64,000 nucleotides of DNA, taken from the IMG/VR virus record IMGVR_UViG_3300037225_000856, positions 1 through 64,000 of that record; one strand, written 5' to 3'. This document shows, piece by piece, positions 1 to 64,000 of the stretch; positions within the stretch are counted from its first letter, which is position 1, and every line of letters starts with the position of its first letter. The notes beneath the pieces were generated by a model. That model was not told where the DNA came from, made no database searches, and was given only the letters and a program-made list of their open reading frames with translations. A program made the translations under genes and the position numbers. This stretch comes from a virus.

Positions 1-1
1 T

Positions 2-1357
2 AATCTTAATACAATTATTGATGATTTATATACAAAATATACTTATGAAATTTACGATGGATTACCTTCATCAGATATTACAAGTTGGGGGTTAAATATT
101 GATAGTTATTTTAAAACAGGTATAACAAAATCTGCAATTGTTAATGGAAACCAAACATATACTTTAACGCCAACATCAATTTCTCAATATACAGCAACAG
201 GACTCACTGATCAAGAGGGACAAAATGTATTAAATAATGCACTTTTTAATATTTTTAATGATGAAAATAATAGAATAGTTTATAGTGTTTATATTCATGG
301 TGCTGCATCAAAATTATATTTATCTGCTGGTGGGACTCAATATAATGAGGCATTAGGTGAAAGAAGAGCACAAGCAGCACAGGCTTTAGTAAGAGCAAAA
401 TTGGTTGCAATGTTTGGACAATCCATTGGTGATAATATTGAAGTTACTTGGGATACTGTGCTTGGTGAAAGCGTTGGTGATGTTCAGGCAAGCGATAGTA
501 CTGCTACAAAAGCAGCTATTCCATATAAAGAAACTAAACAAGCGAGATATGCAGAAATTGATATTCATAAGAATGGTAGAACGTTACCACCAGTAAAGGC
601 AGATTTAAGTCCAACAGACACAACCAATATTGCAAAATTACAATCACAAATTGAAGCTACCAAGACTCAGATCAGACAAATAAAAACCAGCTTATCTTGT
701 GTATTAAATGAGAGAGGAACGACTACTGCAAACGGTACTACTGATACAGGAATTCTTCATGGTTTTGATTCAATTAGTGGTAATTATTATTATCCCGTAT
801 TTCATAGCCAAACACCTGAAGATATGCATAAAAGGTTAACATTTTTACACCAATGTCAAAGACAAGGTGCTTCAAAAAGATGGAATAGTCCTGACCCCAC
901 AAATGCTACAGGAGGTGGTAGTTTAACAGCAAGAAATTCAGTGTTTGGTCGTCAGCCAATATGTATTCTTAGAGTAGGTGACTTTTTCTACACAAAGGTT
1001 ATAATTGAAAACTATACAGTTGACTATTCTGATACTACTTGGGATATGAACCCAGAAGGTTTTGGCATGCAACCAATGTTAGCAAAAGTTACATTACAAT
1101 TGAAGTTAATTGGTGGTCAGTCATTGAAAGGTCCTATCGATGCTTTGCAGAATGCAGTTACTTTCAATTATTATGCAAACTCTTCATTTACAAATGCTGG
1201 TATGTATAAGTTGCCTTCAAGTGAGGCTGATAAACAAGAGTCATTTATTAAACAAATATTGACTGCTGAACAACAAACATTAGGTAGAAGTTATGATGAT
1301 TATACAGTAAAACTGATAACTAATACTGTAATACAAAATCTTTTAATAGGAAGATAA
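2..1357 (+). CDS. 5'-truncated virion/baseplate protein with an OmpA-like peptidoglycan-binding motif and a C-terminal tail-tube/baseplate-hub-like domain
   Basis: The frame of ORF 401..1357 is open back to position 2. Upstream translation gives IHGAAS...YNEALGERRAQAA (OmpA C-terminal YNxxLxxxRA motif). The C-terminal PICILRVGDFFYTKVIIENYTVDY...PMLAKVTLQLKLIGG resembles tube-like baseplate proteins. Confidence 0.6.
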   Translation, partial: NLNTIIDDLYTKYTYEIYDGLPSSDITSWGLNIDSYFKTGITKSAIVNGNQTYTLTPTSISQYTATGLTDQEGQNVLNNALFNIFNDENNRIVYSVYIHGAASKLYLSAGGTQYNEALGERRAQAAQALVRAKLVAMFGQSIGDNIEVTWDTVLGESVGDVQASDSTATKAAIPYKETKQARYAEIDIHKNGRTLPPVKADLSPTDTTNIAKLQSQIEATKTQIRQIKTSLSCVLNERGTTTANGTTDTGILHGFDSISGNYYYPVFHSQTPEDMHKRLTFLHQCQRQGASKRWNSPDPTNATGGGSLTARNSVFGRQPICILRVGDFFYTKVIIENYTVDYSDTTWDMNPEGFGMQPMLAKVTLQLKLIGGQSLKGPIDALQNAVTFNYYANSSFTNAGMYKLPSSEADKQESFIKQILTAEQQTLGRSYDDYTVKLITNTVIQNLLIGR

Positions 1358-1400
1358 ATTTAAAAATTTTTAATTATGTTTATAAATTTAAAAATTAAAG

Positions 1401-1408
1401 TATTTATA
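1401..1408 (+). promoter_or_regulatory. Putative phage late promoter TATTTATA
   Basis: Intergenic GTATTTATA. The TATTTAT core recurs at 25101, 30284, 31901, 41300, 41560, 46902, 47990, 48090, 48114, 49151, 49171, 59451, 59967 and 62222. Confidence 0.55.
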
Positions 1409-1411
1409 AAA

Positions 1412-1575
1412 GACCCATATTAATAATATGGCAATGAGTAAGGTTGGCTGAAAACTTAATATTAATTAAAAAGTTTGAGTCATGCTCGGATAAAAATAAA
1501 AGAAATTGGAAACGATTGGTTAAAACCAATAATATTCAATAGAGGGTTGTGATAAACCCAATAAAGATAATGCCT
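1412..1575 (+). ncRNA. Candidate structured non-coding RNA or leader
   Basis: Stacked hairpins: 1415-1431; 1435-1488 (three nested stems); 1505-1540; 1544-1559. They lie directly after the TATTTATA motif in an otherwise tightly packed genome. Confidence 0.3.
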
Positions 1576-1605
1576 TTATAAAATAAAATATTATTATATA
1601 CCATT

Positions 1606-1920
1606 ATGCCAAATATAGATTATGACAGATATGCAATATTAAGAAATGGTGATGGCACTGTTGATGCGATGCCATATGTTAATTTACCTGTAAATCCGAG
1701 TGATAAATATGAATATTGGAATTCAGATTTTAGCAGGATGGATAAACTTAGCCAAAAATATTATGGAAATCCATTTTATGACTTCTTTATAATGTATGCT
1801 AATGGTCAGTTTGTGAGCGAGTTTGACATACCAGACGGCACACTTTTACGCATACCCTTCCCTTTAACTAAGGTCAAAGGAGACTATGAAGCAATATTAA
1901 CCGCATTTAAAACGCAATAA
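1606..1920 (+). CDS. LysM-like baseplate wedge protein (T4 gp53-like)
   Basis: RMDKLSQKYYGNP...IMYAN...DIPDGTLLRIP pattern, directly after the tube-like gene. Confidence 0.7.
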   Translation: MPNIDYDRYAILRNGDGTVDAMPYVNLPVNPSDKYEYWNSDFSRMDKLSQKYYGNPFYDFFIMYANGQFVSEFDIPDGTLLRIPFPLTKVKGDYEAILTAFKTQ

Positions 1921-1923
1921 TAC

Positions 1924-1954
1924 TTGACAATCTAAATTAAAATGACTATGTTTG
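1924..1954 (+). promoter_or_regulatory. Bacteroidota-type host promoter for the glycan locus
   Basis: TTGACA at 1924 and TAtgTTTG (-7 consensus TAnnTTTG) at 1947-1954. The same arrangement occurs at 62861/62883. Confidence 0.65.
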
Positions 1955-1974
1955 CAGTTGCTAAAATTGTAAAC

Positions 1975-2667
1975 ATGAAAAATAATATTATTGTGGTCTT
2001 TTCTTCACACTTAGGCGATGAAATTAATAATAAATTTATAGAGCATATTGATAACACAATTGGAGTTAAACATACAACGATATGTTATACTAATTATAAT
2101 CAGTTCAGTCTTACTGAATTATACAATAAAGCAATTAAAGAACATAACAGTCCTGATGCAATCTTTGTATTTTGCCACCCGGATATTTTTATTAAAACCC
2201 GCACATGGGGTAGGTTATTATTAAGTAAATTTAATGCACTCTCATATTCCATAATTGGCGTTGCTGGTTCAAAAATTCTAACAGATAATGCAATTTGGTG
2301 GACTAATCGGGCAGCCATGACAGGAATAGTTGAACATACCGATAGTATTAGTACATGGGTGAGTGAATATTCTCATGAGCGTAAAGGTCAGGTTACACCA
2401 GTAGTTTTGGTTGATGGAGTATTTATGGCAGTCGATTGCAATAACATTGAACATCAATTTGATGAAGAGTTTAAAGGCTTCCATTTTTATGATTTATCGC
2501 TATCAATTCCGAATTTTATTGCGGGATGCAATATTGGCGTAACGACTGATATAAGGATAATTCATCAATCAATTGGCATGACAAATGAGCAATGGGAAGC
2601 AAGTAGACAGCAATTTGTAAATAAATATAAAAACGAACTACCAATAGATTTGGATAATTATAAGTAA
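1975..2667 (+). CDS. GT-A fold glycosyltransferase-like protein (StrF-like)
   Basis: SLTELYNKAI...FVFCHPDI...IIGVAG...VDGVFMA...FDEEFKGFHFYDLSLS. The start is placed at ATG 1975, downstream of the promoter. Confidence 0.75.
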   Translation: MKNNIIVVFSSHLGDEINNKFIEHIDNTIGVKHTTICYTNYNQFSLTELYNKAIKEHNSPDAIFVFCHPDIFIKTRTWGRLLLSKFNALSYSIIGVAGSKILTDNAIWWTNRAAMTGIVEHTDSISTWVSEYSHERKGQVTPVVLVDGVFMAVDCNNIEHQFDEEFKGFHFYDLSLSIPNFIAGCNIGVTTDIRIIHQSIGMTNEQWEASRQQFVNKYKNELPIDLDNYK

Positions 2668-2678
2668 ATATATTAATC

Positions 2679-3308
2679 ATGTCAATAAAAGTAGATAAAG
2701 TTGATGAAGGTTTACCCATAAGCGTAATAGTACCAACAATGTTAAAACGTAAAGCATTTTTGGAAGCACACGTATTACCAATGATTGAAAATAACGAACC
2801 AATAGAAATTATTAAGGTCATGAATGAAGGGTCAGCACCGCATCAGCGTAATATAGGTGCAGAGAAAGCTACACAGAAGTATCTTATGTTTTGGGATGAT
2901 GATTGCGTTATGCCACAAGGTTTTCTTAAAATGCTTCTTACTACCCTTGAAAACAGTAATGCTGATTATGCCTACACAGGCTATTATGGCATAGCAATGA
3001 ATCCTAATGTTGAACCTAATTATAATTTTGTTATAGAAAGTCAGATTTTTAATGCAAGCGTGCTTAGACAATATAATTATATTAGTACAATGGCATTAAT
3101 TAAAAAAATAGCTTTTATTGGTTTTGATGAAACATTAAAGAGATTTCAGGATTGGTCAATGTGGTTAAGTATGTTAGAGCAGGGCAAAACTGGTATTTTT
3201 GTACCCAATATAAAATTTCTGGCATTTTTTAATGATGATGGACAAACATCAAAAAATAATTCACAAGTAGACGCATATAATATTATTAGAATAAAACATA
3301 ATTTATAA
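2679..3308 (+). CDS. Family 2 glycosyltransferase
   Basis: ISVIVPT, RNIG, FWDDD, FDETLKRFQDW motifs. Confidence 0.85.
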   Translation: MSIKVDKVDEGLPISVIVPTMLKRKAFLEAHVLPMIENNEPIEIIKVMNEGSAPHQRNIGAEKATQKYLMFWDDDCVMPQGFLKMLLTTLENSNADYAYTGYYGIAMNPNVEPNYNFVIESQIFNASVLRQYNYISTMALIKKIAFIGFDETLKRFQDWSMWLSMLEQGKTGIFVPNIKFLAFFNDDGQTSKNNSQVDAYNIIRIKHNL

Positions 3309-3311
3309 TAT

Positions 3312-4220
3312 ATGAACATTTCTGTTAGAAAAATATGGAATGAAGACGAAACTAATTTTTTATTAGCAAATTATTCTAATGAAGGATTAAAATTTTGTTT
3401 TAAAAAATTAAATATATCAAAATATGTTATTTTTAGAAAAGCAAAATCATTAGGTCTTAAAGTTTCTGAGCAAAAATTACGAGAATTACAATCTAAGTCA
3501 CAACAAGAAAATAATTTTAAAAAATATTCTCCAGAAGAATATATAAATCCAAGAACTCCAGAAACTGCATATTTTTTAGGTTATTTTTGGGCAGATGGCA
3601 ACATAATAAAAAGAAATACACATAAATCATCAATATCTTTAGTTGAAAAAGATGCTGAGTATTTATTTAATAATATTGTAAAAAAAATAAATGGTAATGT
3701 TTGGACAATAAGTAACTCAATTCCTGTTTATTCCATTGATAAATTTGGTAATAAAAAGCAAGTTAGAAATCAAAAACTGATTAAATCATATTCGATTGAG
3801 TTATTTAATTTTTTTAAAATTATGAATTACGATATTAAATCGAAAACTAATTTCAATAAAATATTTAATATTATTCCGCAGCATTTAAAGTCATTATTTA
3901 TTTTGGGTTTGTTTGATGGTGATGGCTGTATAAATACAACCTATAAAACATATAAAAACATTAGCGGAAGAGTAGAATTTAGTTCAACATATAATTATGA
4001 TTGGTCAACATTTGCAAATTATTTAAGTGAAAATAAAATAGAATATATAATAAAAAATAGAGTAAATAAAAATGGAAAATGCTCATTATTTAGAATTAAT
4101 AAACAAACATCAATTATAAATTTATATGAATTGATTTATAAAAATAGTGAGATTGGATTACTACGTAAAAGAGAGAAATTTAAAAAATATTATAATTATT
4201 TAATAAATAAAGGCATATGA
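3312..4220 (+). mobile_element. Free-standing double-motif LAGLIDADG homing endonuclease
   Basis: AYFLGYFWADG and FILGLFDGDG motifs, N-terminal HTH-like segment, C-terminal LxRKxxKF. Confidence 0.85.
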
Positions 4221-4936
4221 GAGTGAACTTTTTAATGAGGTGTTTTAACCGTCTGGAATACAGCGTTTTAACATTAAGAGAAATAGATCGTTTAGCAGGT
4301 TACGATAATTACAAAGTAATAATGATTGACCAAGCAAGTACCGATGGTACAAGAGAATGGCTAAAATCTTTGGTGAAAGAAGGATATTATAAAATAAAAC
4401 CTATTTATTCTAATGAAAATCTTGGTGATTTTGGTGGTACAAAACTTGGTTATGATAATCTTGATGAAGATTGTGAGTACGTAATTCAGCAAGACAATGA
4501 TGCTGTTCCGATTACTCCTCATTTTTTGGCTAACATGGTTAAAATCATGGATGCATTCCCAAAAATCGGTCAATTAATGCTTAAAAGAAATGGTGTTACT
4601 AATGTATTACAAATATCAAATAAAATTGATTATGAAGGTATTATATTTGGAGATTCACAAATTGTGACATGCGTTAATATGCAGAGAAGAAAAGTTGTTG
4701 AAGAAATTAATTCATGGATTGTTGATGAAACACAATTTTGGGATTTTAATTTAAATGCCGAAATGCGTAAGCGTGGTTATGAATTGAAAAAAATTGAAAA
4801 CATTAGAGTTGTACATATTGACATGTTTCCAGAATTAGGATTAATGTTACAATCTAAAAAATATCCTTTATATTTTAAAAATCGTCCAAATGGTAGTGGT
4901 AAAATAAATTTTAATACTGTTAATTATAATGCATAA
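4217..4936 (+). CDS. Family 2 glycosyltransferase
   Basis: FNRLEY, IDQASTDGT, QQDND motifs. Confidence 0.85.
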   Translation: MRVNFLMRCFNRLEYSVLTLREIDRLAGYDNYKVIMIDQASTDGTREWLKSLVKEGYYKIKPIYSNENLGDFGGTKLGYDNLDEDCEYVIQQDNDAVPITPHFLANMVKIMDAFPKIGQLMLKRNGVTNVLQISNKIDYEGIIFGDSQIVTCVNMQRRKVVEEINSWIVDETQFWDFNLNAEMRKRGYELKKIENIRVVHIDMFPELGLMLQSKKYPLYFKNRPNGSGKINFNTVNYNA

Positions 4937-5671
4937 ATGATAAGCGTAATTTTAAATGTGTATAAGAGACCACATACTCTTGAAAGACAAATTGAAGCAA
5001 TAAAAAATCAATCAGTTACAGTGAAAGCTGAAAACATTCATGTTTGGTATAATAGGAGTGATGTAGCACAACATTTTCCACAGGATAAGACTATAAAAAC
5101 ATATGCTTGTAGCTGGAACACTAAATTTTTTGGCAGGTTTACAATATCTCTTTTAGTAAGAACGCCATATGCTGCAATCTTTGACGATGATACAATACCA
5201 AAAAAAGATTGGTTTAAGAATTGTTTGGAAACAATTGAAAAACCAGAAACAAATGGAATTCTTGGTGGTACTGGTGTTATTTTATTAGAAAAAAAATACG
5301 TTCCACAAATTAATTTTGGATGGAGTAGTAAACATGTGAATACCACAGAAAGAGTTGACTTGGTTGGTCATGCTTGGTTTTTTAGACAAGAATGGGCAAA
5401 ATATCTGTGGTATGAAAAACCATTTGACTGGAATAATGGTGAGGATATTATGTTTTCATATCTGGCTCAAAAATATGGTGGTATAAATACATTTGTTCCA
5501 CCGCATCCTGAAGATAATAAAGATTTGTGGAGTTCTGATTTTAATCTTGGAAGAGAAATTGGTGGTGATGAAAATGCGTCATTTAGATTAGGAAATCATT
5601 ATGTTGAAAGGGATAGAATTTGTGAATATTGTATAAATAATGGTTGGAAAACAGTTAATAGTATTATATAA
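4937..5671 (+). CDS. GT-A glycosyltransferase
   Basis: ISVILNVYKR, IFDDD, GEDI motifs. Confidence 0.8.
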   Translation: MISVILNVYKRPHTLERQIEAIKNQSVTVKAENIHVWYNRSDVAQHFPQDKTIKTYACSWNTKFFGRFTISLLVRTPYAAIFDDDTIPKKDWFKNCLETIEKPETNGILGGTGVILLEKKYVPQINFGWSSKHVNTTERVDLVGHAWFFRQEWAKYLWYEKPFDWNNGEDIMFSYLAQKYGGINTFVPPHPEDNKDLWSSDFNLGREIGGDENASFRLGNHYVERDRICEYCINNGWKTVNSII

Positions 5672-5672
5672 A

Positions 5673-6401
5673 ATGAAAGACTTTAAACAAGACTTTGCAA
5701 AATTTGCAAAAATGGTGAAAGAACATCAGTCGTTTGCAATTTCAAGAAATAATGACGGTGAAATGATTATTTTATTTAACGAATTTATTGATATTCGAAA
5801 TAAATGTAATGGAGAATTCATTTATAATCCCCAGCAGGTAGAACATAGATTTTTTAGAGAAAAACTACTGGAATCTGCACAATATAAAGCTGATAATTAC
5901 TATGTCGGCATTGCTTGTAGATGTTGTGTGGGTAATGAAAAGCACGAAAAATTAAAAGCATTAACTGGTCAAGATGAAGAACATCTTACATGGGGAAATA
6001 TATTTGTTAATTCAAATTATCCGCTTTATATTGAGAAAATATTACCAGAATATAGTAATTACAAAATGATTATGGTAGTAAATAATAAAGCAATTTTGGA
6101 TTATTTACCTTTTGCTAATAAGATTGTAAAGACATTTCGTGTCGGTACAAATGCTTGGATGTCCAATTATGATTTAGTGGATAAAATGAAAAAATATATT
6201 GAAGATAATAAAATCAAAGGACATATGTTTTTGTTTTGTGCAGGACCGTTTTCAAACATTTTGATTCATGAGTGTTTTAAATCTTCACTAAACAATACTT
6301 ATTTGGACACAGGTTCTACGCTTGACAGTAGAATGGGTCTTGGAACAACCAGAGGTTATCTACAAGGCGCAAATACATTAAGACAAACTTGTATTTGGTA
6401 A
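5673..6401 (+). CDS. GT-D-fold-like glycosyltransferase
   Basis: FAISRNNDGE (RxxDGE), FLFCAGP, LDTGSTLD (DxG) motifs. Confidence 0.6.
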   Translation: MKDFKQDFAKFAKMVKEHQSFAISRNNDGEMIILFNEFIDIRNKCNGEFIYNPQQVEHRFFREKLLESAQYKADNYYVGIACRCCVGNEKHEKLKALTGQDEEHLTWGNIFVNSNYPLYIEKILPEYSNYKMIMVVNNKAILDYLPFANKIVKTFRVGTNAWMSNYDLVDKMKKYIEDNKIKGHMFLFCAGPFSNILIHECFKSSLNNTYLDTGSTLDSRMGLGTTRGYLQGANTLRQTCIW

Positions 6402-6402
6402 T

Positions 6403-7104
6403 ATGATCAATCAAATAGTATATACAAATTCGAACTGCTCAGATTTATGGGAAATGTTTATTAAACAAAATGAGAAGCATTGTAAAATGCCTTTGTATTT
6501 TATTTCAGACAAACTTCCAGAGAATTATCATAATAATTTTTTGAAGTATACTAATGATGAGCCATACTATAAGGTTTGGGTAGAAGCAGCACAGATGTTT
6601 GGTAAGGATTTTTTTATTTATTTACAGGAAGATTTTGTATTATATGCAGATGTTAATCAAAATAAAATCGATGAATATGTTGAATTCTTGAAGAATAATT
6701 CTAAATATTCATTTGTAAGATTATTAAAGTCTGGAAATCTTAATAATAAAAAAATTTCTTCAACGTTATATGAAATTGAAAGTACAAATCCGAACATTTT
6801 TTCAATGCAAGCAACTATCTGGAGAACTTCAGATAATATATTATTAATGAACACTGTAAAAAGTAAAGGATGGCTGGAAACTGATGGTGATTATCGTAAT
6901 AGAATGATTGGACTTAATATGAAGGGTGCTTATCATTATGATGATGAAAACAAACGTGGTAGTGCTCATTATGATAGTAATGTATATCCATATATTGCAA
7001 CAGCAATTGGTGGTGGTAAATGGAATATGAGAGAATATGGCATACAATTAAATAAATTGTTTGCTGAATATAAGATAGATGTTAATAAAAGAGGAAAATT
7101 ATGA
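6403..7104 (+). CDS. Putative glycosyltransferase-like protein
   Basis: DLW, YLQEDF, SMQATIW, GKW motifs typical of uncharacterised polysaccharide-locus proteins; glycan-locus context. Confidence 0.5.
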   Translation: MINQIVYTNSNCSDLWEMFIKQNEKHCKMPLYFISDKLPENYHNNFLKYTNDEPYYKVWVEAAQMFGKDFFIYLQEDFVLYADVNQNKIDEYVEFLKNNSKYSFVRLLKSGNLNNKKISSTLYEIESTNPNIFSMQATIWRTSDNILLMNTVKSKGWLETDGDYRNRMIGLNMKGAYHYDDENKRGSAHYDSNVYPYIATAIGGGKWNMREYGIQLNKLFAEYKIDVNKRGKL

Positions 7105-7718
7105 TATTAAATTTAAACGAATTACATAGAAAATATAATATGAAAATTCATGGTGTTATTCATATTGGTGCACATTTTGGAGAAGAGCAAAATATATATA
7201 AGTTATTAAATATTAATAAAATATCGTATTTTGAACCAGTTGGTAAAACATTTAAAAAATTAAAAGAAAGGGTTGGTAATAATGCTAATTTATTTAATTA
7301 TGCTTTAGGTAATGAAAATAAAGAAATTGAAATGTATGTTGAAGAAGCAGACGCATATGGGTGTTCATCTTTATTAAAACCAAGCGATAATTATAAAAAT
7401 GTAAAATTTAATTATGGTGAAATTGTTCAAATGAAACGTCTTGACGATATTGAATTTGATTTTAACGATTATAATTTCATGAATATTGATGTTCAAGGAT
7501 ATGAATTAGAGGTGTTAAAAGGTTCTGTTAAAACATTGGAACACATGGATTATATTATGAGTGAAATTAATAGAAACATTCCTGAGAAACCATTAGAATA
7601 TATAAATTGTGTTGAAATTAATAAATTAGTTGAATTTTTATCATCGTTGGGGTTTCAATTAGTTGAACAAAATTGGGCTGGTATATCTTGGGGTGATGGA
7701 TTTTTTATTAGAAAATAA
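7101..7718 (+). CDS. FkbM family methyltransferase
   Basis: IHIGAHFGEE, FEP, NIDVQGYELEVLKG, WGD motifs. Confidence 0.9.
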   Translation: MILNLNELHRKYNMKIHGVIHIGAHFGEEQNIYKLLNINKISYFEPVGKTFKKLKERVGNNANLFNYALGNENKEIEMYVEEADAYGCSSLLKPSDNYKNVKFNYGEIVQMKRLDDIEFDFNDYNFMNIDVQGYELEVLKGSVKTLEHMDYIMSEINRNIPEKPLEYINCVEINKLVEFLSSLGFQLVEQNWAGISWGDGFFIRK

Positions 7719-7719
7719 A

Positions 7720-8424
7720 ATGATAGTAGGAAATGGAATGATAGCATCTGAATTTAATTTACATAGTGAAGATTATGTGGATTATCTTATATTTGCATCT
7801 GGCGTTTCAAATTCAAAAGAAATTAACAAAAATGAGTTTGATCGTGAAAAAAAAATAATATTAGAAATAATTAATAAATATAAAAGATTAAAACTAATTT
7901 ATTTTAGTAGTATATTAGTTGAAATTTCAAAAAATAAATATTACACTGCAAAATTAGAAATTGAAGAATTAATAAAAACTTACGCAGCTAACTATATTAT
8001 TTTTAGACTTCCACAAATAATTGGTAACCGTGGTAATTCAAACAATTTAGTAAATTTTTTAAAACATTCTATAAATAATGATTTGGAAATTATTGTGTAT
8101 AATGATGTTGAAAGAGCATTGATAGATATTGAAGACTTAGTAATGGTTGTCAATTATTGTAAAAATAAAATTAATCATGAAATATTAAACTTTTCTGGTA
8201 TTGAAAAATTAAATGTAATTATATTATGTAACTTAATTGGTAATATTTTAAATAAAAAACCAATTTTAAAAATTACAAACGATGTCGAAAATAATAATTG
8301 GAACACTAAAAACAGTGACATTGTAAATGAAGCAATTGTTAAAATTAACAATGTGGAATATACAAATAGAGTGTTGAGAAAATATATTAAAAATGAAAGT
8401 AATAACATTAAGTTTTGCATATGA
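7720..8424 (+). CDS. Short NAD-dependent epimerase/dehydratase-like protein
   Basis: IVGNGMIA, FASGVSNS, YFSS, YxxxK, FRLPQIIG motifs. Confidence 0.75.
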   Translation: MIVGNGMIASEFNLHSEDYVDYLIFASGVSNSKEINKNEFDREKKIILEIINKYKRLKLIYFSSILVEISKNKYYTAKLEIEELIKTYAANYIIFRLPQIIGNRGNSNNLVNFLKHSINNDLEIIVYNDVERALIDIEDLVMVVNYCKNKINHEILNFSGIEKLNVIILCNLIGNILNKKPILKITNDVENNNWNTKNSDIVNEAIVKINNVEYTNRVLRKYIKNESNNIKFCI

Positions 8425-9160
8425 TATGATTAAATTGTTTGAAATTGGAAGATTTTGGGCAAAAGATATATATGTTAACAAAGAATTTATTTCTGAATAT
8501 TCGGCAGCATCATATGCGACATTTATTGATAAAAATCCAAGTTTAATGCTTCATTTATATACTGATGATGTTGAGTTGATGAAAGAAAAAATATCAAAAT
8601 ACAATATAAACACAAATAATATTATTTATTATGACTATAGTGAAGAATTAAACAAATATGCTGGCAATTTAAAATATAGTTTTGACATTTTACACAATTT
8701 TATTCTTTTTGCGAGAAGCAAAACTGAATACACAATTAAAATTGATTGTGATTTAACTTTTTTCAATGCAATTCCAACAATGAATAATGACAGTAAAGAT
8801 GTTTTGGTTTGGAAATATGAAAGAAAATTAATGCAGGGAAATCCTAAAATGGGTGAAATTATGTCATCGATCAATACAGTGGGTAATATTGATTATCCCA
8901 TATATAATGTTGGTCTTTTGGGAATGCCACTAATGTTTCAAGTAAATGATTTAGACCAAGTTTATCATAAAATGGCTGCTGTTGATATTATTGATGTTTC
9001 TGATTTAAAGGTACATTCGTGGCATTGTGCAGAACAAACAGCAAAAAATTGGATATTTTATAAATATAAATATAATGTAATTCAAACATATAATATTGTT
9101 AACCACCATTTTTCAGAGAAAAAACAATGTATATTTGACGCTAAATATTTACTAAAATGA
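8393..9160 (+). CDS. Hypothetical GT-A-like protein
   Basis: LYTDD, KIDCD (DxD), YNVG, EQ motifs; context. Confidence 0.5.
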   Translation: MKVITLSFAYDMIKLFEIGRFWAKDIYVNKEFISEYSAASYATFIDKNPSLMLHLYTDDVELMKEKISKYNINTNNIIYYDYSEELNKYAGNLKYSFDILHNFILFARSKTEYTIKIDCDLTFFNAIPTMNNDSKDVLVWKYERKLMQGNPKMGEIMSSINTVGNIDYPIYNVGLLGMPLMFQVNDLDQVYHKMAAVDIIDVSDLKVHSWHCAEQTAKNWIFYKYKYNVIQTYNIVNHHFSEKKQCIFDAKYLLK

Positions 9161-9981
9161 TAAGTTTTATAACTACAGGCAGAGATGATGATTATGGCGG
9201 TGGCGGTAATTTTTTAGATAGATTATACATATCACTGTCAAAAAATATTGAAATATTAGAACGATTTAATGTTGAGTATGAATATTTGGTTGTTGAATGG
9301 AGTCCAATAAAAAATTATCTAATTAATAATGAAAAATTTCGACAATTATTTTTAAATAAAAATTTAATTGATGTTGTTGTTAAATCAAATGTTGCAGTAA
9401 GTGAAAATCTTAATTCAAATAAATTTTTTGAATATTTTGCAAAAAATGTTGGTGTCAGAATAAGTAAATATGAGGTATTAATATTACTTAATTCAGATAT
9501 TATCATACCACCAGAAACAATGAGAGAAATAATTAATTTATTTCATGAGAAACATGATGAGAAGCATTTTTATAGATTAATAAATAGAGTTCAAATAGAT
9601 ATTAATTTAAATATATTAAAAAGGGAATGTATTCATTATCCGAATAATCCAGATGCTATTATTTGCGGTTATTGCTCTGGTGATATTTTAATTATAAATA
9701 AAAATTTTTTTATTGAATCTGGTGATGGGTATGATGAAACAAATATGGGACATCGGGTTACTTCACAAACTGGTATGGATGGTGAAATTCTTTGGAATTT
9801 ACATCATAAAGGAATTACATTAATGTTTCTACAAGCAGATTATTGGCATATTAATCATAGTAAAATTGGTGTTCATACCGATGGTATTTATAATACAAAC
9901 GGATATGTGAATAAACCAAATTGGGGATTTATTAATTATCCTAAAAATATAATATCGAAAAAATTAATAGAAATTGGTTAA
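9157..9981 (+). CDS. GT-A-like glycosyltransferase
   Basis: GRDDDYGG, VVEW, KNVGVR, NSDII, GYDE, HINH motifs. Confidence 0.65.
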   Translation: MISFITTGRDDDYGGGGNFLDRLYISLSKNIEILERFNVEYEYLVVEWSPIKNYLINNEKFRQLFLNKNLIDVVVKSNVAVSENLNSNKFFEYFAKNVGVRISKYEVLILLNSDIIIPPETMREIINLFHEKHDEKHFYRLINRVQIDINLNILKRECIHYPNNPDAIICGYCSGDILIINKNFFIESGDGYDETNMGHRVTSQTGMDGEILWNLHHKGITLMFLQADYWHINHSKIGVHTDGIYNTNGYVNKPNWGFINYPKNIISKKLIEIG

Positions 9982-10863
9982 TGAAAACATTTTATAATTC
10001 ACGTACTTTTTCAGAAGACCCAATACATAAATTAGATTTTTTGTTTGCATTAAATGATGAGAGAACAAAAAATGTTTGCCTGCATTTATCATATGGTGGT
10101 GTAGAAGAAAATAAATTTTTTGTTGATGGCTTAATACATTATCATTTAAATACCGAAACTCCAAATGTATTTATAAATTATAATACGAGAGAAATTGGAT
10201 TTTTTGACGAAAAGAGGTTTAATAAAATATTTTCAATATGTCCATATCTTGTACAAAAACGAAATAGAATTTTAAATAATGAATTATATATATGTATTTC
10301 ATCCATTTTCAGAACAATATATTTTGCCGGAAAACAAAAAAACAATTGATGTTATTTATGTTGGAAATGCTCCTTTCGAATATTTAAATAAAATTCAATG
10401 GGATAATAAAAAAAATGTTCTTATTGGTAAAGTAAATCCTAAAGCAACACGTGGCTTTGTATCATATGTTGAAAAACTTAATTTAATATCAATGTCAAAA
10501 ATATCAATATGTACCAACGAATATGTTTTAAATGGGGATGCACTTAATTTTTTAAAAAATTTTAGCAATATAAATGATATATTAGAAATTAGAAATAATA
10601 AATTGACTCAGCATAAGAGTAGAGTTATTGAAGCAGCATTTTGCCGAAGTATTATTTTGTGTAAATCTGATGAATTTAACATCATTGAAGATATTTTTGA
10701 TGTGAAGAAAGAATTTATATATTTTGATGATAGTAATCTGAAAGAAATTATTAATGAAATTCTAAGTAATTATGATAAGTATAAAATAATTGCAGATAAT
10801 GCTTATAATAGAGCAATAAATAATTATACAACAAAACATTTTTATAATAAATATATTTTATGA
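9981..10863 (+). pseudogene. Frameshifted GT-B (CgeB/YkvP-like) glycosyltransferase split into ORFs 9981..10349 and 10279..10863
   Basis: The two ORFs overlap across a (TA)4 run at 10285-10292, and one extra TA joins them as ...NNELYIYVFHPF.... The C-terminal half has KSRVIEAAFC...IADNAYNR. Confidence 0.6.
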
Positions 10864-11801
10864 AAACAAAAGTATTAATTACGGGTGGTGCGGGATATAT
10901 TGGTTCAGTTTTAACTGAATTATTATTATCGAAAGACTATAATGTAACAGTTATTGACAATTTACTTTATAATCAAATATCATTACTGCATGTTTGTAAT
11001 AATAAAAATTTTTCATTGATTGATGATAACGTAATGCATTACGTTAATAACAAAGAGTTTATTAATAGTTTCGATGTAATAATTCCATTGGCTGCTATCG
11101 TAGGTGCTCCTGCATGTGATGTTAATAAAAGTTTAGCAACAGAAATTAATTTTAATCAAATTAAATCAATTGTTAATGTTTTAAATAAAAGTCAGCGGTT
11201 AATTATGCCAAACACAAATAGTCAATATGGTAGTTCAAATACCATAATTACTGAAGAAAGCCCATTTAACCCATTATCACATTATGCTATAACTAAATGC
11301 GATGCTGAAAAATATATTTTAAATAGTAGTAATGGTATTTGTTTAAGATTGGCAACTGCTTTTGGTGCTTCGCCAAGAATGAGAACTGATTTATTGGTTA
11401 ATGATTTTGTATATAGAGCAGTAACTGATGGTTTTTTGGTTCTATTCGAGTCTAATTTTATAAGGAATTATATTCATGTAAGAGACATTGCAAATACATT
11501 TTTATTTTGTATTGAAAATTATGAGAAAATGAATAATGCAGTTTTTAATGTTGGATTATCAAATGCAAACATATCAAAAAAAGAATTAGTTGATCGAATT
11601 AAAAAATTTATTCCCGAATTGGTGGTTGTTGAAACTGAATTTAAACAAGATATGGATAAGCGTAATTATGTTGTTTCAAATGAGAAGTTGGAGAGTTATG
11701 GTTGGAAAGCAACTAATTCAATTGAAGATGGAATATGCGAATTAATTAAAGCATATAAAATGATAGTAAAGCATAAAAATAAGAATTTTACAAATCTATA
11801 A
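10860..11801 (+). CDS. NAD-dependent nucleotide-sugar epimerase/dehydratase
   Basis: TGGAGYIG, LAAIVG, YAITK, RLATAFG, RNYIHVRD motifs. Confidence 0.9.
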   Translation: MKTKVLITGGAGYIGSVLTELLLSKDYNVTVIDNLLYNQISLLHVCNNKNFSLIDDNVMHYVNNKEFINSFDVIIPLAAIVGAPACDVNKSLATEINFNQIKSIVNVLNKSQRLIMPNTNSQYGSSNTIITEESPFNPLSHYAITKCDAEKYILNSSNGICLRLATAFGASPRMRTDLLVNDFVYRAVTDGFLVLFESNFIRNYIHVRDIANTFLFCIENYEKMNNAVFNVGLSNANISKKELVDRIKKFIPELVVVETEFKQDMDKRNYVVSNEKLESYGWKATNSIEDGICELIKAYKMIVKHKNKNFTNL

Positions 11802-11805
11802 AACA

Positions 11806-12744
11806 ATGAAAAAATTTTGGGAAAACAAGAAAGTATTGGTCACTGGTGCACACGGATTTGTTGGGACTAATTTAATAAATGAATTAATTAAAAGAGGCAT
11901 TAATAATGTTTTAACGCCAAATAAAAAGGAGTGTGATTTAACTATAGAAGAAGAAGTTAAAAAATATTTCAATGAAAATAAACCAAATATTGTTATTCAT
12001 TTAGCTGGAAGGGTGGGGGGAATTGGTATTAATAAAGCAAAACCTGCAGAATTTTTTTATGAAAATATTATGATGGACACGTTAGTAACACATTATTCAT
12101 TTATTAATGGAGTCGAAAAATTGGTTTCTTTGGCTGCAGGATGTGGTTATCCTAAGTTATTGGAAACACCATATAAGGAAGAAGATTTTTGGATGGGATT
12201 TCCTGATGAAAATTCGTATGGTTATTCATTAGCTAAGAAAAATTTGATAATTCAATCATGGGCGTATAGAGACCAATATGGATTTAATTCATCAGTTCTT
12301 TTACCCGCTAATCTATATGGCAAATATGATAATTTTAATTTGGATACATCACATGTTGTTCCTGCGCTTATAAGAAAAATTTTAGAAGCAAAAGAAAATA
12401 ATGAAAAAATTGTTACTGTTTGGGGAACAGGTATGGCATCAAGAGAATTTTTATATGTTCGTGATACGGTAAAAGCAATTTTAGATGTTGCAGAAAAATA
12501 TAATGATAGAGATTTTCTTAATCTGGGAACGGGGGTTGAAACAACAATAAAAGAATTAGTTGAAATAATTGCAGAATTAACAAATTACGATGGTAAAATC
12601 GTATGGGATTCAAGTAAATCTGATGGACAACCTAGAAGGTTTTATGATATGAGTAGATTTGAAAAAGCAATCGGTTACGTACCAAATACTTCTGTAAAAG
12701 AAGGTATAAAAAAAACAATTGATTGGTATTTACAAAAAAAATAA
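11806..12744 (+). CDS. fcl: GDP-L-fucose synthase-like epimerase/reductase
   Basis: HLAGRVGGI, CGYP, YSLAK, PANLYG, DNF, SHVVPALIRK, WGTG, REFLYV, DGQPRR motifs. Confidence 0.85.
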   Translation: MKKFWENKKVLVTGAHGFVGTNLINELIKRGINNVLTPNKKECDLTIEEEVKKYFNENKPNIVIHLAGRVGGIGINKAKPAEFFYENIMMDTLVTHYSFINGVEKLVSLAAGCGYPKLLETPYKEEDFWMGFPDENSYGYSLAKKNLIIQSWAYRDQYGFNSSVLLPANLYGKYDNFNLDTSHVVPALIRKILEAKENNEKIVTVWGTGMASREFLYVRDTVKAILDVAEKYNDRDFLNLGTGVETTIKELVEIIAELTNYDGKIVWDSSKSDGQPRRFYDMSRFEKAIGYVPNTSVKEGIKKTIDWYLQKK

Positions 12745-13721
12745 TGTTTATGAAAAAAATTTTAATTACTGGCGGTGTTGGTTTTATCGGGTCACACTTA
12801 ATCAAAAGATTAATAAATAAAGGATATCATGTAATTGTGATTGATAATCTCGAAAGAGGTAATATTGAAAACATTAGTGATGTCTTGGATAACATAACAT
12901 TTTTAAATTTAGATTTGCGTGATTATAATTTAATTGAGCCATATTTCAAAAATATTGATGTTGTAGTACATTTAGCATCTAAAGTCGGGGGAATTGGTGT
13001 ATATTTATCAAAACCATATAATATAATATCAAATAATATAATAATTGATTCTAATGTTCTAAAAGCAACACTAAAAAATAATATAAATAAGTATTTTTAT
13101 GCTTCCAGTGCACACATTTACCCCAAGCAATTACAAATGTTTAAAGATTCACCAAAAATGTTTGAAGAAGATGCATATCCTGTTGATTGTGAATTGTCGT
13201 ATGGTTGGGCAAAATTAATTGGTGAAAAACAAATAGAATATGCATGTGAGGAATATCCAAATTTTAATGCAGCAATTGCAAGATTTATTGGAATATATGG
13301 AACAAATCAAGATTATCAGTTAGAAACGGGGTCAGTAATTCCGGTATTTTCACATAAAGCAATAAAATATCCAGAAATTCCCTTTAATGTTTTTGGTGAC
13401 GGTACAGAAATCAGATCATATTGTTTTATTGATGATGCATTAGATTGTATGGAATTAATGATTGATGGTTTAGATAACATGCGATTAGTAAAAGTAAATG
13501 TTGGAAAAGAAGAACGTAATACAATTGCTGAAATTGCTGAAAATATCATTAAAATATCCAATAAAAATATTATAATTGAATATGATAAAACAAAAGAAAC
13601 TAAAATCTGGAGTCAATGGTGTAGTTGTAATTTAGCTGAAAAAATATATGGATGGAAAGCAAAAACATCGTTGATGGACGGATTAAAAATAATTTATGAT
13701 GACATAAAAAGAAGAATATGA
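12744..13721 (+). CDS. NAD-dependent epimerase (GDP-mannose 3,5-epimerase-like)
   Basis: TGGVGFIG, YASSAHIYP, EEDAYP, YGWAK, GDGTEIRSYCFIDD motifs. Confidence 0.8.
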   Translation: MFMKKILITGGVGFIGSHLIKRLINKGYHVIVIDNLERGNIENISDVLDNITFLNLDLRDYNLIEPYFKNIDVVVHLASKVGGIGVYLSKPYNIISNNIIIDSNVLKATLKNNINKYFYASSAHIYPKQLQMFKDSPKMFEEDAYPVDCELSYGWAKLIGEKQIEYACEEYPNFNAAIARFIGIYGTNQDYQLETGSVIPVFSHKAIKYPEIPFNVFGDGTEIRSYCFIDDALDCMELMIDGLDNMRLVKVNVGKEERNTIAEIAENIIKISNKNIIIEYDKTKETKIWSQWCSCNLAEKIYGWKAKTSLMDGLKIIYDDIKRRI

Positions 13722-14320
13722 TATTAAGAACTGATATAATTAACATGCTTTTTTTAAATTATAATTTTAAAACTTATCTTGAGATTGGAGTAAGAAACCC
13801 GAATGATAATTATAATATAATTAATGCGGCATTTAAGTATGGCGTTGACCCAAATCCGAATGGAAAATATACATATAATATGACGAGCGATGAATTTTTT
13901 AAAAATCATGTTGGAGAACAAAAATACGACATAATTTTTATTGATGGTTTACATACATATGAACAGTCATATAGAGATGCAATTAATTCAACTAAACATA
14001 TTTCAGAAGATGGATTTATTGTAATGCACGACTGTAATCCCCCAGATGAAGCGCATTTAAATTTGGAATCAGATAATGGAATGGTTTTTAAAACTATTAT
14101 ACGATTAAAACAAGAATTAAAAGATTGGTGCTGTTTTGTTATTGATGAAGATTTCGGATGTGGAATTTTAACAAGAAGAAAAATACTTGAAAATAGATCA
14201 TTGGATTATAACATTGATAATATTGATAATATTTCTTGGAATTATTTTAATGAAAATAGAAATGAATTATTACAATTAATTTCTTTTAATGAATATAAAA
14301 ATTTAATAAAAAATAGATAA
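13718..14320 (+). CDS. Class I SAM-dependent methyltransferase (Methyltransf_24-like)
   Basis: YLEIGV, GVDP, DIIFIDGLH, IVMHDCNP motifs. Confidence 0.85.
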   Translation: MILRTDIINMLFLNYNFKTYLEIGVRNPNDNYNIINAAFKYGVDPNPNGKYTYNMTSDEFFKNHVGEQKYDIIFIDGLHTYEQSYRDAINSTKHISEDGFIVMHDCNPPDEAHLNLESDNGMVFKTIIRLKQELKDWCCFVIDEDFGCGILTRRKILENRSLDYNIDNIDNISWNYFNENRNELLQLISFNEYKNLIKNR

Positions 14321-14321
14321 G

Positions 14322-14723
14322 ATGGATAGAAAATATTTACCCACATTAGCGGAATTAATTGATAGATTATCAATAGTACAATTAAAAGAAGTGTTTATTC
14401 CAGAACATAAAGAAGAATATGCACAAGAAATTAAAGATATTGTTAGTGACATTAATCTTATACTTGAAGAATCAAACAACAAAATAAATGCTGAAACTAT
14501 TAGAGCAATTATTGTGTTAGCACAAATGAATCTACATATTTGGCATAATGAATCTAATTATAGAAAAGGAATTAAAGATGGCAATAATCTTGAATTAACA
14601 CATGGATTGAATGGTATTAGAAATGTGGCAAAAAATAAAGTACAGGAAATTGTTGGCGGAAGAAAAGATTATAAAATCGATTGTCTTGCTGTCAATTTTA
14701 AAGATTGGGAAATAAGTTGGTAA
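14322..14723 (+). CDS. Helical hypothetical protein (DUF6165-like)
   Basis: ELIDRLSI.QLK, NLHIWHNE, LNGIRN..K pattern. Confidence 0.5.
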   Translation: MDRKYLPTLAELIDRLSIVQLKEVFIPEHKEEYAQEIKDIVSDINLILEESNNKINAETIRAIIVLAQMNLHIWHNESNYRKGIKDGNNLELTHGLNGIRNVAKNKVQEIVGGRKDYKIDCLAVNFKDWEISW

Positions 14724-14738
14724 TTAAAAATCTCAAAT

Positions 14739-15668
14739 ATGAAAAAATATATAATAATAACAACAATCAACAAACCAAGTGAAGCAATATTTAAATTTTG
14801 TGAAAAAAGAGATTGGTTTTTTATAATAGTGGGTGATTTAAAAACACCACATGAAGAATATTATAAACTTGAAAAACAATTTTCAAATGTTAAATATTTA
14901 ACGCCAGAATATCAAAAAAATGAATATAAAGAATTAAGTGAAGCCATTGGCTGGAATTGTTCTCAGCGCAGAAATATTGGATTTCTCGAAGCATATAATT
15001 TGGGTGCTGAAATTATTGCATCATCTGATGACGATAATATTCCATATGATTCGTGGGGAAATGAAATTTTTGTTAATCAAGAAATTGAAGTTGATTTATA
15101 TCATCCAAAGTTAGATGTTTTCGATCCTTTATCAATAACTAAAGATAATTACATTTGGCATAGAGGATTTCCAATTGAATATCTTCAAGAACGTCATATG
15201 GTTGAATATCGTGGTAAAACAAAAAGAAAGGTATTGGTTCAAGCAGATTTGTGGGATGGTGACCCAGATATTGATGCTCTTGCAAGACTATCATTTAAAC
15301 CAATTGTAAAATACTCTAATATTACTGCACCATATTGTTCGGACAGAATAGCACCGTTTAATTCACAAAATACTTTTTTGTCAAGAGAAGTAATTCCGTA
15401 TTATGCAGTATTTCCATACATTGGCAGAATGGACGATATTTGGGGTTCATATATATTACAACATTATTTTCCAAATTCAGTAATATATAATAAAGCATCG
15501 GTTTATCAAAAAAGAAATATCCAAGATTTGATAACTAATTTGGAAAATGAGATAATTGGTTACAGAAATACCTTGACGTTGATTAAAAATTTAAATAATT
15601 TTGAACAATTATTACCCGCAAAAACGTTAAAGTTTTATAATATTTATAAAAAACAATTTAAAATATGA
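14739..15668 (+). CDS. STELLO/DUF288-like (GT75/RGP-related) protein
   Basis: IITTIN, VGDLKTP, RRNIGFL, DDDN, RGFP, DPDIDA, FNSQNT, RMDDIW motifs. Confidence 0.75.
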   Translation: MKKYIIITTINKPSEAIFKFCEKRDWFFIIVGDLKTPHEEYYKLEKQFSNVKYLTPEYQKNEYKELSEAIGWNCSQRRNIGFLEAYNLGAEIIASSDDDNIPYDSWGNEIFVNQEIEVDLYHPKLDVFDPLSITKDNYIWHRGFPIEYLQERHMVEYRGKTKRKVLVQADLWDGDPDIDALARLSFKPIVKYSNITAPYCSDRIAPFNSQNTFLSREVIPYYAVFPYIGRMDDIWGSYILQHYFPNSVIYNKASVYQKRNIQDLITNLENEIIGYRNTLTLIKNLNNFEQLLPAKTLKFYNIYKKQFKI

Positions 15669-16705
15669 AAAGAATATTAATTTTAGGTGGCGGTGGCTTT
15701 ATCGGTGGTCATCTTGGAAAACGTTTAAAATCAGAAGGTAATTGGGTAAGAATTGTTGACATAAAAAATCACGAATACTTTTCTCACGAAGAAATTTCTG
15801 ATGAATTTATTCTTGGTGATCTTCGTGACCCAATGCTGGTTTCAAGAGTAATGTTTGCTCCGAAACAAAGTGTAAATGGTGACGAAAATGCATTTGATGA
15901 AGTATATCAACTTGCAGCAGACATGGGTGGTGCGGGATATATTTTTACTGGAGAACATGATGCTGATGTTATGCACAATTCGACATTAATTAACTTAAAC
16001 GTAGTACACGAAGCAGTTAAAAAAGGAGTAAAAAAACTTTTTTATTCTTCTTCGGCATGCATGTACCCAGCATATAATCAACTTACCCCAAATAATCCAA
16101 ATTGTGCAGAATCTTCAGCATATCCCGCAGCACCTGATAGTGAATATGGCTGGGAAAAACTATTTAGTGAAAGATTATATTTATCTTATCACAGAAACTA
16201 TGGTTTAAATGTGAGAATAGCAAGGTTTCACAACATATTTGGCACATTTGGTACTTGGCGTGGTGGTAAAGAGAAAGCACCTGCAGCAATGTGTAGAAAG
16301 GTTGCAGAACACACTAATGATCTGATCTCACATGAAATTGAAGTTTGGGGCGATGGTCAACAAACCCGTTCATTTCTATATGTTGATGAATGTCTTGAGG
16401 CTATTCAAAGATTAATGGCAAGTGATTGTATTGAACCACTTAATATTGGTTCAGAAGAAATGGTGAGCATTAATCAATTAGCTCAAATGACAATTGATAT
16501 TTCTGGTAAAAATCTTAAGATTAAAAATATTGCAGGACAGGTATTTATTGATAAATATACTTTTAAATGTCCTGAAGGAGTTCGTGGCAGAAATTCAGAT
16601 AATAAACTTTATCGTGAAAAAATTGGTTGGGAAGTAAGTCAACCATTAGAAGCAGGATTAGTAAAAACATATAATTGGATTAATAAACAAGTAAATGAAT
16701 TATAG
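15665..16705 (+). CDS. GDP-mannose 3,5-epimerase-like protein
   Basis: LAADMGGAG, FYSSSACMYP, AYPAAP, YGWEK, RFHNIFG, EKAPAAMCRK, WGDGQQTRSF, GVRGRNSDN closely follow the GME family. Confidence 0.88.
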   Translation: MKRILILGGGGFIGGHLGKRLKSEGNWVRIVDIKNHEYFSHEEISDEFILGDLRDPMLVSRVMFAPKQSVNGDENAFDEVYQLAADMGGAGYIFTGEHDADVMHNSTLINLNVVHEAVKKGVKKLFYSSSACMYPAYNQLTPNNPNCAESSAYPAAPDSEYGWEKLFSERLYLSYHRNYGLNVRIARFHNIFGTFGTWRGGKEKAPAAMCRKVAEHTNDLISHEIEVWGDGQQTRSFLYVDECLEAIQRLMASDCIEPLNIGSEEMVSINQLAQMTIDISGKNLKIKNIAGQVFIDKYTFKCPEGVRGRNSDNKLYREKIGWEVSQPLEAGLVKTYNWINKQVNEL

Positions 16706-17285
16706 CGGTGCAATTGTTATACAGGGTCAATCTGATTATGTTAATGAACTTAAAAAAGCATGGTCAGGAAATTCATTAATATGGTCAACATGGATAGGTA
16801 ATGAAAGTAAATATAATAAAGAAGATATTGTTGTATTTAATGAAATGCCTTCAGTACGTGGTGTTGGAAATGTTATGTTACAACAGAAAACAACATTAAA
16901 TGGCATATTAAAGGCAAAAGAATTAAAATATGAAAGAGTGTTGAAATGGAGAAGTGATATGATTCCAACAAATACCGATGAATTTGTTAAATTATTTCTT
17001 TTAAATGCAATAAATATGTTTTTTTTTCATGACAGTGGAGATTATTATGTTGATTATATAATGGAAGGGGAAACCGATAAAATATACGATATGTGGAATT
17101 TTACTAATATTAATGTATGGTGTGCCGAAATTGCATTAACTAATAATATTAGGAAAAAACAATTAAATAAAAACATTGAATTTTTTGGTAAAAATTTAAA
17201 TAATGTGAATGATGTTTTGTGGTTAAAAAAACAAATTAAATTATCAATATATAAAAATGATATTTGTTATGTTTACAAACAATAA
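16695..17285 (+). CDS. WavE-like LPS/glycan synthesis protein
   Basis: AIVIQG, STW, NxxLQxxTTLNGI, KWRSD motifs. Confidence 0.65.
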   Translation: MNYSGAIVIQGQSDYVNELKKAWSGNSLIWSTWIGNESKYNKEDIVVFNEMPSVRGVGNVMLQQKTTLNGILKAKELKYERVLKWRSDMIPTNTDEFVKLFLLNAINMFFFHDSGDYYVDYIMEGETDKIYDMWNFTNINVWCAEIALTNNIRKKQLNKNIEFFGKNLNNVNDVLWLKKQIKLSIYKNDICYVYKQ

Positions 17286-18009
17286 AATAAATATTGTAAT
17301 GCCAATGGCTGGTCGTGGCGGAAGATTTAGTCAATTTAATCTACCAAAACCACTCATAAAAATTGATGACAAAGCAATGGTTTGGCATGCTATTAATAGT
17401 TTAAAACTTGACGGAAATTATATATATATTACAAGAAAGTATGATGACCATTCATTAAATATTGAATTAAATAATATATTATCTGAAGTAACACCTGATT
17501 GTGATATAATTCAAATTAATCATGTGACTGAAGGTCCTGCTTGTAGTGTATTATTAGCAAAAGAATTAATTAATAATAACAAACCATTAATTATTACAAA
17601 TTGTGATAGAATATCCTATTGGAATTCTCAAGATTTTTTGAATGCTATAAATCAAGAAGATGTTGATGGTTTGGTAGTAACATGGAATAAAATTGCAACT
17701 ACTGAAAGTTTTATTGAATTGGATGAAAATGGATATGGAATAAGATTGGTTGAGAAAGAAATTATAAGTGACCAACCATTAAACGGAATACATTATTGGA
17801 AAATGGGAAAATATTTTGTAGAATCGGCAGAAAAAATGATTTTAAAAAACATTAGAATAAAAAATGAATTTTATGTTTCCATGACATATAATCAAATGAT
17901 TAATGATGGATATAAAATTAAAACATATAAATTAAAACCAAATCAGCATTTTTCTGTCGGTGACCCAGAAGATTTAAAAAAATATTTACAATGGAAAAAC
18001 TCAAAATAA
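17257..18009 (+). CDS. Sugar-phosphate nucleotidyltransferase (BcbE-like)
   Basis: MPMAGRGGRF, PKPLI, TEGPACS, NCD, EK, NEFYV, GDPEDL motifs. Confidence 0.85.
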   Translation: MIFVMFTNNKINIVMPMAGRGGRFSQFNLPKPLIKIDDKAMVWHAINSLKLDGNYIYITRKYDDHSLNIELNNILSEVTPDCDIIQINHVTEGPACSVLLAKELINNNKPLIITNCDRISYWNSQDFLNAINQEDVDGLVVTWNKIATTESFIELDENGYGIRLVEKEIISDQPLNGIHYWKMGKYFVESAEKMILKNIRIKNEFYVSMTYNQMINDGYKIKTYKLKPNQHFSVGDPEDLKKYLQWKNSK

Positions 18010-18314
18010 GTGACATGAAGGGTGGATGGTTTGTTGGTGATTTTATGCCAACAGCATTTCATACAGAAAAATTTGAAGTTGGTTATCATAAATATAAGAA
18101 AGGTCAGCAATGGGATAAACATTATCATATGTTAACAACTGAGATAAATTATGTTATAAGTGGTCAAATGAAAATACATGGAGAATTACTTGAAGTTGGT
18201 GATATTTTCATAATATATCCTAACGAAATTGTTGAACCTGAGTATTTAACTGATTGTGAACTTATCATATCCAGAGACGGTTCATTTAAAAATGATAAAT
18301 ATGTTGTAAAATAA
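17991..18314 (+). CDS. Cupin-domain protein
   Basis: GWFVGDF.P, HYH....E cupin motif, GDIFIIYP. Confidence 0.75.
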   Translation: MEKLKISDMKGGWFVGDFMPTAFHTEKFEVGYHKYKKGQQWDKHYHMLTTEINYVISGQMKIHGELLEVGDIFIIYPNEIVEPEYLTDCELIISRDGSFKNDKYVVK

Positions 18315-18319
18315 AAGAC

Positions 18320-19495
18320 ATGATATTTAAAGAGGAAATAAATAAAAATGACTATATTATAGTTAAATATTTTTTAGAATCAAAGACATCGTTAAGAACT
18401 GCAGCTTGGAGTTTAGCTATTGGTCAAAGTGTTGGTAATCCAAATGTTAGAAATAAGTGGGAAACAGATGAATTGTTTGAAAAATATTCAGCATTGGTAA
18501 TTGCTGATGAAGCCGAATTAAAATTACTTAAAAGAGGTATTGTAAATATAGCTTTTCCAAAAGTAAATATCGATTGGAATACAGATGGTATTTCACAATT
18601 ACTATGTTTTATAATGGGTGGTCAATTAGACATTGATGATATAATTAAATGTCATGTTTTGGATATTGAATTTCCTGACTCAATTGTTAATAATTTTAAG
18701 AAACCTAAGTTTGGTTTAACTGGATTTAGAGAATATACAAACACATATAATAAACCATTTTTTGGTGGTATTGTTAAGCCAAAGACTGGTATATCAAGTG
18801 GAGTATTATTGGATATGGTAAAGGAAATGGTTGATGGTGGTGTAAATTTTATAAAAGAAGATGAAATATTGGGAAATCCAGAATTCTGTAAAATAACTGA
18901 TAGAGTACCGAAAATAATGAATTATTTAATAGGAAAAAATGTGATATATTCCGTATGTATTAATTCAGACCCAATGTATGTGTTGAACAGGGTTAAAACC
19001 GTTTATTGTCTTGGTGGCAATTCAGTTCATATTAATTTTTGGTCTGGAATGGGTGTTTATAAATCTGTTAGAGATTTAGATTTACCAATTTTTATTCATT
19101 TTCAGAAAAGTGGTGATAAAATTTTAACAAGTAAAACACACGATTTTCATATTGATTGGTACGTGATATGTAAATTAGCATCATACATGGGCGTTGATTC
19201 AATTCATGCTGGCATGATTGGTGGTTATATGGACAATGATGAAGTTGAATTATTAAAAGCATTAAAGGTGTTGACCGAGAATAATGTTACCCCTGCACTT
19301 AGTTGTGGAATGCATCCGGGTTTGATTGAGTACATTAATAATAAAATTGGGGTAGATTATATGGCAAATGTTGGTGGTGCGTTACACGGGCATCCTAATG
19401 GTACATATGCTGGTTGTTTGGCAATGAGACAAGCAATTGATAAAACATATCGGAAAGAATATTATCTGGCAATTAAAACATGGGGAAAAAAATAA
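18320..19495 (+). CDS. RuBisCO-like protein (form IV)
   Basis: PKFG..G.R, KPKTG, GGVNFIKEDE, IHAG, SCGMH, GGALHGHP.G..AG..A.RQA. Several carboxylase residues are substituted. Confidence 0.92.
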   Translation: MIFKEEINKNDYIIVKYFLESKTSLRTAAWSLAIGQSVGNPNVRNKWETDELFEKYSALVIADEAELKLLKRGIVNIAFPKVNIDWNTDGISQLLCFIMGGQLDIDDIIKCHVLDIEFPDSIVNNFKKPKFGLTGFREYTNTYNKPFFGGIVKPKTGISSGVLLDMVKEMVDGGVNFIKEDEILGNPEFCKITDRVPKIMNYLIGKNVIYSVCINSDPMYVLNRVKTVYCLGGNSVHINFWSGMGVYKSVRDLDLPIFIHFQKSGDKILTSKTHDFHIDWYVICKLASYMGVDSIHAGMIGGYMDNDEVELLKALKVLTENNVTPALSCGMHPGLIEYINNKIGVDYMANVGGALHGHPNGTYAGCLAMRQAIDKTYRKEYYLAIKTWGKK

Positions 19496-20221
19496 ATGGG
19501 AAATCTCGATTACATTAACAATGCATTTACTCCTGATGAATTAAAACATGGTTGTTTTAGAAATTGGGATGGTGTGTGTAATATATTAACATATTCATTT
19601 ATTACACATATGTCAAAGTATCTTAAATTCGATAACATTAAAGTTATTCTGGATATCGGTTCAAGGGATGCATGTCAAACATTAGAGTTTAACAGATGGT
19701 TTCCAAATACAAAGATTTATGCGTTTGAACCAGTACCATCTAATATTGCATGGTGTAGAAACACAACAAAAAACATTCCTAATATTACAATTATACCCAA
19801 AGCAGTTAGTTCATTTAATGGAAAATCTAAATTTTATGAAGTAATAAATGGTAACGTGGGAGCAAGTTCATTTTTATTAACCAGTGGTCACCCACGTTCA
19901 AGTGGATGGGCACAAAAAGAAATTGAAATTGAGTGTGTTAGATTGGAAGATTGGTTAAAAGAAAATAATATAAATAAAGTTGATTTAATTTGGGCAGATG
20001 TTCAAGGTGTTGAAAAACTTGTTTTTGAAGGCATGGGACATTTTTTGAATGATGTAGATGGTATCGCCACAGAGGTTGAACTTCAGGCATTATATAAAAA
20101 TGCCACAATGAAATCAGAATTGGATATATTATTGAATAAGAATTTTCACTTACTTGAATCGAAACCAGAACCACAGCAAACAGAAGCAGATGTAATTTAT
20201 GTAAATAAAAAATATTTATAA
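19496..20221 (+). CDS. FkbM family methyltransferase
   Basis: LDIGS, YAFEP, GASS, WADVQGVE motifs. Confidence 0.88.
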   Translation: MGNLDYINNAFTPDELKHGCFRNWDGVCNILTYSFITHMSKYLKFDNIKVILDIGSRDACQTLEFNRWFPNTKIYAFEPVPSNIAWCRNTTKNIPNITIIPKAVSSFNGKSKFYEVINGNVGASSFLLTSGHPRSSGWAQKEIEIECVRLEDWLKENNINKVDLIWADVQGVEKLVFEGMGHFLNDVDGIATEVELQALYKNATMKSELDILLNKNFHLLESKPEPQQTEADVIYVNKKYL

Positions 20222-20673
20222 TGAAATTTATTGCACATAGAGGTAACATTAATGGTGTTGAAATTGAAAAAGAAAATACGTTAGAATATATTGTTTCAGC
20301 AATAGAAGGGGGTTTTGATGTGGAAATTGATATGTGGTATAAAGATAATTCATTTTATTTGGGACACGATAATTTTGAGTATAAAATTTCATTAGCTTTT
20401 TTACAGCAATTTTCAGTGTTTCTTTGGTGTCATGCTAAAGATATTTATACTTTAAATGAATTATTAAAATATTTTGAAATTAATTGTTTTTTTCATCAAA
20501 ATGATAATTGTACATTAACATCACATAAATATATTTGGACGTATCCTGAAAAATCGTTGACAGAACGTTCAATATTACTTAAATTTGCAAAAGACGAGAA
20601 CTTTACAATACCGAAGAATATTTTTGGTATATGTAGCGATAACGTTGAATACTATAAAAACAAATTAATATGA
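20221..20673 (+). CDS. Minimal glycerophosphodiester phosphodiesterase-like protein
   Basis: IAHRG, ENT, VEID, LGHD, GICSD motifs. Confidence 0.75.
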   Translation: MKFIAHRGNINGVEIEKENTLEYIVSAIEGGFDVEIDMWYKDNSFYLGHDNFEYKISLAFLQQFSVFLWCHAKDIYTLNELLKYFEINCFFHQNDNCTLTSHKYIWTYPEKSLTERSILLKFAKDENFTIPKNIFGICSDNVEYYKNKLI

Positions 20674-21686
20674 ATTTACTTATTGCATATGGAACTCGTC
20701 CTGAGTTTGTCAAAACTAAACCAATAATTAATGAATTGAATAAAAATAATTTTTTATTTAAAACATTATTTACTGGTCAACATGTGGATTTATTAAAAGA
20801 ATGTCCCGCAAATTATGTAACCAGCATCATTAATTCGGGTATTCAAGAGAATAGATTAGACGAAATCGTTCAATCAATAATGGGCGTGTTTACGGGAGCA
20901 AAAATGTTTTATGATAATATAACTCATGTAATGGTTCAGGGAGATACCACATCAGCAATGGCAATTGCATTATCTGCATATCATCATGGTATAAAAGTTA
21001 TTCATCTGGAAGCAGGACTTAGAACATATGATAAAAAAAATCCATATCCTGAAGAAGTAAACAGGAGAATTATTTCAGAAATTGCTGATATTCATTTATG
21101 TCCGACAGAATTAGCAAAACAAAATTTATTGAATGAAAGAATTGATGATGATATTTATGTGGTTGGCAACACAGTGATCGATAATTTATTATCTTATAAA
21201 GATAAATGTGAATATACTAATAAGATTTTAGTTACTCTACATAGGCGTGAGAATCATCACTGGATGGACAAATGGTTCATTGAATTAGATAATTTGGCTA
21301 AATTATATCCAGAATATGAATTTATTCTACCAATTCATCCTAATCCAAATGTACAAAAATGGAAGCATTTATTAAAGAATGTTGTGATTATTGACCCACT
21401 TCCATATGAGAAAATGCTTGATTTACTGGTTCAATGCAGACTTGTAATTACTGATAGTGGTGGACTTCAAGAAGAATCTTGCTTTTTCAATAAAAAATGT
21501 TTAACTTGCCGAATTGTAACAGAACGTCCAGAAGCAATTGGATTAAGCACTTTTATGGTTGAAAGACCAAATATGTTAATTGGGGCATTTATACATCACA
21601 TTAATAATTATAAAATAAATGTAGAATGTCCATTTGGTGATGGACATGCTGCAGAAAAAATAATGAAGATATTAAAAAATTTATAA
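20670..21686 (+). CDS. wecB: UDP-N-acetylglucosamine 2-epimerase (non-hydrolysing)
   Basis: GTRPE, TGQH, QGDT, HLEAGLRT, PEEVNR, HRREN, TDSGGLQEE, TERPE, PFGDG motifs. Confidence 0.95.
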   Translation: MNLLIAYGTRPEFVKTKPIINELNKNNFLFKTLFTGQHVDLLKECPANYVTSIINSGIQENRLDEIVQSIMGVFTGAKMFYDNITHVMVQGDTTSAMAIALSAYHHGIKVIHLEAGLRTYDKKNPYPEEVNRRIISEIADIHLCPTELAKQNLLNERIDDDIYVVGNTVIDNLLSYKDKCEYTNKILVTLHRRENHHWMDKWFIELDNLAKLYPEYEFILPIHPNPNVQKWKHLLKNVVIIDPLPYEKMLDLLVQCRLVITDSGGLQEESCFFNKKCLTCRIVTERPEAIGLSTFMVERPNMLIGAFIHHINNYKINVECPFGDGHAAEKIMKILKNL

Positions 21687-22468
21687 TGAAAAAAGTATTA
21701 GTAATTGGTGACGGTTGCAAAGATGTGTTTCAATATGGAAAGTGTGAAAGGTTAAGTCCTGAAGCACCAGTACCTATATTTAAACCAACAAAAGCAAATA
21801 ATAATGGTGGCATGGCAGTGAATGTTTATAATAATCTTAAAGCATTAGGTGTTGAATGCGATATTTTAACCGAAAGCGGTATTACAAAAACCCGTTATGT
21901 TGATGAAATCAGTAATCAAATGCTACTCCGAGTTGATGAAAATGATATGATTTTTACGAGTCCAAGAATGTATGATAAAATCATGAATTTTGATTATAGT
22001 GCATATGATGCAGTAGTTATATCTGATTATGATAAAGGTTTATTAAGTGAAAAAATGATTAAACGTATTGCAATTAGCAATCCATTGACGTTCATGGATA
22101 CCAAGAAGAATATTAGCAATTGGGCAACATTTATAAAATTCATTAAAATAAATAAAAAAGAGTTTGATCAAAATGAAGGTTATTTAACACTTCATTTTCC
22201 AAATGACGTTATTGTGACATTAGGTGAAGCTGGTGCGATGCGTTATTATAATGATAATGGCGCATGTAGAACTGAGATGTATCCAAATGTTAATGAACAT
22301 CCTGTACGTGATCTTACAGGTGCAGGTGATACTTTTTTTGCAGGACTTGTTGCGAAATTCATAGAAAATAACGATATTTGTGATGCAATTATATTTGCAA
22401 ACAAATGTGCTGCTTGGGCAGTAACGCAAAAAGGTGTGGCAGTGGTTGATAGATATAAAATTAAATAA
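21686..22468 (+). CDS. Heptose-7-phosphate kinase (HldA/RfaE kinase domain, PfkB family)
   Basis: RLSPEAPVP, KTRY, LLRVD, SDYDKG, DLTGAGDTF motifs. Confidence 0.88.
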   Translation: MKKVLVIGDGCKDVFQYGKCERLSPEAPVPIFKPTKANNNGGMAVNVYNNLKALGVECDILTESGITKTRYVDEISNQMLLRVDENDMIFTSPRMYDKIMNFDYSAYDAVVISDYDKGLLSEKMIKRIAISNPLTFMDTKKNISNWATFIKFIKINKKEFDQNEGYLTLHFPNDVIVTLGEAGAMRYYNDNGACRTEMYPNVNEHPVRDLTGAGDTFFAGLVAKFIENNDICDAIIFANKCAAWAVTQKGVAVVDRYKIK

Positions 22469-22469
22469 T

Positions 22470-22847
22470 ATGATAGAAATTACACATGTAACAAATAAAA
22501 AAATACACGTACCGAAAGCATGGGGCGAAGAAGTTATTATTCACAATGGAGAAGATTATTGTGGAAAATTATTGCGTTTTAGAAAAGGTGGTATGTTCAG
22601 CCTACATTTTCATTCTTTAAAGACGGAATCATTTTATGTTAATAAAGGTATTTTTAACTTAACCACAATTGATACAAGAACTGCTGCAAGACAGCATATT
22701 AGTCTTGTAGAAGGAGATATTATTCATATTGAACGCAATACTCCACATCAACTGGAAGCACTTGAAGAAAGTGAAATATTTGAAGTAAGCACACCACATA
22801 ATGATAATGATAGTTATAGAATAGAGAAAGGAGATAGTCAATGTTAA
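22470..22847 (+). CDS. Cupin sugar-phosphate isomerase-like protein
   Basis: PKAWG.E, SLHFH..K.E, PHQL, EVSTP...DSYR resemble the type II mannose-6-phosphate isomerase cupin domain. Confidence 0.75.
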   Translation: MIEITHVTNKKIHVPKAWGEEVIIHNGEDYCGKLLRFRKGGMFSLHFHSLKTESFYVNKGIFNLTTIDTRTAARQHISLVEGDIIHIERNTPHQLEALEESEIFEVSTPHNDNDSYRIEKGDSQC

Positions 22848-23131
22848 TTTACGTAGATATTGATAACACAATTTGTACAACTATTGATAGTGATTATAAG
22901 AATTCCAAACCGATTCAAGAAAATATTGATAAAATAAATCGACTTTATAATGAAGGCAATACGATTGTTTATTGGACTGCTCGTGGCAGAGTTACACGTA
23001 AAAATTGGTCAATTTTAACTCGTAAACAACTGAGAGATTGGGGATGTTTGCATCATAAACTAGATATGAGTAGCAAACCTGCATATGATAGAATTATCGA
23101 TGATAAAGCGTTTAAAATTAATGAATTATGA
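22841..23131 (+). CDS. Small HAD-family phosphatase
   Basis: VDIDNTIC, WTARG, KP, IDDKA (HAD motifs I-IV). Confidence 0.8.
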   Translation: MLIYVDIDNTICTTIDSDYKNSKPIQENIDKINRLYNEGNTIVYWTARGRVTRKNWSILTRKQLRDWGCLHHKLDMSSKPAYDRIIDDKAFKINEL

Positions 23132-23562
23132 ATATTTGGACTAATGGTTGTTTTGACATCTTACATACAGGGCATATTGAGTTATTGAATTATGCAAAGA
23201 TGTTTAATCCAGATTTTGAAATATTTTATACACCACTTATTGTTCACAACACTTTATTTGTTGGACTTGATAGTGATGAAAGAGTTAAAAATTTAAAAGG
23301 AGATAAACGACCAATAAATGACATTGACACACGTTTAACAATAATGCGTAATTTGAGAATGGTTGATGAAGTATTTATATTTAATACAGATGATGAACTG
23401 CGACAATTAGTTAAAGAATTGAGTATTGATTATATGATTGTTGGTAATCAATATCAAGATAAAGAAGTAATTGGACATGAGAATTCGAAATATGGTGTAA
23501 TCTATTATAAAGTAGACGAGAGGTCAACAACAAATATTATTGAAAAAATTAAAAATTCATGA
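23128..23562 (+). CDS. Heptose-1-phosphate nucleotidyltransferase (HldC/RfaE2-like)
   Basis: TNGCFDILHTGH, GLDSD, LKGDKRPIN, STTNII motifs. Confidence 0.88.
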   Translation: MNIWTNGCFDILHTGHIELLNYAKMFNPDFEIFYTPLIVHNTLFVGLDSDERVKNLKGDKRPINDIDTRLTIMRNLRMVDEVFIFNTDDELRQLVKELSIDYMIVGNQYQDKEVIGHENSKYGVIYYKVDERSTTNIIEKIKNS

Positions 23563-24467
23563 TAGTAGTAACAGGTGGTGAAGGATTTATTGGCAAAAAT
23601 CTTGTTAAAGAGTTGGAAAGACAGGGCAATATTGGTGTTGTAAGTCTTGATACAAAAACCGAAAATCTTGGTTTTATTTATTCTTGGCTTTTAACCTATG
23701 CTGATCAAATTGATTGTATATTTCACCTTGGAGCAATTACCGATACTACTGAAATGAATAAGAGTTTATTCGATGAATATAATGTTGAATCTTCAATTTT
23801 TATCTGGAATTTATGTTCAGATTGGGGTATACCATTGATTTATGCAAGTTCTGCAGCAACATATGGTGATGGTAAAGAAGGATTTGATGATGAGAAGGAT
23901 ATTATTAATCTTAAACCATTAAATCCATATGGCTGGTCAAAACAACAATTTGATATATGGGCAGAAATTCAAGAGCAACAACCACCAAACTGGTATGGTC
24001 TGAAGTTTTTCAATGTATACGGGTATGGAGAAGCACAGAAAGGTAAAATGGCATCAGTTGCTTTTCACATGTTCAATCAGATTGACGAATCAAAAAAAGT
24101 TAAATTATTCAAATCACATCGTCCAGATTATGAAAACGGTGAACAAAAAAGAGATTTCATTTATATTGATGATATAGTTGATGTTTGTTTATTTTTATAC
24201 GATAAAAAACCACTTTCAGGTATTTATAATGTAGGTACTGGAAAAGCACGTACATTTAATGATCTTGGCAGCGCAGTTTTTAAAAGTCTTGATATTCCGC
24301 TTTTAATTGATTATATTGACACTCCGATTTTAATCAGAGATAAATATCAATATTTTACTGAAGCTAAGATTAATAAGTTGAGGATGACTGGTTATAAAAA
24401 ACCTTTTAGTGAGTTAGAAGATGGTATTTCGAAATATATAAATAAATTAAATGATAAAACTTGCTAA
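23559..24467 (+). CDS. hldD: ADP-L-glycero-D-manno-heptose 6-epimerase
   Basis: FHLGAITDTTE, YASSAATYG, PLNPYGWSK, FFNVYG, KGKMASV, RDFIYIDD, YQYFTEA motifs. Confidence 0.92.
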   Translation: MIVVTGGEGFIGKNLVKELERQGNIGVVSLDTKTENLGFIYSWLLTYADQIDCIFHLGAITDTTEMNKSLFDEYNVESSIFIWNLCSDWGIPLIYASSAATYGDGKEGFDDEKDIINLKPLNPYGWSKQQFDIWAEIQEQQPPNWYGLKFFNVYGYGEAQKGKMASVAFHMFNQIDESKKVKLFKSHRPDYENGEQKRDFIYIDDIVDVCLFLYDKKPLSGIYNVGTGKARTFNDLGSAVFKSLDIPLLIDYIDTPILIRDKYQYFTEAKINKLRMTGYKKPFSELEDGISKYINKLNDKTC

Positions 24468-25089
24468 CATTATTTATGAAAAAGAATTGATAAATCACAC
24501 AAAAGTTGATTATGTTAATTATTTCAATTCATCTACCGAATATAATAAAGTAGATAAAACACTACCTACATTATATGTGGGATGGTCGTTCATGAAATCC
24601 TGCAATCCCTTTAATGAGATTATTCAAAATGCTAATATTCTTCATAAAAAGATAATTGCAAATGAGTTATATTGGGAATGTAGTTTTGAAGAAAGTGAAC
24701 CATCACATGTAAAAGGCATTAAAAAATTTGTTAGCTTAGTACCACAATTTTATTTTCAACCAAAATATAATTTTATAAACTTAGACCCATTATTTTTTCA
24801 AATAACTGATATTGAAGGATTAATGGATGTTCTCCCAAAAGAAATTGATTTTTTATATAATTTTAAAAATGAAATGATTTATTTATTGGCGGGTAATAAG
24901 ATCACTGGCATCGATTTGCTGATGTATAAAAATTTTAAATTTAATACCTTAGAAATTCTTGCAAGAATACAAGAAAGAACAAAAAAATATCAGAATGATT
25001 TAGATGGTAGCATATATCTATCATATTATAAAATACTTCCAGATTTTTCTCACCTTAAAAGATATCTAATAGTTATATTGTCAATTTGA
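24451..25089 (+). CDS. Hypothetical protein
   Basis: 212-aa ORF coupled to hldD, with an LPTLYVGW motif. Confidence 0.6.
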   Translation: MIKLANIIYEKELINHTKVDYVNYFNSSTEYNKVDKTLPTLYVGWSFMKSCNPFNEIIQNANILHKKIIANELYWECSFEESEPSHVKGIKKFVSLVPQFYFQPKYNFINLDPLFFQITDIEGLMDVLPKEIDFLYNFKNEMIYLLAGNKITGIDLLMYKNFKFNTLEILARIQERTKKYQNDLDGSIYLSYYKILPDFSHLKRYLIVILSI

Positions 25090-25127
25090 ATATAACGTAG
25101 TATTTATATAAAATAAATTATAATACT

Positions 25128-25322
25128 ATGAAAGATAAACTTAAAAAAGCACTTGACGATTTTGTCGAAACTCCTAAGACTGAAGAAGAATTAGCTGAAA
25201 AATCAAAAAATGACAACGTAAAAAAGATTGTTCTTGATGAAAGAGACGGTCTCATTGTCGAACGCATTGATAAAGTATTTGTAACTAAAGAGGGAAAACA
25301 GCTACTTCGTGAAATATATTAA
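25128..25322 (+). CDS. Small hypothetical late protein
   Basis: 64-aa ORF starting 27 nt after TATTTATA at 25101. Confidence 0.55.
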   Translation: MKDKLKKALDDFVETPKTEEELAEKSKNDNVKKIVLDERDGLIVERIDKVFVTKEGKQLLREIY

Positions 25323-25334
25323 TAATATTCGACA

Positions 25335-26156
25335 ATGAAAAATGAAAAAAAAGATAACCTTTTAGCGGAACATCTAAGAAAGATTAAATATCGTGTTGGT
25401 TATAAAATCAACGAAACTCCTAAATATCGTCCACTGGTAAATGATAATGAGGAATTTGATGCTGTTCCAGATAGTATATATGCTACGAAGGACGGTCAAC
25501 CAGTTCCTACAAGTCAGGGATTAACCAATGAAGCTGGTGATCAAGAAGATGCTCCTAAACCAGAAGGACAAGAACCTCCTGCGCCTTCGAATGATCAACC
25601 ACAAAATACTGATGCTCCACAGGCAGGTGCTCCAGTAGATGCTCCTGTACCAGCATTTGATAAAACTGGTGGAGATAGTCAATTACCACCACCCCCAGAA
25701 GGTGGCGAACCAGTAAACCCAATGGGTGATATGATTGGCGGTCCTCAGGCTTCAGACCCTATGGGTGCTCCTGACCCGTCACAAGAAGTAAATAGAATGC
25801 AAAACGATATTATTAAACATAATATTGAAGCCATGAAAAGCATTCATGACCAATTAGAAAGTCTTAATGCAACTGTTCAGGCTTTAAATGCACAGTCAAA
25901 AACACTTAGTGCTGAAGTTGAAGAAGTTCGTGAACCTACAAATACTGAGAAACTTATGAGCAAGAAAAACGTAAGTTATCCTTATTATTTTAATTTAAAT
26001 GATTTCTGGAATGGCAATTGGTTTACTGAACAGAGAGAAAAAGAGCATGAAAAAGGCATTAATGAATTACCAGATGGTACATTTGTTGCTGATTTCGATG
26101 ATTTACCACAAAAATCTAAAATTGACGTACAAAATAGTTTTAATGAAATAAATTAA
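25335..26156 (+). CDS. Pro/acidic-rich putative head or scaffold-associated protein
   Basis: Low-complexity P/Q/D linker, coiled coil, SYPY motif, INE/TNE sites. Confidence 0.5.
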   Translation: MKNEKKDNLLAEHLRKIKYRVGYKINETPKYRPLVNDNEEFDAVPDSIYATKDGQPVPTSQGLTNEAGDQEDAPKPEGQEPPAPSNDQPQNTDAPQAGAPVDAPVPAFDKTGGDSQLPPPPEGGEPVNPMGDMIGGPQASDPMGAPDPSQEVNRMQNDIIKHNIEAMKSIHDQLESLNATVQALNAQSKTLSAEVEEVREPTNTEKLMSKKNVSYPYYFNLNDFWNGNWFTEQREKEHEKGINELPDGTFVADFDDLPQKSKIDVQNSFNEIN

Positions 26157-26157
26157 T

Positions 26158-26643
26158 ATGATTAAAAATGATAAAAGAAAACTATTTGAAGTTTTTGAAA
26201 AAGTGAACAAAATCAACCTCAAAGAATGGTATGATGATGAATATTATGGTAAAGCACCACAAGCTCCAAAAGGTATTGGTAATTTTAATGCTATTGATTG
26301 GGTAGTATTGCATGAACAATTGATATTAAATACAAATATTATTAAGGCAGGTAATAAGAGTACTGAAAAACATTTGGCTGCTACTATTAATGATTTAACT
26401 GATTCCGATGGTATGTTAAGTCCAGAAGAATTACAACATCTTCAAGATTTTGGATTAATTAATATAAATGGTATGTTTACAGGTCTTAATAGTCAATTCC
26501 CAATAATTGAAAATAAAAAATATTTTGATTTTAATACATTTAAAAGAAAAGCTGCTGAAATCTGGAGTGAAGAAGCACCAGTTCAACAAAGAAATAATGA
26601 TTCCGAAGCACCATATTTAAGAGGTAGAGAACCAGAAAGTTAA
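26158..26643 (+). CDS. Putative internal head protein
   Basis: N-terminal leader KLFEVFEKVNKINLKE, shared with the next two genes. Confidence 0.45.
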   Translation: MIKNDKRKLFEVFEKVNKINLKEWYDDEYYGKAPQAPKGIGNFNAIDWVVLHEQLILNTNIIKAGNKSTEKHLAATINDLTDSDGMLSPEELQHLQDFGLININGMFTGLNSQFPIIENKKYFDFNTFKRKAAEIWSEEAPVQQRNNDSEAPYLRGREPES

Positions 26644-26645
26644 TA

Positions 26646-27095
26646 ATGAAAGTTTTTAATTCATACGGCACTCCAGAACGTCTTTTTGAAATGATGAAAA
26701 GGGTTAATAAACTCAATGAAGAAATTCTTCCAACAGAGAAAAAAAATGAGGTTATTAAAGAACTTATTGCTTTTGTAATGGAAAAACTTGGTTTATCCGA
26801 AGATCAGATGCCAAATATAGTTATATCATATGATGAGAATGAAGCTGCAGGTATGCATTCATTTGGTAAATATACACCAGAAACTAATGAATTAAGAGCA
26901 GTTGGGGCAAATAGAAATTTTGCTGATGTTTGCAGAACAGTGGTACATGAATTAAAACATAATGAACAAAGAATAAAAGGAATTTTAAAACCTAATTCAA
27001 ACGATACGGGCAGCGAAATAGAGAATGAGGCAAATGCGTTTGCTGGTGTTATAATGAGAGAGTTTGGTCAAAAACATCCAATAATTTTTGAATAA
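26646..27095 (+). CDS. HExxH zinc metallopeptidase-like protein with shared leader
   Basis: VVHELKHNEQ and ENEANAFA; leader ERLFEMMKRVNKLNE. Confidence 0.65.
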   Translation: MKVFNSYGTPERLFEMMKRVNKLNEEILPTEKKNEVIKELIAFVMEKLGLSEDQMPNIVISYDENEAAGMHSFGKYTPETNELRAVGANRNFADVCRTVVHELKHNEQRIKGILKPNSNDTGSEIENEANAFAGVIMREFGQKHPIIFE

Positions 27096-27108
27096 TAATA
27101 TAAAAAAA

Positions 27109-28584
27109 ATGAAAGTATTTAAACCAACAGGTAGTAAAGAAAGATTTGCTGAAATATTTCAGGGAGTCAATAAAGTTAAATTAAATGAAGGTTTCGGACA
27201 GAGTTATAATCCACAAGCTGTTCTTGAAATGGCATTTGAAGGACTAAAAAATGGTACTCTTAATATTGTGCATAGTAATTCACAAGGAGAGGGCGAACAA
27301 AGTTTTATTGAACTGGTTTGTAAAGACAAACAAGGCAATAACATAACATTTACATTTAAAACATTATCAAGTGCTGACGATCAGGAAGGTGTTTATAATA
27401 TTGATAAAACCATAATGACAAATTTTTCATTTGATGACCAAACTGGTGAAGATAGTGTTGAAATGGATGAAAATGCATTAAAACAATTTAATGCACAACA
27501 TGCCAATGATTTATTTGATGCTGTTAAAGAATATATTGATGTTGAAGAAGAAGAACCAGCAATAGATGAGTTATATGAAGATGCAATTAGGAAAATTGAT
27601 TCGAGTCCATTTGGTAAAGACAGTTTTGATAAATTGCAAACAGGTAAAGCATATGCTGATGAAAAACCAGTTAATCCTGCAATAAGAGTAAAATCTCCTG
27701 AATTAGATAAATTTGTTAGTGAAGATGCAAACAGTCTGTTACATTTTTCACAGGCAGCACGTGATGCAGGTAGTAGTTTTAAAACAAAATTAGCTGTGTC
27801 ATATCAACATGTACTTGCTAATACACTTAAAGATATTGGTATTACAATTCAAAACATTGAAGACATTGATAACCAGAAATATAAAATTACTGCAGAATAC
27901 CAAGGACAACCACGTACATTTACAATTAATGGAGGTAAATTTAATAATGCTGCAAAAGTAAGAGAATTGCTGAAAAAAGCATTGAAAATTGGTGTTGAGG
28001 AAAGTTTATATGAAGAAGAAGCAAAAATAGCTGGTGATTATCCAGACCCAATGGGTAAGAAATTCAAACCAAAAGAACATTATCCAAAGAAAAAGAGAAA
28101 ACCGCAAACTACTGTTAAATTAAGTGAACAGGATGAAGAAAATAATTATGAAGAAACATCTGATTCAAATATTCCAATAGATAAAAGAGCAAAAAAAACA
28201 GCACAGTCCGATATGCACAAAGAATTTAATCGTACAATACCATATGATACAAAATTTAATGCTGGCATGGATGAAAAAGCTGAAGAACCATTAACTGGCG
28301 ATGATAATGTTACAGACACTGAATTTATGAATAAAGAGCGTCAGGGATTACAAGGTGGTGAAGATGATGTTAATCCAGATACTACCAACGATGTTAACCC
28401 AGAAACAGAAATGGGTACTGAAAATGATGTTGAAGCAGGTGATGGTATGACTCCTGAACCAGATTTTGATAAAATGGGAATGGGAATTGGTAGTGATTGG
28501 GATAAAAAGACAAGAGGAACTGATAATGAGCTAGAAAATGATGATGTTATTAATAATTTTAATATGAATTTTTTCTTGAAATGA
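27109..28584 (+). CDS. Large acidic putative head protein
   Basis: The start MKVFKPTGSKERFAEIFQGVNKVKLNE parallels the previous gene; acidic low-complexity C-terminus. Confidence 0.5.
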   Translation: MKVFKPTGSKERFAEIFQGVNKVKLNEGFGQSYNPQAVLEMAFEGLKNGTLNIVHSNSQGEGEQSFIELVCKDKQGNNITFTFKTLSSADDQEGVYNIDKTIMTNFSFDDQTGEDSVEMDENALKQFNAQHANDLFDAVKEYIDVEEEEPAIDELYEDAIRKIDSSPFGKDSFDKLQTGKAYADEKPVNPAIRVKSPELDKFVSEDANSLLHFSQAARDAGSSFKTKLAVSYQHVLANTLKDIGITIQNIEDIDNQKYKITAEYQGQPRTFTINGGKFNNAAKVRELLKKALKIGVEESLYEEEAKIAGDYPDPMGKKFKPKEHYPKKKRKPQTTVKLSEQDEENNYEETSDSNIPIDKRAKKTAQSDMHKEFNRTIPYDTKFNAGMDEKAEEPLTGDDNVTDTEFMNKERQGLQGGEDDVNPDTTNDVNPETEMGTENDVEAGDGMTPEPDFDKMGMGIGSDWDKKTRGTDNELENDDVINNFNMNFFLK

Positions 28585-29447
28585 AAACAAATTTATGTAA
28601 ATGCGGTTGTGGTAATCTATGTGAACAAAACTACCTAAAGGGACATGGTCGGAAGGGTAAAAAAAATAGTATTGAGCATAATATTAAAATATCTAAGGGA
28701 AATATTGGTAAAAAATGTAGCTATGAAACTAAAGAAAAATTAAAGGAAATTAATTTAGGTAGAAAGCATACAGAAGAAACTAAGCAAAAGATTTCAAAAA
28801 TAGCCAAAGAAAAAGAATTTGGAAAATGGATGATAGGAAAAGAAGTGTCTGAAGAAACGAGAAATAAAATAAGCGAGAGCAATATTGGACGTGTAACATC
28901 AGAAGAAACGAGAAATAAAATATCGTTAGCAAATTCTGGAGAAAATAACGGAATGTATGGTAAAACCCATTCTGATGAATATAAAGAAACGTTGAGAAAT
29001 AATGCCGTAAATCTTAGAAAAAATGCACATACACCAGAAGCAATTGAAAAAATGAGAATTAAAATGATTGGGAGAAAAACATCTTCAGAAATTAAAAGAA
29101 AAATGAGAATCTCAAAAATTGAATTTATTAAAAATAAAAATGGTGGGATTTGTCCAATGCATAATATTAATGCTTGTAAATATTTAGATGATTTATCTAA
29201 AATTAATGAGTGGAATTTACAACATGCATTAAATGGTGGTGAATTTTATGTTTCAGAATTGGGATATTTTGTTGATGGATATGATATTAATAAAAATATT
29301 GTTGTTGAATATGACGAACCGCTTCATTATAATAGAAACGGTGAATTAAAAAATAAAGATATTATTAGACAAAACGAAATAATTAATCATCTAAGATGTA
29401 AATTTTTTAGATATAATGAAAAGAAAGGAATTTTATATGAAATTTAA
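28581..29447 (+). mobile_element. NUMOD3-repeat homing endonuclease with C-terminal PD-(D/E)XK/Vsr-like domain
   Basis: CKCGC, repeated (H/T)SEETR.KIS, N.MYGKTHS, VDGYD....VEYDE..H motifs. Confidence 0.8.
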
Positions 29448-30225
29448 TGAATTTATAAGTAGCTTTCAATATACAAATGACGGTATTGGAAAAAATACAT
29501 CAATTAACGATGTTAATAAGGAACAGCTTTTAGTTGGTATTGCTGTTGAAATGGAACATACAACCGATTTAAATCAATCAGCATCTATTGCGATTGATCA
29601 TCTGACTGAAAATAATGAGTATTATTCAATTTTAATTAAAAGTGGTTTAGTTGACGAAAATAAGGCGTTAGAATTAAGTAAACAATTTTTGAATATTACT
29701 ACAAGCGAAGATACTCCTAATGATTCGGTACAGGCAAATGCTGCTGCAGATGTAGATAAACCAGAAGGTGAAGAAAATGATAAAGAAATGACAAACATGT
29801 TGCTTGGTTTTAAACCTCATAACGTTGGTGATGAAATAGAAGGTGATGAAGAAACAGAAAAAACTCCTGAAGTAGAGCCAGAAAAAAAAGAAGATGAACT
29901 TGGAGAAGCAGAAGCAGGTTTTGAAGAATACACTGGCAATATTGGTGACAGATATGCTGATGATGATGGTAATGAATTTGTTGTTCATAATAAAGTAAAA
30001 GGTGGTGTAACATTAAAAACTCAAAGTGGAGAAATAGAAGTTGCAACAAGTGATTTAAAATTTTATAAAAAATTAAATGAAGGTGAAACCGCAAAAAAAA
30101 TAATTACTGAAGAACAAATTAAAACAGCAAAAAGAACCTTAAGCAATAGTAAAGTTCCAACTGGTATGACAAAAAAAGAAGCTGTGCAGATTTTAATGAA
30201 TAATAATCTGAAGAAGATACTATAA
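29437..30225 (+). CDS. Acidic protein with GI.VEMEH...IA.DHL.E..YY domain (DUF5661-like)
   Basis: QLLVGIAVEMEHT...IAIDHLTENNEYYS motif; LNE and ITE sites. Confidence 0.6.
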   Translation: MKFNEFISSFQYTNDGIGKNTSINDVNKEQLLVGIAVEMEHTTDLNQSASIAIDHLTENNEYYSILIKSGLVDENKALELSKQFLNITTSEDTPNDSVQANAAADVDKPEGEENDKEMTNMLLGFKPHNVGDEIEGDEETEKTPEVEPEKKEDELGEAEAGFEEYTGNIGDRYADDDGNEFVVHNKVKGGVTLKTQSGEIEVATSDLKFYKKLNEGETAKKIITEEQIKTAKRTLSNSKVPTGMTKKEAVQILMNNNLKKIL

Positions 30226-30246
30226 TAATTACAACTTTTCAATAAT

Positions 30247-30275
30247 AAAAAGACTACCAAATGTAGTCTTTTTTG
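30247..30275 (+). terminator. Intrinsic terminator
   Basis: AAAAAGACTAC-caaat-GTAGTCTTTTTT. Confidence 0.8.
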
Positions 30276-30306
30276 TTTTAGAGTATTTATTATAAAATAA
30301 ATTAAA

Positions 30307-31869
30307 ATGAGTACCTACCGTTCATATATATTAAAAAATAATACGCTGATAAGTAGCAATCTTACCAACAATTCACAGAATCCTGTAACTGAAGTATCAT
30401 ACGGTACATCAGAAAAGGAATTGAGTAGATTTATTTTTGATATTGATTTAAGTGGTTTACGTGCTAAAATTACTGATGGCACGATTAATCCAGCCAGAAT
30501 TAGTGCGCACACATTGCATATGACCAATACGATTAGATATTCACCAGACCGTCTTGGTAAAAAATCATATCTACCAAATATTAATAGAGCAAGTAGTTTT
30601 GACCTTCAATTATTTAATGTCAATCAGAATTGGGATGAAGGTAGCGGATATGAATTTGATTATGGTAAAAATTTATTTCAATTTAGCTTGCCCAATCAAC
30701 CACCAAATTCATATTATGTAAGAAATGGGGTTATTTTATCTGGCACTACTGGTACTACTGGCAGTACAATAACTGGTGTTACAATAATATATAATACTTC
30801 AGAATCATTAGATTTCGCATCAAATGTAGGAATATCTAACTGGCTTCAAGCAAGTGGAAATACTAATTGGACTAAAGCTGGCGCATACATTAGTGGTGTA
30901 ACTCAAATAATAGGCAGCGAACATTTTGAAAAGGGTGATGAAAATATTGATGTTGATGTTACTGATTATATAAATCAAAGACTATTCGGTACTGGTTATA
31001 CTGGTACAACAGGATTTACTGGTAGTTCTTTTGGTATTGGTATTAAATTTCCAGACAGTTTTGAAGCACTTGACCCTGTATTAAGACAAGCTGTTGCATT
31101 TTTTGCAAAGCATACTAATACTTATTACGAACCATATATTGAAACAACAATTGATGATAAAATAGTTGATGATAGAAATTATTTTTATTTGGACAAAAAT
31201 AACGATTTATTTTTATATTTAAATGTCGGTAATGGCAATGTTTCATATACAGCAACTGTAAATAAAGTTGAAATTTTTGATCAGGATGATAATTTAGTTT
31301 CAGGATTTACAGGTAGTTCAATAGTTAATGTAAGTAAAGGTATTTATAAAATTACATTGAATGTTGATTCTCAAACATATCCAGACGCTGTTTTATTCAA
31401 AGATAAATGGTCAGTGACTGTTAATGGTAAAAATTTTATACATGAAGGTGAATTTTATTTAATATCTCAGCATAAATTCTATACCTTTGATCAATCAAAC
31501 CAAATTAATTTTGAAAATTACTTCTTTTATTTCTGGGGAATTGGTGAAAAAGAGAACATTAGAGCAGGTGTAACAAAAAAAATTAAATTAACTATCAAAG
31601 AACTCTATGCAAATCAAAATAATTTCTTACCTTTGGATATTGAATACAGGTTATTTACAACAGTAGGAAAAAAATATGAACTTGATTTAATACCATTTAC
31701 TTCAGTGAACAGAACAAATACAGGATATGAGTTCAATCTTGACACATCATGGTTGATACCCCAAGACTATTTCTTGCAACTTAGAATGAAAAATGGTGAC
31801 TACTATGAAAATAAACAAACACTTTCATTTACTGTTGTTTCTGATGGAAAATTAAGTACTGTTTGTTAA
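30307..31869 (+). CDS. Putative virion structural protein
   Basis: Starts 23 nt after TATTTAT at 30284; beta-rich, with SRFIFD, WDEG.G and TG-rich linkers. Confidence 0.55.
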   Translation: MSTYRSYILKNNTLISSNLTNNSQNPVTEVSYGTSEKELSRFIFDIDLSGLRAKITDGTINPARISAHTLHMTNTIRYSPDRLGKKSYLPNINRASSFDLQLFNVNQNWDEGSGYEFDYGKNLFQFSLPNQPPNSYYVRNGVILSGTTGTTGSTITGVTIIYNTSESLDFASNVGISNWLQASGNTNWTKAGAYISGVTQIIGSEHFEKGDENIDVDVTDYINQRLFGTGYTGTTGFTGSSFGIGIKFPDSFEALDPVLRQAVAFFAKHTNTYYEPYIETTIDDKIVDDRNYFYLDKNNDLFLYLNVGNGNVSYTATVNKVEIFDQDDNLVSGFTGSSIVNVSKGIYKITLNVDSQTYPDAVLFKDKWSVTVNGKNFIHEGEFYLISQHKFYTFDQSNQINFENYFFYFWGIGEKENIRAGVTKKIKLTIKELYANQNNFLPLDIEYRLFTTVGKKYELDLIPFTSVNRTNTGYEFNLDTSWLIPQDYFLQLRMKNGDYYENKQTLSFTVVSDGKLSTVC

Positions 31870-31920
31870 GAAAATTTCAGTTTATTTTTAAAAATCCTTG
31901 TATTTATAATAAATGTGAAT

Positions 31921-31928
31921 TATATTTG
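31921..31928 (+). promoter_or_regulatory. Bacteroidota-type -7 element upstream of the SSB-recA block
   Basis: TAtaTTTG with TTG about 23 nt upstream, overlapping TATTTATA at 31901. Confidence 0.6.
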
Positions 31929-31977
31929 TAAACAATTTTATAATTGAAAAATAACTTTAAATGTAAATTTATTAAAA

Positions 31978-33189
31978 ATGGAAAATCAAAATGAAAATGT
32001 GGCAAACACTCAAGGTAGTGAGTTGTCAAAATCTAACAAAGAATTGGTTGATATAAAAACCAAAAACACAAAAGCTAAACGTAGAACAAGTGAAGAAATC
32101 TTAGCAAAGTATTTTACTCCACGTAAGGATAGTGAATCCTTTAGAATTTTACCCCCAAAATCAGGCAGGAAAACTATTGAAGTTGCGTTTTTTCATGTTA
32201 TTCAAACTAATATTGCTGGTGGAAAGAAAAAATTTTCAAAAATTTATTGTCCCACTCACAATGACCCAAGGGTAAAAAAGACAGATAAAAATGGTCAGGT
32301 TGTATTGGATGAAAAAAATCTTCCAGTAATGATTCCAGCTCCATGTCCGTTATGTGAAAAATCAGCAAAATTACTTGAAACACAAGATCCTTCAATAAAA
32401 TTCATCAAAAAAGAAAATATGACTGATGAACAGAAAAAAATTAACGAAAAAAATAAAGCAATTTTTATAGAAGCAAATAATTGGGCAGCAAAAAAATTCT
32501 ATATTGTTCGTGGAATTGATATGGGTAATACTAAAGATGATATTAAATTCTGGAGATTTAAACACAGTTTTAAAGGTGATGGTACTCTTGAAAAACTTCT
32601 TCCGGCTTTAAATGAATTTAATTCACTACATCAGGTTAGTTTTACTGATGTAAATAATGGAGCTACATTATATATTACTATGGGTTATACTAAAGTAGGT
32701 GCTCAAGAATACAGAACAGTTTTAAGAATTAGTTCTCGTGGGAAATCTCCACTTCATACTGACCCATTGGTTATAGAAAAATGGGTTACTGAAGATATTA
32801 CTTGGAGAGAAGTATTTCAACCAAGAAAAGCACCAAATATTACGCCATTTGAATATCTCCAAATGGTAAGTGTTGGAATTGACCCTTATTGGGATGATAG
32901 TGATTCAAACAAGAAGCATTGGGTATTTCCAAACAATCCAGAATTAGAAGAACGTGCAAATACTCGTACACAAAATCTTGATGCTGATAATGATGAAAAA
33001 ATCGAATATGCTTCTGATGTGGTTGATGAAGAATATTCATATGTTCCTATCAGTATAACTCCTGTTAATACACCCATTTCTAATGTAGAAACATCAATCA
33101 CACTTTCAAATGAAAATGCGGATTTACAGGTAATTGATGAAGAAGATCAGGGGAAATCAGGTAATGAGTATGACGATTTGCCATTCTGA
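31978..33189 (+). CDS. T4 gp32-like single-stranded DNA-binding protein
   Basis: FRILPP, FFH, YCP...CPLC zinc ligands, KFWRF, acidic tail ending DDLPF; adjacent to recA. Confidence 0.75.
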   Translation: MENQNENVANTQGSELSKSNKELVDIKTKNTKAKRRTSEEILAKYFTPRKDSESFRILPPKSGRKTIEVAFFHVIQTNIAGGKKKFSKIYCPTHNDPRVKKTDKNGQVVLDEKNLPVMIPAPCPLCEKSAKLLETQDPSIKFIKKENMTDEQKKINEKNKAIFIEANNWAAKKFYIVRGIDMGNTKDDIKFWRFKHSFKGDGTLEKLLPALNEFNSLHQVSFTDVNNGATLYITMGYTKVGAQEYRTVLRISSRGKSPLHTDPLVIEKWVTEDITWREVFQPRKAPNITPFEYLQMVSVGIDPYWDDSDSNKKHWVFPNNPELEERANTRTQNLDADNDEKIEYASDVVDEEYSYVPISITPVNTPISNVETSITLSNENADLQVIDEEDQGKSGNEYDDLPF

Positions 33190-33228
33190 TGTAATTGATA
33201 GTCAGTTAGTTTCAAAAATAATTTTTTA

Positions 33229-33264
33229 TAATAAAGGGGAAAAATGAAAATTTCCCCTTTATTA
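33229..33264 (+). terminator. Intergenic hairpin or terminator
   Basis: TAATAAAGGGGAAA...TTTCCCCTTTATTA inverted repeat. Confidence 0.65.
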
Positions 33265-33288
33265 TCTTATTTAAAAAAATAAAATATT

Positions 33289-34419
33289 ATGACAAAAGTA
33301 GCAGAAGAAGTACCTTCAAATGACAAGGTACGCAAACCAATACCTAAAAAGAATTTCTCGTTAGATAATTATAAGAAAAAAATTGGTGCAGAAGATATTC
33401 CAGACAAACCGTTAGAATGGATAAAACTGAATCCTTCAATGGAAAAAGCTACAGGATTACCCGGATTTCCTAAAGGATATGTTTCAGTACCACGTGGTTA
33501 TACAAATACTGGTAAATCAACAGCATTGTGTGAAGCAATTGTAAGTGCACAAAAAATGGGCATTTTTCCAATTATTATTGATACTGAAAACAATTTAGGT
33601 ATTAGTAGATTAGAAACTATGGGATTTGATTGGAGTGGTAATTATATTATTGTTGACAATGAATATCTTCTTGAAAATTTTGGCAGAAAACAAGACCCAA
33701 AAAGAAATGAAGCAGCAATTGAAGATATGGCAAAATGTATTTATTTTTTCCTTGATCAGCAAGATGCTGGCGATCTTCCATTTGATTTATTATTTGCAAT
33801 TGATTCTATTGGTACATTAAATTGTATTAAAACTATTAATGCAGAAGAGAAAAATGGTACGGACAATAATATGTGGAACGCAGGGTCCAGCGAAAAGTCA
33901 TTTATGAATTTATTAAATAATATTATTCCAAACAGTAGAAAAGTTAATAAACCATATACAAATACACTTATAGCTGTTCAGAAAATATGGTATGATTCGA
34001 TGAATAAAGTGATTAAACACAAACATGGCGAAACGTTTTTCTTTGGTGCAAGATTAATATATCATTTTGGTGGCATTTTAACTCATGGTACTCAAAGAGT
34101 TATTGCAACCAGCAAAAAACGTGATGTTGCTTATGGTATTGAAACAAAAGTAAATGTTGCGAAGAATCACATTAATGGTCCACTTGGTGGTATATCAATG
34201 GAAGGTAAGATTATATCAACCCCGCACGGATTCGTATTTCCTGATGACCTTGATGAATATAAGAAAAAAAATATATTATATTTTCGTAATATATTTGGCG
34301 AAGACACTAATGCAGAAGATATTACTAATAAATTCAAAAAAGTTTCAGGTGATGGAGAAACAGATTCATTTGAAGATGAAATAATTGAAAGAAGTCCAGA
34401 ATTACCAGAAATTGAATAA
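33289..34419 (+). CDS. RecA/UvsX-like recombinase
   Basis: Walker A GYTNTGKST, IDTE, Walker B FAIDSIG, KNH motifs. Confidence 0.88.
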   Translation: MTKVAEEVPSNDKVRKPIPKKNFSLDNYKKKIGAEDIPDKPLEWIKLNPSMEKATGLPGFPKGYVSVPRGYTNTGKSTALCEAIVSAQKMGIFPIIIDTENNLGISRLETMGFDWSGNYIIVDNEYLLENFGRKQDPKRNEAAIEDMAKCIYFFLDQQDAGDLPFDLLFAIDSIGTLNCIKTINAEEKNGTDNNMWNAGSSEKSFMNLLNNIIPNSRKVNKPYTNTLIAVQKIWYDSMNKVIKHKHGETFFFGARLIYHFGGILTHGTQRVIATSKKRDVAYGIETKVNVAKNHINGPLGGISMEGKIISTPHGFVFPDDLDEYKKKNILYFRNIFGEDTNAEDITNKFKKVSGDGETDSFEDEIIERSPELPEIE

Positions 34420-34466
34420 TGAAAATCTTTGGTAAGTGACAATAAGTCACCCGCCAATTTTTAAAT

Positions 34467-35411
34467 ATGAGAAAAGCAAATAAATATTGGACAAAAGAAC
34501 GCTGTATTGAAGAAGCGTTAAAATATGATAGTAGAACTGATTTTAAAAATAAATCAAGTGCGTGTTATTCAATATCAGTAAGAAAGGGTTGGCATGATGA
34601 GATATGTCAACACATGATATATAAACAATTACCTAATGGTTATTGGACAAAAAAAAAGTGTCATGAAGAAGCATTAAAATATAATGCCAGAAGAGAATTT
34701 CAAAAAAATTCAAAATCGGCTTATTCAGTGGCGCATACCAATGGATGGTTAAATGACATATGTGTACATATGCATAGAGAAGCACTTTTAAGTGATTATT
34801 GGACGAAAGAAAAATGTCAGGCAGAAGCGTTAAAATATAAAACTAAAAAGGAGTTTAAAGAAAATTGTCGTCAGGCATATACAATTTCATGTAATAATAA
34901 ATGGATTGATGAAATTTCGAAACATATGTCTTTATTAAAAAAACCTATTAGTTATTGGACTGAAGAAATGTGTAAAGCAGAAGCATTAAAATATCAATAT
35001 AAAACAGATTATATAATACATTCACAAAAAGCATATAATATTGCCCAAAAAAATGGTTGGAACAAAAGACATTGCAATCATATGATAATTTTAGGTGATA
35101 AGTATAATAGATTAATATATGTATATGAATTTTTAGATAATTACGCATATGTTGGTTTAACATTTAATATGAAAAAAAGAAATGCAAAACATTTAAGTTT
35201 AAATGAAATTAAACTCACTTCTGTGGCTAAACATATGTCTGAGACTAATTTAACTCCAACCTTAATAAAATTAACAGATTATTTGCCTGTTAAAGTTGCA
35301 CAAAATTTAGAAGATTTTTATATTGAAAAATATAAAAAAGGCGGATGGTTATTATTAAATAAACTTAAAGGAGGCGGATTAGGTTCAACAAGAAAAATAA
35401 TCAGAAAATGA
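34467..35411 (+). mobile_element. Homing endonuclease: four WT.E.C..EALKY repeats plus a C-terminal GIY-YIG domain
   Basis: IYVYEF...YVGLT....R...H, E..YI, LLN motifs. Confidence 0.8.
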
Positions 35412-36451
35412 AAATAAGAACATTACTTGTAGATGGCTCATATTTGCTTCAGCGTTCATTTCACGGAGCAAAAGATGTTTATAATAGTAAGGGAATACAT
35501 ATTGGTGGATTATACCAATTTTTAACAACACTTCGTAAGTTAATTAAAGAACACATGATAACAAAGGTCGTTATTATGTGGGACGGTGAATTTGGGGGAA
35601 AGGCTCGATATAATATTGATAATCAATATAAAGCCAATAGAATTTCAAAATCTTGGCACAATAAAATTGAATTAACTGATCGTGAAATAAAAATTGAAAA
35701 AGAAAAAAAAGACTCAATTCTTTTCCAAAGAACAAGAATTAAGGCTTATCTTGAAGAAATCTTCATAAGACAGGTTGAAATATTGGAAACAGAGGCTGAC
35801 GATCTTATTGCTGCTTATTGTTTAAAATATAATAATCTTGAAGAATTATTTATCTATTCAAGTGATAGGGATTTTGCACAATTACTAGATTTAAATATTA
35901 CAATATTATTTCCAAATATCGATCAACCAGTAAATAAGGCAAATTATATGATGTATTTTAATCACCATTATTCAAATGCGTTAATGCTTAAAATAATATG
36001 TGGTGATATCTCTGATAATATTGATGGCATTGAAGGAATGGGAGAAGATACTCTTTTAAAATATTTTCCTGAAATAAAATTTAAACACCTGACAGTTAGA
36101 GAAATTTGTAAAAGAGCAGATGAAATTAATCATGAAAGAGTTTTAAATAAAAAGAAACCTTTAAAGGCACTTGATAATCTTTTACATAACATCAACAGAC
36201 TGAAAACTAATTTTCAATTAGTTAATCTAAGAGAACCAATGATCAATGATGAAGTGAGAACAGAACTGGATAATATCGATTCACCATTGTCACTTGAGGA
36301 TAGAGGTAGTAAAAATCTCATTAAAATGATGAAAGAAGATGAATTTTTAACAGTTTATGGTAGTACGTTTGTTCAATATGTAGAACCATTTTATACTGTA
36401 ATTATGTGTGAAAGAGACTTATATCAAAAAAGCACCAATAAGAAAAAATAG
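35408..36451 (+). CDS. 5'-3' exonuclease / flap endonuclease (T4 RNase H-like)
   Basis: LLVDG, WDG, YKANR, EADDLIA, SSDRDFAQL, GDISDNIDGIEGMG motifs. Confidence 0.92.
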   Translation: MKIRTLLVDGSYLLQRSFHGAKDVYNSKGIHIGGLYQFLTTLRKLIKEHMITKVVIMWDGEFGGKARYNIDNQYKANRISKSWHNKIELTDREIKIEKEKKDSILFQRTRIKAYLEEIFIRQVEILETEADDLIAAYCLKYNNLEELFIYSSDRDFAQLLDLNITILFPNIDQPVNKANYMMYFNHHYSNALMLKIICGDISDNIDGIEGMGEDTLLKYFPEIKFKHLTVREICKRADEINHERVLNKKKPLKALDNLLHNINRLKTNFQLVNLREPMINDEVRTELDNIDSPLSLEDRGSKNLIKMMKEDEFLTVYGSTFVQYVEPFYTVIMCERDLYQKSTNKKK

Positions 36452-36528
36452 TTTTTAAAAAATCCTTTCTATTTAGAAAGATTTTAAATATATTTGTATA
36501 GTTTATTAACAATTTAAAATTTAATAAA

Positions 36529-37140
36529 ATGAATGAAAAAGAACGCAGTAATTTATTTAGATTTTCACTGTATCAGGAAAATATTTTATTGTGTGAAAAG
36601 GTATTTAATGCTGATCAATTTAATCCTTTCACAAGATATTCAATAGATATTAGAGATATTTTACCGAGATCAATTACTAAATTACAAAAAGCACTTTCTA
36701 AGAGAAATTATGATACTCTTATTGAAGGTGGCGAAGCATATGGAGATTTGTATCAATATAATCAAAGGATGATTAATATGTATTCGAAAGAATATAGAGA
36801 GAATATGCGTTATAATCCACAACCAATTGTTCAACAGATAGAAGAAAAAACAATTCGTGGTGTTGAATGTAAGATCGGATTTTATATTAACGATAAACCA
36901 ATTGTTGAAAGAATGTTTTATGTTGATGGTTTTAATCCTGTTGCAAGATGGTCATATGAGCTAACTCATAATGTAATTGTAATTGCAAATGACATTTTTA
37001 ATCAAATAAAAAGAAATGATATTAAAAATATGTGGGATGATTATGATTTAATTAATATTAGAGGATTATCAATTACTCAAATCAGAGAACTTTCTCCTTC
37101 TAAAAGAGAGGAAATGTTAAGAAGAATTAGACGAAATTAA
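36529..37140 (+). CDS. Hypothetical protein
   Basis: 203-aa ORF after TAtaTTTG at 36489. It contains an internally repeated E(K/R).F..D.FNP..R.S motif. Confidence 0.6.
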   Translation: MNEKERSNLFRFSLYQENILLCEKVFNADQFNPFTRYSIDIRDILPRSITKLQKALSKRNYDTLIEGGEAYGDLYQYNQRMINMYSKEYRENMRYNPQPIVQQIEEKTIRGVECKIGFYINDKPIVERMFYVDGFNPVARWSYELTHNVIVIANDIFNQIKRNDIKNMWDDYDLINIRGLSITQIRELSPSKREEMLRRIRRN

Positions 37141-37153
37141 AAAATAAAAAATT

Positions 37154-38218
37154 ATGAATGAAAATATAATTATAAATCCAGAATTACACAATCTGCTTGA
37201 CCCATTATCAGAAGAAGAATATAAATATCTTGAAGAAAGTCTTCTTAAAGAAGGATGTAGAGATTCAATAATATTGTGGAATGAAACACTCATAGATGGT
37301 CATAACAGATATGAAATATGTCAAAAATATAATATTAAATTTAATACATATCAATTAAATTTTGAAAGTATTATTGAAGCTGAAAAATGGATAATAATTA
37401 ATGCTTTTGGTAGAAGAAATATAAACACTTATCAACGTTCAAAATATTATTTAAAATATGAAAAACTTATAGCACCAATAGCAAAAGAAAACCAAAAATT
37501 GTCAAAGGGACGTGGAAAAAAAGGTTTGCAGATATCTGCAGACCTTAATATTGATACTCGTGAAGAAGTTGCAAAAAAAGCTGGAGTATCTCATGATACT
37601 ATTTATAAAGTTAAAAAAATTGAAGCAAAAGCTACTGATGAAATAAAAGAACAATTATCGTCTGGTGATATATCAGTGAATGAGGCTTATAAAAAAATAA
37701 CTGTCCATGTAGGTCAAAATTCGGGAGAAAATGAATGGTACACACCATCTAATATAATTGAATTAGCAAGACAGACTATGGGTTCAATTGATTTAGACCC
37801 AGCAACTTCAGAAATCGCAAATGAGACAGTAAAAGCAGAGGAAATATTCACTAAAGAAACTAATGGATTGGATAAACCTTGGAGTGGAAATGTGTGGTTA
37901 AATCCACCATATTCACAACCTTTAATTACTGAATTTTCAAAAAAAATAGTTGATGAACTGTCTAATATAAACCAAGCATGTGTATTGGTTAATAATGCAA
38001 CAGAAACAAATTGGTTACAAAATATAATGAGTGTTTGTAATGCTGTTTGTTTAATAAAAAGTAGAATAAAATTTATTGATATGAATGGTAATGCATCTGG
38101 TGCTCCATTACAAGGTCAAATTATTTTATATTTCGGTAATAATTTAAATAATTTTTATAATAATTTTAACACATTAGGAATATGTCTGAAGAAAATGACG
38201 ATAGAAGAGGAACAATAA
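37154..38218 (+). CDS. ParB-like N-terminal domain plus HTH fused to a phage N6-adenine DNA methyltransferase
   Basis: LIDGHNRY, RRN, EEVAKKAGVS; then NEWYTP, DLDPA, WLNPPYS, RIKF. Confidence 0.85.
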   Translation: MNENIIINPELHNLLDPLSEEEYKYLEESLLKEGCRDSIILWNETLIDGHNRYEICQKYNIKFNTYQLNFESIIEAEKWIIINAFGRRNINTYQRSKYYLKYEKLIAPIAKENQKLSKGRGKKGLQISADLNIDTREEVAKKAGVSHDTIYKVKKIEAKATDEIKEQLSSGDISVNEAYKKITVHVGQNSGENEWYTPSNIIELARQTMGSIDLDPATSEIANETVKAEEIFTKETNGLDKPWSGNVWLNPPYSQPLITEFSKKIVDELSNINQACVLVNNATETNWLQNIMSVCNAVCLIKSRIKFIDMNGNASGAPLQGQIILYFGNNLNNFYNNFNTLGICLKKMTIEEEQ

Positions 38219-38619
38219 AATATCCTGAACGTTATATACAATCAAAATTAATTTCATATCAAGGAATGGTGAGAATAAGAAATATTACTCCAACCGATAT
38301 TGATGGATTAATTGATTATAATGGTAATGTATTTGTTTATTTAGAAGGAAAATTAATTGGTAAAGATTTAGATTATGGACAAAGATTATGTTTTGAACAT
38401 TTAGTTCAATCGCATGAAAAAGCAGGAAATTTTTCGTGGGTGTTAGTTTTTGAATTTAATGAACCAGTTACTGAAATTATAATTGCAAAAAATAAATTTG
38501 TTCGTGAAATTTATGAGAGTAAAAGATTAAAATGGAGACCACCAGAGAAAAAAATAACATTAATTGAAGCTATTGAAGAAATTGAAAATTATTGTACAAA
38601 ACGTGGAATTCAAATATAA
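38182..38619 (+). CDS. Putative PD-(D/E)XK nuclease
   Basis: TDIDG...LEGK...GQ pattern; overlaps the methyltransferase gene. Confidence 0.5.
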   Translation: MSEENDDRRGTIKYPERYIQSKLISYQGMVRIRNITPTDIDGLIDYNGNVFVYLEGKLIGKDLDYGQRLCFEHLVQSHEKAGNFSWVLVFEFNEPVTEIIIAKNKFVREIYESKRLKWRPPEKKITLIEAIEEIENYCTKRGIQI

Positions 38620-38634
38620 ATAATCTTATACTTC

Positions 38635-41025
38635 TTATAAGGTTTTTTCTTCTTCATCCTTAATACCCTCTTCTTTACACCATCTTTGTACTGTTCTTAA
38701 CTCTACATCACCTATTCTTCCCCATAATTCTTTCTCTTTTGGATATTGTTTACAGGCTTCAAGACATGCTTTCTTTTGATCACTGGTGACTTTTTTTCTT
38801 CCATCCATTTTTTGCTTGTCAACCATTTGTCTTGGTATATCAAATAAAAGTGCTAAATATTCGTTGGTATAGCCTAATAATTGCATTTTTATTATAGTAT
38901 CGTTTCGAACTGAAATACTCATATTTTTATATTTTTGTTGTTCAATACCAAACATCAATCTGACGAATGCTTCACGATAACTATTCATAATAATATCTGA
39001 AAGTTCTTTTGCTCGTGGGTCAACTGGCAATTTATCGTTACTAACCCAATCAGTAGGCATCTTATCGTTAAGAAACCCCAAATCAAAAGTATAATATTTT
39101 TCATAATGATAAAGTGCTGAAAATATCAATATTAATCGTTTATGCATTATCCACATACGTTTAATAACATCAGTGTTAAATTTATAAATATATTTAACAT
39201 TTTTTTCAAATTCTGAATATTCTTCAAATAATTTAGTGTCCATTTCTTCACCTAAATCCAAATAAAGTGATTCTTTTAAATCATTTAAACCTTTCCAAAG
39301 TTGAAAAAAATTAGTTTTATTTGTTTCTATCATTTCATTGATGAACTCGATAAGAACATTTTCATCTTTTTGCCTTAATTCATTTAGACTATTAATTTCG
39401 AAAGCTAAAAATCTTGATAGTAAACCATTGTCAACGTTAGCATTTGCAAAGAAATTATATGCTGTTTCAGGTGTTGAAGCTAATGTCATTGACAGATATG
39501 TTTCATTAATTACAAATTTACTATCGGCAAGATTTTTTTGATATCTCTCATGTCCCCAACATGCTAATATAAGATCAAGAAAAGCACCATATCTCGTATT
39601 ATTTGCACCAATAAGTGTTGCAGCTTCAGTTGTAGAAATAATTGCTCTACCATTGTTCTTTTTGAGTTCTTTTACAAATCCTGCTTTGGTTACATCAGCA
39701 CCAATAAATAAACTTCGATATACTGGCGCATGTTCCATAAAAGGTTTATTCTCTGCAAGTGCTTGTGCTTCTTTAGTTTTAAAATCACGATACTCTGCTG
39801 CATTTTGTCTGTCAATTTTTTCTTCAATTTTTGCACAAATTTTTTGCATTTCATTAATGGTGTTTTTTCCTGTTGATTGTTTAGCTATAACCCACATGAA
39901 TAAATTTGCCTCATATTCATATGACCCAAAATGTTTAAATTTAAGATTTGGTAATATTCCACTAACATTTGAAATTCCTGAAAGTAATGCCATAAATTTT
40001 GGTACATCAGTGAATTTCATTAATGGTATTTTTAACATACTTGGTAGTTTACTATATAATTCAATAGGTGGTAATATTACATCATTTTTTATTTTTTGAT
40101 TAACAAGTTTAGCAATTGCTTCTTTTGCTCGTATAAGATATTTGTTAATTCCTGATTTATCACCGTTAAAATCTCTTAAAATAATATTATATTTATCATC
40201 ACATTCACTGTAATTATATTTATCTGATACTGAACATATATTATGATAAATTTGACGACCTTCCTCACCAAACGTGCAGAGACTAAAACCATAAGACAAC
40301 CAATCATCATAACTTTCAGTTAAATTTATTTTATTTTGTACAAGAAAAACTGACATATAAAAACATTCCTGATATAATTCATCAGAAATTTCAGTTTTTT
40401 TATACCCAGCAATTTCACCTTTTTCAAATTCATTTAATTTTTCAAATATATTTTCGAATTTTCCAGTATAATTCCATTCCCAACTATCTTCTTTTTGATA
40501 AAGATTATCAATATATGGAATATAGCACATTCTACTGATGTCCTTACCACTTTTATCAGTAACTAAATAATATTTATTTGCAAAATATTCCTCAAGTTCC
40601 TGATATAAATATTGCCATTTTAAAGGGTCTTTTAGATTATGTTTAACAACTACTTTCAAGCCGTCACCACTCGGACTTATAAATAACAAATATGTTTGAA
40701 TATCATTTTCAAGTTCTTGACGAACTTCCTCTAGACGTTCTACATGATCAAAATCAAGAACAATAAGTCCACTCATTTCTAATAAGTCTTCACTCTTACC
40801 AGTACCTCCAAATGTGCCACCAAATGTTATAGCTGAAAATAATTCTAATTTTTGTTGGCTGATTTCTTTTCTGGTTGCTTTAGGATTGTCTTTTAAAAAT
40901 TTTTTATATGTATTGGTGTTTTGTTTTAATTTTGAATCACTTGTTGCCCATGTTAAAATTTTATTTAAATCTGCAGGACGATGATCAGGACGATTATTAA
41001 CCTTTTTAAAATATTCTACTTTCAT
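38635..41025 (-). CDS. Primase-helicase: VirE/BT4734-like N-terminal domain, PriCT-2 and DUF3987-like P-loop domain
   Basis: SGLIVLDFDH, FISPSGDGLK, DKSGKDISRMC; YDDW...GFSL...S.KY; AKQSTGK, NGLLSRF; C-terminal HTH. Confidence 0.82.
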   Translation of the reverse strand: MKVEYFKKVNNRPDHRPADLNKILTWATSDSKLKQNTNTYKKFLKDNPKATRKEISQQKLELFSAITFGGTFGGTGKSEDLLEMSGLIVLDFDHVERLEEVRQELENDIQTYLLFISPSGDGLKVVVKHNLKDPLKWQYLYQELEEYFANKYYLVTDKSGKDISRMCYIPYIDNLYQKEDSWEWNYTGKFENIFEKLNEFEKGEIAGYKKTEISDELYQECFYMSVFLVQNKINLTESYDDWLSYGFSLCTFGEEGRQIYHNICSVSDKYNYSECDDKYNIILRDFNGDKSGINKYLIRAKEAIAKLVNQKIKNDVILPPIELYSKLPSMLKIPLMKFTDVPKFMALLSGISNVSGILPNLKFKHFGSYEYEANLFMWVIAKQSTGKNTINEMQKICAKIEEKIDRQNAAEYRDFKTKEAQALAENKPFMEHAPVYRSLFIGADVTKAGFVKELKKNNGRAIISTTEAATLIGANNTRYGAFLDLILACWGHERYQKNLADSKFVINETYLSMTLASTPETAYNFFANANVDNGLLSRFLAFEINSLNELRQKDENVLIEFINEMIETNKTNFFQLWKGLNDLKESLYLDLGEEMDTKLFEEYSEFEKNVKYIYKFNTDVIKRMWIMHKRLILIFSALYHYEKYYTFDLGFLNDKMPTDWVSNDKLPVDPRAKELSDIIMNSYREAFVRLMFGIEQQKYKNMSISVRNDTIIKMQLLGYTNEYLALLFDIPRQMVDKQKMDGRKKVTSDQKKACLEACKQYPKEKELWGRIGDVELRTVQRWCKEEGIKDEEEKTL

Positions 41026-41051
41026 GTGTTTTTTTTTAGTTTTTAATATCT

Positions 41052-41059
41052 CAAAGATA
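41052..41059 (-). promoter_or_regulatory. Bacteroidota-type -7 element for the primase-helicase gene
   Basis: CAAAGATA on + reads TATCTTTG on -, 27 nt upstream of the start codon. Confidence 0.6.
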
Positions 41060-41353
41060 ATTTCTTTTAAAACTACTTCCTAATGTTTTTAAAAATAAAA
41101 CGACAGACGACATATTTTTTTTTAGTCATATTCTTACATATGATACGACACATGTCATAAAATGACCACAAAATTATCATATATATAATAATATAATAAA
41201 GAAGAAGAAAGGGTATGACATATGATTTTATTCATAATAATGGAATATTTTATAATAAAAATTATTATTTGTTTTTCTTAATTATTTAAATTATCTTTGT
41301 ATTTATTATTTTAAATAAAATATAATAAGAAATTTAATAAATTAATAATATAT

Positions 41354-41426
<73 letters not shown>

Positions 41427-41494
41427 CAAAAAACTTCGGTTTATAATATTTTTCGTAAATCGATTCTTAGCGAAATCAGGATTCTATCTGATTT

Positions 41495-41530
41495 AAACCT
41501 CACAGGTGAAAACTTGTGAGGTTTTCTTAT
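41495..41530 (+). terminator. Intrinsic terminator after the tRNA
   Basis: AAACCTCACAGG-tgaaaa-CTTGTGAGGTTT followed by a T-rich tract. Confidence 0.8.
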
Positions 41531-41635
41531 TTTATTATGTTTTTAATCAAAAACTTTTGTATTTATTATAAATGAAACCGAACCGAAAAGTTCGGTTGAT
41601 GCAATTAAGGGTACGGTTATGTAGATACAGAGATT

Positions 41636-42727
41636 ATGAAGGGATTAACAACATATGAATTTATAATGAAAGCAGGATTTGTGCATGGTGATAGGTATGA
41701 TTATTCTAAAGTTGATTATATTAATAATAGGACAATGGTAGATATTATATGCAAAGAACATGGATTATTTCAACAAAATGCTTCAAACCATCTTGCTGGT
41801 CAGAATTGTCCTATTTGTATGGGTAGGGGAAAAGGTAATAGTGAGAGATTTATTAATGCTGCAAAACAAAAACATGAAGATAAATATGATTATTCTTTAG
41901 TTAAATATAAAGGTAGTAAATCTAAAATAAATATTATTTGTAAAGAACATGGTGTTTTCGAGCAAAGACCCACAAGACATTTATGCGGTGATGGTTGTCC
42001 TAAATGCAATGGTGGTGTTAAATCAAATCATAATGAATTTATTCAGAAGGCAAATGTTATACATGATAATAAATATGATTATTCATTAGTTGATTATATT
42101 AATTCAATAACAAAGGTTAAAATAATTTGTAAAAAACATGGTATTTTTGAAATGAAACCAAATTCTCATTTATGTGGACAAGGTTGCTATATGTGTGGTA
42201 TTGAAAAAAATACTCATACCACAGCACAATTTATTGAAAAAGCACAAAAAATTCACGGTAATATATATGATTATAACTTAGTTGATTATATTCATAATAA
42301 CATAAAAATAAAAATAATTTGTCGTGAACATGGAATTTTTGAACAAAAACCCTATTCGCATTTAAATGGTAGAGGTTGTTCTAAATGTAAAACCAAATCA
42401 AAAGGTGAATTATTTATTGCCAATTGGCTAAGTCAAAATGTTATTAGTTTCGAAGTTCAAAAATCATTTATTGATTGTAAAAATGTGCTGCCTTTAAGAT
42501 ATGATTTTTATTTACCTAAATATAATATGCTTATTGAATATGACGGTGAACCCCATTTTAGAGAAGTTGCTTATTTGGGCGGTAAAAGAGGTTTTGAATT
42601 AAGACAAACCAATGATAAATTAAAAACAGATTATGCAATAAACAATAACATTAATTTATTGCGTATTCCTTATACTGAAAGAAAATGTCTTTCAAAAATA
42701 TTAAAAAATAATATTGTAACTACTTAA
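41636..42727 (+). mobile_element. Homing endonuclease with four zinc-binding repeats (DUF723/CapR-like) and a Vsr/DUF559-like nuclease domain
   Basis: Four copies of YDY..V.Y...IIC..HG.F......HL.G..C..C, then SKGE, YDFYLP, IEYDG..H, LLRIPY. Confidence 0.82.
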
Positions 42728-42739
42728 TAATCAAAGCAT

Positions 42740-43861
42740 ATGACCTTCTTCAGTCGTCCCGATCTCAGTTCGGTCCAATTTAAACAATTACCCGATTCAA
42801 TATTAAATTTGTCTGGTCAAACCCGAATAGAAACAACAACAGGTTTAACACTTGCAAATGGTAGTGGCAGCACTATTATTATTAATGCAAAAGGTAGTGA
42901 TCTTGTTGGTAATGTATTAACTTTTGATGGCACTGAAATTAAATTAATGCCATCTACATCATCGGGTATTGTAGTATATAATCCGCCATATAGATCGCCA
43001 GCATCTATAACATTAGGTGGAATTATTACTGGAACTACGCTTACAGGAAGAACAATATCTTCAATTATTGAACAATTATTAGTTCCAACAGTAAATCCTA
43101 CTTTAAAAGCACCTTCAAGCACATTTAATGTTTCATTATCAAACCCATATGAAATAGGTTCTATTGTAAGTGTAGTTGGTTGTACATGTCTTAGTGTAGG
43201 TTCTATTAATCCACAATATTCTTCAGCGTCATCATGCAGAAGTAATGGTGCAATATCGCATAATTATATTGATTTTAATGGTGGTACTTGTAGTTGTTTT
43301 GGAAATACATGTACTTGTACACGCTCATTACCAGCATATACGGTTGTTGCAGGTATAAGAACAGCATATGGTTCTGTTTCATATTGTGCAGGTGTTCAAC
43401 CTAAAAATAATTGCGGTTCAAACTATTTAAGTCCATTAACTTCTGGAACTACAACTCCAATAGGTGTTATTGTTTGTGGTTTATATCCATATTTTTATGG
43501 CAAAGTTGCAAGTGGTGGTTGTCCTGCAGGTGTTAATAGACCAACACCAACGTGTGCATTGGTAATTAGCGGAACAAAATGTGTTTGTGACAGTAGTAGT
43601 ATTATATATATTAATTTTAATAGTACCTCAGATGATTATTTGTTTTTTGCAATACCAAGTGCTTCAGCAGCTAAAACATGTTGGTATATAAATGCACTTA
43701 ATAATGGTGCAATTGGTGGTGCAGTAAGTGCTGGTGGTAATTTATTCCCAGCACTTGCTTCTGTGAATCCAGTAACAACAGCATGTTGGGCAGGTCAAAC
43801 ATATAATGTTTATATAAGTAATTATCAATCGGCAGTAAATACATTAATGACAATATATTAA
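42740..43861 (+). CDS. Virion fibre-associated protein, copy A (Cys-rich C-terminal two thirds)
   Basis: S/T/G-rich. It shares PY.(Y/W)G...RPT.TCA.VI.GTK...INFNS...DYL.FAIP...AKTCW..N..NNGAIGG.VS...NLFPA with 48147..49136. Confidence 0.6.
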   Translation: MTFFSRPDLSSVQFKQLPDSILNLSGQTRIETTTGLTLANGSGSTIIINAKGSDLVGNVLTFDGTEIKLMPSTSSGIVVYNPPYRSPASITLGGIITGTTLTGRTISSIIEQLLVPTVNPTLKAPSSTFNVSLSNPYEIGSIVSVVGCTCLSVGSINPQYSSASSCRSNGAISHNYIDFNGGTCSCFGNTCTCTRSLPAYTVVAGIRTAYGSVSYCAGVQPKNNCGSNYLSPLTSGTTTPIGVIVCGLYPYFYGKVASGGCPAGVNRPTPTCALVISGTKCVCDSSSIIYINFNSTSDDYLFFAIPSASAAKTCWYINALNNGAIGGAVSAGGNLFPALASVNPVTTACWAGQTYNVYISNYQSAVNTLMTIY

Positions 43862-43886
43862 TAATAAAAATTAAAAATATAAAAAA

Positions 43887-46802
43887 ATGGCAATAATATT
43901 AAATGATAATCTTAAAATAAATGCAGGTAAACCAATTGATTCGAGATATTTAACAACTGGAAATACTATATATACTTCAACTGGTGCAACCAATTCAGCA
44001 ATTCCAATTCCTTTAAGGTATACTGGTTTAACAGTTAATATTTTAGGCACTGAATATTGGTATAAAACTGGCGTTGCTGACATTAATTTAATTCAGAAAA
44101 TATATAATAGTATAATACCAATAGGTAATTTTATTACTGGTGCGACAAATATTGGATTTTTTAGTGGACATACAAGTATTCAAACACTTAATATTACAAC
44201 ATCAAGTGGCATAATTGGAAATTATTTAGATTATACTGGTAGTTATTCTTCATTATATAATTATTATTATAGAGGTTTTGATCAAAAAATTCATATTGGT
44301 ACACCAAATGATAACATACCAAAAAGAGGTTATGTAAAAACAGTATTACCAGTTGAATCATGGATTTGGAATCAATATACTGGTGGTAGTGGAAATTTAC
44401 TTGGTTGGATTTTTGTTCAAGGTGATATTTCATTAAAAATTGGACAAACTGTAAATGGTGTGATATATTATACTGGTTCGTCTCAAGTTTATACACAAAC
44501 TGCATGGAGTGCTCCAGCTAATAATGGAGGAAAAGCAGTTATTAATTCAGTTCTTGGCAGTTTAACAACTGGTACTACAATAAGTATTGGAGGACCGGTT
44601 TTTGCCACTAAAACCAATAATGTATTGAATTTTAGAACAATTCAAAGTAAAACTCCAAATATATTGAATATAAGTTCTGATGAAGCATTTATTTATTTAT
44701 CTGGCACAACACAAGCAGCACAAATAAATCAAGGTATTAATATTGGTAGTGGCGTTGGTATTTATGGAGGTTTAAGTGGTACATCTCTTCAATTTAGAAG
44801 TATTGTTGGTAGTGGTAATACAACAGTTGGTTTAAATGGAAATACAGTCGCAATTTATTCAAGCGGTGGTGGTACAATTACAGGTGCAACAAATGGTTTA
44901 AATATTAACGGTAAAAATGTTCAATTAGGTGGCACTATAACTATACCTACAATAATAAAAGATTCGAGAATAGTGCCTGTTGGTATTGAATATGACAGTA
45001 ATTATAATGTTACATTTAGTAGTCGTTCATTAGTAGATAAAGCATACGTAGATGCTGTTGCAGCAGGACTTGTTCCTAAATTAGCTGTTGAAGTTGCAAC
45101 AACAAGTAATATTACATTAAGTGGCATTTTAACAATTGATGGTGTTTCTACAATAAATAATATGAGAGTATTAGTTAAAAATCAAATAAGTGGTCAAACG
45201 AATGGAATATATGTTGTTAATAGTGGTGGTACTTGGAGTCGTTCAATAGATTTTAATTTTGTTCCTTCTGGTGAAGTTGTTCAAGGTGTATTAGTACCTG
45301 TTATTAGCGGTAATACACAAAAAAATACTCTTTGGGTATTAGTAACACCAAATCCAATTATTAGCGGAGTTACTTCAATAATATTTGGTTTATTTAGTAG
45401 TTCAAATTTTATTGCAGGTACTGGTATAAATATTGGGGGTAGTACGATATCAACAGATACACTAACTCAATCAATAATTAATTCTGCAATTACTGGTGCT
45501 ACAAACGGGTTAACAAAAATTAGTAATAGAAAAGTTTGTCTTGGTGGTACATTAAGTGATGACGTTACTATTAATTTAAATTCATGTAAAATAAATTTTA
45601 TTAATGGTAGTGTAGTATCATGTGGTGCAACAAGTCACGGTTTTGATAGTTATAATGATTATAAATTGAGTGGTCAGACATTTATAAGTGTACCTAGTAA
45701 AAATTTTGCTTGTGGTAATTTAGCTGTTGGTTATCAAGCACTTTATAATAACACAACTGGTTATGGTAATTTAGCTATTGGTTATGGTGCACTTTTAAAT
45801 AATACTTGTGGTAATCGTAATATTGCAATTGGTTATAATGCACTTTGTTCTAATACAACAGGAAGTACTAATATTGCAATTGGTAATTATGCACTTTTAC
45901 GTAATATTTATGGTTGTAATAATATTGCAATTGGTTGTAGTGCACTTTCTTATAACACTTGTGGTTGCAATAACATTGCTAATGGTTATGGTACACTTTT
46001 ATGTAATAAATTTGGTTGTAATAATATTGCAATTGGTTGTAGTGCACTTCTTTATAATACTTGTGGTTGTAATAACATTGCTAATGGTGGTTTTGCACTT
46101 TATAATAATATTAGTGGTTCTTCTAATATTGCAATTGGATGTGGTACACTTTTATATAATAAATTTGGTTGTAATAATATTGCAATTGGTTATCAAACAC
46201 TTTGTAGTAATATAACTGGAAGTACTAATATTGCAATAGGATATACTGCAGGATATTATGAAACAGGTTCAAGTAAATTATATATTGCAAATTCATCCAC
46301 AACTCATCCATTAATTTTTGGTGATTTTTCAACTAACTGTGCAATAATTTACGGTGCATTTAAAACAAGTGGTGCTACATCACTCCTTGTAGCTCCTGCT
46401 GCTGGTACAACCTCTGATGCAATATTGGTTTGGAATAGTAGTGATAAGTTAATTAAAACAATGCCATATATAAGTGGTGGTACTGGCGGGGGTGATAAAA
46501 ATAATATATATTCCAAAACCATAATTACTGGCAATACATTATTAACAACAGGTAGCACATATGTGATATTAGCATCAGGCACTTCAATAACAATTACATT
46601 ACCTACAACACCACTTACCGGACAAGTATTTAAAATTAAAGATGCCTATGGCAATGCATTGACTAACAATATAATTATTAATGCTGGTTCAGGTAGAACA
46701 ATTGATGGCTCACAATGTGCATTAATTAATACAAATTATGGTGCTCTTGAACTTATGTTTGGTGCTACATGTAAATGGTTTAATTTGGCTTTTATTAACT
46801 AA
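43887..46802 (+). CDS. Tail fibre/spike-like protein, copy A
   Basis: LVDKAYVD, VATTSNITLSG..TIDGV...RVLVKNQ...NGIY fibre module; 14-aa NIAIG..AL..N repeats; ITLP...IKD C-terminal domain. Confidence 0.75.
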   Translation: MAIILNDNLKINAGKPIDSRYLTTGNTIYTSTGATNSAIPIPLRYTGLTVNILGTEYWYKTGVADINLIQKIYNSIIPIGNFITGATNIGFFSGHTSIQTLNITTSSGIIGNYLDYTGSYSSLYNYYYRGFDQKIHIGTPNDNIPKRGYVKTVLPVESWIWNQYTGGSGNLLGWIFVQGDISLKIGQTVNGVIYYTGSSQVYTQTAWSAPANNGGKAVINSVLGSLTTGTTISIGGPVFATKTNNVLNFRTIQSKTPNILNISSDEAFIYLSGTTQAAQINQGINIGSGVGIYGGLSGTSLQFRSIVGSGNTTVGLNGNTVAIYSSGGGTITGATNGLNINGKNVQLGGTITIPTIIKDSRIVPVGIEYDSNYNVTFSSRSLVDKAYVDAVAAGLVPKLAVEVATTSNITLSGILTIDGVSTINNMRVLVKNQISGQTNGIYVVNSGGTWSRSIDFNFVPSGEVVQGVLVPVISGNTQKNTLWVLVTPNPIISGVTSIIFGLFSSSNFIAGTGINIGGSTISTDTLTQSIINSAITGATNGLTKISNRKVCLGGTLSDDVTINLNSCKINFINGSVVSCGATSHGFDSYNDYKLSGQTFISVPSKNFACGNLAVGYQALYNNTTGYGNLAIGYGALLNNTCGNRNIAIGYNALCSNTTGSTNIAIGNYALLRNIYGCNNIAIGCSALSYNTCGCNNIANGYGTLLCNKFGCNNIAIGCSALLYNTCGCNNIANGGFALYNNISGSSNIAIGCGTLLYNKFGCNNIAIGYQTLCSNITGSTNIAIGYTAGYYETGSSKLYIANSSTTHPLIFGDFSTNCAIIYGAFKTSGATSLLVAPAAGTTSDAILVWNSSDKLIKTMPYISGGTGGGDKNNIYSKTIITGNTLLTTGSTYVILASGTSITITLPTTPLTGQVFKIKDAYGNALTNNIIINAGSGRTIDGSQCALINTNYGALELMFGATCKWFNLAFIN
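45712..46260 (+). repeat. Coding 42-bp (14-aa) tandem repeats, N(I/L)A(I/N)G..(A/T)L..N..G
   Basis: About 13 degenerate copies of AATATTGCAATTGGT...GCACTT. Confidence 0.85.
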
Positions 46803-46893
46803 TAATTTATAATTTATAATTTATTGGTGATAATAATTAAAATGAAAATTATTATATTCTTATTTTTTTCTTGTAAATTGAGTTTTTCATGAT

Positions 46894-46909
46894 TATCTTT
46901 GTATTTATA
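46894..46909 (+). promoter_or_regulatory. Composite host-type and late-type promoter for the GT9-like gene
   Basis: TATCTTTG is immediately followed by TATTTATA. The same composite occurs at 41292-41306 before the tRNA. Confidence 0.55.
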
Positions 46910-46946
46910 AAAAAATATAAAAAATTATAAATTAAATTAAAACTCA

Positions 46947-47885
46947 ATGATAGTAAACAGTAAAAAAACAGATAATGATAGGTATGTAATCGCTGAAATT
47001 TTTGGCGGACATGGAAAAACCATCGTTTCAACTGCAGTAATTCGTGCAATTAAGAAGCAGTATCCTGATTATAAAATAATTGTAATTGCCAGTTGGGATG
47101 GAAGTTTTTTTTATAATCCTGATGTTTTTAGGTTCTTTTTACAAAATCAAATACCACAATACTTCAAAGAGGATTATCTTAAAGAAGATACTATTATAAT
47201 GAAACATGATCCTTATAATGAAACAAATCATATTCTTAGAAAAGAACATCTGACTGAGACTTGGTGTAAAATGTTTAATGTACCTTATGATGGTTATAAA
47301 CCTAAAATCTATTTAAACCCACGTGAACTTGAAATAGCGAGAGATAAAATAAAACCAGATAATCGTCCTATTATGCTTCTCCAGACACACGGAGGAAGCA
47401 ATCAACAATATTCGAAAAAATCTTGGTATAGGGATATGCCTATAGAGACAGCGCAAAAATTAGTAAATTATTTTAATAAGTCCTACCGTATACTTCATAT
47501 TAAGTCACCAGAGCAACCAATTTTACAAGGTGTTGAACCTCTTACTTTACCATATAGAGAATTATATGCCGTATTTCCACTTTCAACAAAAAGACTGTTC
47601 ATAGATTCTTTTGCTCAACATGTTGCAGCAGCATTGGATTTACCAAGCACTGTTGTTTGGATTGGTAATTCACCCAAAGTATTTGGTTATCCTGAAAATA
47701 TAAATATATTGCCGAATGCGAATATTATAAACAATCTTGATAAATTTACATACTTAGTTGATGATATTTCTGGCATGGTGCAAGCCTTCCCGTATGATAC
47801 TGTTAATTTGTTCGATATAAATAAAATTATTGAAGCAGTAAACAAACAACCAGTTCCAGATGTTTCAAAGATGAATTTCATGTAA
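46947..47885 (+). CDS. GT9-like (ADP-heptose-dependent heptosyltransferase family) glycosyltransferase
   Basis: N-terminal GGHGK.I..TAVIRAIKKQYPDYKI, HLTE, P.IYL, K.W, and C-terminal IDSFAQHVAAALDLPSTVVW matching the GT9 DS..xH.AAA...P signature. Confidence 0.75.
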   Translation: MIVNSKKTDNDRYVIAEIFGGHGKTIVSTAVIRAIKKQYPDYKIIVIASWDGSFFYNPDVFRFFLQNQIPQYFKEDYLKEDTIIMKHDPYNETNHILRKEHLTETWCKMFNVPYDGYKPKIYLNPRELEIARDKIKPDNRPIMLLQTHGGSNQQYSKKSWYRDMPIETAQKLVNYFNKSYRILHIKSPEQPILQGVEPLTLPYRELYAVFPLSTKRLFIDSFAQHVAAALDLPSTVVWIGNSPKVFGYPENINILPNANIINNLDKFTYLVDDISGMVQAFPYDTVNLFDINKIIEAVNKQPVPDVSKMNFM

Positions 47886-47924
47886 AGAGAATTAGTCATC
47901 ATTTTTAATGTTGTTTATTTTTTT

Positions 47925-47953
47925 AAAAACCCATTGTTATCAGTGGGTTTTTT
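47925..47953 (+). terminator. Intrinsic terminator
   Basis: AAAAACCCATTG-ttat-CAGTGGGTTTTTT. Confidence 0.8.
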
Positions 47954-48146
47954 GTTTTGGTTGTCATTTGTCAATTATTGTTTTAAAAGTATTTATAGAC
48001 ATTAAGATTAATTAATGTGAAAATAATGGTTCAATTATATTTATATTAATATTTTAAAGCTGTAATGGTAATTATTAATTAATAAAAACTATTTATAAAT
48101 AACTAATTAAAACTATTTATAGATAGATGATTTAAATATAAAAAAT

Positions 48147-49136
48147 ATGGGTTCTAATACAAAGATAATTTTAAGTGATAGTAAAGCATATCAAACAACT
48201 GGTCAAACACTAACATTATCAGGACATACAAAAATAGCAACTGTCGGTGATTTAAAATATGTAACACATCCAACATTTAGTGAAGATACTCAAATTATTG
48301 ATAAAAAATACGTTGATGATAGTGTTGTAACTACAGGAAGTACTATATATAATTTAGTATCACCATCTACAGTCACTGTTGGCGGGTTGACATCTGGAAC
48401 TGTATTAACAGGTAAAACTTCAAATGAAATACTTAAAGAAATTTTAGTAATGTATTTATTACCTTCTTTCAGTAGTTTTTGTAATAATGTTAGTACTCCT
48501 CTTGAAGTTGGTACTACAATAAGTGGTTCAAAATCATTTAGTTTTGGTTTTGCTAATGCAGGTAATGTTTGTGCAAATACTTTATCTATCAGAGACGTTA
48601 GTATAGGCAGTAATATTGCAACTGCTTGTCCAATATCATCACCTCAATCTGCAACTATTAATGCAAAAACATTTGCTTCTTGTGGTAATACTCAAGTTTG
48701 GTGTGGCTGTGCTACAAATACATGTGGTGCTCAAATAGGTTCAAGTAGTTATACAATAACAGGATTGTTACCTTATTATTGGGGTGTGTGCACATGCCCG
48801 GGTGCTGCTGGTGCTGGTCGTCCAACAGCAACTTGCGCTATGGTAATTGGTGGAACTAAAATACTTGCAAGCAGTGAAGCAATAAGTATTAATTTTAATA
48901 GTGGTGTTAATGATTATTTATGGTTTGCAATTCCTGCAACCGTTGCTGCTAAGACTTGTTGGTGTGTAAATGGTATTAATAATGGTGCAATTGGTGGCGG
49001 AGTAAGTCCTGCATGTAATCTTTTCCCTGCTCCTAATTCAATTAGTGTTACTACTGCTTGTTGGAGTGGTTGTAATTATTGTGTTTATATTAGTAATAAA
49101 CAAACATGTGCAACATCATCAATGTCATTAACATAA
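48147..49136 (+). CDS. Virion fibre-associated protein, copy B (Cys-rich)
   Basis: Paralog of 42740..43861 (shared C-terminal ~115 aa); IIDKKYVD fibre motif. Confidence 0.6.
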   Translation: MGSNTKIILSDSKAYQTTGQTLTLSGHTKIATVGDLKYVTHPTFSEDTQIIDKKYVDDSVVTTGSTIYNLVSPSTVTVGGLTSGTVLTGKTSNEILKEILVMYLLPSFSSFCNNVSTPLEVGTTISGSKSFSFGFANAGNVCANTLSIRDVSIGSNIATACPISSPQSATINAKTFASCGNTQVWCGCATNTCGAQIGSSSYTITGLLPYYWGVCTCPGAAGAGRPTATCAMVIGGTKILASSEAISINFNSGVNDYLWFAIPATVAAKTCWCVNGINNGAIGGGVSPACNLFPAPNSISVTTACWSGCNYCVYISNKQTCATSSMSLT

Positions 49137-49144
49137 TAAAAATT

Positions 49145-49184
49145 AAAAGATATTTATAAAAACAAAAAGATATTTATAAAAACA
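49145..49184 (+). repeat. Perfect 20-bp tandem duplication containing the TATTTATA motif
   Basis: AAAAGATATTTATAAAAACA x2. Confidence 0.85.
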
Positions 49185-49195
49185 AAATATAGAAA

Positions 49196-52100
49196 ATGGC
49201 AATAGTTTTAAACGATAACTTAAAAATTAATGTTGGTAATCCGATTGATTCTAAATATTTAAATTCTTTAAATCAACCATATACTGGTGTTACTGCTGTT
49301 AATACGGCAATAGTATTGTCACAAAGATATGTTGGTTTAACAGTTAATGTAAATAAAATAGAATATTGGTATAAAACAGGTGTTACTGATACTGCTTTAG
49401 TTGTTAAAGATAGTGGTATTGCAAATACCGGACTTACTATAGCAATTAATGGTTTAACAAAGGTTGGTAATGTTGTTAAATTAGGTGGTACATTAACTGG
49501 AGATACTACAATTAATTTAGCAACACATAATTTAAATTTAACTAATGGTAATTTAAATTTAACAAATGGCAATATACTATTAATAACAGGTAGTTCAATA
49601 CAATGGAGCGATGGTTCATATATTACAAATACTATTAATGGAATAAGTATAATTGATGATGATTTAATTGTTAGTGGTAATACAACAAGCGTTAAATTTA
49701 TTGAAAATGGTGTTTGTCTTGCAAATAAATATCTTGCAACTGGAGCAACAAGTGTTAATTCTAAAGCATTATGTGGTTGTATACCAAGTTGTTTTTTAGG
49801 TGCAAATTCTTGTGCAGTAGACAGTGCTAAATTAGGTAATAAATTACCAGCTTATTATCTTAATACTGGCACTACTATTATTTGTGCTTGTGATAGTGCT
49901 AAATTGAATAATAAATTACCTGCATATTATCTTAATACTGGTTCAACAGCTTTATGTGCTACTTGTGCAGGTAACGCTTCAACATTAGTCGGTTGTACAC
50001 CAAATTCATTTTTATTGTCTGGTGGTACAGCAGTAAATTCATCGAAATTAGGTAGTCATTTACCTGCATATTATCTTAATACAGGTAGTACAGCAATATG
50101 TGCAACAACAGCAATTAATTCAAAAGCATTATGTGGTTGTGTACCTGCAAGTTTTCTTCTTAGTGGTGGTACAGCTAAAAATTCATTATGTTTAGGCGGT
50201 AATTTAGCTAATACTTATGCATCACTTGCTTCACCTAATTTTACAACATGTATATGTACTCCCGTAATGTGTTCAACAGGTGTAGTTAAAGGAACAATAA
50301 TAAGTGGTTCAAGTTGTGTTGAATCACCAGTTATTCAATTAACAACAGGTGCTGGAGCAGGATGTGTTTTCACGTCAAATGCTACTGGTTGTGGTATTTG
50401 GTGTACTCCTGTTGCTGGTGGAATTCTATGGAGTGGTTCAACTGTTAATGGTGTTGGCACTTATTTGTCCGCATCAAAAATTTATTCAAATGTTAATATG
50501 ACATTTGATGGCACAAAATTGGGTGTAACTGGCAATATATGTGCAAGCACTTGCTTATGTTCTTCAATTACAATTGGTACATCATGTGTTTGCAGTCCTA
50601 TTATATTAGGTTCTAGTTGTGTATGTGGTTTTATTGTTTGTAGCAATACGTGTATTCTTGCAGGTACTTGTGTTACAGGTACAATTATGTGCGCATCTTC
50701 ATGTGTGAGAAGCCCATTAATTTCTGGTGGAACTGTTTGTGGTTTAACTGCTGTATGTGGTGGAATACATTGCGCAACTACTTGTTTTGCTGGTTCAGGT
50801 GCTGGTTTAACAGGCACTGCAGCCAGTTTAACTGTTGGTTGTGCGACTTGTGCTGTTGGAGCAAAAAATCTTTGTGGCTGTGTACCTACATCATTTTTAC
50901 TTAGTGGTGGTACTGCTGTATGTTCAACCTGTGCTGGCAATGCAAGTACCGTGGCTGGTTGTACTCCTTCATGTTTCTTGGGAGTAACCGCATGTGCTTG
51001 TGATTCGAAATGTTTAGGTGGTCATTTACCTGCATATTATCTCAATACTGGTAGTACTGCAATATGTGCAACTTGTGCAATAGGTGCTAAAAACCTTTGT
51101 GGTTGTGTTCCAGCATCGTTTTTACTTAGTGGTGGTACTGCAAAAAATAGTACTTGTTTAAACGGACAATTAGCAAGTTATTATGCACCAATAGCAAGTC
51201 CTAATTTTACAACTTGTATTTGCGCACCTATTGTTTGTGCAACTACTTGTTTTGTTGGTAGTGGTGCAGGTTTAACTGGCACTGCAGTTTCACTAAAAAG
51301 TAATGATTCTTGTTGTTTAAATGGAGTATTAGCTGCAGGTTATCTTTTATCTGGTGGTACAGCTAAAAATTCATTATGTTTAGGTGGTAAATTACCTGCA
51401 TATTACCTTAATACAGGTACTACAATTACTTGTGCAAATGATTCAGCAAAATTAAATAATAGATTACCAGCATATTATCTTAATACTGGCAGTACTGCAT
51501 TATGTGCAACTTGCGCTGGTAATGCATCAACATTAGTAGCTTGCACACCATCATGTTTTTTAGGTGCTACTGCTTGTGCAGTTGATAGTGCAAAATTGGG
51601 TAATAAATTACCTGCTTATTATCTTAATACTGGTAGTACAGCAATATGTGCAACAACTGCAGGAAATGCATTATGTTTAGGTGGTTCACTTGCTGCTTGT
51701 TATGCTACAAAAGCATTAGCAATTACTGGTGCTACAAGTTTAGGTAGTGGATGTGTTGTTTATTCAACAGTTGCTAATAATAACTTAAAATTTAAGTCAT
51801 TAAGTGGTGGAAGTGGTATTTCAATGAGCAGTACTGCAAATGTAATTAATATTTGTGGTATTGGTTGGTCAAATTTAACTAATGGTTCAACTGTTGTTGG
51901 TTGTGGAACAGTTGCAAGTGGCAACACATCTTTATGTAATACATTTATTGGTGTTTGTGCAGGTAAGAATATTAATATTGCTGGTTGTGATAATACTGGT
52001 ATTGGTTTTCAAGCACTTTACAGTAATACTTGTGGTTTTGGCAATGTTGCAATTGGTTTTCAAGCACTTCAAAGTAATATTAGTGGTCTTGGCAATGTTG

Positions 52101-53296
52101 CAAATGGTTATAAAGCACTTCAAAGTAATATTTGTGGTTATAGTAATATTGCAATTGGTACTAATGCACTTCAAGGTAATATTTGTGGTAGTTGTAATAT
52201 TGCAATTGGTCCTGATGCACTTTCTTGTAATAGTTGTGGTTCATATAATGTTGCAATAGGTACTGGTGCACTTGAAGCTAATTGTTGTGGTGGTTGTAAT
52301 GTTGCAATTGGTAATAGTGCACTTGAATTTAATATTAGTGGTGTTGGCAATGTTGCAAATGGTTTTCAAGCACTTTTGTATAATATAATTGGTTCTAATA
52401 ATATTGCAATAGGTTTTAATACACTTCGATGTAATGGAGAGTCTTGTAATAATATTGGAATAGGTTCTAATGCACTTTTTAATAATACTTGTGGTTATTG
52501 CCTTATTGCAATAGGTCATCAAGCATTATGCGGTAATATTTGTGGTTGTGATAATGTTGCTGTGGGATATCAGGCACTTTATTTTAATACTGGTGGTACT
52601 AATAATATTGCAATTGGTTCTCAAACACTTTATTGTAATATAATTGGTTGTGATAATATAGCAAATGGTGTTCAAGCACTTTATTTTAATACTGGTGGTA
52701 ATGATAATATAGCAAATGGTGTTCAAGCACTTTATAATAATATTTGTGGTTGTGATAATATAGCAAATGGTGTTCAAGCACTTTATAATAATACTTGTGG
52801 TAATGCTAATATTGCAAATGGTGTTCAAGCACTTTATAATAATACTTGTGGTAATGCTAATATTGCAAACGGTACTGCTGCACTTCTGAATAATACTTGT
52901 GGTAATGCTAATGTTGTTAATGGTCATTATGCACTTTATTGCAATACTCATGGTTCATATAATGTTGCAATAGGTTATCAAGCAGGGTATTCACAAGTTA
53001 CTGGTAGTACAAGTATATATATAGGTAATTGTGCTGGTTATAACGAAACCGATGGATGTAGACTTTATATTGCAAATTCAGGTACTGTTAATCCATTAAT
53101 TTATGGTGAATTTGATACTAAAAGATTAGTAATAAGTGGTACTACTGAAATTGTAAATGGTACTTGTAATTATTTATATTTAGGCAATAAAGACACTGAT
53201 GGCAGTTGGAGATTTGCAATAAGTGGAGGAACAGACTTCATTATTCAAAAAAGAATAGCAACGGTATGGACAACAAAATTATATGTGTTAGGATAA
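49196..53296 (+). CDS. Very cysteine-rich tail fibre-like protein, copy B (1366 aa)
   Basis: The N-terminus MAI.LNDNLKIN.G.PIDS.YL...RY.GLTVN....EYWYKTGV is shared with 43887; seven LPAYYLNTG repeats; a long 14-aa NIAIG repeat array. Confidence 0.75.
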   Translation: MAIVLNDNLKINVGNPIDSKYLNSLNQPYTGVTAVNTAIVLSQRYVGLTVNVNKIEYWYKTGVTDTALVVKDSGIANTGLTIAINGLTKVGNVVKLGGTLTGDTTINLATHNLNLTNGNLNLTNGNILLITGSSIQWSDGSYITNTINGISIIDDDLIVSGNTTSVKFIENGVCLANKYLATGATSVNSKALCGCIPSCFLGANSCAVDSAKLGNKLPAYYLNTGTTIICACDSAKLNNKLPAYYLNTGSTALCATCAGNASTLVGCTPNSFLLSGGTAVNSSKLGSHLPAYYLNTGSTAICATTAINSKALCGCVPASFLLSGGTAKNSLCLGGNLANTYASLASPNFTTCICTPVMCSTGVVKGTIISGSSCVESPVIQLTTGAGAGCVFTSNATGCGIWCTPVAGGILWSGSTVNGVGTYLSASKIYSNVNMTFDGTKLGVTGNICASTCLCSSITIGTSCVCSPIILGSSCVCGFIVCSNTCILAGTCVTGTIMCASSCVRSPLISGGTVCGLTAVCGGIHCATTCFAGSGAGLTGTAASLTVGCATCAVGAKNLCGCVPTSFLLSGGTAVCSTCAGNASTVAGCTPSCFLGVTACACDSKCLGGHLPAYYLNTGSTAICATCAIGAKNLCGCVPASFLLSGGTAKNSTCLNGQLASYYAPIASPNFTTCICAPIVCATTCFVGSGAGLTGTAVSLKSNDSCCLNGVLAAGYLLSGGTAKNSLCLGGKLPAYYLNTGTTITCANDSAKLNNRLPAYYLNTGSTALCATCAGNASTLVACTPSCFLGATACAVDSAKLGNKLPAYYLNTGSTAICATTAGNALCLGGSLAACYATKALAITGATSLGSGCVVYSTVANNNLKFKSLSGGSGISMSSTANVINICGIGWSNLTNGSTVVGCGTVASGNTSLCNTFIGVCAGKNINIAGCDNTGIGFQALYSNTCGFGNVAIGFQALQSNISGLGNVANGYKALQSNICGYSNIAIGTNALQGNICGSCNIAIGPDALSCNSCGSYNVAIGTGALEANCCGGCNVAIGNSALEFNISGVGNVANGFQALLYNIIGSNNIAIGFNTLRCNGESCNNIGIGSNALFNNTCGYCLIAIGHQALCGNICGCDNVAVGYQALYFNTGGTNNIAIGSQTLYCNIIGCDNIANGVQALYFNTGGNDNIANGVQALYNNICGCDNIANGVQALYNNTCGNANIANGVQALYNNTCGNANIANGTAALLNNTCGNANVVNGHYALYCNTHGSYNVAIGYQAGYSQVTGSTSIYIGNCAGYNETDGCRLYIANSGTVNPLIYGEFDTKRLVISGTTEIVNGTCNYLYLGNKDTDGSWRFAISGGTDFIIQKRIATVWTTKLYVLG
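49750..51690 (+). repeat. Dispersed coding repeats A.(D/N)S..LG..LPAYYLNTG and LCGC.P.SFLLSGG
   Basis: Seven LPAYYLNTG copies and several FLLSGGTA copies in the translation. Confidence 0.8.
51980..53040 (+). repeat. Coding 42-bp (14-aa) tandem repeats
   Basis: More than 20 copies of N(I/V)A(I/N)G..AL..N..G; near-identical NIANGVQALY copies around 52650-52850. Confidence 0.85.
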
Positions 53297-53460
53297 TATT
53301 ATAAATAAAAAAATAAAAATTTATTTGTTTATTCAATTTCTTTTTATATATTTGCATGAAATTAATTAAAAATAATTGAGATTTTTTGTAACCTTTTATA
53401 AAAATTTTTTGTATGAATATAAAACACTAGAATAAAAATTTTAAATAAACTTATAATAAA

Positions 53461-54519
53461 ATGAAAAAAAAATTAATTGCGTTTTTGGTTTTAATAATGT
53501 TTACAACAATAAGTTATGGACAACTTATTGCACCAAATGGAATAGAGATTGGTAAGAAAACAAGTCATACTATTTTAAAAACCGATTCTATTGCATTATC
53601 TGGAACACATACAGCTATTTCATATAAAGGTTCAGACACTCTTATGTATTATATTCCTTTTAATGATAGAGCTTATGATAATAATTCTTCTTCGAATTTA
53701 ATACCTGTACTTTCGTCTGATCCTGCAACAGGTAATGCTTACATAAATTCTGTTGATAATAAACTACATTATCTCTCTGGTGGTTATTGGCATCGTGTAG
53801 CTATTATTGATAGTACGGCAGCTTCAGCATCACCCTCTACTCTTTTAAATGAATTGGTTGGCTATTGGAAGTTTGATGAAACATCAGGAACAAATCTGGC
53901 AGATGCTACGGCAGGAGCACATAATGCTACCCTTGGAGCAGGTACAGTCAATCAGACAGGAAAAATTGGCAAAGCAGTCACATATAATAATACAGGCTAT
54001 GCCACAGTACCCTATGCAGCATTTTCTGCAATAACAGATAAAGAGACTATTTCTTTTTGGTTTTATCCAACTTCATTACCATCCACTGTTACAAGAAATG
54101 AATGGCTATTCACTCATGAAATTGCAGGGACAAGCGAAACATCAAGAGTTCTATGGAATAAAGATGATAATAAAATCTATGCGATATTTGATAACACATC
54201 AGACGTGACTTATCAGGTTAATAGTGCAGCAATAACAGGGCTCAGTCAATGGTACCACATAGTCGCTGTTTGTCCCGGTAATGGTCAGGCACTTAAACTT
54301 TATATCAATGATGTTGATGTTTCAACTTCACCCGGTACATTTTCCGGCACACTGAAAGTCTCAACTGCTCAGGCTATTATTGCCAATGATGATGCTAGTG
54401 ACAATTATGGGTTAGTAGGAACTTTGGACGAATTGGGGATATGGAGAAGGGCTTTGTCCGCTTCAGGGGTTGATTCAGTATATGTTAAAGAAAATACAGG
54501 AACAAGTTATCCATTTTAA
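53461..54519 (+). CDS. Signal-peptide protein with a LamG/concanavalin-like domain
   Basis: MKKKLIAFLVLIMFTTISYG-Q; LVGYWKFDE, TISFW, WYHIV, LYIN, G.LDELGIW.RALS. Preceded by TAtaTTTG at 53347. Confidence 0.8.
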   Translation: MKKKLIAFLVLIMFTTISYGQLIAPNGIEIGKKTSHTILKTDSIALSGTHTAISYKGSDTLMYYIPFNDRAYDNNSSSNLIPVLSSDPATGNAYINSVDNKLHYLSGGYWHRVAIIDSTAASASPSTLLNELVGYWKFDETSGTNLADATAGAHNATLGAGTVNQTGKIGKAVTYNNTGYATVPYAAFSAITDKETISFWFYPTSLPSTVTRNEWLFTHEIAGTSETSRVLWNKDDNKIYAIFDNTSDVTYQVNSAAITGLSQWYHIVAVCPGNGQALKLYINDVDVSTSPGTFSGTLKVSTAQAIIANDDASDNYGLVGTLDELGIWRRALSASGVDSVYVKENTGTSYPF

Positions 54520-54530
54520 AATATATAGTC

Positions 54531-56372
54531 ATGAAAAAAATATTAATGTTATTTTGTTTTTTAGTTTTCACTTCTTCGCTATTCAGTCAGGCTTGGACAT
54601 TTCCGGGATGGCAACCATATAAGGTAAAGCAGTATTTTGGAGATAGTGTTTATGTTGCAAAGGATATTAGGACACCTTCTGGTTATGTGCAGACACAGTT
54701 AAATACTTTGCAAGATAGCATAGCAGCACTTAGGACATCTATTATATCATTACAAGCAGCTTCATCACCCTCTTATCCTACATATTACATAGCTAATGCA
54801 GGTTCGGATGGGGCAGATGGGTTAACACCTGCAACACCTTGGCAGACAATAGCAAAAATAAATAGTGCAATGGCATCATTAGTTCCCGGATCAAAAGTTT
54901 ATTTTAATCGTGGGGATCAGTGGAGAGAACAACTTACTATAACACAAAATGGTTCAGCAACGAATCCGATTACCTTTACAGCTTACGGAACAGGGGCAAA
55001 GCCCAAGATTAACGCCGCCGATATTAAGACAGGATGGGGTCATAAATATCATCAATATTCAAATATCTGGGGAATAGTCTGTCCTAATGTTACTCCTGCA
55101 AGGTGTATGGTAGTTATTAATGGGATACTTTTCACGCAGACTACTTCGGTGGCGGCATTGAGTTCAGGTAAATATTTCATCAAGGTAGGTACTCCTGATA
55201 GTGTCTATGTTTGTTCAGCTACCGATCCTTCTACGGTGACATCTGAAGTATCGGCAAGGGATTATGGTATTTATTCAACAAAAAAATATCTTACTATTTC
55301 TTATCTGGATGTAAGAATGGCGGGAAGTAAGGGGATATTACTTGAAGGCTCAGGTGTAGAAGTGGATGGATATTCGCTCATTGATAGTTGCAATGTTTAT
55401 CGTAACAGACTTGCCGGAATTGGTCTTTATGACGGATATAGTTATTCTACAATACAGAGATGTACAGGTACGTATAATGGTAATACGTTTATCTCATGGG
55501 GTAATCAAATTGGTGGTGAAGGAACAGGAGGGGTAGGTAGTGATTATAATACAATTAAGAATTGTTATTCTGCTTATTCTATACACGATTATGCTATAGC
55601 GGGACAATATTCAGATGGAACTGCTTATCAGACATTTAATTCTAATGGTGATGTTATTCAAAACAATGAAAGTGGTCATGATGCAGAGGGTATATTTCTT
55701 GATCCCCATACAAAAGGTAGTACAACGGTGACTTGTAGATACAATTACGTTCATGATTGTAATACCACAACAGCCAGTCAAGCTATTGGAATTGGTACTT
55801 CTGGGACGGGTGATGTTTTCAATATTTATTATAATCTAGTTGTTAACTGTGGTAACTCAGGAGGAGCCTACGCACCGATTATGTTTGCGAATACAATTGG
55901 AGGCCATGTATATTTTTATAATAACACTGTTTATAATAATGGGGTTGCAGTTATACTTACACAACTTTTTGCAGTACATGGCACGAATATAACAATGAAG
56001 AATAATATATTCTATTTTTCGACAGCTTCAGATAGCTATTATTTCAACTGGGAAATCAGTAGTACTGGATTCTGGACAAGTGATTATAATCAAGTATATA
56101 AATCTACAGGAGGTACTGCTGTATATGCTTATGCTCAATACAACGGAGGAGCACCTTATACTACTTTTGCAGCATGGAAATCAGCAAGCAGTCAGGATGC
56201 TCATAGTGGCTATGTCGACCCATTATTTACTACGACTGGATCAGATTTTACCCTACAGACAGGTTCACCTTGTAAGAATACAGGAACAGTTATTGCAACT
56301 ATCCCACAAGTAGATATTTTAGGCAATCCAATAGTCGGGTTGCCGGACATGGGATGTTATGAACATCAATAA
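54531..56372 (+). CDS. Signal-peptide parallel beta-helix (pectin lyase-like) protein
   Basis: MKKILMLFCFLVFTSSLFS-Q; TYYIA..GSD..DG...PWQTI, FNRGD.W, G...NPITFTAYG.GAKP, DPLF...DF.LQ.GSP, PDMGCYE motifs. Confidence 0.8.
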   Translation: MKKILMLFCFLVFTSSLFSQAWTFPGWQPYKVKQYFGDSVYVAKDIRTPSGYVQTQLNTLQDSIAALRTSIISLQAASSPSYPTYYIANAGSDGADGLTPATPWQTIAKINSAMASLVPGSKVYFNRGDQWREQLTITQNGSATNPITFTAYGTGAKPKINAADIKTGWGHKYHQYSNIWGIVCPNVTPARCMVVINGILFTQTTSVAALSSGKYFIKVGTPDSVYVCSATDPSTVTSEVSARDYGIYSTKKYLTISYLDVRMAGSKGILLEGSGVEVDGYSLIDSCNVYRNRLAGIGLYDGYSYSTIQRCTGTYNGNTFISWGNQIGGEGTGGVGSDYNTIKNCYSAYSIHDYAIAGQYSDGTAYQTFNSNGDVIQNNESGHDAEGIFLDPHTKGSTTVTCRYNYVHDCNTTTASQAIGIGTSGTGDVFNIYYNLVVNCGNSGGAYAPIMFANTIGGHVYFYNNTVYNNGVAVILTQLFAVHGTNITMKNNIFYFSTASDSYYFNWEISSTGFWTSDYNQVYKSTGGTAVYAYAQYNGGAPYTTFAAWKSASSQDAHSGYVDPLFTTTGSDFTLQTGSPCKNTGTVIATIPQVDILGNPIVGLPDMGCYEHQ

Positions 56373-56380
56373 AAATTAGT

Positions 56381-59113
56381 ATGAAAAGACTACTTATTTT
56401 ATTAACATTTTTGATAGTCACCCTGACACTTCAGGCAACAACATATTATGTCAAAGCAGGGGGTAATGATAATGCCAATGGCACATCAACAGGCACTGCA
56501 TGGGGGCATTGCCCGGGGCTGACAGGGTGGACGGGTACTGTAACACTTGCAGCAGGAGATAATATACTATTCAATCGTGGTGACTCGTGGTATGGCACTC
56601 TGACAATTTCACAATCTGGAACATCAGGAAGTCGTATTACCTTTGGTGCTTATGGCTCAGGTGCAAAACCGATAATAACAGGATTCACGACTATATCAGG
56701 TTGGTCGAATAATGGAGGTGGTATATATTCCAAAGCAGTTACTTGCACATCTGTACCGACTAACATGGTTACTGTGAATGGTGTTAATACAGGGAAAGGC
56801 AGATACCCGAAAGAAGGAAACTGGTTGACTAATACTACTGTAGGCATGGGTTATATTACAGATAATAGTTTACCCGCTTCTCCTAACTGGACAGGTGCAA
56901 ATATATTTCTGAAAACAGAAGGTTATAGATGGAATCATGGTACAATTACCAGTCAGCCAACACACCAAATTAATTATACTCAACAGGGTGGAGATGATAG
57001 TTGGTGTGGAGGAAATAGTTATGCTGGGTGGGGATATTTCATAGATAATTCACTTTTGACACTTGGCACAGTTAATGGTGTTGCTCCGCAATTAGGAGAA
57101 TGGTTTCATGACGGCACTACTTTTTATATGTATTTTGGTGCGGTTGATCCCACGACAAAAATTGTTAATGTAGCGACATTGGATAATGCAGTAGTTTGCG
57201 CACAATCTTATATTACTATTGATAATATAAGTTTCTTAGGATATAATGGAGATCATACATATTATAATAAATCAGCCGTACAACTGGGAGGATCAAGTTA
57301 TGTTTCTGTTACTAACTGTGAGATAGGATTTATAGGAGCTGGTGGAACATTTCCGGGTGATTATGCAACTTATGATAATTGTTGGATTCATGATATTAAT
57401 GGTACTGCAATTCTTGGTCAGGCTTATAATTATCTTACTTTAACAAATAGTATCATTGAAAATATAGGTTTGATTTATAGTATGACAGGTGGATGGTATT
57501 CACGTGGGATGGCATCTAATATTACCACTGGTACACACGCTTTGATTCAATATAATATTTTCAGACATATTGGCAGTGTTGGTGCATATATACAGGGAGG
57601 TGCTTATAATGTAGTTGATAAAAATTTATTTGATGATTGTGTCAGTAGGGCTTTTGATTCTGGTTGTATTTATGTGAATGGGAATAGTACGGGACGAGTC
57701 ATATCAAATAATATCTGCATAAATACGCAAGGCAGCATGGAAGGCATATCCGGAACATGGGCAACGTCATTCTGGACAACGGCTGAAGCTATTTATTGTG
57801 ATTATCCAAATACAGGGATAACACTCACAGGGAATACATGCGTGAATACAGTACATGGGTCTGGTATTAAGCTGCATAATTCACATGACATGTCAGTATC
57901 AAATAATCTACTATATAGTAACTATATGGATGTTCAATATCTGGAAGATCAGTCCGATAATCCAATAAGAAATCTTAGTTTAAGTAATAATAAGATTATT
58001 GCTCAACGTGCCGGACAGATGTTAATAGCTGCTTATAGTAACACTGATGATATTCCTTCATTTGGACTTACAACGGCTTCCGGTAATATATACGGGAGAC
58101 CTGTTGATGATGGGGTGGATCAGGATTTTTATACTTCCGAACCAACAGCAGGACATAATTACAGGACTTATGCCTATTGGCTTTCAAGATCAGGAGAGAC
58201 AGGTTCTACATTCTCATCCGTTTCAACATCAAGTATGAATAATATTCACTTCATTTATAATGCAACAAAATCAGGTGTCAATTATACTTTATCTGCTGAA
58301 ATGGTTGATATTGCAAATACAGCATATTCTGGAACAATAACACTGCCATCTTATTCTTCATTGGTTCTTGTTGGGGCAGGGACGGTTACTCCAGCAGGAA
58401 GTCCTACTTTTCCAACAGTTACAACTACAGTTATTACAAATATAACAAATACAAATGCTCAGAGTGGAGGCACAATAATTAATGATGGCGGGGCAACAGT
58501 AACTTATGCTGGAATTATATGGAGTAATGTTATTGGATCAACAATTGATGATTTGCCCGATGCACCTTATGGTGGAATTTCCAATGTATATACTTATCCG
58601 TATGAAGTTACTAATCCATTTGTGGCAACTACAGGCATTGTTTTAGCTCCTAATACCACATATTATTTGAAGGCTTATGCTACAAACAGCGCAGGTACTG
58701 CTTACGGGGCAGATGTGCAATTTACAACACTGACTAATTCTGCTATACCAACAATAACAACTACTGCAATTTTTAATATTACTCAAACTACAGCGTCTAG
58801 CGGAGGTAATCTGACCTCTGATGGAGGCGCAAGCGTGACCTCAAGAGGAGTATGTTGGAACACCTCTGCAAATCCGACAATAGCAAATAATAATACATCC
58901 GATGGCACGGGCACAGGTTCATTCACAAGTTCAATAACTGGATTAACAACAAATACTACTTATCATGTAAGAGCTTATGCAACAAATAGTATTGGCACGG
59001 CTTATGGGAATGAATTACAATTTACCACTGCTACTGTCACCTCAATTCATGTAATATTTTCAGGCGGTAAACCAGTGTATTCTGGCACAAAAATAATAGT
59101 TATAGTTCAGTAA
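56381..59113 (+). CDS. Signal-peptide beta-helix protein with two C-terminal FN3-like domains
   Basis: MKRLLILLTFLIVTLTLQA-TTYYV; FNRGDSW, ITFGAYGSGAKP; two SGG...DGGA.VT...TTY...AYATNS.GTAYG...FTT units. Confidence 0.8.
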   Translation: MKRLLILLTFLIVTLTLQATTYYVKAGGNDNANGTSTGTAWGHCPGLTGWTGTVTLAAGDNILFNRGDSWYGTLTISQSGTSGSRITFGAYGSGAKPIITGFTTISGWSNNGGGIYSKAVTCTSVPTNMVTVNGVNTGKGRYPKEGNWLTNTTVGMGYITDNSLPASPNWTGANIFLKTEGYRWNHGTITSQPTHQINYTQQGGDDSWCGGNSYAGWGYFIDNSLLTLGTVNGVAPQLGEWFHDGTTFYMYFGAVDPTTKIVNVATLDNAVVCAQSYITIDNISFLGYNGDHTYYNKSAVQLGGSSYVSVTNCEIGFIGAGGTFPGDYATYDNCWIHDINGTAILGQAYNYLTLTNSIIENIGLIYSMTGGWYSRGMASNITTGTHALIQYNIFRHIGSVGAYIQGGAYNVVDKNLFDDCVSRAFDSGCIYVNGNSTGRVISNNICINTQGSMEGISGTWATSFWTTAEAIYCDYPNTGITLTGNTCVNTVHGSGIKLHNSHDMSVSNNLLYSNYMDVQYLEDQSDNPIRNLSLSNNKIIAQRAGQMLIAAYSNTDDIPSFGLTTASGNIYGRPVDDGVDQDFYTSEPTAGHNYRTYAYWLSRSGETGSTFSSVSTSSMNNIHFIYNATKSGVNYTLSAEMVDIANTAYSGTITLPSYSSLVLVGAGTVTPAGSPTFPTVTTTVITNITNTNAQSGGTIINDGGATVTYAGIIWSNVIGSTIDDLPDAPYGGISNVYTYPYEVTNPFVATTGIVLAPNTTYYLKAYATNSAGTAYGADVQFTTLTNSAIPTITTTAIFNITQTTASSGGNLTSDGGASVTSRGVCWNTSANPTIANNNTSDGTGTGSFTSSITGLTTNTTYHVRAYATNSIGTAYGNELQFTTATVTSIHVIFSGGKPVYSGTKIIVIVQ

Positions 59114-59148
59114 TAATAATTATAGTTCACTAATAATATTATAATTCA

Positions 59149-59418
59149 GTGAAAAAAATATTAATAATATTATTTTTTGTTTTTATTAGTATTTCAATGC
59201 AAAGAAATACTTCTAATGGTATAAAAATTTATCCTAATCCCATGCATGATCACTTTACAGCTTCTGTTGAAGAAGGTGCATTACCTCCAGTAATAAGAAT
59301 GTATGATATCTCTGGCAAAATTGTTTTAATGAAAAATATAGGAAAATATCTTTCAATTGTAGAAATTTCTTTTAATTTAAAACCGGGTACATATATCGTT
59401 GCTTTTGATGATAATTAA
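59149..59418 (+). CDS. Stand-alone T9SS type A C-terminal sorting domain with a signal peptide
   Basis: Hydrophobic N-terminus, then IKIYPNP, MYDISGKIV and LKPGTYIV. Confidence 0.7.
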   Translation: MKKILIILFFVFISISMQRNTSNGIKIYPNPMHDHFTASVEEGALPPVIRMYDISGKIVLMKNIGKYLSIVEISFNLKPGTYIVAFDDN

Positions 59419-59472
59419 TTTTTGAAAGTAAAATTTTCATAAAATATAAGTATTTATATAAAATATAATATT

Positions 59473-59769
59473 ATGGATAATAGTTTTTTACAAGACGGGC
59501 AAGGCAATCAATCTAACAGTAGATTGATCGCTGATATAATGATAGTTTGCGGGCTTCTGATGGCGTTAATATTCATTGTTATAGGAGTTTTTAAACCTGA
59601 GATTGATCTTATGAAGATAGCTACTGCAATAGGTGTTCTTTATGGTTCGGTAGCAGGAACAGCAATGACATTTTTATTCTTTCAGAAAAAGACAGAAGTA
59701 CAAGAGGAAAAGAATAAACCAGATGAAAATAATAATGAAAACAAGTTAGAGTCTAAACAGGAAAAATAA
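59473..59769 (+). CDS. Two-TM membrane protein, holin-like
   Basis: FLQD..G..S..RL, two hydrophobic helices, charged tail; starts 22 nt after TATTTATA. Confidence 0.5.
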   Translation: MDNSFLQDGQGNQSNSRLIADIMIVCGLLMALIFIVIGVFKPEIDLMKIATAIGVLYGSVAGTAMTFLFFQKKTEVQEEKNKPDENNNENKLESKQEK

Positions 59770-59889
59770 TTTTTCTTGGTAAACATTATATAAAAATTTA
59801 ATATTCTTAATTGATTAATCAATTATATATGATTATGATGAAAATTTTATAATTATGTCTATTAATTAAATTTAAATATGTAATAATTT

Positions 59890-59917
59890 AAAAGACGAAT
59901 TTATTTTCGTCTTTTTT
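59890..59917 (+). terminator. Intrinsic terminator
   Basis: AAAAGACGAA...TTCGTCTTTTTT. Confidence 0.7.
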
Positions 59918-60006
59918 ATAACATATCGATAATAATATTAATATTTGTTTCTAATAAACATGTAAGTATTTATGTTAGCATCATTTAATAAATATTAAAA
60001 ATTAAT

Positions 60007-62169
60007 ATGAAAATAAAATCTATAAAAATATCAGGTCTTTTTATTTCGAGTCATTCTCCATCATTTATTTTGCAATTGACAACAACAACTGCTAATCAAT
60101 CTATAACATTACCACATTTACATGATGATGGTGCTGGTTATAATTATGTTCATAACTATACTGTTGATTATGGCGATAATTCAGGATTAAAAAAAGTAGT
60201 TTCATATAATGACACTAACTGTACTCATATTTATTCTACAATAGGGACCTATTTAGTTAAAATATTTGGGACGTGTGAAACATTTTATACTAATTATACT
60301 TCTATCAGATTACTTATTACCAAGGTATTATCTTGGGGTATGATTGGAATTAAAGTTGTTAGTTTTTGGGGATGTCAATTTATGACATCAATACCCCCTG
60401 ATATATTAGGTAGTTTTTCTTTAGTACAAACTTTTGGCGGAGGCGATACGTGGGGTTCATTTCAGGGATGTAATTCTTTAACGTCACTTCCGTTGGGATT
60501 ATTTGATCATTGTGTGTGGGCGTGGGATTTTGAAAGGACGTTTTACTCGTGTGGTAATTTAATATCAATTCCTGCAGGATTATTTGATCATTGTGTTATG
60601 GCTGCTAACTTTCACTATACCTTTGAAGGATGCAATTCTTTAACTTCAATCCCTGCAGGATTATTTGATCATTGCCCCGATGTTTTCACATTCAGACATC
60701 TGTTTGAGGCAACTGCAATATCATCAATACCTGCGGGTTTATTTGATCATTGCCCCATAGTAACAGATATGTCATATGTTTTTCGAGAATGTATGAACCT
60801 AACCTCGATACCGACTGGATTATTTGATCATTGCCCTCTCGTAGATGATTTTTCCTACGTATTTGAGGGTTGTATTAATATAAGTACTATTCCAGTTGAT
60901 TTATTTAAATATAATCTTAATGTATATAATTTTTACGATGCTTTTCTATCCTGCAGGTCTTTAACTTCAATCCCTGCAGGATTATTTGATCATTGCCAAA
61001 GCGTAACAACATTTTATGAATGTTTTTCACAGTGTTATGCTTTAACTGGTCTAGCTCCAGATTTATGGAATACGCACTCAGGTGCAACAGGAACTTTTTG
61101 TTTTTCTTACGATACTAGCTTATCTAATTATTATGATATACCTATAAACTGGGGAGGTCCTCCTGCAATGAGTGGTGATCCAGCATCATTAATTATATCT
61201 GTAATTTCGCCAACAGAAATAGATCTTTCATGGACGGATAATGTAACTAATGAACAAGGATATAAAATAGAAAGAAGTGTTAATGATGATTCTCACTATT
61301 CAGTTATAGATTCAATTCCAGCAAATTCTAATACATATACGGGTACATCATTAAATCCTTCTACTCTCTATTATTATCGTGTTAGGGCATATAAAGGCAG
61401 TAGTACATATTCTAATTATACTAATAGTGTGTCTGGAACAACGTATGTAATACCAATTGCTCCATCAGGGTTGACTGGTATTCCTTCAACTACAGAAGCA
61501 ACGGTAGATAATTTTACTTTTACTAATAATTCACCTAATTGTGAAGGAATAAGAGTATATATTTCACCTGATGGTGAAGAATGGTTTGAATTTATAGATA
61601 TTTCTCCATTATCTGGAGATGCTACGGGATTTTCTTTGACAAATCTATTTCCTCCCGATTTTTCATTAGGATATAGATATGTTAAAATTTCTGCTTTTAG
61701 TGGAACTCTTGAGTCTGGGTATTCAAATATTGTTGAGGGATCACAGTATGATGCTATAAATACAATTGGTACAGACACCGGTGATTTCACTACATTATAT
61801 GACGCTATTGATTTCATAAATGAAGGAAATGCTATTGGGAATATTCTATATAAGGTCATCGAAAATACTATTGAAACAGAATCAGTAATTCTTTACGAAT
61901 CAGGATATGAAGGTCTAAGCAGTTATGCATCAGTAATTATTTATCCTACAATATCAGGACTAACAATTTCTGGTAATATTGCAGGGGATTTAATAAGATT
62001 TGATCATACTGATAATGTTAATATAGACGGAAGGGTTAATCAGGCAGGGGCAGCGGATTTACATATTACCAATTCTCATTCAGGGTCTCCCGTTGCTGTA
62101 CATATTATCGGAGCCACAAACTCAGATGTTATTAATTGTATTTTAACTGGGTCAAAAATAATTGAATAA
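60007..62169 (+). CDS. BspA-like leucine-rich-repeat protein with a PKD-like N-terminus and an FN3 domain
   Basis: VDYGD...H.YS..G.Y; about seven 25-aa F..C..LTSIP.GLFDHC repeats; IDLSWTDN..NE.GY.IERS...YYYRVRAY. Confidence 0.8.
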   Translation: MKIKSIKISGLFISSHSPSFILQLTTTTANQSITLPHLHDDGAGYNYVHNYTVDYGDNSGLKKVVSYNDTNCTHIYSTIGTYLVKIFGTCETFYTNYTSIRLLITKVLSWGMIGIKVVSFWGCQFMTSIPPDILGSFSLVQTFGGGDTWGSFQGCNSLTSLPLGLFDHCVWAWDFERTFYSCGNLISIPAGLFDHCVMAANFHYTFEGCNSLTSIPAGLFDHCPDVFTFRHLFEATAISSIPAGLFDHCPIVTDMSYVFRECMNLTSIPTGLFDHCPLVDDFSYVFEGCINISTIPVDLFKYNLNVYNFYDAFLSCRSLTSIPAGLFDHCQSVTTFYECFSQCYALTGLAPDLWNTHSGATGTFCFSYDTSLSNYYDIPINWGGPPAMSGDPASLIISVISPTEIDLSWTDNVTNEQGYKIERSVNDDSHYSVIDSIPANSNTYTGTSLNPSTLYYYRVRAYKGSSTYSNYTNSVSGTTYVIPIAPSGLTGIPSTTEATVDNFTFTNNSPNCEGIRVYISPDGEEWFEFIDISPLSGDATGFSLTNLFPPDFSLGYRYVKISAFSGTLESGYSNIVEGSQYDAINTIGTDTGDFTTLYDAIDFINEGNAIGNILYKVIENTIETESVILYESGYEGLSSYASVIIYPTISGLTISGNIAGDLIRFDHTDNVNIDGRVNQAGAADLHITNSHSGSPVAVHIIGATNSDVINCILTGSKIIE

Positions 62170-62245
62170 GAAAAATTTGACTATTATATTATAAGAATTG
62201 ATGAAAAGGAATTTTTATTAGTATTTATTAACAAACTACATAATT

Positions 62246-62413
62246 ATGAAAAATTTATTTGATAATTTTGAGATTAAATATCTTCCACTATATATTGGTA
62301 TGATAATTCTTATCGGTTGTATGCTTTATTTTAGTCAAAAACATATTCGTGAAGCAATTAAAGAAGTAAAAGCAAAAGAAAAAAAATCAATAACATTAAA
62401 AAAAAGTAAATAG
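62246..62413 (+). CDS. 55-aa single-TM membrane protein (below the ORF-track cutoff)
   Basis: MKNLFDNFEIKYLPLYIGMIILIGCMLYFSQK...KKSK*; ATG 24 nt after TATTTAT at 62222. Confidence 0.5.
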   Translation: MKNLFDNFEIKYLPLYIGMIILIGCMLYFSQKHIREAIKEVKAKEKKSITLKKSK

Positions 62414-62437
62414 TAAAGAAAAATAAACCATATAATT

Positions 62438-62857
62438 ATGAATTACTCAACATTTGATATTAACAATTTCTTTATAAAAAAAGACAGTACGTTACCTGAA
62501 TTAAAATATCCCTTAATTCAACAGGTGAGAGAAAAATATAACATTACAGATGATATGCTTGAAAATTGTGCAATCACAGCATCTATGATAGATGCAGAAA
62601 CAGGTTTATATCGCATTGCAAATGTGCCAGCCAGTCTTGTTATTAATTATGACAGACTTGGCAAGCCATATGACGAAAAATATACTTTAGTTTATAAGTT
62701 CAAATTAAGAGATACAAAAAAAGCAGGAAGATATAAAATGGAGCTGGTTATAGACTTTTTAGGTGAGCAAATCGGTTGTGGTAAAATTAAATTACCAGTT
62801 GAAGGACAGATTAATGTTATTATATCAGACTCAATTACTAAAACAGATGTAATTTAA
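62438..62857 (+). CDS. Putative virion protein (BppU N-terminal/Ig-like)
   Basis: FFIKKDSTLP.L...Y.F...DT..AG.Y..E...KLP pattern. Confidence 0.5.
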   Translation: MNYSTFDINNFFIKKDSTLPELKYPLIQQVREKYNITDDMLENCAITASMIDAETGLYRIANVPASLVINYDRLGKPYDEKYTLVYKFKLRDTKKAGRYKMELVIDFLGEQIGCGKIKLPVEGQINVIISDSITKTDVI

Positions 62858-62860
62858 ACC

Positions 62861-62890
62861 TTGACAATCAAAAAAATTTAACTATCTTTG
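62861..62890 (+). promoter_or_regulatory. Bacteroidota-type host promoter
   Basis: TTGACA at 62861 and TAtcTTTG at 62883-62890. Confidence 0.65.
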
Positions 62891-62913
62891 CAATAATTTA
62901 ATTAAGATATTTA

Positions 62914-64000
62914 ATGGAATTGCCTGTTTTTATAGTATATGTAGAAAGAATTCCCAGAAGACTGGCATATTATTTAAGGTTTTCAATAAACGACCAATTA
63001 ATTCAGCGCATAAAAGAATTACCTCAAGAGACTCGTAAATGGAATTCAGTTATGATGGTATGGGAAGTTACAACGCCTTCATTATTGTCTCTTATTAAGA
63101 AATATAGAGGTTCGAATAAAATTCATTTTGATTTTGGCAATGAAGACAGTAGAAAAGTATTTATTCAACAAATTAAAAAAATTGAAATTGCTGAAGAAGA
63201 AAAACGTAAGTTCATTGCCGATCTTAATATTAAAAAAGAGCAGTGGGTACAATATAAACTGGAGTTAGAGGAAACTTATGAGAAATATAGCGAGCAATGC
63301 CATGCTTTATTAAACAAAGACATAAAACTTTATCCACATCAAATTACTGCAGCATTATTTATGAATGCCACTCGTAATACGTTAATTTCTCACGATATGG
63401 GACTTGGTAAAACACTTTCGAGTATCCTTTATGTTGAAATGAATAATTTTGAAAAGGTTATTGTCGTTACTCCTAAATCATTAATGTTCAACTTCTTTTA
63501 TGAGATTCAAAAATTCACCAGAAGTAATGCGCATATTATAAATTGGAAAAAAAATACTTGTTCTGTTGAGAATGCAAAATATGTTGTCATTAATTATGAT
63601 TTTTTTAATTCGGGCAGTAAAGAAAAATTTCAAGCAAAATGGAACAAACTAAAATTTGATAAAATTGACTGCGTTATTTGTGATGAATCCGTAAAAATTA
63701 AAAATACAAAAAGCAACACTTATAAAAATTTTAAATCGGTATTTAAAAAAAATATATTTAAAAACGAAAAAATCAGTAAAATTTTTCTTTCTGGAATTCC
63801 ATGTCCCAATTCTTCACAGGAACTTTATAGTGTTATGAATCAGATATCTCCAACAGATTTTGCAACTAAGAAATATTTTCTGGAATATTTTTGTGGATTA
63901 GTCTACGATTATAATAGTGGTTGGGGTTATATAAAAGATAGTGGTGAAGCCAAACTTGAAGAACTTTATCATAAAATAGAACCGTTTGCGCATCGAAAAA
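62914..64000 (+). CDS. SNF2-family helicase (runs off the window)
   Basis: ATG at 62914 with an open frame; LYPHQ, HDMGLGKT, VVTPKSL, INYD, ICDES, FLSG.P motifs. Confidence 0.85.
   Translation, partial: MELPVFIVYVERIPRRLAYYLRFSINDQLIQRIKELPQETRKWNSVMMVWEVTTPSLLSLIKKYRGSNKIHFDFGNEDSRKVFIQQIKKIEIAEEEKRKFIADLNIKKEQWVQYKLELEETYEKYSEQCHALLNKDIKLYPHQITAALFMNATRNTLISHDMGLGKTLSSILYVEMNNFEKVIVVTPKSLMFNFFYEIQKFTRSNAHIINWKKNTCSVENAKYVVINYDFFNSGSKEKFQAKWNKLKFDKIDCVICDESVKIKNTKSNTYKNFKSVFKKNIFKNEKISKIFLSGIPCPNSSQELYSVMNQISPTDFATKKYFLEYFCGLVYDYNSGWGYIKDSGEAKLEELYHKIEPFAHRK

Follow-up and report, generated by a model that had tools for sequence, protein, structure and literature searches.

A RuBisCO-Like Protein of an Uncultured Huge Phage as the Probable Front-End Enzyme of a Modular Glycan-Precursor Cassette

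A Six-Gene Run Within a Glycan Locus

The window analysed here is the whole stretch of 64,000 nucleotides at positions 1 to 64,000 of IMG/VR record IMGVR_UViG_3300037225_000856, a 112-kb jumbo-phage fragment from an uncultured huge phage; virion genes in the record bear out the phage assignment made in an earlier inspection of the letters alone (hereafter, the sequence-only reading). Between positions 16695 and 20673, six open reading frames follow one another on the + strand: a 196-aa putative glycosyltransferase of GT-A fold, WavE-like (16695..17285); a nucleotidyltransferase (NTase) of the phrog_3980 family (17257..18009; 2.6e-58), the constant partner of the gene under study; a single-domain cupin of 107 aa (17991..18314; phrog_24762, 6.5e-35); a RuBisCO-like protein (RLP) of 391 aa belonging to a form IV-like phage and cellular clade (18320..19495; PF00016, 2.7e-31); an FkbM-family SAM-dependent methyltransferase (19496..20221; PF05050, 1.9e-16, and TIGR01444, 7.3e-23); and a miniature GDPD-like phosphodiesterase of 150 aa (20221..20673; phrog_34507, 2.6e-23). 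All six read in one direction and are coupled in translation, neighbours overlapping by 1–29 nt or lying 0–5 nt apart, just as the sequence-only reading had described, and a scan of this run found no terminator-like sites on the + strand.

The cassette is flanked upstream by an SDR epimerase/dehydratase-family enzyme (Fcl/GalE-like; 15665..16705, + strand; PF01370, 5.7e-38), which matches the GDP-fucose synthase model weakly and below its cut-off, and downstream by a non-hydrolysing UDP-GlcNAc 2-epimerase of the WecB type (20670..21686, + strand; TIGR00236, 9.4e-77, above cut-off), a neighbour kept only in close relatives. In the closest relatives (loci L095-L097), both are found at the corresponding place. 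More broadly, the cassette sits in a glycan locus, a long run of glycosyltransferase, SDR and methyltransferase genes and not of nucleotide-metabolism genes, and glycosyltransferases, SDRs, WecB and methyltransferases surround it both in the window and in its relatives. No mutase or phosphatase gene was found in the window's own cassette.

Family and Active Site of the RLP

Membership of the RuBisCO large-subunit superfamily is clear from PF00016 (109.4 bits, cut-off 30.1) and PF02788 (22.2 bits, cut-off 20.7; 1.8e-4). When residues were mapped by HMMER alignment to 2oej (MtnW) and 8dht (form III), the RLP was found to keep the KPK motif (K153/K155, equivalent to K175/K177), the KEDE motif (K179/D181/E182, equivalent to K201/D203/E204), H327 (H296), S379 (S328) and the GG loop (G352/G353), while T65 is replaced by N40, N123 by Q102, H294 by Q262, R295 by K263 and K334 by Y303. 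The retained motifs and four of these substitutions (all except T65) had been called by manual alignment in the sequence-only reading and agree with the two structures; its E60>Q holds as far as the loss of E60, but the aligned residue is G35 and the glutamine (Q36) lies one position later. Ten residues (K153, K155, K179, D181, E182, Q262, Y303, S328, C329 and G330) are identical in 128 of 128 distinct homologues, and E60, T65, N123, H294 and K334 are replaced in essentially all of them. The residues now at the lost positions (G35/Q36, N40, Q102, Q262, K263 and Y303) hardly vary within this set. By these alignments, the family has kept an invariant predicted site for Mg binding, carbamylation and enolisation, without the residues for CO2 addition and C–C cleavage.

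The full catalytic set of bona fide RuBisCO (forms I-III) is absent from the window RLP, and it is extremely improbable that its gene is an auxiliary metabolic gene encoding a genuine carboxylase or oxygenase, whether for carbon fixation or for nucleotide catabolism. Type III RuBisCO is indeed the best NCBIfam match by E-value (rubisco_III, 1.2e-47), and KPK and KEDE would suit such a role, but the match scores 162.8 bits, far under the cut-off of 497, five positions of the catalytic set have been exchanged in essentially the whole family, and the neighbourhood yielded no PRK, small subunit, AMP phosphorylase or R15P isomerase. The phylogeny with RuBisCO forms that the sequence-only reading had proposed also argues against it: in a tree built without MtnW, DeepYkr and Photo reference sequences, the family forms a clade of its own (100% SH-aLRT) outside forms I, II and III, with OiaX-type form IV proteins as its sister clade (98% SH-aLRT). 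This clade takes in IMG/VR viral contigs together with a Beckwithbacteria MAG sequence (L024). The OiaX model itself (NF042437) gives 123 bits (cut-off 700), and no four-carbon acid-sugar kinase was found near the window RLP, unlike in the OiaX-type reference loci.

Assignment to the MtnW-type enolases fails on two counts: the residue at the position of the MtnW general-base lysine (N123 in RuBisCO) is glutamine in 119 of the 128 family members, histidine in 8 and asparagine in 1, and the equivalog models score far below their cut-offs (TIGR03332, 127 against 514 bits; NF007095, 147 against 409). Because of both, we do not regard the RLP as an MtnW-type enolase. The claim that salvage or catabolic genes are missing from its vicinity also stands, and neither the window nor any of the loci examined yielded an mtn gene.

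Partner Proteins

The NTase matches Pfam weakly (NTP_transf_3, 6e-5, 23.7 bits against 27), as it does rmlA_long (2.5e-7, 29.9 bits against a cut-off of 320), and its best PDB match is 4evw (6.7e-5); its predicted fold family is clear, with curated sugar-1-phosphate models of the RmlA/GalU/GlmU type matched weakly and below cut-off. Several NTases of the cassette family also match IspD weakly. The cupin gives a weak Cupin_2 match and has a conserved metal motif in the alignment, consisting of H44, (H46) and E51 together with a C-terminal DK; in the PDB, its profile matched quercetin dioxygenase in the cupin domain (6e-6) and 7zvm, a small cupin labelled “mannose-6-phosphate isomerase” (6.6e-5), and turned up none of the cupins of methionine salvage or of methylsulfurylase type.

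For the 150-aa protein no Pfam match was obtained even at E-values up to 1. Nonetheless, H6, R7, E35, D37, H49 and D50 are invariant and reproduce the HR, ExD and HD motifs of GDPD, and a profile built from its short homologues only reaches GDPD structure 7e0v (3.3e-5) across these motifs. Longer homologues from DPANN match PF03009 (1.2e-21), and only these reach that family; at 150 aa, the window protein is shorter than a full-length GDPD TIM barrel (about 240 aa) and has no PF03009 match above gathering. The 196-aa protein likewise has no Pfam match; its AlphaFold model (pLDDT 94.2) resembles GT6 GT-A transferases in Foldseek (8.5e-6, TM about 0.5), WavE is found in its Atlas neighbours, and a second GT-A family (DUF7796-like) replaces it in other loci. 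The methyltransferase belongs to the FkbM family (TIGR01444, 81.6 bits, cut-off 37.7; PF05050, 61.1 bits, cut-off 22.7). It has the same position in L095-L097 and occurs in 26 of 80 viral loci; it is a variable accessory for tailoring, outside the core cassette.

Conservation Across Viruses and Cells

RLP and NTase are paired almost without exception, in viruses as well as in bacteria and archaea. The NTase adjoins the RLP in all 13 of an initial group of IMG/VR loci, lies beside it in 79 of 80 further ones (within 1.5 kb in 73) and in 44 of 47 loci of species-representative genomes, the cellular cases including a complete Pelagibacter chromosome, three Legionella type strains, Azospirillum oleiclasticum, DPANN and CPR. 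A conserved nucleotidyltransferase link, whose absence the sequence-only reading had set beforehand as grounds for abandoning its proposal, is thus present. Of the set for which it had proposed a conservation analysis (NTP-transferase, cupin, RLP and GDPD), the NTase is nearly constant beside the RLP, the cupin is found in 69/80 viral loci and the mini-GDPD in 73/80. Gene fusions tighten the association further: two single proteins join RLP, NTase and cupin (P0147, 813 aa; P0148, 817 aa), and there are 16 NTase-cupin fusions, 12 HAD-NTase fusions and one NTase-GDPD fusion.

The surroundings of the RLP homologues are always of glycan type. Cassettes of Pelagibacter, Legionella, Azospirillum and DPANN lie near LicD, Wzy-like and glycosyltransferase genes; a LicD-family phosphotransferase (PF04991, 1e-42), found only in Legionellaceae loci, forms a divergent pair with RLP-NTase in four of them. 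Some relatives also carry a PMM-like HAD, an HddA-like GHMP kinase or adenine phosphoribosyltransferase (Apt). The latter, passing its equivalog cut-off, follows the RLP in L007, L008 and L010; a twitch radical-SAM enzyme follows too in the first two of these loci.

Such loci call to mind the salvage of SAM by-products, in which RLP and cupin would act on a 5-substituted ribulose-1-phosphate originating from the MTA, 5'-deoxyadenosine or SAH of the methyltransferases or radical-SAM enzymes of the locus, on the model of MtnW/MtnX/MtnD or of the Rhodospirillum rubrum RLP with its cupin methylsulfurylase. Geobacillus MtnW is the closest solved structure by sequence (9.9e-34), the set of RLP, HAD and cupin (with class II aldolase in some cases) mirrors MtnW, MtnX, MtnD and MtnB, and methyltransferases are common neighbours. 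We nevertheless consider salvage improbable: Apt and the radical-SAM gene are confined to 3 of about 140 loci, mtnA, mtnK, mtnP and mtnN were seen in none of the loci examined, the base lysine and the equivalog scores of MtnW are both missing, the PDB matches of the cupin profile include none from these pathways, and the invariant NTase, GDPD and glycosyltransferase partners, with their fusions, would be left unexplained.

An Exchangeable Front End in Cyanophages

A finding new in this analysis is that cultured cyanophages without the RLP keep the remaining cassette (NTase, mini-GDPD and GT-A-like gene, in Bellamy also the cupin) with another enzyme fused to the NTase, namely RibB in S-SKS1 (PF00926, 5e-65), RpiB in Bellamy (PF02502, 4e-32) and a beta-PGM-like HAD in S-CAM9 and B23. 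AraD-like class II aldolases and TAL-family genes stand alongside the cyanophage cassettes. These fusions suggest that the substrate is a pentulose or pentose phosphate and that the RLP is an exchangeable front-end enzyme; the evidence for a pentulose comes from neighbour genes and not from the RLP itself. Replacement of the RLP by RibB is not strict, since the two co-occur in L161 and L169.

Phages glycosylate hydroxymethylated bases using NDP-sugars, and pentose-phosphate front ends would suit a pentose donor, so that an activated pentose might serve the hypermodification of phage DNA (e.g., arabinosyl-type base glycosylation) instead of a surface or virion glycan. The presence of the cassette in cells, near the LicD, Wzy-like and glycosyltransferase genes mentioned above, and the glycan setting of the window leave this quite improbable.

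The RibB fusion bears on how the product is activated. The product of RibB, 3,4-dihydroxy-2-butanone 4-phosphate, has no anomeric carbon and can be activated only at its terminal phosphate. In a teichoic-acid-like logic for the same cassette, the NTase would act like TarI, IspD or the Campylobacter fructose-6-phosphate cytidylyltransferase: the RLP would supply a linear ketol or polyol phosphate, the NTase would activate this at its terminal phosphate, and the GDPD-fold protein would make, trim or edit the phosphodiester attachment. Besides the RibB fusion and the Legionellaceae LicD pairing, because of which a CDP-alcohol/phosphodiester logic fits better than a classical NDP-sugar, this possibility draws on the weak IspD matches, on a GDPD-fold enzyme with intact catalytic motif in most viral loci and once fused to the NTase, and on the precedent of CDP-6-fructose (PMC10918830). 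Against it, frequent partners of the cassette (beta-PGM-like HAD, PMM-like mutases and HddA-like anomeric kinase) are hallmarks of a route to sugar-1-phosphates, the transferases (196-aa and DUF7796-like) have the GT-A fold of NDP-sugar glycosyltransferases, and LicD is confined to Legionellaceae; we rate it as unlikely, with a chance that deserves to be taken seriously.

Proposed Function

As judged from gene content and motifs, our preferred reading, to which we give a probability of about 60%, is that the RLP stands at the front end of a modular cassette in which a glycan precursor is activated. Because it is locked, elsewhere even fused, to its partners (NTase, cupin and mini-GDPD), the RLP most likely readies an unusual sugar phosphate that is destined for a surface glycan. 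NTase, small cupin, mini-GDPD, GT-A-like transferase and tailoring methyltransferases would be arranged around this front end. The host pentose-phosphate pool would supply a pentulose phosphate of the ribulose-5-phosphate or ribulose-bisphosphate type, from which the RLP dimer would form an enediolate, as in the first partial reaction of RuBisCO; its re-protonation elsewhere would result in isomerisation or epimerisation, with the family-specific invariant Q262, Y303 and C329 probably taking part. For branching, which the sequence-only reading had also entertained, no specific support was found. The cupin may carry out a second isomerisation, and the phosphate could be repositioned where needed by a HAD mutase, or by kinase plus phosphatase, fused or adjacent in relatives; in the window, a neighbouring PfkB kinase and a small HAD may fulfil this task. 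The NTase would then deliver an NDP-activated unit, to be transferred by the GT-A-like protein and methylated by FkbM, through an attachment that may be glycosidic or phosphodiester.

A bolder version is offered tentatively, and we would expect it to fail more often than to hold: the clade may perform a reaction new to the RuBisCO superfamily, an enediolate rearrangement of a pentulose (bis)phosphate by means of Gln262, Tyr303 and Cys329, providing an undescribed nucleotide-activated sugar or ketol, possibly phosphodiester-linked, for the surfaces or virions of hundreds of phages, SAR11, Legionella, CPR and DPANN. If it holds, the RuBisCO fold would for the first time be seen in an anabolic role, the building of glycans.

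Comparison With Known Systems

RLPs on phage contigs without assigned function, mentioned as such in the sequence-only reading, have already been reported: the “form IV-like” RLPs of phages and Beckwithbacteria are divergent, with catalytic residues only partly conserved, and lie on large myovirus-type IMG/VR phage contigs (Jaffe, Castelle, Dupont & Banfield 2018; bioRxiv 10.1101/386292, PMC6389311). In both studies viral contigs and Beckwithbacteria group together, apart from other forms, and we infer that the two clades are the same, from a tree built without the sequences of that paper. Jaffe et al. dealt with existence and phylogeny only; the NTase/cupin/mini-GDPD cassette, its fusions, the cellular spread (SAR11, Legionella, DPANN) and the exchangeable pentose-phosphate front ends are not among their subjects.

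Among form IV enzymes of known activity, MtnW/YkrW, the 2,3-diketo-5-methylthiopentyl-1-phosphate enolase (Geobacillus kaustophilus, 2oej/2oek; Bacillus subtilis, 2zvi), shares with the window RLP the carbamylated lysine, the Mg ligands, the S-x-G and GG phosphate loops and, as predicted for the RLP, enolisation without CO2; the sequence match covers residues 13-376. They differ in the general base (Lys98 in Geobacillus, Gln102 here), in the KPK motif, which the window family has in common with true RuBisCO and which is K-G-M in MtnW, and in the methionine-salvage context, absent around the window RLP. OiaX (3-oxo-isoapionate-4-phosphate decarboxylase), grouped with alphaproteobacterial and haloarchaeal form IV RLPs that lie by four-carbon acid-sugar kinases, represents proteins that, like the proposed role of the window family, act on sugar-derived phosphates without CO2 fixation. 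Their identity to the window RLP is 27-29%, and their genes stand in catabolic operons with acid-sugar kinases, whereas the window family stands beside NTase, glycosyltransferase and methyltransferase genes. The RLP of Rhodospirillum rubrum is a 5-methylthioribulose-1-phosphate isomerase that works with a cupin methylsulfurylase in the MTA-isoprenoid shunt; likened by description only, it offers the same pair of RLP and small cupin and isomerisation by enediolate chemistry, but the window cassette has NTase, GDPD and glycosyltransferase as partners, without MTA-pathway context.

The synthesis of GDP-mannose and GDP/ADP-heptose follows a comparable order, in which a cupin PMI or SIS isomerase is followed by PMM/HAD, or by kinase and HAD phosphatase, and then by the NTase. 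None of the cassette proteins reaches the cut-off of a curated mannose or heptose pathway model; the relatives of the cassette share enzyme types with that logic, i.e., cupin, PMM-like or beta-PGM-like HAD, HddA-like kinase and NTase. Bifunctional NTase/PMI-cupin enzymes are known from GDP-mannose synthesis, and the NTase-cupin fusions of the relatives echo them. Compared with these pathways, the cassette adds an RLP in front and includes a GDPD-fold protein.

Genomic Setting of the Cassette

The viral record is linear, 112,403 bp long and 37% complete according to CheckV, so that the full genome would measure about 300 kb; the window, its first 64 kb, has a G+C content of ~29% and carries nearly all of its genes on the + strand. 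Large virion proteins of tail-fibre-like type (phrog_6002, 23837 and 4636) are encoded downstream, as is a DUF3987/PriCT primase, and the source of the window is a jumbo tailed phage. The six ORFs previously claimed from a sequence-only reading are present as described (window 16695-20673): a 196-aa GT-A/WavE-like protein (p196), a nucleotidyltransferase (NTase), a cupin, a RuBisCO-like protein (RLP), FkbM and a 150-aa GDPD-like protein (mini-GDPD). Adjacent ORFs share 1-29 nt or lie 0-5 nt apart, and a scan of the + strand found no terminator-like sites between them; with 96 sites against 94.6 expected, the sigma-70 promoter scan carries no information.

The RLP (18320-19495, + strand, 391 aa) matches PF00016 (2.7e-31) and PF02788, and has no match in the PHROG search. 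The FkbM assignment is clear, and the NTase and the cupin combine weak Pfam matches with strong ones to phage families (phrog_3980, 2.6e-58, and phrog_24762, 6.5e-35, respectively). The mini-GDPD has no Pfam match; its GDPD catalytic motifs are intact (H6-R7, E35-x-D37 and H49-D50), a profile built from its short homologues alone matches the GDPD structure 7e0v (3.3e-5), and its longer homologues from DPANN belong to PF03009 proper. The fold of p196 is confidently predicted as a GT-A transferase (pLDDT 94), and its Atlas neighbours carry WavE. A DUF7796-like protein found at related loci shares this fold type, and a GT-A-like transferase is thus a usual member of the cassette. Complex prediction for RLP and cupin, run without controls, scored 0.00 and speaks neither for nor against binding.

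Two further features of the surroundings were observed. A 309-aa protein (window 14739-15668) without Pfam or PHROG match resembles over residues 67-278 the PDB “transglycosylase” chains 7yua and 7xpr (1e-15). Directly downstream of the cassette (window 21686-24467) lies a separate heptose-type module. Its kinase resembles PfkB/RfaE domain I (TIGR02198 at 3.9e-37, under the cut-off), and it further contains a second small cupin (22434-22847) with weak similarity to that of the cassette (5.8e-5), small ORFs and an SDR. The RLP cassette of the window has no mutase of its own, and the kinase and small HAD of this module could also serve it.

A Distinct and Widespread RLP Family

On curated models the RLP falls well short of the cut-offs (form III, 163 vs. 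497; MtnW, 127-147 vs. 409-514; OiaX, 123 vs. 700). A quick maximum-likelihood tree (55 rows) compared the family with form I and form II, with five form III sequences that exceed the equivalog cut-off, and with OiaX and further RLPs from alphaproteobacteria and haloarchaea; MtnW, DeepYkr (from R. rubrum) and Photo (from Chlorobaculum) are not among its references. In this tree the family forms one clade (100% SH-aLRT) on a long stem, outside forms I-III, and its sister group (98%) is the form IV clade of OiaX type. A Beckwithbacteria sequence falls inside the family clade, by which the clade matches the “form IV-like” phage/Beckwithbacteria clade described, with no function given, by Jaffe et al. 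(bioRxiv 10.1101/386292).

The search returned 2,564 database proteins at E ≤ 0.001, a count that includes other RuBisCO forms, many of them on contigs of 100-370 kb, and 396 matching IMG/VR stretches at the same threshold. The family is encoded by 49 species-representative genomes; among the bacterial carriers are a complete Pelagibacter chromosome, many single-cell genomes of SAR11, Azospirillum oleiclasticum, Beckwithbacteria, Saccharibacteria, Legionella nautarum, L. drozanskii and L. maceachernii, and among the archaeal ones Woese-, Nano- and Micrarchaeota. By tblastn the RLP has no match in 50,697 GenBank phage records and is absent from every cultured phage of this collection. IMG/VR records labelled as giant-virus MAGs (GVMAG; loci L114, L120, L135, L138, L139, L142 and L143) also carry the cassette, typically ordered as NTase-cupin fusion, mini-GDPD and RLP, and may be either genuine Nucleocytoviricota or jumbo phages that were binned wrongly. 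Seven loci (L002:6270-6605 and the equivalent place in six others) share an antisense ORF of 94-129 aa within the RLP gene, most likely as a by-product of RLP sequence conservation and not as a gene.

Active Site of the RLP

Residues were mapped by HMMER alignments to Geobacillus MtnW (2oej) and a form III RuBisCO (8dht). In RuBisCO numbering, K175, K177, K201, D203, E204, H327, S379, G381, G403 and G404 are retained, which bears out the seven residues numbered in the sequence-only reading as well as its GG phosphate loop. The replacements are T65 by N40, W66 by P41, N123 by Q102, H294 by Q262, R295 by K263, H298 by D266 and K334 by Y303; those at 123, 294, 295 and 334 had been recognized earlier by manual alignment. 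E60, formerly read as changed to Gln, is indeed replaced, but its aligned residue is G35, the Gln (Q36) coming one position later. The general base of MtnW, Lys98, corresponds to a Gln in the window RLP. Among 128 distinct family members (35-91% identical), K153, K155, K179, D181, E182, Q262, Y303, S328, C329 and G330 (window RLP numbering) are 100% conserved. On these alignments, the RLP is predicted to have a functional, family-specific catalytic site, one that keeps the enolisation and Mg machinery of RuBisCO and lacks the residues for CO2 addition and cleavage.

Conserved Neighbourhood and Fusions

The NTase family adjoins the RLP in 13/13 IMG/VR loci, as does the cupin in 10/13; in 80 further IMG/VR loci we found the NTase in 79, the mini-GDPD in 73, the cupin in 69, the DUF7796-like protein in 40, an SDR in 29 and FkbM in 26. 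When the 13 viral loci are combined with genome loci, the NTase adjoins 57 of 60 intact RLPs (44/47 for genome loci alone), and the mini-GDPD occurs at 34 loci of the set, the cupin at 25. Gene order in the closest relatives (70-79% identity) is identical to that of the window: SDR, p196, NTase, cupin, RLP, FkbM, mini-GDPD and WecB. RLP, NTase and cupin are moreover joined in two proteins of 813 and 817 aa, and other fusions comprise NTase-cupin (16), HAD-NTase (12), NTase-GDPD (one) and GDPD-DUF7796-like (one). Only three RLP proteins in the search exceed 685 aa; another of these (P0149) has roughly 330 extra aa without a Pfam domain. The sequence-only reading had proposed an anabolic sugar-phosphate role for the RLP and staked it on a conserved link of RLP homologues to a nucleotidyltransferase; that link is borne out by the counts, and the remainder of the proposal we infer from genomic context. 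Readings of the RLP as a carboxylase, an MtnW enolase or an OiaX decarboxylase were rejected on residues, scores and context.

Paired NTases were also observed, both as two paralogues flanking the RLP in Pelagibacteraceae SAR11 loci (L036-L042) and as tandem NTase-NTase fusions of 522-524 aa in the cyanophages Bellamy (L065:8229-9803) and S-SM2 (L067:5001-6569). This may point to two steps of activation or to the use of two different nucleotides.

Proposed Exchangeable Front Ends and Type of Linkage

The NTase family occurs in 20 of the 50,697 GenBank phage records, 19 of them Synechococcus phages. These RLP-less phages keep the rest of the cassette as a chassis (NTase, mini-GDPD and DUF7796-like gene, plus cupin in Bellamy). 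The NTase is fused to DHBP synthase (RibB; PF00926, 5e-65) in S-SKS1 (L064:6001-7428, SWZG_00042), to RpiB (PF02502, 4e-32) in Bellamy gp096 (L065:6004-7161), and to a beta-phosphoglucomutase-family HAD in S-CAM9 and B23; an AraD-like class II aldolase is a further component in S-SM2 and Bellamy, and TAL-family genes lie near the cyanophage chassis. GenBank names the S-SKS1 fusion “3,4-dihydroxy-2-butanone 4-phosphate synthase” and the Bellamy fusion “phosphatase.” Ribulose/ribose-5-phosphate is the substrate type of both RibB and RpiB. Additional genes at viral RLP loci encode a PMM-like HAD, an HddA-like anomeric kinase or an adenine phosphoribosyltransferase, and RibB occurs together with the RLP in two loci. 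The simplest reading would be one activation chassis fed by exchangeable pentose/pentulose-phosphate enzymes, the RLP being one such front end.

In one viral subclade (L007:7094-9666, also L008 and partly L010), the genes after the RLP encode an adenine phosphoribosyltransferase that scores above two NCBIfam equivalog cut-offs, a PMM-like HAD-IIB and a radical-SAM protein with a twitch domain, neighbours that hint at a link with adenine/SAM by-product chemistry.

For the activated unit, we favor neither of two routes. A classical NDP-sugar route is suggested by the mutases, the kinase and the GT-A transferases, while the RibB fusion and the ubiquitous GDPD-fold protein point to a CDP-alcohol/phosphodiester route, as does a LicD-family phosphotransferase (PF04991, 1e-42) whose gene is transcribed away from the RLP-NTase pair at four Legionellaceae loci (L054:5636-6487 of Legionella nautarum, L056, L057 and L060). 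Jackhmmer with LicD found homologues in these four loci only, so the phosphodiester idea cannot be generalized from LicD. Neither cupin nor mini-GDPD was detected at these loci, and a Wzy-like membrane protein is encoded close by.

Relation to Known Systems

The RLP clade is already published, without function (Jaffe et al.), and new RuBisCO branches were noted in the 2007 GOS paper; our searches on RLPs with nucleotidyltransferase/polysaccharide, cupin/phage or SAR11 returned nothing beyond these two, and the cassette, its fusions and its exchangeable front ends were not found in the literature searched. Our reading of the cassette, drawn from genomic context, could reveal a new sugar or ketol unit in surface glycans important for phage-host recognition. 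The RLP family is abundant; its carriers include some of the ocean's most numerous organisms and viruses (SAR11, large marine and freshwater phages) as well as Legionella. The modular picture, with RLP, RibB, RpiB or HAD front ends on one chassis, makes the question directly testable in culturable systems: the cyanophages S-SKS1, Bellamy, S-CAM9 and B23 for the chassis, the first two being tractable entry points, and L. nautarum, L. drozanskii, L. maceachernii and A. oleiclasticum for the RLP version. To our knowledge, all characterised RuBisCO-like proteins act in salvage or catabolism; if our reading is true, this family would constitute a biosynthetic, glycan-directed branch of them, and would extend what the most studied enzyme fold of carbon metabolism is known to catalyse.

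Follow-up and report, generated by a model that had tools for sequence, protein, structure and literature searches.

A five-gene phage cassette predicted to make ADP-heptose with a cupin in place of GmhA and a miniature HAD in place of GmhB

We describe a five-gene cassette in the virus record IMGVR_UViG_3300037225_000856 that would probably give the phage a self-contained route from host sedoheptulose-7-phosphate (S7P) to ADP-L-glycero-beta-D-manno-heptose, the catalytic activities, the nucleotide used and the acceptor being predicted from sequence. ADP-heptose biosynthesis is a textbook pathway of five steps, the product of which builds the LPS core and acts as an innate-immune agonist, and to our knowledge GmhA is the only enzyme fold known for step 1. 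The same five chemical steps that bacteria perform with GmhA, HldE (or HldA and HldC), GmhB and HldD are predicted here, and three of the enzymes (the kinase, the nucleotidyltransferase and the epimerase) are homologous to bacterial HldA, HldC and HldD. The cassette differs from the bacterial pathway in being virus-encoded, in assigning step 1 to a cupin rather than to SIS-fold GmhA, and in assigning step 3 to a capless 96-aa HAD rather than to the ~180-aa HAD-IIIA GmhB. This proposal draws on direct observations of gene content, translational coupling, conservation, gene fusions, phyletic complementarity, folds and catalytic motifs.

The window is the whole stretch of 64,000 nucleotides analysed, part of a 112-kb record that makes up 37% of this phage genome. 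Positions 21686-24467, which lie within a 25-kb block of glycan genes in that record, hold five translationally coupled ORFs, all on the + strand: a short HldA-like PfkB kinase (21686..22468, 260 aa), a metal-binding cupin predicted to be a non-SIS S7P isomerase (22470..22847, 125 aa from the ATG, or 137 aa from a GTG at 22434), a capless HAD predicted to be a heptose-1,7-bisphosphate 7-phosphatase (22841..23131, 96 aa), an HldC-like nucleotidyltransferase of cytidylyltransferase fold predicted to be a heptose-1-phosphate adenylyltransferase (23128..23562, 144 aa) and the ADP-glycero-manno-heptose 6-epimerase HldD (23559..24467, 302 aa). A WecB-type UDP-GlcNAc 2-epimerase gene, outside the heptose pathway (20670..21686, + strand; TIGR00236, 258.6 bits against a cut-off of 210), is translationally coupled upstream. 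It overlaps the kinase by 1 nt; a 1-nt gap separates kinase and cupin, and the remaining junctions are overlaps of 7, 4 and 4 nt. The first-pass annotation had described five genes here with overlapping or abutting stop and start codons, and all five ORFs and their junctions were verified at the same coordinates. Directly 3' of HldD lies a conserved 212-aa ORF (24451..25089, + strand) without a Pfam or NCBIfam match, for which an Atlas search returned viral hypothetical proteins only; it is syntenic in the related loci L003, L004 and L005 and adjoins the kinase in L094, while a WecB-type gene adjoins the kinase in L004 and L094. The 112-kb record yielded no T4 portal.

Three of the five genes have recognizable counterparts in the bacterial pathway. 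HldD scores 337.4 bits against TIGR02197 (7.5e-101), above the equivalog cut-off of 274.6. The kinase matches PF00294 (PfkB, 1e-18) and TIGR02198 rfaE_dom_I (3.9e-37), which ranks first among 20 PfkB-family matches, at 128 bits against an equivalog cut-off of 345; HldA is longer by ~55 residues, but the N-terminal motif is kept. The nucleotidyltransferase matches PF01467 (1.3e-12) and, as its top match and over its full length, TIGR02199 rfaE_dom_II (1.7e-28; 99 bits, cut-off 181.5).

The cupin is modelled by AF2 as an all-beta barrel (pLDDT 91), without the flavodoxin-like SIS fold and without a match to TIGR00441 or PF13580, the profiles that define GmhA. Its Pfam matches are Cupin_2 (3.2e-8) and, weakly, Lyx_isomer (1.2e-4) and MannoseP_isomer (PF01050; 3.5e-4). 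Structure comparison (Foldseek on PDB, VIA-align wide) returned generic cupins only, at Z 11-15, with epimerase and ketoisomerase types such as CapF, FdtA and RmlC among the best matches, and a profile search of PDB sequences gave weak generic cupins only. The modelled fold alone cannot assign a function.

Closer kinship is found with type II phosphomannose isomerase (PMI), which occurs as the C-terminal domain of ManC/GMP-PMI (PF01050) and as the archaeal enzymes 7ZVY and 7ZVM. It is likewise a small metal-binding cupin of similar size and performs an analogous type of reaction, from a ketose-phosphate to a manno-configured aldose-phosphate. Residues K16, W18, G19, E21, Y30, K33, S44, H48, K51, E53, H93, E105, S107, T108 and H110 are invariant in both. 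The sister clade of the cupin is a split type II PMI that adjoins mannose-1-P guanylyltransferase (GMP) genes in 11 loci, these neighbours being of ManC type without a PMI domain of their own. An ordinary type II PMI that feeds GDP-mannose and merely neighbours the heptose genes would account for the weak PF01050 and GMP_PMI matches and for the name 'mannose-6-phosphate isomerase-like' that JGI gives many homologues, but we regard it as extremely unlikely. The PF01050 score of 21.2 bits falls short of the gathering score of 23.6. H46, H48, E53 and H93 are invariant across the heptose-linked clade, so that the first metal ligand is His rather than Gln and the Gln-His-Glu-His ligand set of PMI is absent: position 46 is His in 112/112 members of this clade and Gln in 15/15 GMP-linked members of the sister clade. 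Cys31, Asn26 and a C-terminal D114-S115-x-R117 are further features peculiar to the heptose-linked clade. No GMP is fused or adjacent to the cupin, the neighbours of which are the HldA-like, HAD, HldC-like and HldD genes, whereas linkage to GMP marks the true split-PMI clade, which stands apart. Genomes that carry GmhA together with a cupin relative (Bdellovibrio/'Deltaproteobacteria' MAGs, Peregrinibacteria and three planctomycetes) were considered as counter-examples and set aside; their relatives form a separate, well-supported clade, 31-41% identical, GMP-linked and with the PMI Gln ligand.

The distribution of the cupin is complementary to that of GmhA. No SIS/GmhA match (TIGR00441, PF13580) was found in the 112-kb record; because this record is 37% of the genome, the statement that gmhA is missing from the remainder depends on the pattern across the family and on a complete relative of 326 kb (G044). 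GmhA is absent from 41 of 41 and again 41 of 41 viral records with the cupin or the kinase (0/82), from 161 viral loci covering 1.96 Mb, and from the complete genomes of P-SSM2 and S-CAM1. Conversely, a heptose kinase is present in 20 of the 80 viral loci with GmhA, and none of the 80 holds the cupin. Across 151 genomes of Planctomycetota, 137 have a heptose kinase, GmhA being missing from 18 of them; the eight strong cupin matches (77-134 bits) all fall among the 18, and none among the 119 with GmhA (Fisher p = 1.8e-8, phylogeny ignored). The other ten have the kinase and neither GmhA nor the cupin, so a third isomerase that escaped detection, or genome incompleteness, is possible there. Kinase and cupin without GmhA are also found in a Bryobacteraceae genome, two CPR/Saccharibacteria-type MAGs, a Nanoarchaeota MAG and a genome labelled Methanosarcinales. 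One Saccharibacteria locus (L168) has the order cupin-kinase-GmhB-nucleotidyltransferase-HldD, the cupin taking the place of the isomerase in an operon that also has a canonical GmhB.

Cupins act as epimerases or ketoisomerases in Campylobacter GDP-heptose and in dTDP-sugar pathways, and the cupin might instead be a downstream tailoring enzyme, a C3/C5 epimerase or ketoisomerase acting on a nucleotide-heptose or heptose phosphate, with heptose-7-phosphate coming from host GmhA. The CapF, FdtA and RmlC-type structural neighbours, fusions of the cupin to an FkbM methyltransferase in two loci (L066, L072) and the presence of GmhA in the control genome Bacteroides thetaiotaomicron would suit such a role. 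We nevertheless think it unlikely, since it leaves unexplained why the GmhA-less cells with kinase, GmhB, nucleotidyltransferase and HldD are exactly the cupin holders, and why viral heptose clusters of the GmhA and cupin types show zero overlap; moreover, the nearest sequence kin of the cupin are sugar-phosphate isomerases (split PMI, Lyx_isomer, PF01050) and not nucleotide-sugar epimerases. The reading of this PMI-type cupin as an S7P isomerase analogue, put forward in the first-pass annotation, is thus strongly supported by gene context, by complementarity with GmhA and by the split-PMI sister clade, with its activity predicted from these.

The 96-aa HAD has the four catalytic motifs and the Rossmannoid fold of HAD superfamily phosphatases: DxDxT (D6/D8/T10), T46, K79 and D87-D88, of which D6, D8, T10, K79 and D88 are invariant in the family alignment, while T46 reaches a conservation of at least 90%. 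The top structural matches of its AF2 model (pLDDT 90.5) are HAD structures, GmhB ranking only 12th-19th by Foldseek (E around 1e-2), and TIGR00213 (GmhB) has no match in the 112-kb record. The closest solved relative is AfhF of E. coli phage HY126 (PDB 9IQW; profile E 1.3e-20, 37% identity); the family profile also matches 1XPJ (1.3e-9), and both matches span the full length. Together with AfhF, 1XPJ and the EcbF/BcbF capsule phosphatases of TIGR01689 are the nearest known kind, although the score against TIGR01689 is only 30 bits with a cut-off of 162. AfhF, the sole characterised relative, is likewise a miniature, capless, phage-encoded HAD that takes the terminal phosphate off a sugar 1,omega-bisphosphate; it is an Mg-dependent arabinose-1,5-bisphosphate 5-phosphatase, the same type of reaction as that of GmhB (PMC13326640). 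It differs in its length of 134 aa, in belonging to a UDP-arabinose/5-hydroxycytosine DNA modification pathway, and in its partners, a SIS arabinose-5-P isomerase and a fusion of APH kinase and NTP-transferase. The partners of the mini-HAD are the cupin, a PfkB kinase, the HldC-like enzyme and HldD, and its predicted substrate is therefore heptose-1,7-bisphosphate.

That this HAD replaces GmhB, as also first proposed from the DNA alone, is supported less firmly, and its assignment is weaker than that of the cupin. Linkage, HAD-cupin fusions and the likeness to AfhF argue for it; evidence to the contrary comes from three complete phage genomes that have the cupin and kinase but neither mini-HAD nor GmhB. 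Cellular genomes with the cupin carry GmhB, not the mini-HAD.

The AfhF relationship also raises the question of whether the cassette makes another activated sugar, a pentose or hexose 1-phosphate derivative akin to phage UDP-arabinose, with cupin, kinase and HAD acting on a different ketose phosphate. The sub-equivalog scores of the kinase and nucleotidyltransferase and the lack of HldD in ~20 of 82 cupin-seeded viral loci would fit, yet we consider this very unlikely. HldD, the substrate position of which is C6 of a heptose, exceeds its equivalog cut-off here, the top NCBIfam matches of the kinase and nucleotidyltransferase are the two domains of HldE, and canonical HldE and GmhB accompany the cupin in cells. 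The arabinose pathway, for its part, relies on a SIS isomerase together with an APH-like kinase/NTP_transferase fusion rather than on PfkB and HldC types (PMC13326640).

Linkage of the five families is far beyond chance and is common to many other viral loci. The cupin is present in more than 585 viral contigs of the collections searched, compared with 89 for GmhA. Gene order is shuffled among the 82 loci, 55 of which have the kinase and 38 the kinase, cupin and HAD together; when the two genes lie apart, each near-complete record tested has the partner of the cupin or kinase at another site. HAD and cupin are fused in nine loci, eight of which also have a fused, HldE-like kinase-nucleotidyltransferase within a few kb, an arrangement that places four activities in two proteins; in three the two fusions are directly adjacent.

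All five genes have homologues of 31-47% identity in the cyanophages P-SSM2 and S-CAM1 (for example, 37% between the kinase and PSSM2_310 and 31% between the nucleotidyltransferase and PSSM2_309). The cyanomyovirus set (P-SSM2 PSSM2_309-313; S-CAM1, S-SM2, SynMITS9220M01) thus has the same cupin and mini-HAD solution, differing in gene order and strand and probably in host phylum. Published work mentions these cyanomyovirus 'LPS/heptose' genes among auxiliary genes related to heptose (PMC7378029). In GenBank the mini-HAD is annotated as 'phosphoheptose isomerase' and the cupin as 'nucleotidyltransferase' or 'cysteine dioxygenase', and the swap has therefore gone unrecognised in cyanomyovirus annotation. 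We found no published description of it in the literature searched, nor anything relevant to a cupin-type GmhA or S7P isomerase or to phage ADP-heptose.

In the proposed pathway, the cupin, with a divalent metal held by H46/H48/E53/H93, would act on the ketose S7P by way of an enediol to give D-glycero-D-manno-heptose-7-P, the chemistry its PMI relatives perform on fructose-6-P/mannose-6-P. The short HldA-like kinase would then phosphorylate C1, the 96-aa HAD would take off the 7-phosphate, the HldC-like enzyme would adenylylate and HldD would epimerise C6. The product presumably supplies glycosyltransferases of the surrounding 25-kb cluster. Pfam detected no GT9 heptosyltransferase in the 112-kb record, and the ORF at 46947-47885 has no Pfam GT match at E <= 0.05 and no PDB sequence match. 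By analogy with the arabinosyl-5-hydroxycytosine system, there is a slim chance that the heptose goes to a phage-specific target, virion proteins or even DNA bases, rather than to an LPS-like glycan. The cupin would in that case be the entry to a virus-specific heptosylation and would later have spread to Planctomycetota, CPR bacteria and DPANN archaea.

If the proposed ADP-heptose route is correct, a cupin-type S7P isomerase would be a clean non-orthologous displacement, with the cupin standing in for GmhA in several cellular lineages, in some of their genomes. Annotation errors of long standing in model cyanophages would be put right and pathway calls would change, as a missing gmhA would cease to imply a lack of heptose. 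Phages with this cassette would draw heptose directly from an intermediate of the host pentose-phosphate pathway or Calvin cycle, without the host's LPS genes.

The five heptose genes lie at the 3' end of a single plus-strand glycan-gene block covering 1.9-25 kb of the window, in a source record of 112,403 bp with a GC content of about 29% and a CheckV completeness of 37%. The block also contains several GT2 glycosyltransferases, two FkbM methyltransferases, at least four SDR epimerase/dehydratases, an NTP-transferase, WecB and a RuBisCO-like protein. All five heptose ORFs were recovered on the plus strand, with start and stop codons that overlap or abut as the first-pass annotation had described. 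They encode a 260-aa PfkB kinase (21686-22468; top NCBIfam match HldE domain I, 3.9e-37, below cut-off), a 125-aa cupin (22470-22847) with a textbook G-x5-HxH-x4-E-x6-G motif and second-motif His, a 96-aa HAD protein (22841-23131) with the complete set of DxDxT, T, K and DD motifs, a 144-aa cytidylyltransferase-fold enzyme (23128-23562; top match HldE domain II, 1.7e-28) and a 302-aa HldD (23559-24467) scoring 337 bits, above the equivalog cut-off of 274.6 bits.

Several other genes in the region were recorded. The RuBisCO large-chain-like protein (18320-19495; PF00016, 2.7e-31) is flanked by an NTP-transferase and an FkbM methyltransferase within the sugar-biosynthesis block. A 212-aa ORF without known family (orf212, 24451-25089) lies directly downstream of HldD, as it does in close relatives (L003, L004, L005); in the complete 326-kb phage relative G044 (locus L094) it comes directly after the kinase, in the order wecB-kinase-orf212, with the cupin and nucleotidyltransferase about 58 kb away. 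Homing-endonuclease genes of LAGLIDADG, NUMOD3 and HNH types are dispersed at 3312-4220, 28581-29447 and 41636-42727, one of them between glycosyltransferase genes, and in G044 an HNH-like segment and the cupin occupy a single frame of 394 aa (L162:7270-8454).

We consider it probable that these genes form a phage ADP-heptose pathway with a cupin isomerase and a mini-HAD phosphatase, each catalytic role being a prediction. The metal-dependent cupin would isomerise host sedoheptulose-7-phosphate (S7P). The short HldA-like kinase would then add a phosphate at C1, the mini-HAD would remove the one at C7, the HldC-like enzyme would adenylylate the sugar and HldD would act as the C6 epimerase, and the resulting ADP-L-glycero-beta-D-manno-heptose would serve the phage's own glycosyltransferases. 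GT9 was not found in the 112-kb record.

The cupin would take the place of GmhA, the SIS-fold S7P isomerase of the canonical pathway. A search of the whole 112,403-bp record (37% complete) by TIGR00441 or SIS_2, which follows up the suggestion to look for a SIS-fold gmhA in the remaining genome, found none. GmhA was likewise not found by this criterion in the complete genomes of P-SSM2 and S-CAM1, in any of 41 cupin-bearing or 41 kinase-bearing viral records, or in the 161 loci retrieved, which add up to 1.96 Mb. For the converse test, a GmhA alignment built from genomes found in this analysis was scanned against viral contigs. Only 89 of these have GmhA; among the best 80 such loci, a heptose kinase lies within 8 kb in 20, and the cupin is found at none. 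Viral heptose clusters thus fall into two non-overlapping classes, one with GmhA and a far more frequent one with the cupin.

The strongest test of replacement is in cellular genomes. The cupin's strict peptide patterns matched only 35 of about 185,000 species genomes. In a sample of 151 Planctomycetota genomes, each at least 85% complete, an HldA/HldE kinase domain was present in 137 and GmhA in 123, and 18 had the kinase without GmhA. The cupin profile gave eight strong matches, which score 77-134 bits and share 40-45% identity with the window protein; every one of them falls within those 18 genomes and none in the 119 having both kinase and GmhA (Fisher p = 1.8e-8, without correction for phylogeny). 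Kinase and cupin, with GmhA not found, also occur together in further Planctomycetota, a Bryobacteraceae genome, two CPR/Saccharibacteria-type MAGs, a Nanoarchaeota MAG and a Methanosarcinales-labelled genome. In the Saccharibacteria locus L168, ordered cupin-kinase-GmhB-NTase-HldD, the cupin is, judged by gene content, the predicted occupant of precisely the one pathway slot otherwise vacant. The earlier proposal that the cupin is an S7P isomerase analogue thus gains from the mutual exclusion in viruses, the planctomycete distribution and this locus, and we regard as improbable the alternative that the cupin is a tailoring epimerase acting downstream, with heptose-7-phosphate coming from host GmhA.

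Some genomes fall outside this pattern. Ten Planctomycetota with a heptose kinase have neither GmhA nor cupin at the thresholds used (G125, G139, G171, G190, G194, G209, G227, G244, G248, G264); either they are incomplete or they use yet another isomerase. Poseidonibacter and other Campylobacterales (L181-L185) have a distinct cupin clade in the arrangement GT1-cupin-HldC-like NTase, and their genomes gave no GmhA match at E <= 1e-5 and no strong HldA kinase at E <= 1e-20, a kinase threshold that may be too strict. The control genome of Synechococcus elongatus gave matches to GT9 and to the HldA kinase domain (E <= 1e-40) and none to TIGR00441 GmhA (E <= 1e-3). The first step may be non-canonical in this organism too.

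GmhA and a cupin relative (31-41% identical to the window's) do occur together in Bdellovibrio-like and 'Deltaproteobacteria' MAGs and in three planctomycetes. Nearly all of these cupins group with four Peregrinibacteria relatives as a separate clade in a maximum-likelihood tree (SH-aLRT 99), and we rejected them as counter-examples since nearly all belong to this Gln-type sister clade linked to mannose-1-phosphate guanylyltransferase. At 11 loci of the clade the cupin directly adjoins a ManC-type guanylyltransferase that has no phosphomannose isomerase (PMI) domain of its own, which identifies the clade as a split type II PMI. Column comparison found K16, W18, G19, E21, Y30, K33, S44, H48, K51, E53, H93, E105, S107, T108 and H110 common to both clades as an active-site framework. 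Position 46 is the canonical Gln ligand in the PMI clade and His in 112 of 112 heptose-linked sequences, which alone have Cys31, Asn26 and a C-terminal D-S-x-R motif. These clade differences make it very unlikely that the window cupin is an ordinary PMI; with the shared framework they place it in a sister family of sugar-phosphate aldose-ketose isomerases. PMI converts a ketose phosphate to a manno-configured aldose, the predicted heptose reaction one carbon shorter. The AF2 model of the cupin is confident (pLDDT 91); structure searches returned only generic cupins and did not discriminate function.

The mini-HAD is modelled by AF2 as a minimal capless Rossmannoid (pLDDT 90.5), and D6, D8, T10, K79-P80 and D88 do not vary among 19 homologues, with T46 retained in at least 90%. 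Its family profile matches PDB 9IQW (1.3e-20; 37% identical to the window protein), the 'phage HY126 encoded D-arabinose 1,5-diphosphate phosphatase AfhF'. AfhF is Mg-dependent, converts arabinofuranose-1,5-bisphosphate to the 1-phosphate and acts in a UDP-arabinose route for DNA 5-hydroxycytosine arabinosylation (PMC13326640). This kinship could mean that the cassette makes another sugar, a reading to which we give little credence: the arabinose route employs a SIS isomerase and an APH-kinase/NTP-transferase fusion, whereas the partners here are PfkB, HldC-like and HldD proteins. Like GmhB, the canonical phosphatase, AfhF removes the terminal phosphate of a sugar 1,omega-bisphosphate, and this reaction type with these partners leads us to read the window HAD as a predicted heptose-1,7-bisphosphate 7-phosphatase.

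The claim that the HAD replaces GmhB is supported, though less firmly. Linkage, fusions and the likeness to AfhF favour it; against it, both mini-HAD and GmhB are lacking from three complete phage genomes that have cupin and kinase. E. coli gmhB mutants are leaky, and the phosphatase step may therefore be easily substituted. In cellular cupin genomes the mini-HAD is essentially missing (one weak match in 22) and a canonical GmhB-like HAD is found in 16 of 22, often adjoining the kinase, which indicates that the cupin and HAD swaps were independent events. The isomerase role of the cupin is the best-supported step, and the HAD step is less so.

The gene set recurs widely in viruses. In tblastn searches of GenBank phages the cupin matched 35 T4-like cyanophage records at 42-48% identity, and P-SSM2 and S-CAM1 have all five genes adjacent, 31-47% identical to the window's. 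One genome announcement gives the cyanophage genes as heptose-related LPS genes (PMC7378029). In GenBank/RefSeq, P-SSM2 (PSSM2_311/312) and S-CAM1 (C030809_113/114) have the mini-HAD as 'phosphoheptose isomerase' and the cupin as 'putative nucleotidyltransferase' or 'cysteine dioxygenase', labels that look wrong and have been propagated into newer cyanophage records. Cupin relatives are encoded on more than 585 IMG/VR contigs. Across 82 cupin-seeded viral loci the short kinase is present at 55, the nucleotidyltransferase at 53, the mini-HAD at 38-41 and HldD at about 30; order and orientation vary widely and the set is conserved, a pattern that points to functional linkage more than to synteny by descent. 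Where a locus has cupin or kinase alone, the partner lies elsewhere in every near-complete record tested, including G044. At nine loci HAD and cupin are joined in one protein (222-244 aa), and at eight of these an HldE-like kinase-NTase fusion (456-473 aa) lies within a few kb, immediately next to it at three, placing four predicted activities on two proteins.

Other arrangements were also seen. Cupin-FkbM methyltransferase fusions of 356 aa (L066:5956-7026, L072:619-1689) and a 306-aa HAD-methyltransferase fusion (L049:6336-7256) hint at O-methylated heptose products. In one T4-like group (L026, L028, L041, L052, L060-L062, L075, L081) the cupin is apart from the heptose genes, near the gp20 portal gene, where it lies between an AAA_28 protein (176 aa) and an ORF of about 455 aa resembling FAD oxidoreductases; in the one complete genome tested, the kinase is elsewhere.

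We found no description of a cupin-type S7P isomerase in the literature searched, and the cyanophage genes are known from annotations only, partly wrong ones. Set against published knowledge, the window would hold a known pathway with a non-orthologous displacement new to that literature.

Follow-up and report, generated by a model that had tools for sequence, protein, structure and literature searches.

Phage fibres determine host range, and glycosylation of the virion has so far been demonstrated in few phages only. The DNA studied here, referred to as the window, is a stretch of 64,000 nucleotides (positions 1 to 64,000 of the IMG/VR virus record IMGVR_UViG_3300037225_000856). In it a glycosyltransferase (GT) gene lies amid a cluster of genes whose products are extremely rich in cysteine.

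The tail-fibre module

The region at 42740-53296 is the tail-fibre module of a phage of roughly 300-365 kb, whose host probably belongs to the Bacteroidota. All five open reading frames that the first-pass annotation had placed in this region are present (Table 1). It had called four of them fibre genes; this stands for P0002 and P0005, which have fibre-type PHROG matches, but not for P0001 and P0004, which have none.

P0001 has no Pfam and no PHROG match, and neither it nor P0004 could be assigned to a family; an Atlas search with P0004 returned clusters of viral hypothetical proteins only. The two are paralogs with 37% identity, and a P0001-like gene stands first in the fibre cluster of most related loci. 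A megablast search of the region against GenBank phages gave no matches.

The repeat region of P0005 is predicted to fold into a 17-residue beta-roll (pLDDT above 90 in a monomer model). Among PDB structures the BpaC head (7o23, E 1e-4) resembles it most, and YadA (1p9h) is also among the matches. Sequence searches of the PDB with P0005 and with a GT profile found nothing. The heads of trimeric autotransporter adhesins such as YadA and BpaC share with P0005 the predicted 17-residue left-handed parallel beta-roll. P0005 differs from them in being part of a phage fibre, in its abundant Cys at variable positions and in the lack of a Pfam Hep_Hag match; for both P0005 and P0002 neither Hep_Hag nor YadA_head, nor any other Pfam family, was found at E-values up to 0.01.

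We read the module as two paralogous gene pairs; in each, the gene for a small Cys-rich protein would come first and that for a long fibre second. The distal part of each long fibre would be a YadA-head-like 17-residue beta-roll, and the two pairs would flank a conserved gene for a presumably cytoplasmic GT-B enzyme.

Table 1. Positions of the features in the window.
Feature	Coordinates	Strand	Description
ADP-heptose synthesis genes	21686..24467	+	kinase, cupin, small HAD, adenylyltransferase, HldD
P0001	42740..43861	+	373 aa, fibre-cluster protein; Cys-free up to residue 147, Cys-rich beyond
P0002	43887..46802	+	971-aa fibre; PHROG matches phrog_23837, 4636, 6002
GTATTTATA motif	46901..46909	+	46 nt upstream of the P0003 start
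P0003	46947..47885	+	312-aa predicted GT-B glycosyltransferase, distant kin of GT9; motifs G20-G-x-G-K24 and D220-S-x3-H225
Terminator-like hairpin	47925..47952	+	12-bp stem, then T run; after the GT gene
GTATTTATA motif, second copy	47989..47997	+	upstream of P0004
P0004	48147..49136	+	329 aa, paralog of P0001
P0005	49196..53296	+	1366-aa fibre; C-terminal part predicted as YadA/BpaC-head-like 17-residue beta-roll

Fold and motifs of the glycosyltransferase

The description of P0003 as GT9-like is borne out at the level of fold and profile. The top Foldseek matches of its model (pLDDT 81) are GT9 structures (3tov, E 1.7e-12; 1psw; 2h1h), together with TibC (4rap), and hhalign against WaaC/WaaF/WaaU gives a probability of 88.8%. 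Further, D220-S221-x3-H225, conserved in at least 90% of the family, aligns with the WaaC donor motif D261-T262-x3-H266.

The description fails in two respects. Against the GT9 family of Pfam, PF01075, P0003 scores 13.2 bits (E 0.054), which is below the cut-off of 22 bits; that model is reached by one fused relative only, with 22.9 bits. Further, K24 is aligned to the catalytic base of WaaC, Asp13, and Lys is found here in at least 90% of the family. In general P0003 is similar to WaaC and WaaF (CAZy GT9, PF01075) in its fold, in the D-(S/T)-x3-H donor motif and in the C-terminal domain, which also aligns with both, but it differs from them in the Pfam score, in Lys24 for Asp13 and in its fibre context as opposed to an LPS locus. 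On profile comparison and predicted fold, P0003 is best described as a distant offshoot of the GT9 heptosyltransferases. Its family comprises 723 clusters at 50% identity and is captured by no Pfam model.

P0003 keeps the nucleotide-sugar donor motif, with a conserved Lys in a GGxGK loop in place of the usual catalytic Asp. This Gly-rich loop with its Lys recalls phosphate-binding loops by which other GT-B enzymes engage lipid-linked acceptors.

Like P0003, AAH and TibC are GT9-related GT-B enzymes that are encoded beside a beta-solenoid partner (PMC4358343), and TibC is one of the top structural matches. However, members of the family of TibC and AAH (BAHT) carry a four-Cys iron finger and an N-terminal beta-barrel before the catalytic domain (PMC4358343). 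P0003 has a single Cys, which leaves no room for such a finger; its first Rossmann strand starts at residue 12 of 312, with no barrel before it; and the residue that is Asp110 in TibC is a Lys. With finger, barrel and Asp all missing, we rejected P0003 as a member of this family.

Many residues of P0003, including polar ones, are invariant or nearly so among homologs with identities down to about 27%. In some relatives the protein is joined to a GT25 or an FkbM methyltransferase domain, which indicates that the family works in the building of glycans. Across 57 loci from phages of 300-365 kb the GT is 65-92% identical, compared with 30-60% for the adjoining fibre genes. Such high conservation in a variable fibre cluster, together with the lost catalytic Asp, could be taken to mean that P0003 is a non-catalytic assembly factor or chaperone for the fibres that has retained the GT-B fold. 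We regard this as highly improbable, given that the donor motif and many polar residues are invariant in the family and that a protein fused to other glycan enzymes is more likely to be catalytic itself.

Genomic context of the glycosyltransferase

In all those of the 57 huge-phage loci whose flanks reach far enough to tell, the GT gene lies amid fibre genes. No GT-less relative was found within this clade: every contig that reaches past the fibre cluster has the GT, and the remaining contigs end inside the cluster. In the pelagiphages HTVC111P and HTVC112P the stop of a fibre gene overlaps the start of a distant GT homolog; the fibre is of the same repeat type, and the homolog has the same GGxGK and IDSxxxH motifs as P0003. 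A link of GT and fibre genes is found again and again: across the huge-phage clade, among pelagiphage podoviruses and on other contigs.

Our preferred reading, to which we assign a probability of about 0.5, is that P0003 is a fibre-directed glycosyltransferase of the tail-fibre module, a variation on the theme of AAH/TibC and their adhesins. Most likely it would glycosylate the neighbouring fibre proteins in the cytoplasm, before the virion is assembled, for which AAH acting on AIDA-I and TibC acting on TibA are precedents. AAH and TibC hyper-glycosylate their adhesin in the cytoplasm, while for P0003 it is the adjacency that points to the fibre as substrate; the partner here is a phage fibre with YadA-head-like repeats and there a type Va autotransporter. 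The absence of the catalytic Asp of GT9 and TibC counts against P0003 as a fibre glycosyltransferase, and so does the likeness of its Gly-rich loop to those for lipid-linked acceptors.

Taken together, these observations suggest that fibres of the GT-linked, Cys-rich type may be sugar-coated. If so, adsorption, resistance to proteases and recognition by antibodies would each have a further layer, set by a conserved fibre-dedicated GT that is core to this clade of 300-365 kb phages and also occurs in pelagiphages, which are abundant in the sea. Virion proteins of mycobacteriophages are glycosylated, and a shielding role has been proposed (Freeman et al. 2023, as summarized in PMC12619734). According to that summary it is capsid and tail-tube subunits that bear the glycans, at their C-termini; in the present case a fibre is the candidate target and the putative enzyme is GT9-like.

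The GT could also act on a non-protein acceptor, such as the host LPS core, a capsule or a lipid-linked glycan, for instance altering the cell surface late in infection, and merely be parked in the fibre cluster. Some homologs are named ADP-heptose:LPS heptosyltransferase by JGI, which agrees with such a role, as do the relatives fused to FkbM and to GT25, an LPS-type GT, and the separate terminator of the GT gene. The window also contains, at 1-25 kb, a large sugar-nucleotide cassette that would fit, but it is about 20 kb distant from the GT gene. We consider the reading unlikely: proximity to fibres is kept in unrelated phage types, down to the stop-start overlap in pelagiphages. Further, the homologs in bacteria are not in an LPS core locus; encoded beside them are a solenoid protein, an NHL/T9SS protein, a methyltransferase and also a sulfotransferase, as in an operon of Flavipsychrobacter (there with FkbM).

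ADP-heptose genes in the window

An ADP-heptose pathway had been recognized at 21686-24467, and its kinase (TIGR02198), small HAD, adenylyltransferase (TIGR02199) and HldD (TIGR02197, 337 bits, above the cut-off) are confirmed. No GmhA was seen among these genes, where a cupin stands in its place. The proposed tie between the pathway and the GT is loose: in ten complete relatives, all of which have the GT, the heptose kinase is present in four and HldD in two, so that the pathway appears to be accessory. It is possible that these genes supply the donor for the GT.

Cysteine content of the neighbouring proteins

The extreme Cys richness noted earlier is evident from the counts. Cys makes up 7.5% of P0005 (102 of 1366 residues), 5.2% of P0004 (17 of 329), 4.3% of P0001 (16 of 373) and 2.2% of P0002 (21 of 971). 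For comparison, about 100 ORFs of the 112-kb record average 1.48%, and its head and tail-type ORFs have 0-0.8%. The N-terminal regions described as Cys-free are indeed so, with the first Cys at residue 174 in P0005 and at residue 551 in P0002, where the 17-residue beta-roll repeats with Cys begin. Mutational bias was rejected as the source of the excess: there is no parallel rise in Phe and Tyr, whose codons are T-rich too, and Cys is restricted to certain repeat positions.

The first-pass annotation had proposed asking whether GT homologs co-occur with Cys-rich fibres, and within one repeat type fibres near a GT are indeed enriched in Cys. In an arbitrary IMG/VR sample of fibres with P0005-like repeats, 68 GT-less fibres have a median of 0.36% Cys (maximum 2.4%), compared with 0.8-3.7% in five that are close to a GT (Mann-Whitney p 5e-4). 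Overall, GT-positive fibres come mostly from one phage clade, so clade effects are possible. Eight GT-less fibres from cultured or GenBank phages have 0.07-1.1% Cys, and the pelagiphage fibres that adjoin a GT have 1.5-1.9%.

Outside phage fibres, non-homologous solenoid proteins of Chitinophagaceae with 3-6% Cys lie one or two genes from GT homologs, and a GpJ-like protein of Omnitrophota with 4.1% Cys is as close to another; other contigs are similar. For long ORFs near and far from the GT in bacterial loci the contrast in Cys is weak (Fisher p 0.07), and the homologs in marine virus AG-345-L05 and at loci L108, L111 and L164 have no Cys-rich neighbour. When each independent GT lineage is counted once, a neighbour that is at least 300 aa long and has at least 3% Cys is present in only 6 of 17 clusters, and at the lineage level the association is no more than suggestive.

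Cysteine positions in the beta-roll repeats

The cysteines are confined to variable positions of the repeat. Among 542 17-residue repeats of the phage clade, Cys occupies 28% of position 16, 11% of position 11 and 10% of position 14, and is never found at the conserved positions 1-5, 8, 9, 12 and 15. The paired motifs reported earlier (NNTTG and NNTCG, KNVQLGG and RKVCLGG, DSAKLG and DSKCLG) are all found in the translations. GT-less control fibres have Ser, Thr, Asn or Ala where the GT-linked repeats bear Cys.

The conservation of Cys is low (0.31, rank 17 of 20), and it is exchanged mainly with Ser, Thr, Lys and Gln, at near-background rates. Within a repeat, cysteines co-occur at random, with no excess of pairs, and stacking between adjacent coils is weak and non-obligate (ratio 1.3 at position 16). 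The variable positions, the poor conservation and the lack of pairing together argue against fixed disulfide or metal sites. The fibre cysteines may be acceptor sites or have some other role.

One such role would be structural or redox-related and unconnected with the GT, which would then glycosylate Ser/Thr or something else. Candidates are packing of free thiols or of small residues in the beta-roll corners, opportunistic disulfides after release, and metal binding. Position 16, the main Cys site, accepts small residues only (Cys, Ser, Asn, Thr or Gly) in GT-positive and GT-less fibres alike, CxC and CxxC spacings are common in P0005, P0001 and P0004, and an association with the GT that is only suggestive at the lineage level leaves room for this. 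Cysteines in structural disulfides, like the residues that bind metals, normally rank highest in conservation; here Cys is among the least conserved, with no excess pairing in the repeat and little stacking. Further, an Erv1/ALR-type oxidase was absent from all five complete relatives (in a search that had no positive control), thioredoxin is present in two of the five, and the homologous fibres of the 68 other phages manage without Cys. On balance we hold such a role possible but rather unlikely.

Two other possibilities were considered and rejected. N-x-(T/S/C) at repeat positions 12-14 resembles an N-glycosylation sequon, but it is equally frequent in GT-less fibres and so does not serve as evidence. 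Lanthionine-type cross-links between Cys and Ser/Thr were dismissed because Pfam scans of the flanking genes contain no dehydratase or cyclase family.

Candidate S-linked glycosylation

A more specific form of a sugar coat would have the Cys thiols themselves as acceptors, giving the fibres a dense S-linked coat. Enrichment of Cys solely at variable positions, its ready exchange, its scant pairing and the fact that it follows the presence of the GT are all in line with this, and the replacement of the general-base Asp by Lys might be tolerable with a thiol as nucleophile. However, O-acceptors are plentiful, with Ser and Thr making up 19-25% of the fibres, and position 16, open to small residues only, may be a corner that is tight for space or partly buried. 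Precedent is also lacking: we know of no S-glycosyltransferase of the GT-B or GT9 type, and the cases found in the literature in which bacteria attach a sugar to a Cys thiol are glycocins, for example pallidocin. The S-glycosyltransferases of glycocins have a GT-A type fold, as opposed to GT-B for P0003 by Foldseek, and glycocins are small peptides modified at one or two defined cysteines, compared with neighbours of 330-1370 aa here. All in all, thiol acceptors seem improbable.

In its broadest form this idea would make a widespread, undescribed GT9 offshoot (GGxGK, Lys for Asp) a protein S-glycosyltransferase that acts on surface Cys of beta-solenoid fibres and adhesins. It would be used by huge phages, pelagiphages and Chitinophagaceae, in the latter with methyl- and sulfotransferases; we doubt that this is so. 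If cysteines were the acceptors, protein S-glycosylation, so far a matter of a few bacteriocin peptides, would reach large surface proteins too. With an S-linkage this would be the first virion to be S-glycosylated, and the enzyme would be the first protein S-glycosyltransferase with a GT-B fold.

Signals around the GT gene

The GT gene had been credited with a composite promoter and a terminator of its own. The terminator is supported by the hairpin that follows the gene. The promoter part is not endorsed, because sigma-70-like matches in a scan of this AT-rich DNA are not above chance. The window contains 24 copies of the motif GTATTTATA, where 7.4 would be expected, and 21 of the 24 are on the + strand. 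The motif precedes structural genes as well as the GT gene.

The fibre cluster and its surroundings

CheckV rates the 112-kb IMG/VR record as 37% complete; the window (GC about 29%) is its first 64 kb. Five ORFs lie on one strand within 42740-53296. P0002 and P0005 are alike in their N-terminal part and hit PHROG families of fibre, spike and virion-structural proteins. P0001 and P0004 are paralogs (37% identity) for which a known family was sought and none matched. An HNH homing endonuclease gene lies directly upstream of the cluster and a LamG protein downstream; the window holds three homing-endonuclease-type ORFs in all.

The GT gene, P0003, has a hairpin terminator on its 3' side and is preceded by the motif GTATTTATW, which also occurs upstream of structural genes. 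The window contains 24 copies against 7.4 expected (3x), nearly always on the + strand and often immediately 5' of genes. The motif is a possible phage promoter element.

Coordinates of features in the window, elsewhere in the record, and in loci with GT homologs
Feature	Location	Detail
P0001	42740-43861 (+)	373 aa
P0002	43887-46802 (+)	971 aa
P0003 (GT)	46947-47885 (+)	312 aa
P0004	48147-49136 (+)	329 aa
P0005	49196-53296 (+)	1366 aa
Homing-endonuclease-type ORFs	41636-42727 (HNH), 3312-4220, 28581-29447	HNH, LAGLIDADG, NUMOD3
GTATTTATW, example sites	25100, 30283, 31900, 41559, 46901 (precedes GT), 47989, 59450	
ADP-heptose genes	21686-24467 (+)	
Cupin	22434-22847	at expected GmhA place
HAD fragment	22841-23131	96 aa; at expected GmhB place
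RuBisCO-like protein	18320-19495	form III/IV-like, under NCBIfam cut-offs
ORF outside window	G000:C1:95593-96525	310 aa, 4.5% Cys
HTVC111P tail module	L126:204-6843	
HTVC112P tail module	L127:1-6798	
Chitinophagaceae operon	L067:2915-10517	also L073, L076, L090, L094, L100, L123
Omnitrophota MAG contig	L113:2835-8945	
'Iainarchaeum' bins	L062:5183-9649, L063:1-6160	fused GT, 579 and 1173 aa

A GT9-like enzyme among fibre genes

P0003 misses the Pfam GT9 model (E 0.054), and its match to TIGR02201 spans 30 residues only. Its predicted model (pLDDT 81) is nevertheless closest to GT9 structures: 3tov, WaaF 1psw, WaaC 2h1h and TibC 4rap. A 45-sequence family profile matches E. coli WaaC/WaaF/WaaU at 88.8% probability. 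D220-S221-x3-H225 aligns onto WaaC D261-T262-x3-H266, and K24 stands at the place of the catalytic D13 of WaaC, in a GGxGK loop conserved to 90% or more across the family. TibC carries an iron finger and a beta-barrel (PMC4358343). P0003 has one Cys and a Rossmann strand right at its start, and thus lacks both features.

The best-supported reading of our analysis is that P0003 is a predicted fibre-dedicated protein glycosyltransferase, analogous to AAH/TibC with AIDA-I/TibA yet outside that family. That it acts on a non-protein acceptor is a live alternative. Scanning IMG/VR turned up 59 loci: in 57 the GT is 58-92% identical, and two are distant, at 36% (L058, L059). Most of the 57 belong to phages of 300-365 kb. 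In every one whose flanks extend far enough to reveal the neighbours, the GT lies among fibre genes. Complete GTs in these loci are 65-92% identical, while the surrounding P0001-, P0002-, P0004- and P0005-like genes reach just 30-60%. Conversely, every contig retrieved via the fibre gene that reaches far enough contains the GT.

The pelagiphages HTVC111P and HTVC112P (GenBank, 32-kb podoviruses) also have a fibre built of the 17-residue repeats described below. The fibre gene ends in a stop codon that overlaps the start of the next gene, a GT homolog in which GGxGK and IDSxxxH are retained; the pelagiphage paper labels this homolog 'GTF' and says nothing more. Their tail module runs from an HlyC/RTX-type lysine acyltransferase through a tail protein and the repeat fibre to the GT homolog, an order which suggests that tail proteins of an abundant marine phage may be acylated and also glycosylated.

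The GT family comprises 723 clusters at 50% identity. Fusions to GT25 or FkbM methyltransferase domains (P0128, P0130, P0142, P0162, P0211, P0218; one of 1169 aa) point to a family of probable working glycan enzymes. A literature search found no paper on this family or on the Cys pattern.

The sugar donor

The ADP-heptose genes noticed in the first-pass annotation are real; no canonical GT9 was found among the genes of the 112-kb record. Among 10 complete relatives the GT is present in all, against HldD in two and the kinase in four, indicating that the GT is core and the ADP-heptose pathway accessory. A host-supplied donor is possible, as is a sugar other than heptose. The RuBisCO-like ORF, within the sugar-nucleotide cassette, adjoins an FkbM methyltransferase and a nucleotidyltransferase.

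Cysteine in the fibre repeats

The AlphaFold2 model of P0005 residues 860-1366, made with 19 homologs as input, has pLDDT above 90 across the repeats and a strand periodicity of strictly 17 residues. Of the PDB structures it matches, the head of the trimeric autotransporter adhesin BpaC ranks first (7o23, E 1e-4), and YadA and CbpF are also among the matches.

Cys averages 1.48% over roughly 100 of the record's ORFs, with 0-0.8% in head and tail-type ORFs. P0005 contains 102 Cys (7.5%), starting at residue 174; Cys makes up 5.2% of P0004 and 4.3% of P0001. All 21 Cys of P0002 lie past residue 550. Every pair of Cys and non-Cys motifs quoted in the first-pass annotation is found in the translations. 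The Cys-rich ORF outside the window may be a third gene of the P0001/P0004 type.

In 542 17-residue repeats from phage-clade fibres (N-[IV]-A-x-G-x-x-A-L-x-x-N-[TI]-x-G-x-x), the nine conserved positions have zero Cys. Cys occupies position 16 in 28%, 11 in 11%, 14 in 10%, and 6, 7 and 10 in 5-8.5%. GT-less phage repeats have S, T, N, A or G at Cys-bearing positions, and 0% Cys at 6, 7, 11, 14 and 16.

In alignments of fibre homologs that are 35-70% identical, a Cys stays Cys in only 31% of pairs, which ranks it 17th among the 20 residue types, and its exchanges with S, T, K and Q occur at rates near background. At position 16, Cys co-occurs in adjacent coils at just 1.3x chance, and within a single repeat co-occurrence is random. 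Cys is thus abundant yet positionally unconstrained, unlike fixed disulfides or metal sites. Structural or redox roles are a live explanation all the same. Of five complete relatives, two encode thioredoxin; a search of all five for an Erv1/ALR-type oxidase, run without a positive control, found none. That the thiols are glycosylation acceptors, as first proposed, we consider improbable.

Association of cysteine with the GT

The excess of Cys is genuine and specific, and it is linked to the GT family. Eight GT-less fibres with this repeat type from cultured or GenBank phages have 0.07-1.1% Cys; the HTVC111P/HTVC112P fibres have 1.5-1.9%, with 0.2-0.4% in adjoining tail proteins. In an arbitrary sample of 80 IMG/VR loci, retrieved with a degenerate DNA pattern of the repeat, 68 repeat fibres from loci that lack a GT show median Cys of 0.36% (maximum 2.4%), against 0.8, 2.2, 3.6, 3.7 and 3.7% in five with a GT (Mann-Whitney p 5e-4); GT-positive fibres come mostly from one clade.

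The association has limits across the family. When GTs are grouped at 55% identity, 6 of 17 clusters have a neighbour that reaches both 300 aa and 3% Cys, and several GT homologs have no Cys-rich neighbour. The near-versus-far contrast, computed on ORFs that reach both 600 aa and 3.5% Cys, has p 0.0015 for viral loci and only 0.07 for bacterial ones.

GT homologs in bacterial bins

The family is common in Chitinophagaceae, chiefly Flavipsychrobacter, with several copies per genome. In many loci a GGxxN-type solenoid (700-1300 aa, 3-6% Cys, without signal peptide) is followed by an NHL propeller with a T9SS sorting domain, the GT, an FkbM methyltransferase and a sulfotransferase. No homology of the solenoids to phage fibres was detectable; the solenoids have a conserved start, M-x-x-F/Y-N-x-F-C-D-P. 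The operon has the look of a surface-protein system, as yet undescribed, whose products are glycosylated (methylated, sulfated).

In the Omnitrophota contig a GpJ-like tip protein of 1703 aa (4.1% Cys), with a CxC-rich C-terminus, lies immediately 5' of the GT homolog. In the two 'Iainarchaeum' contigs a protein with 4.5-5.9% Cys precedes the fused GT. At its end the L062 protein has a sequence like the S74 chaperone, as is typical for phage fibres, and both contigs are therefore probably mis-binned phage DNA.
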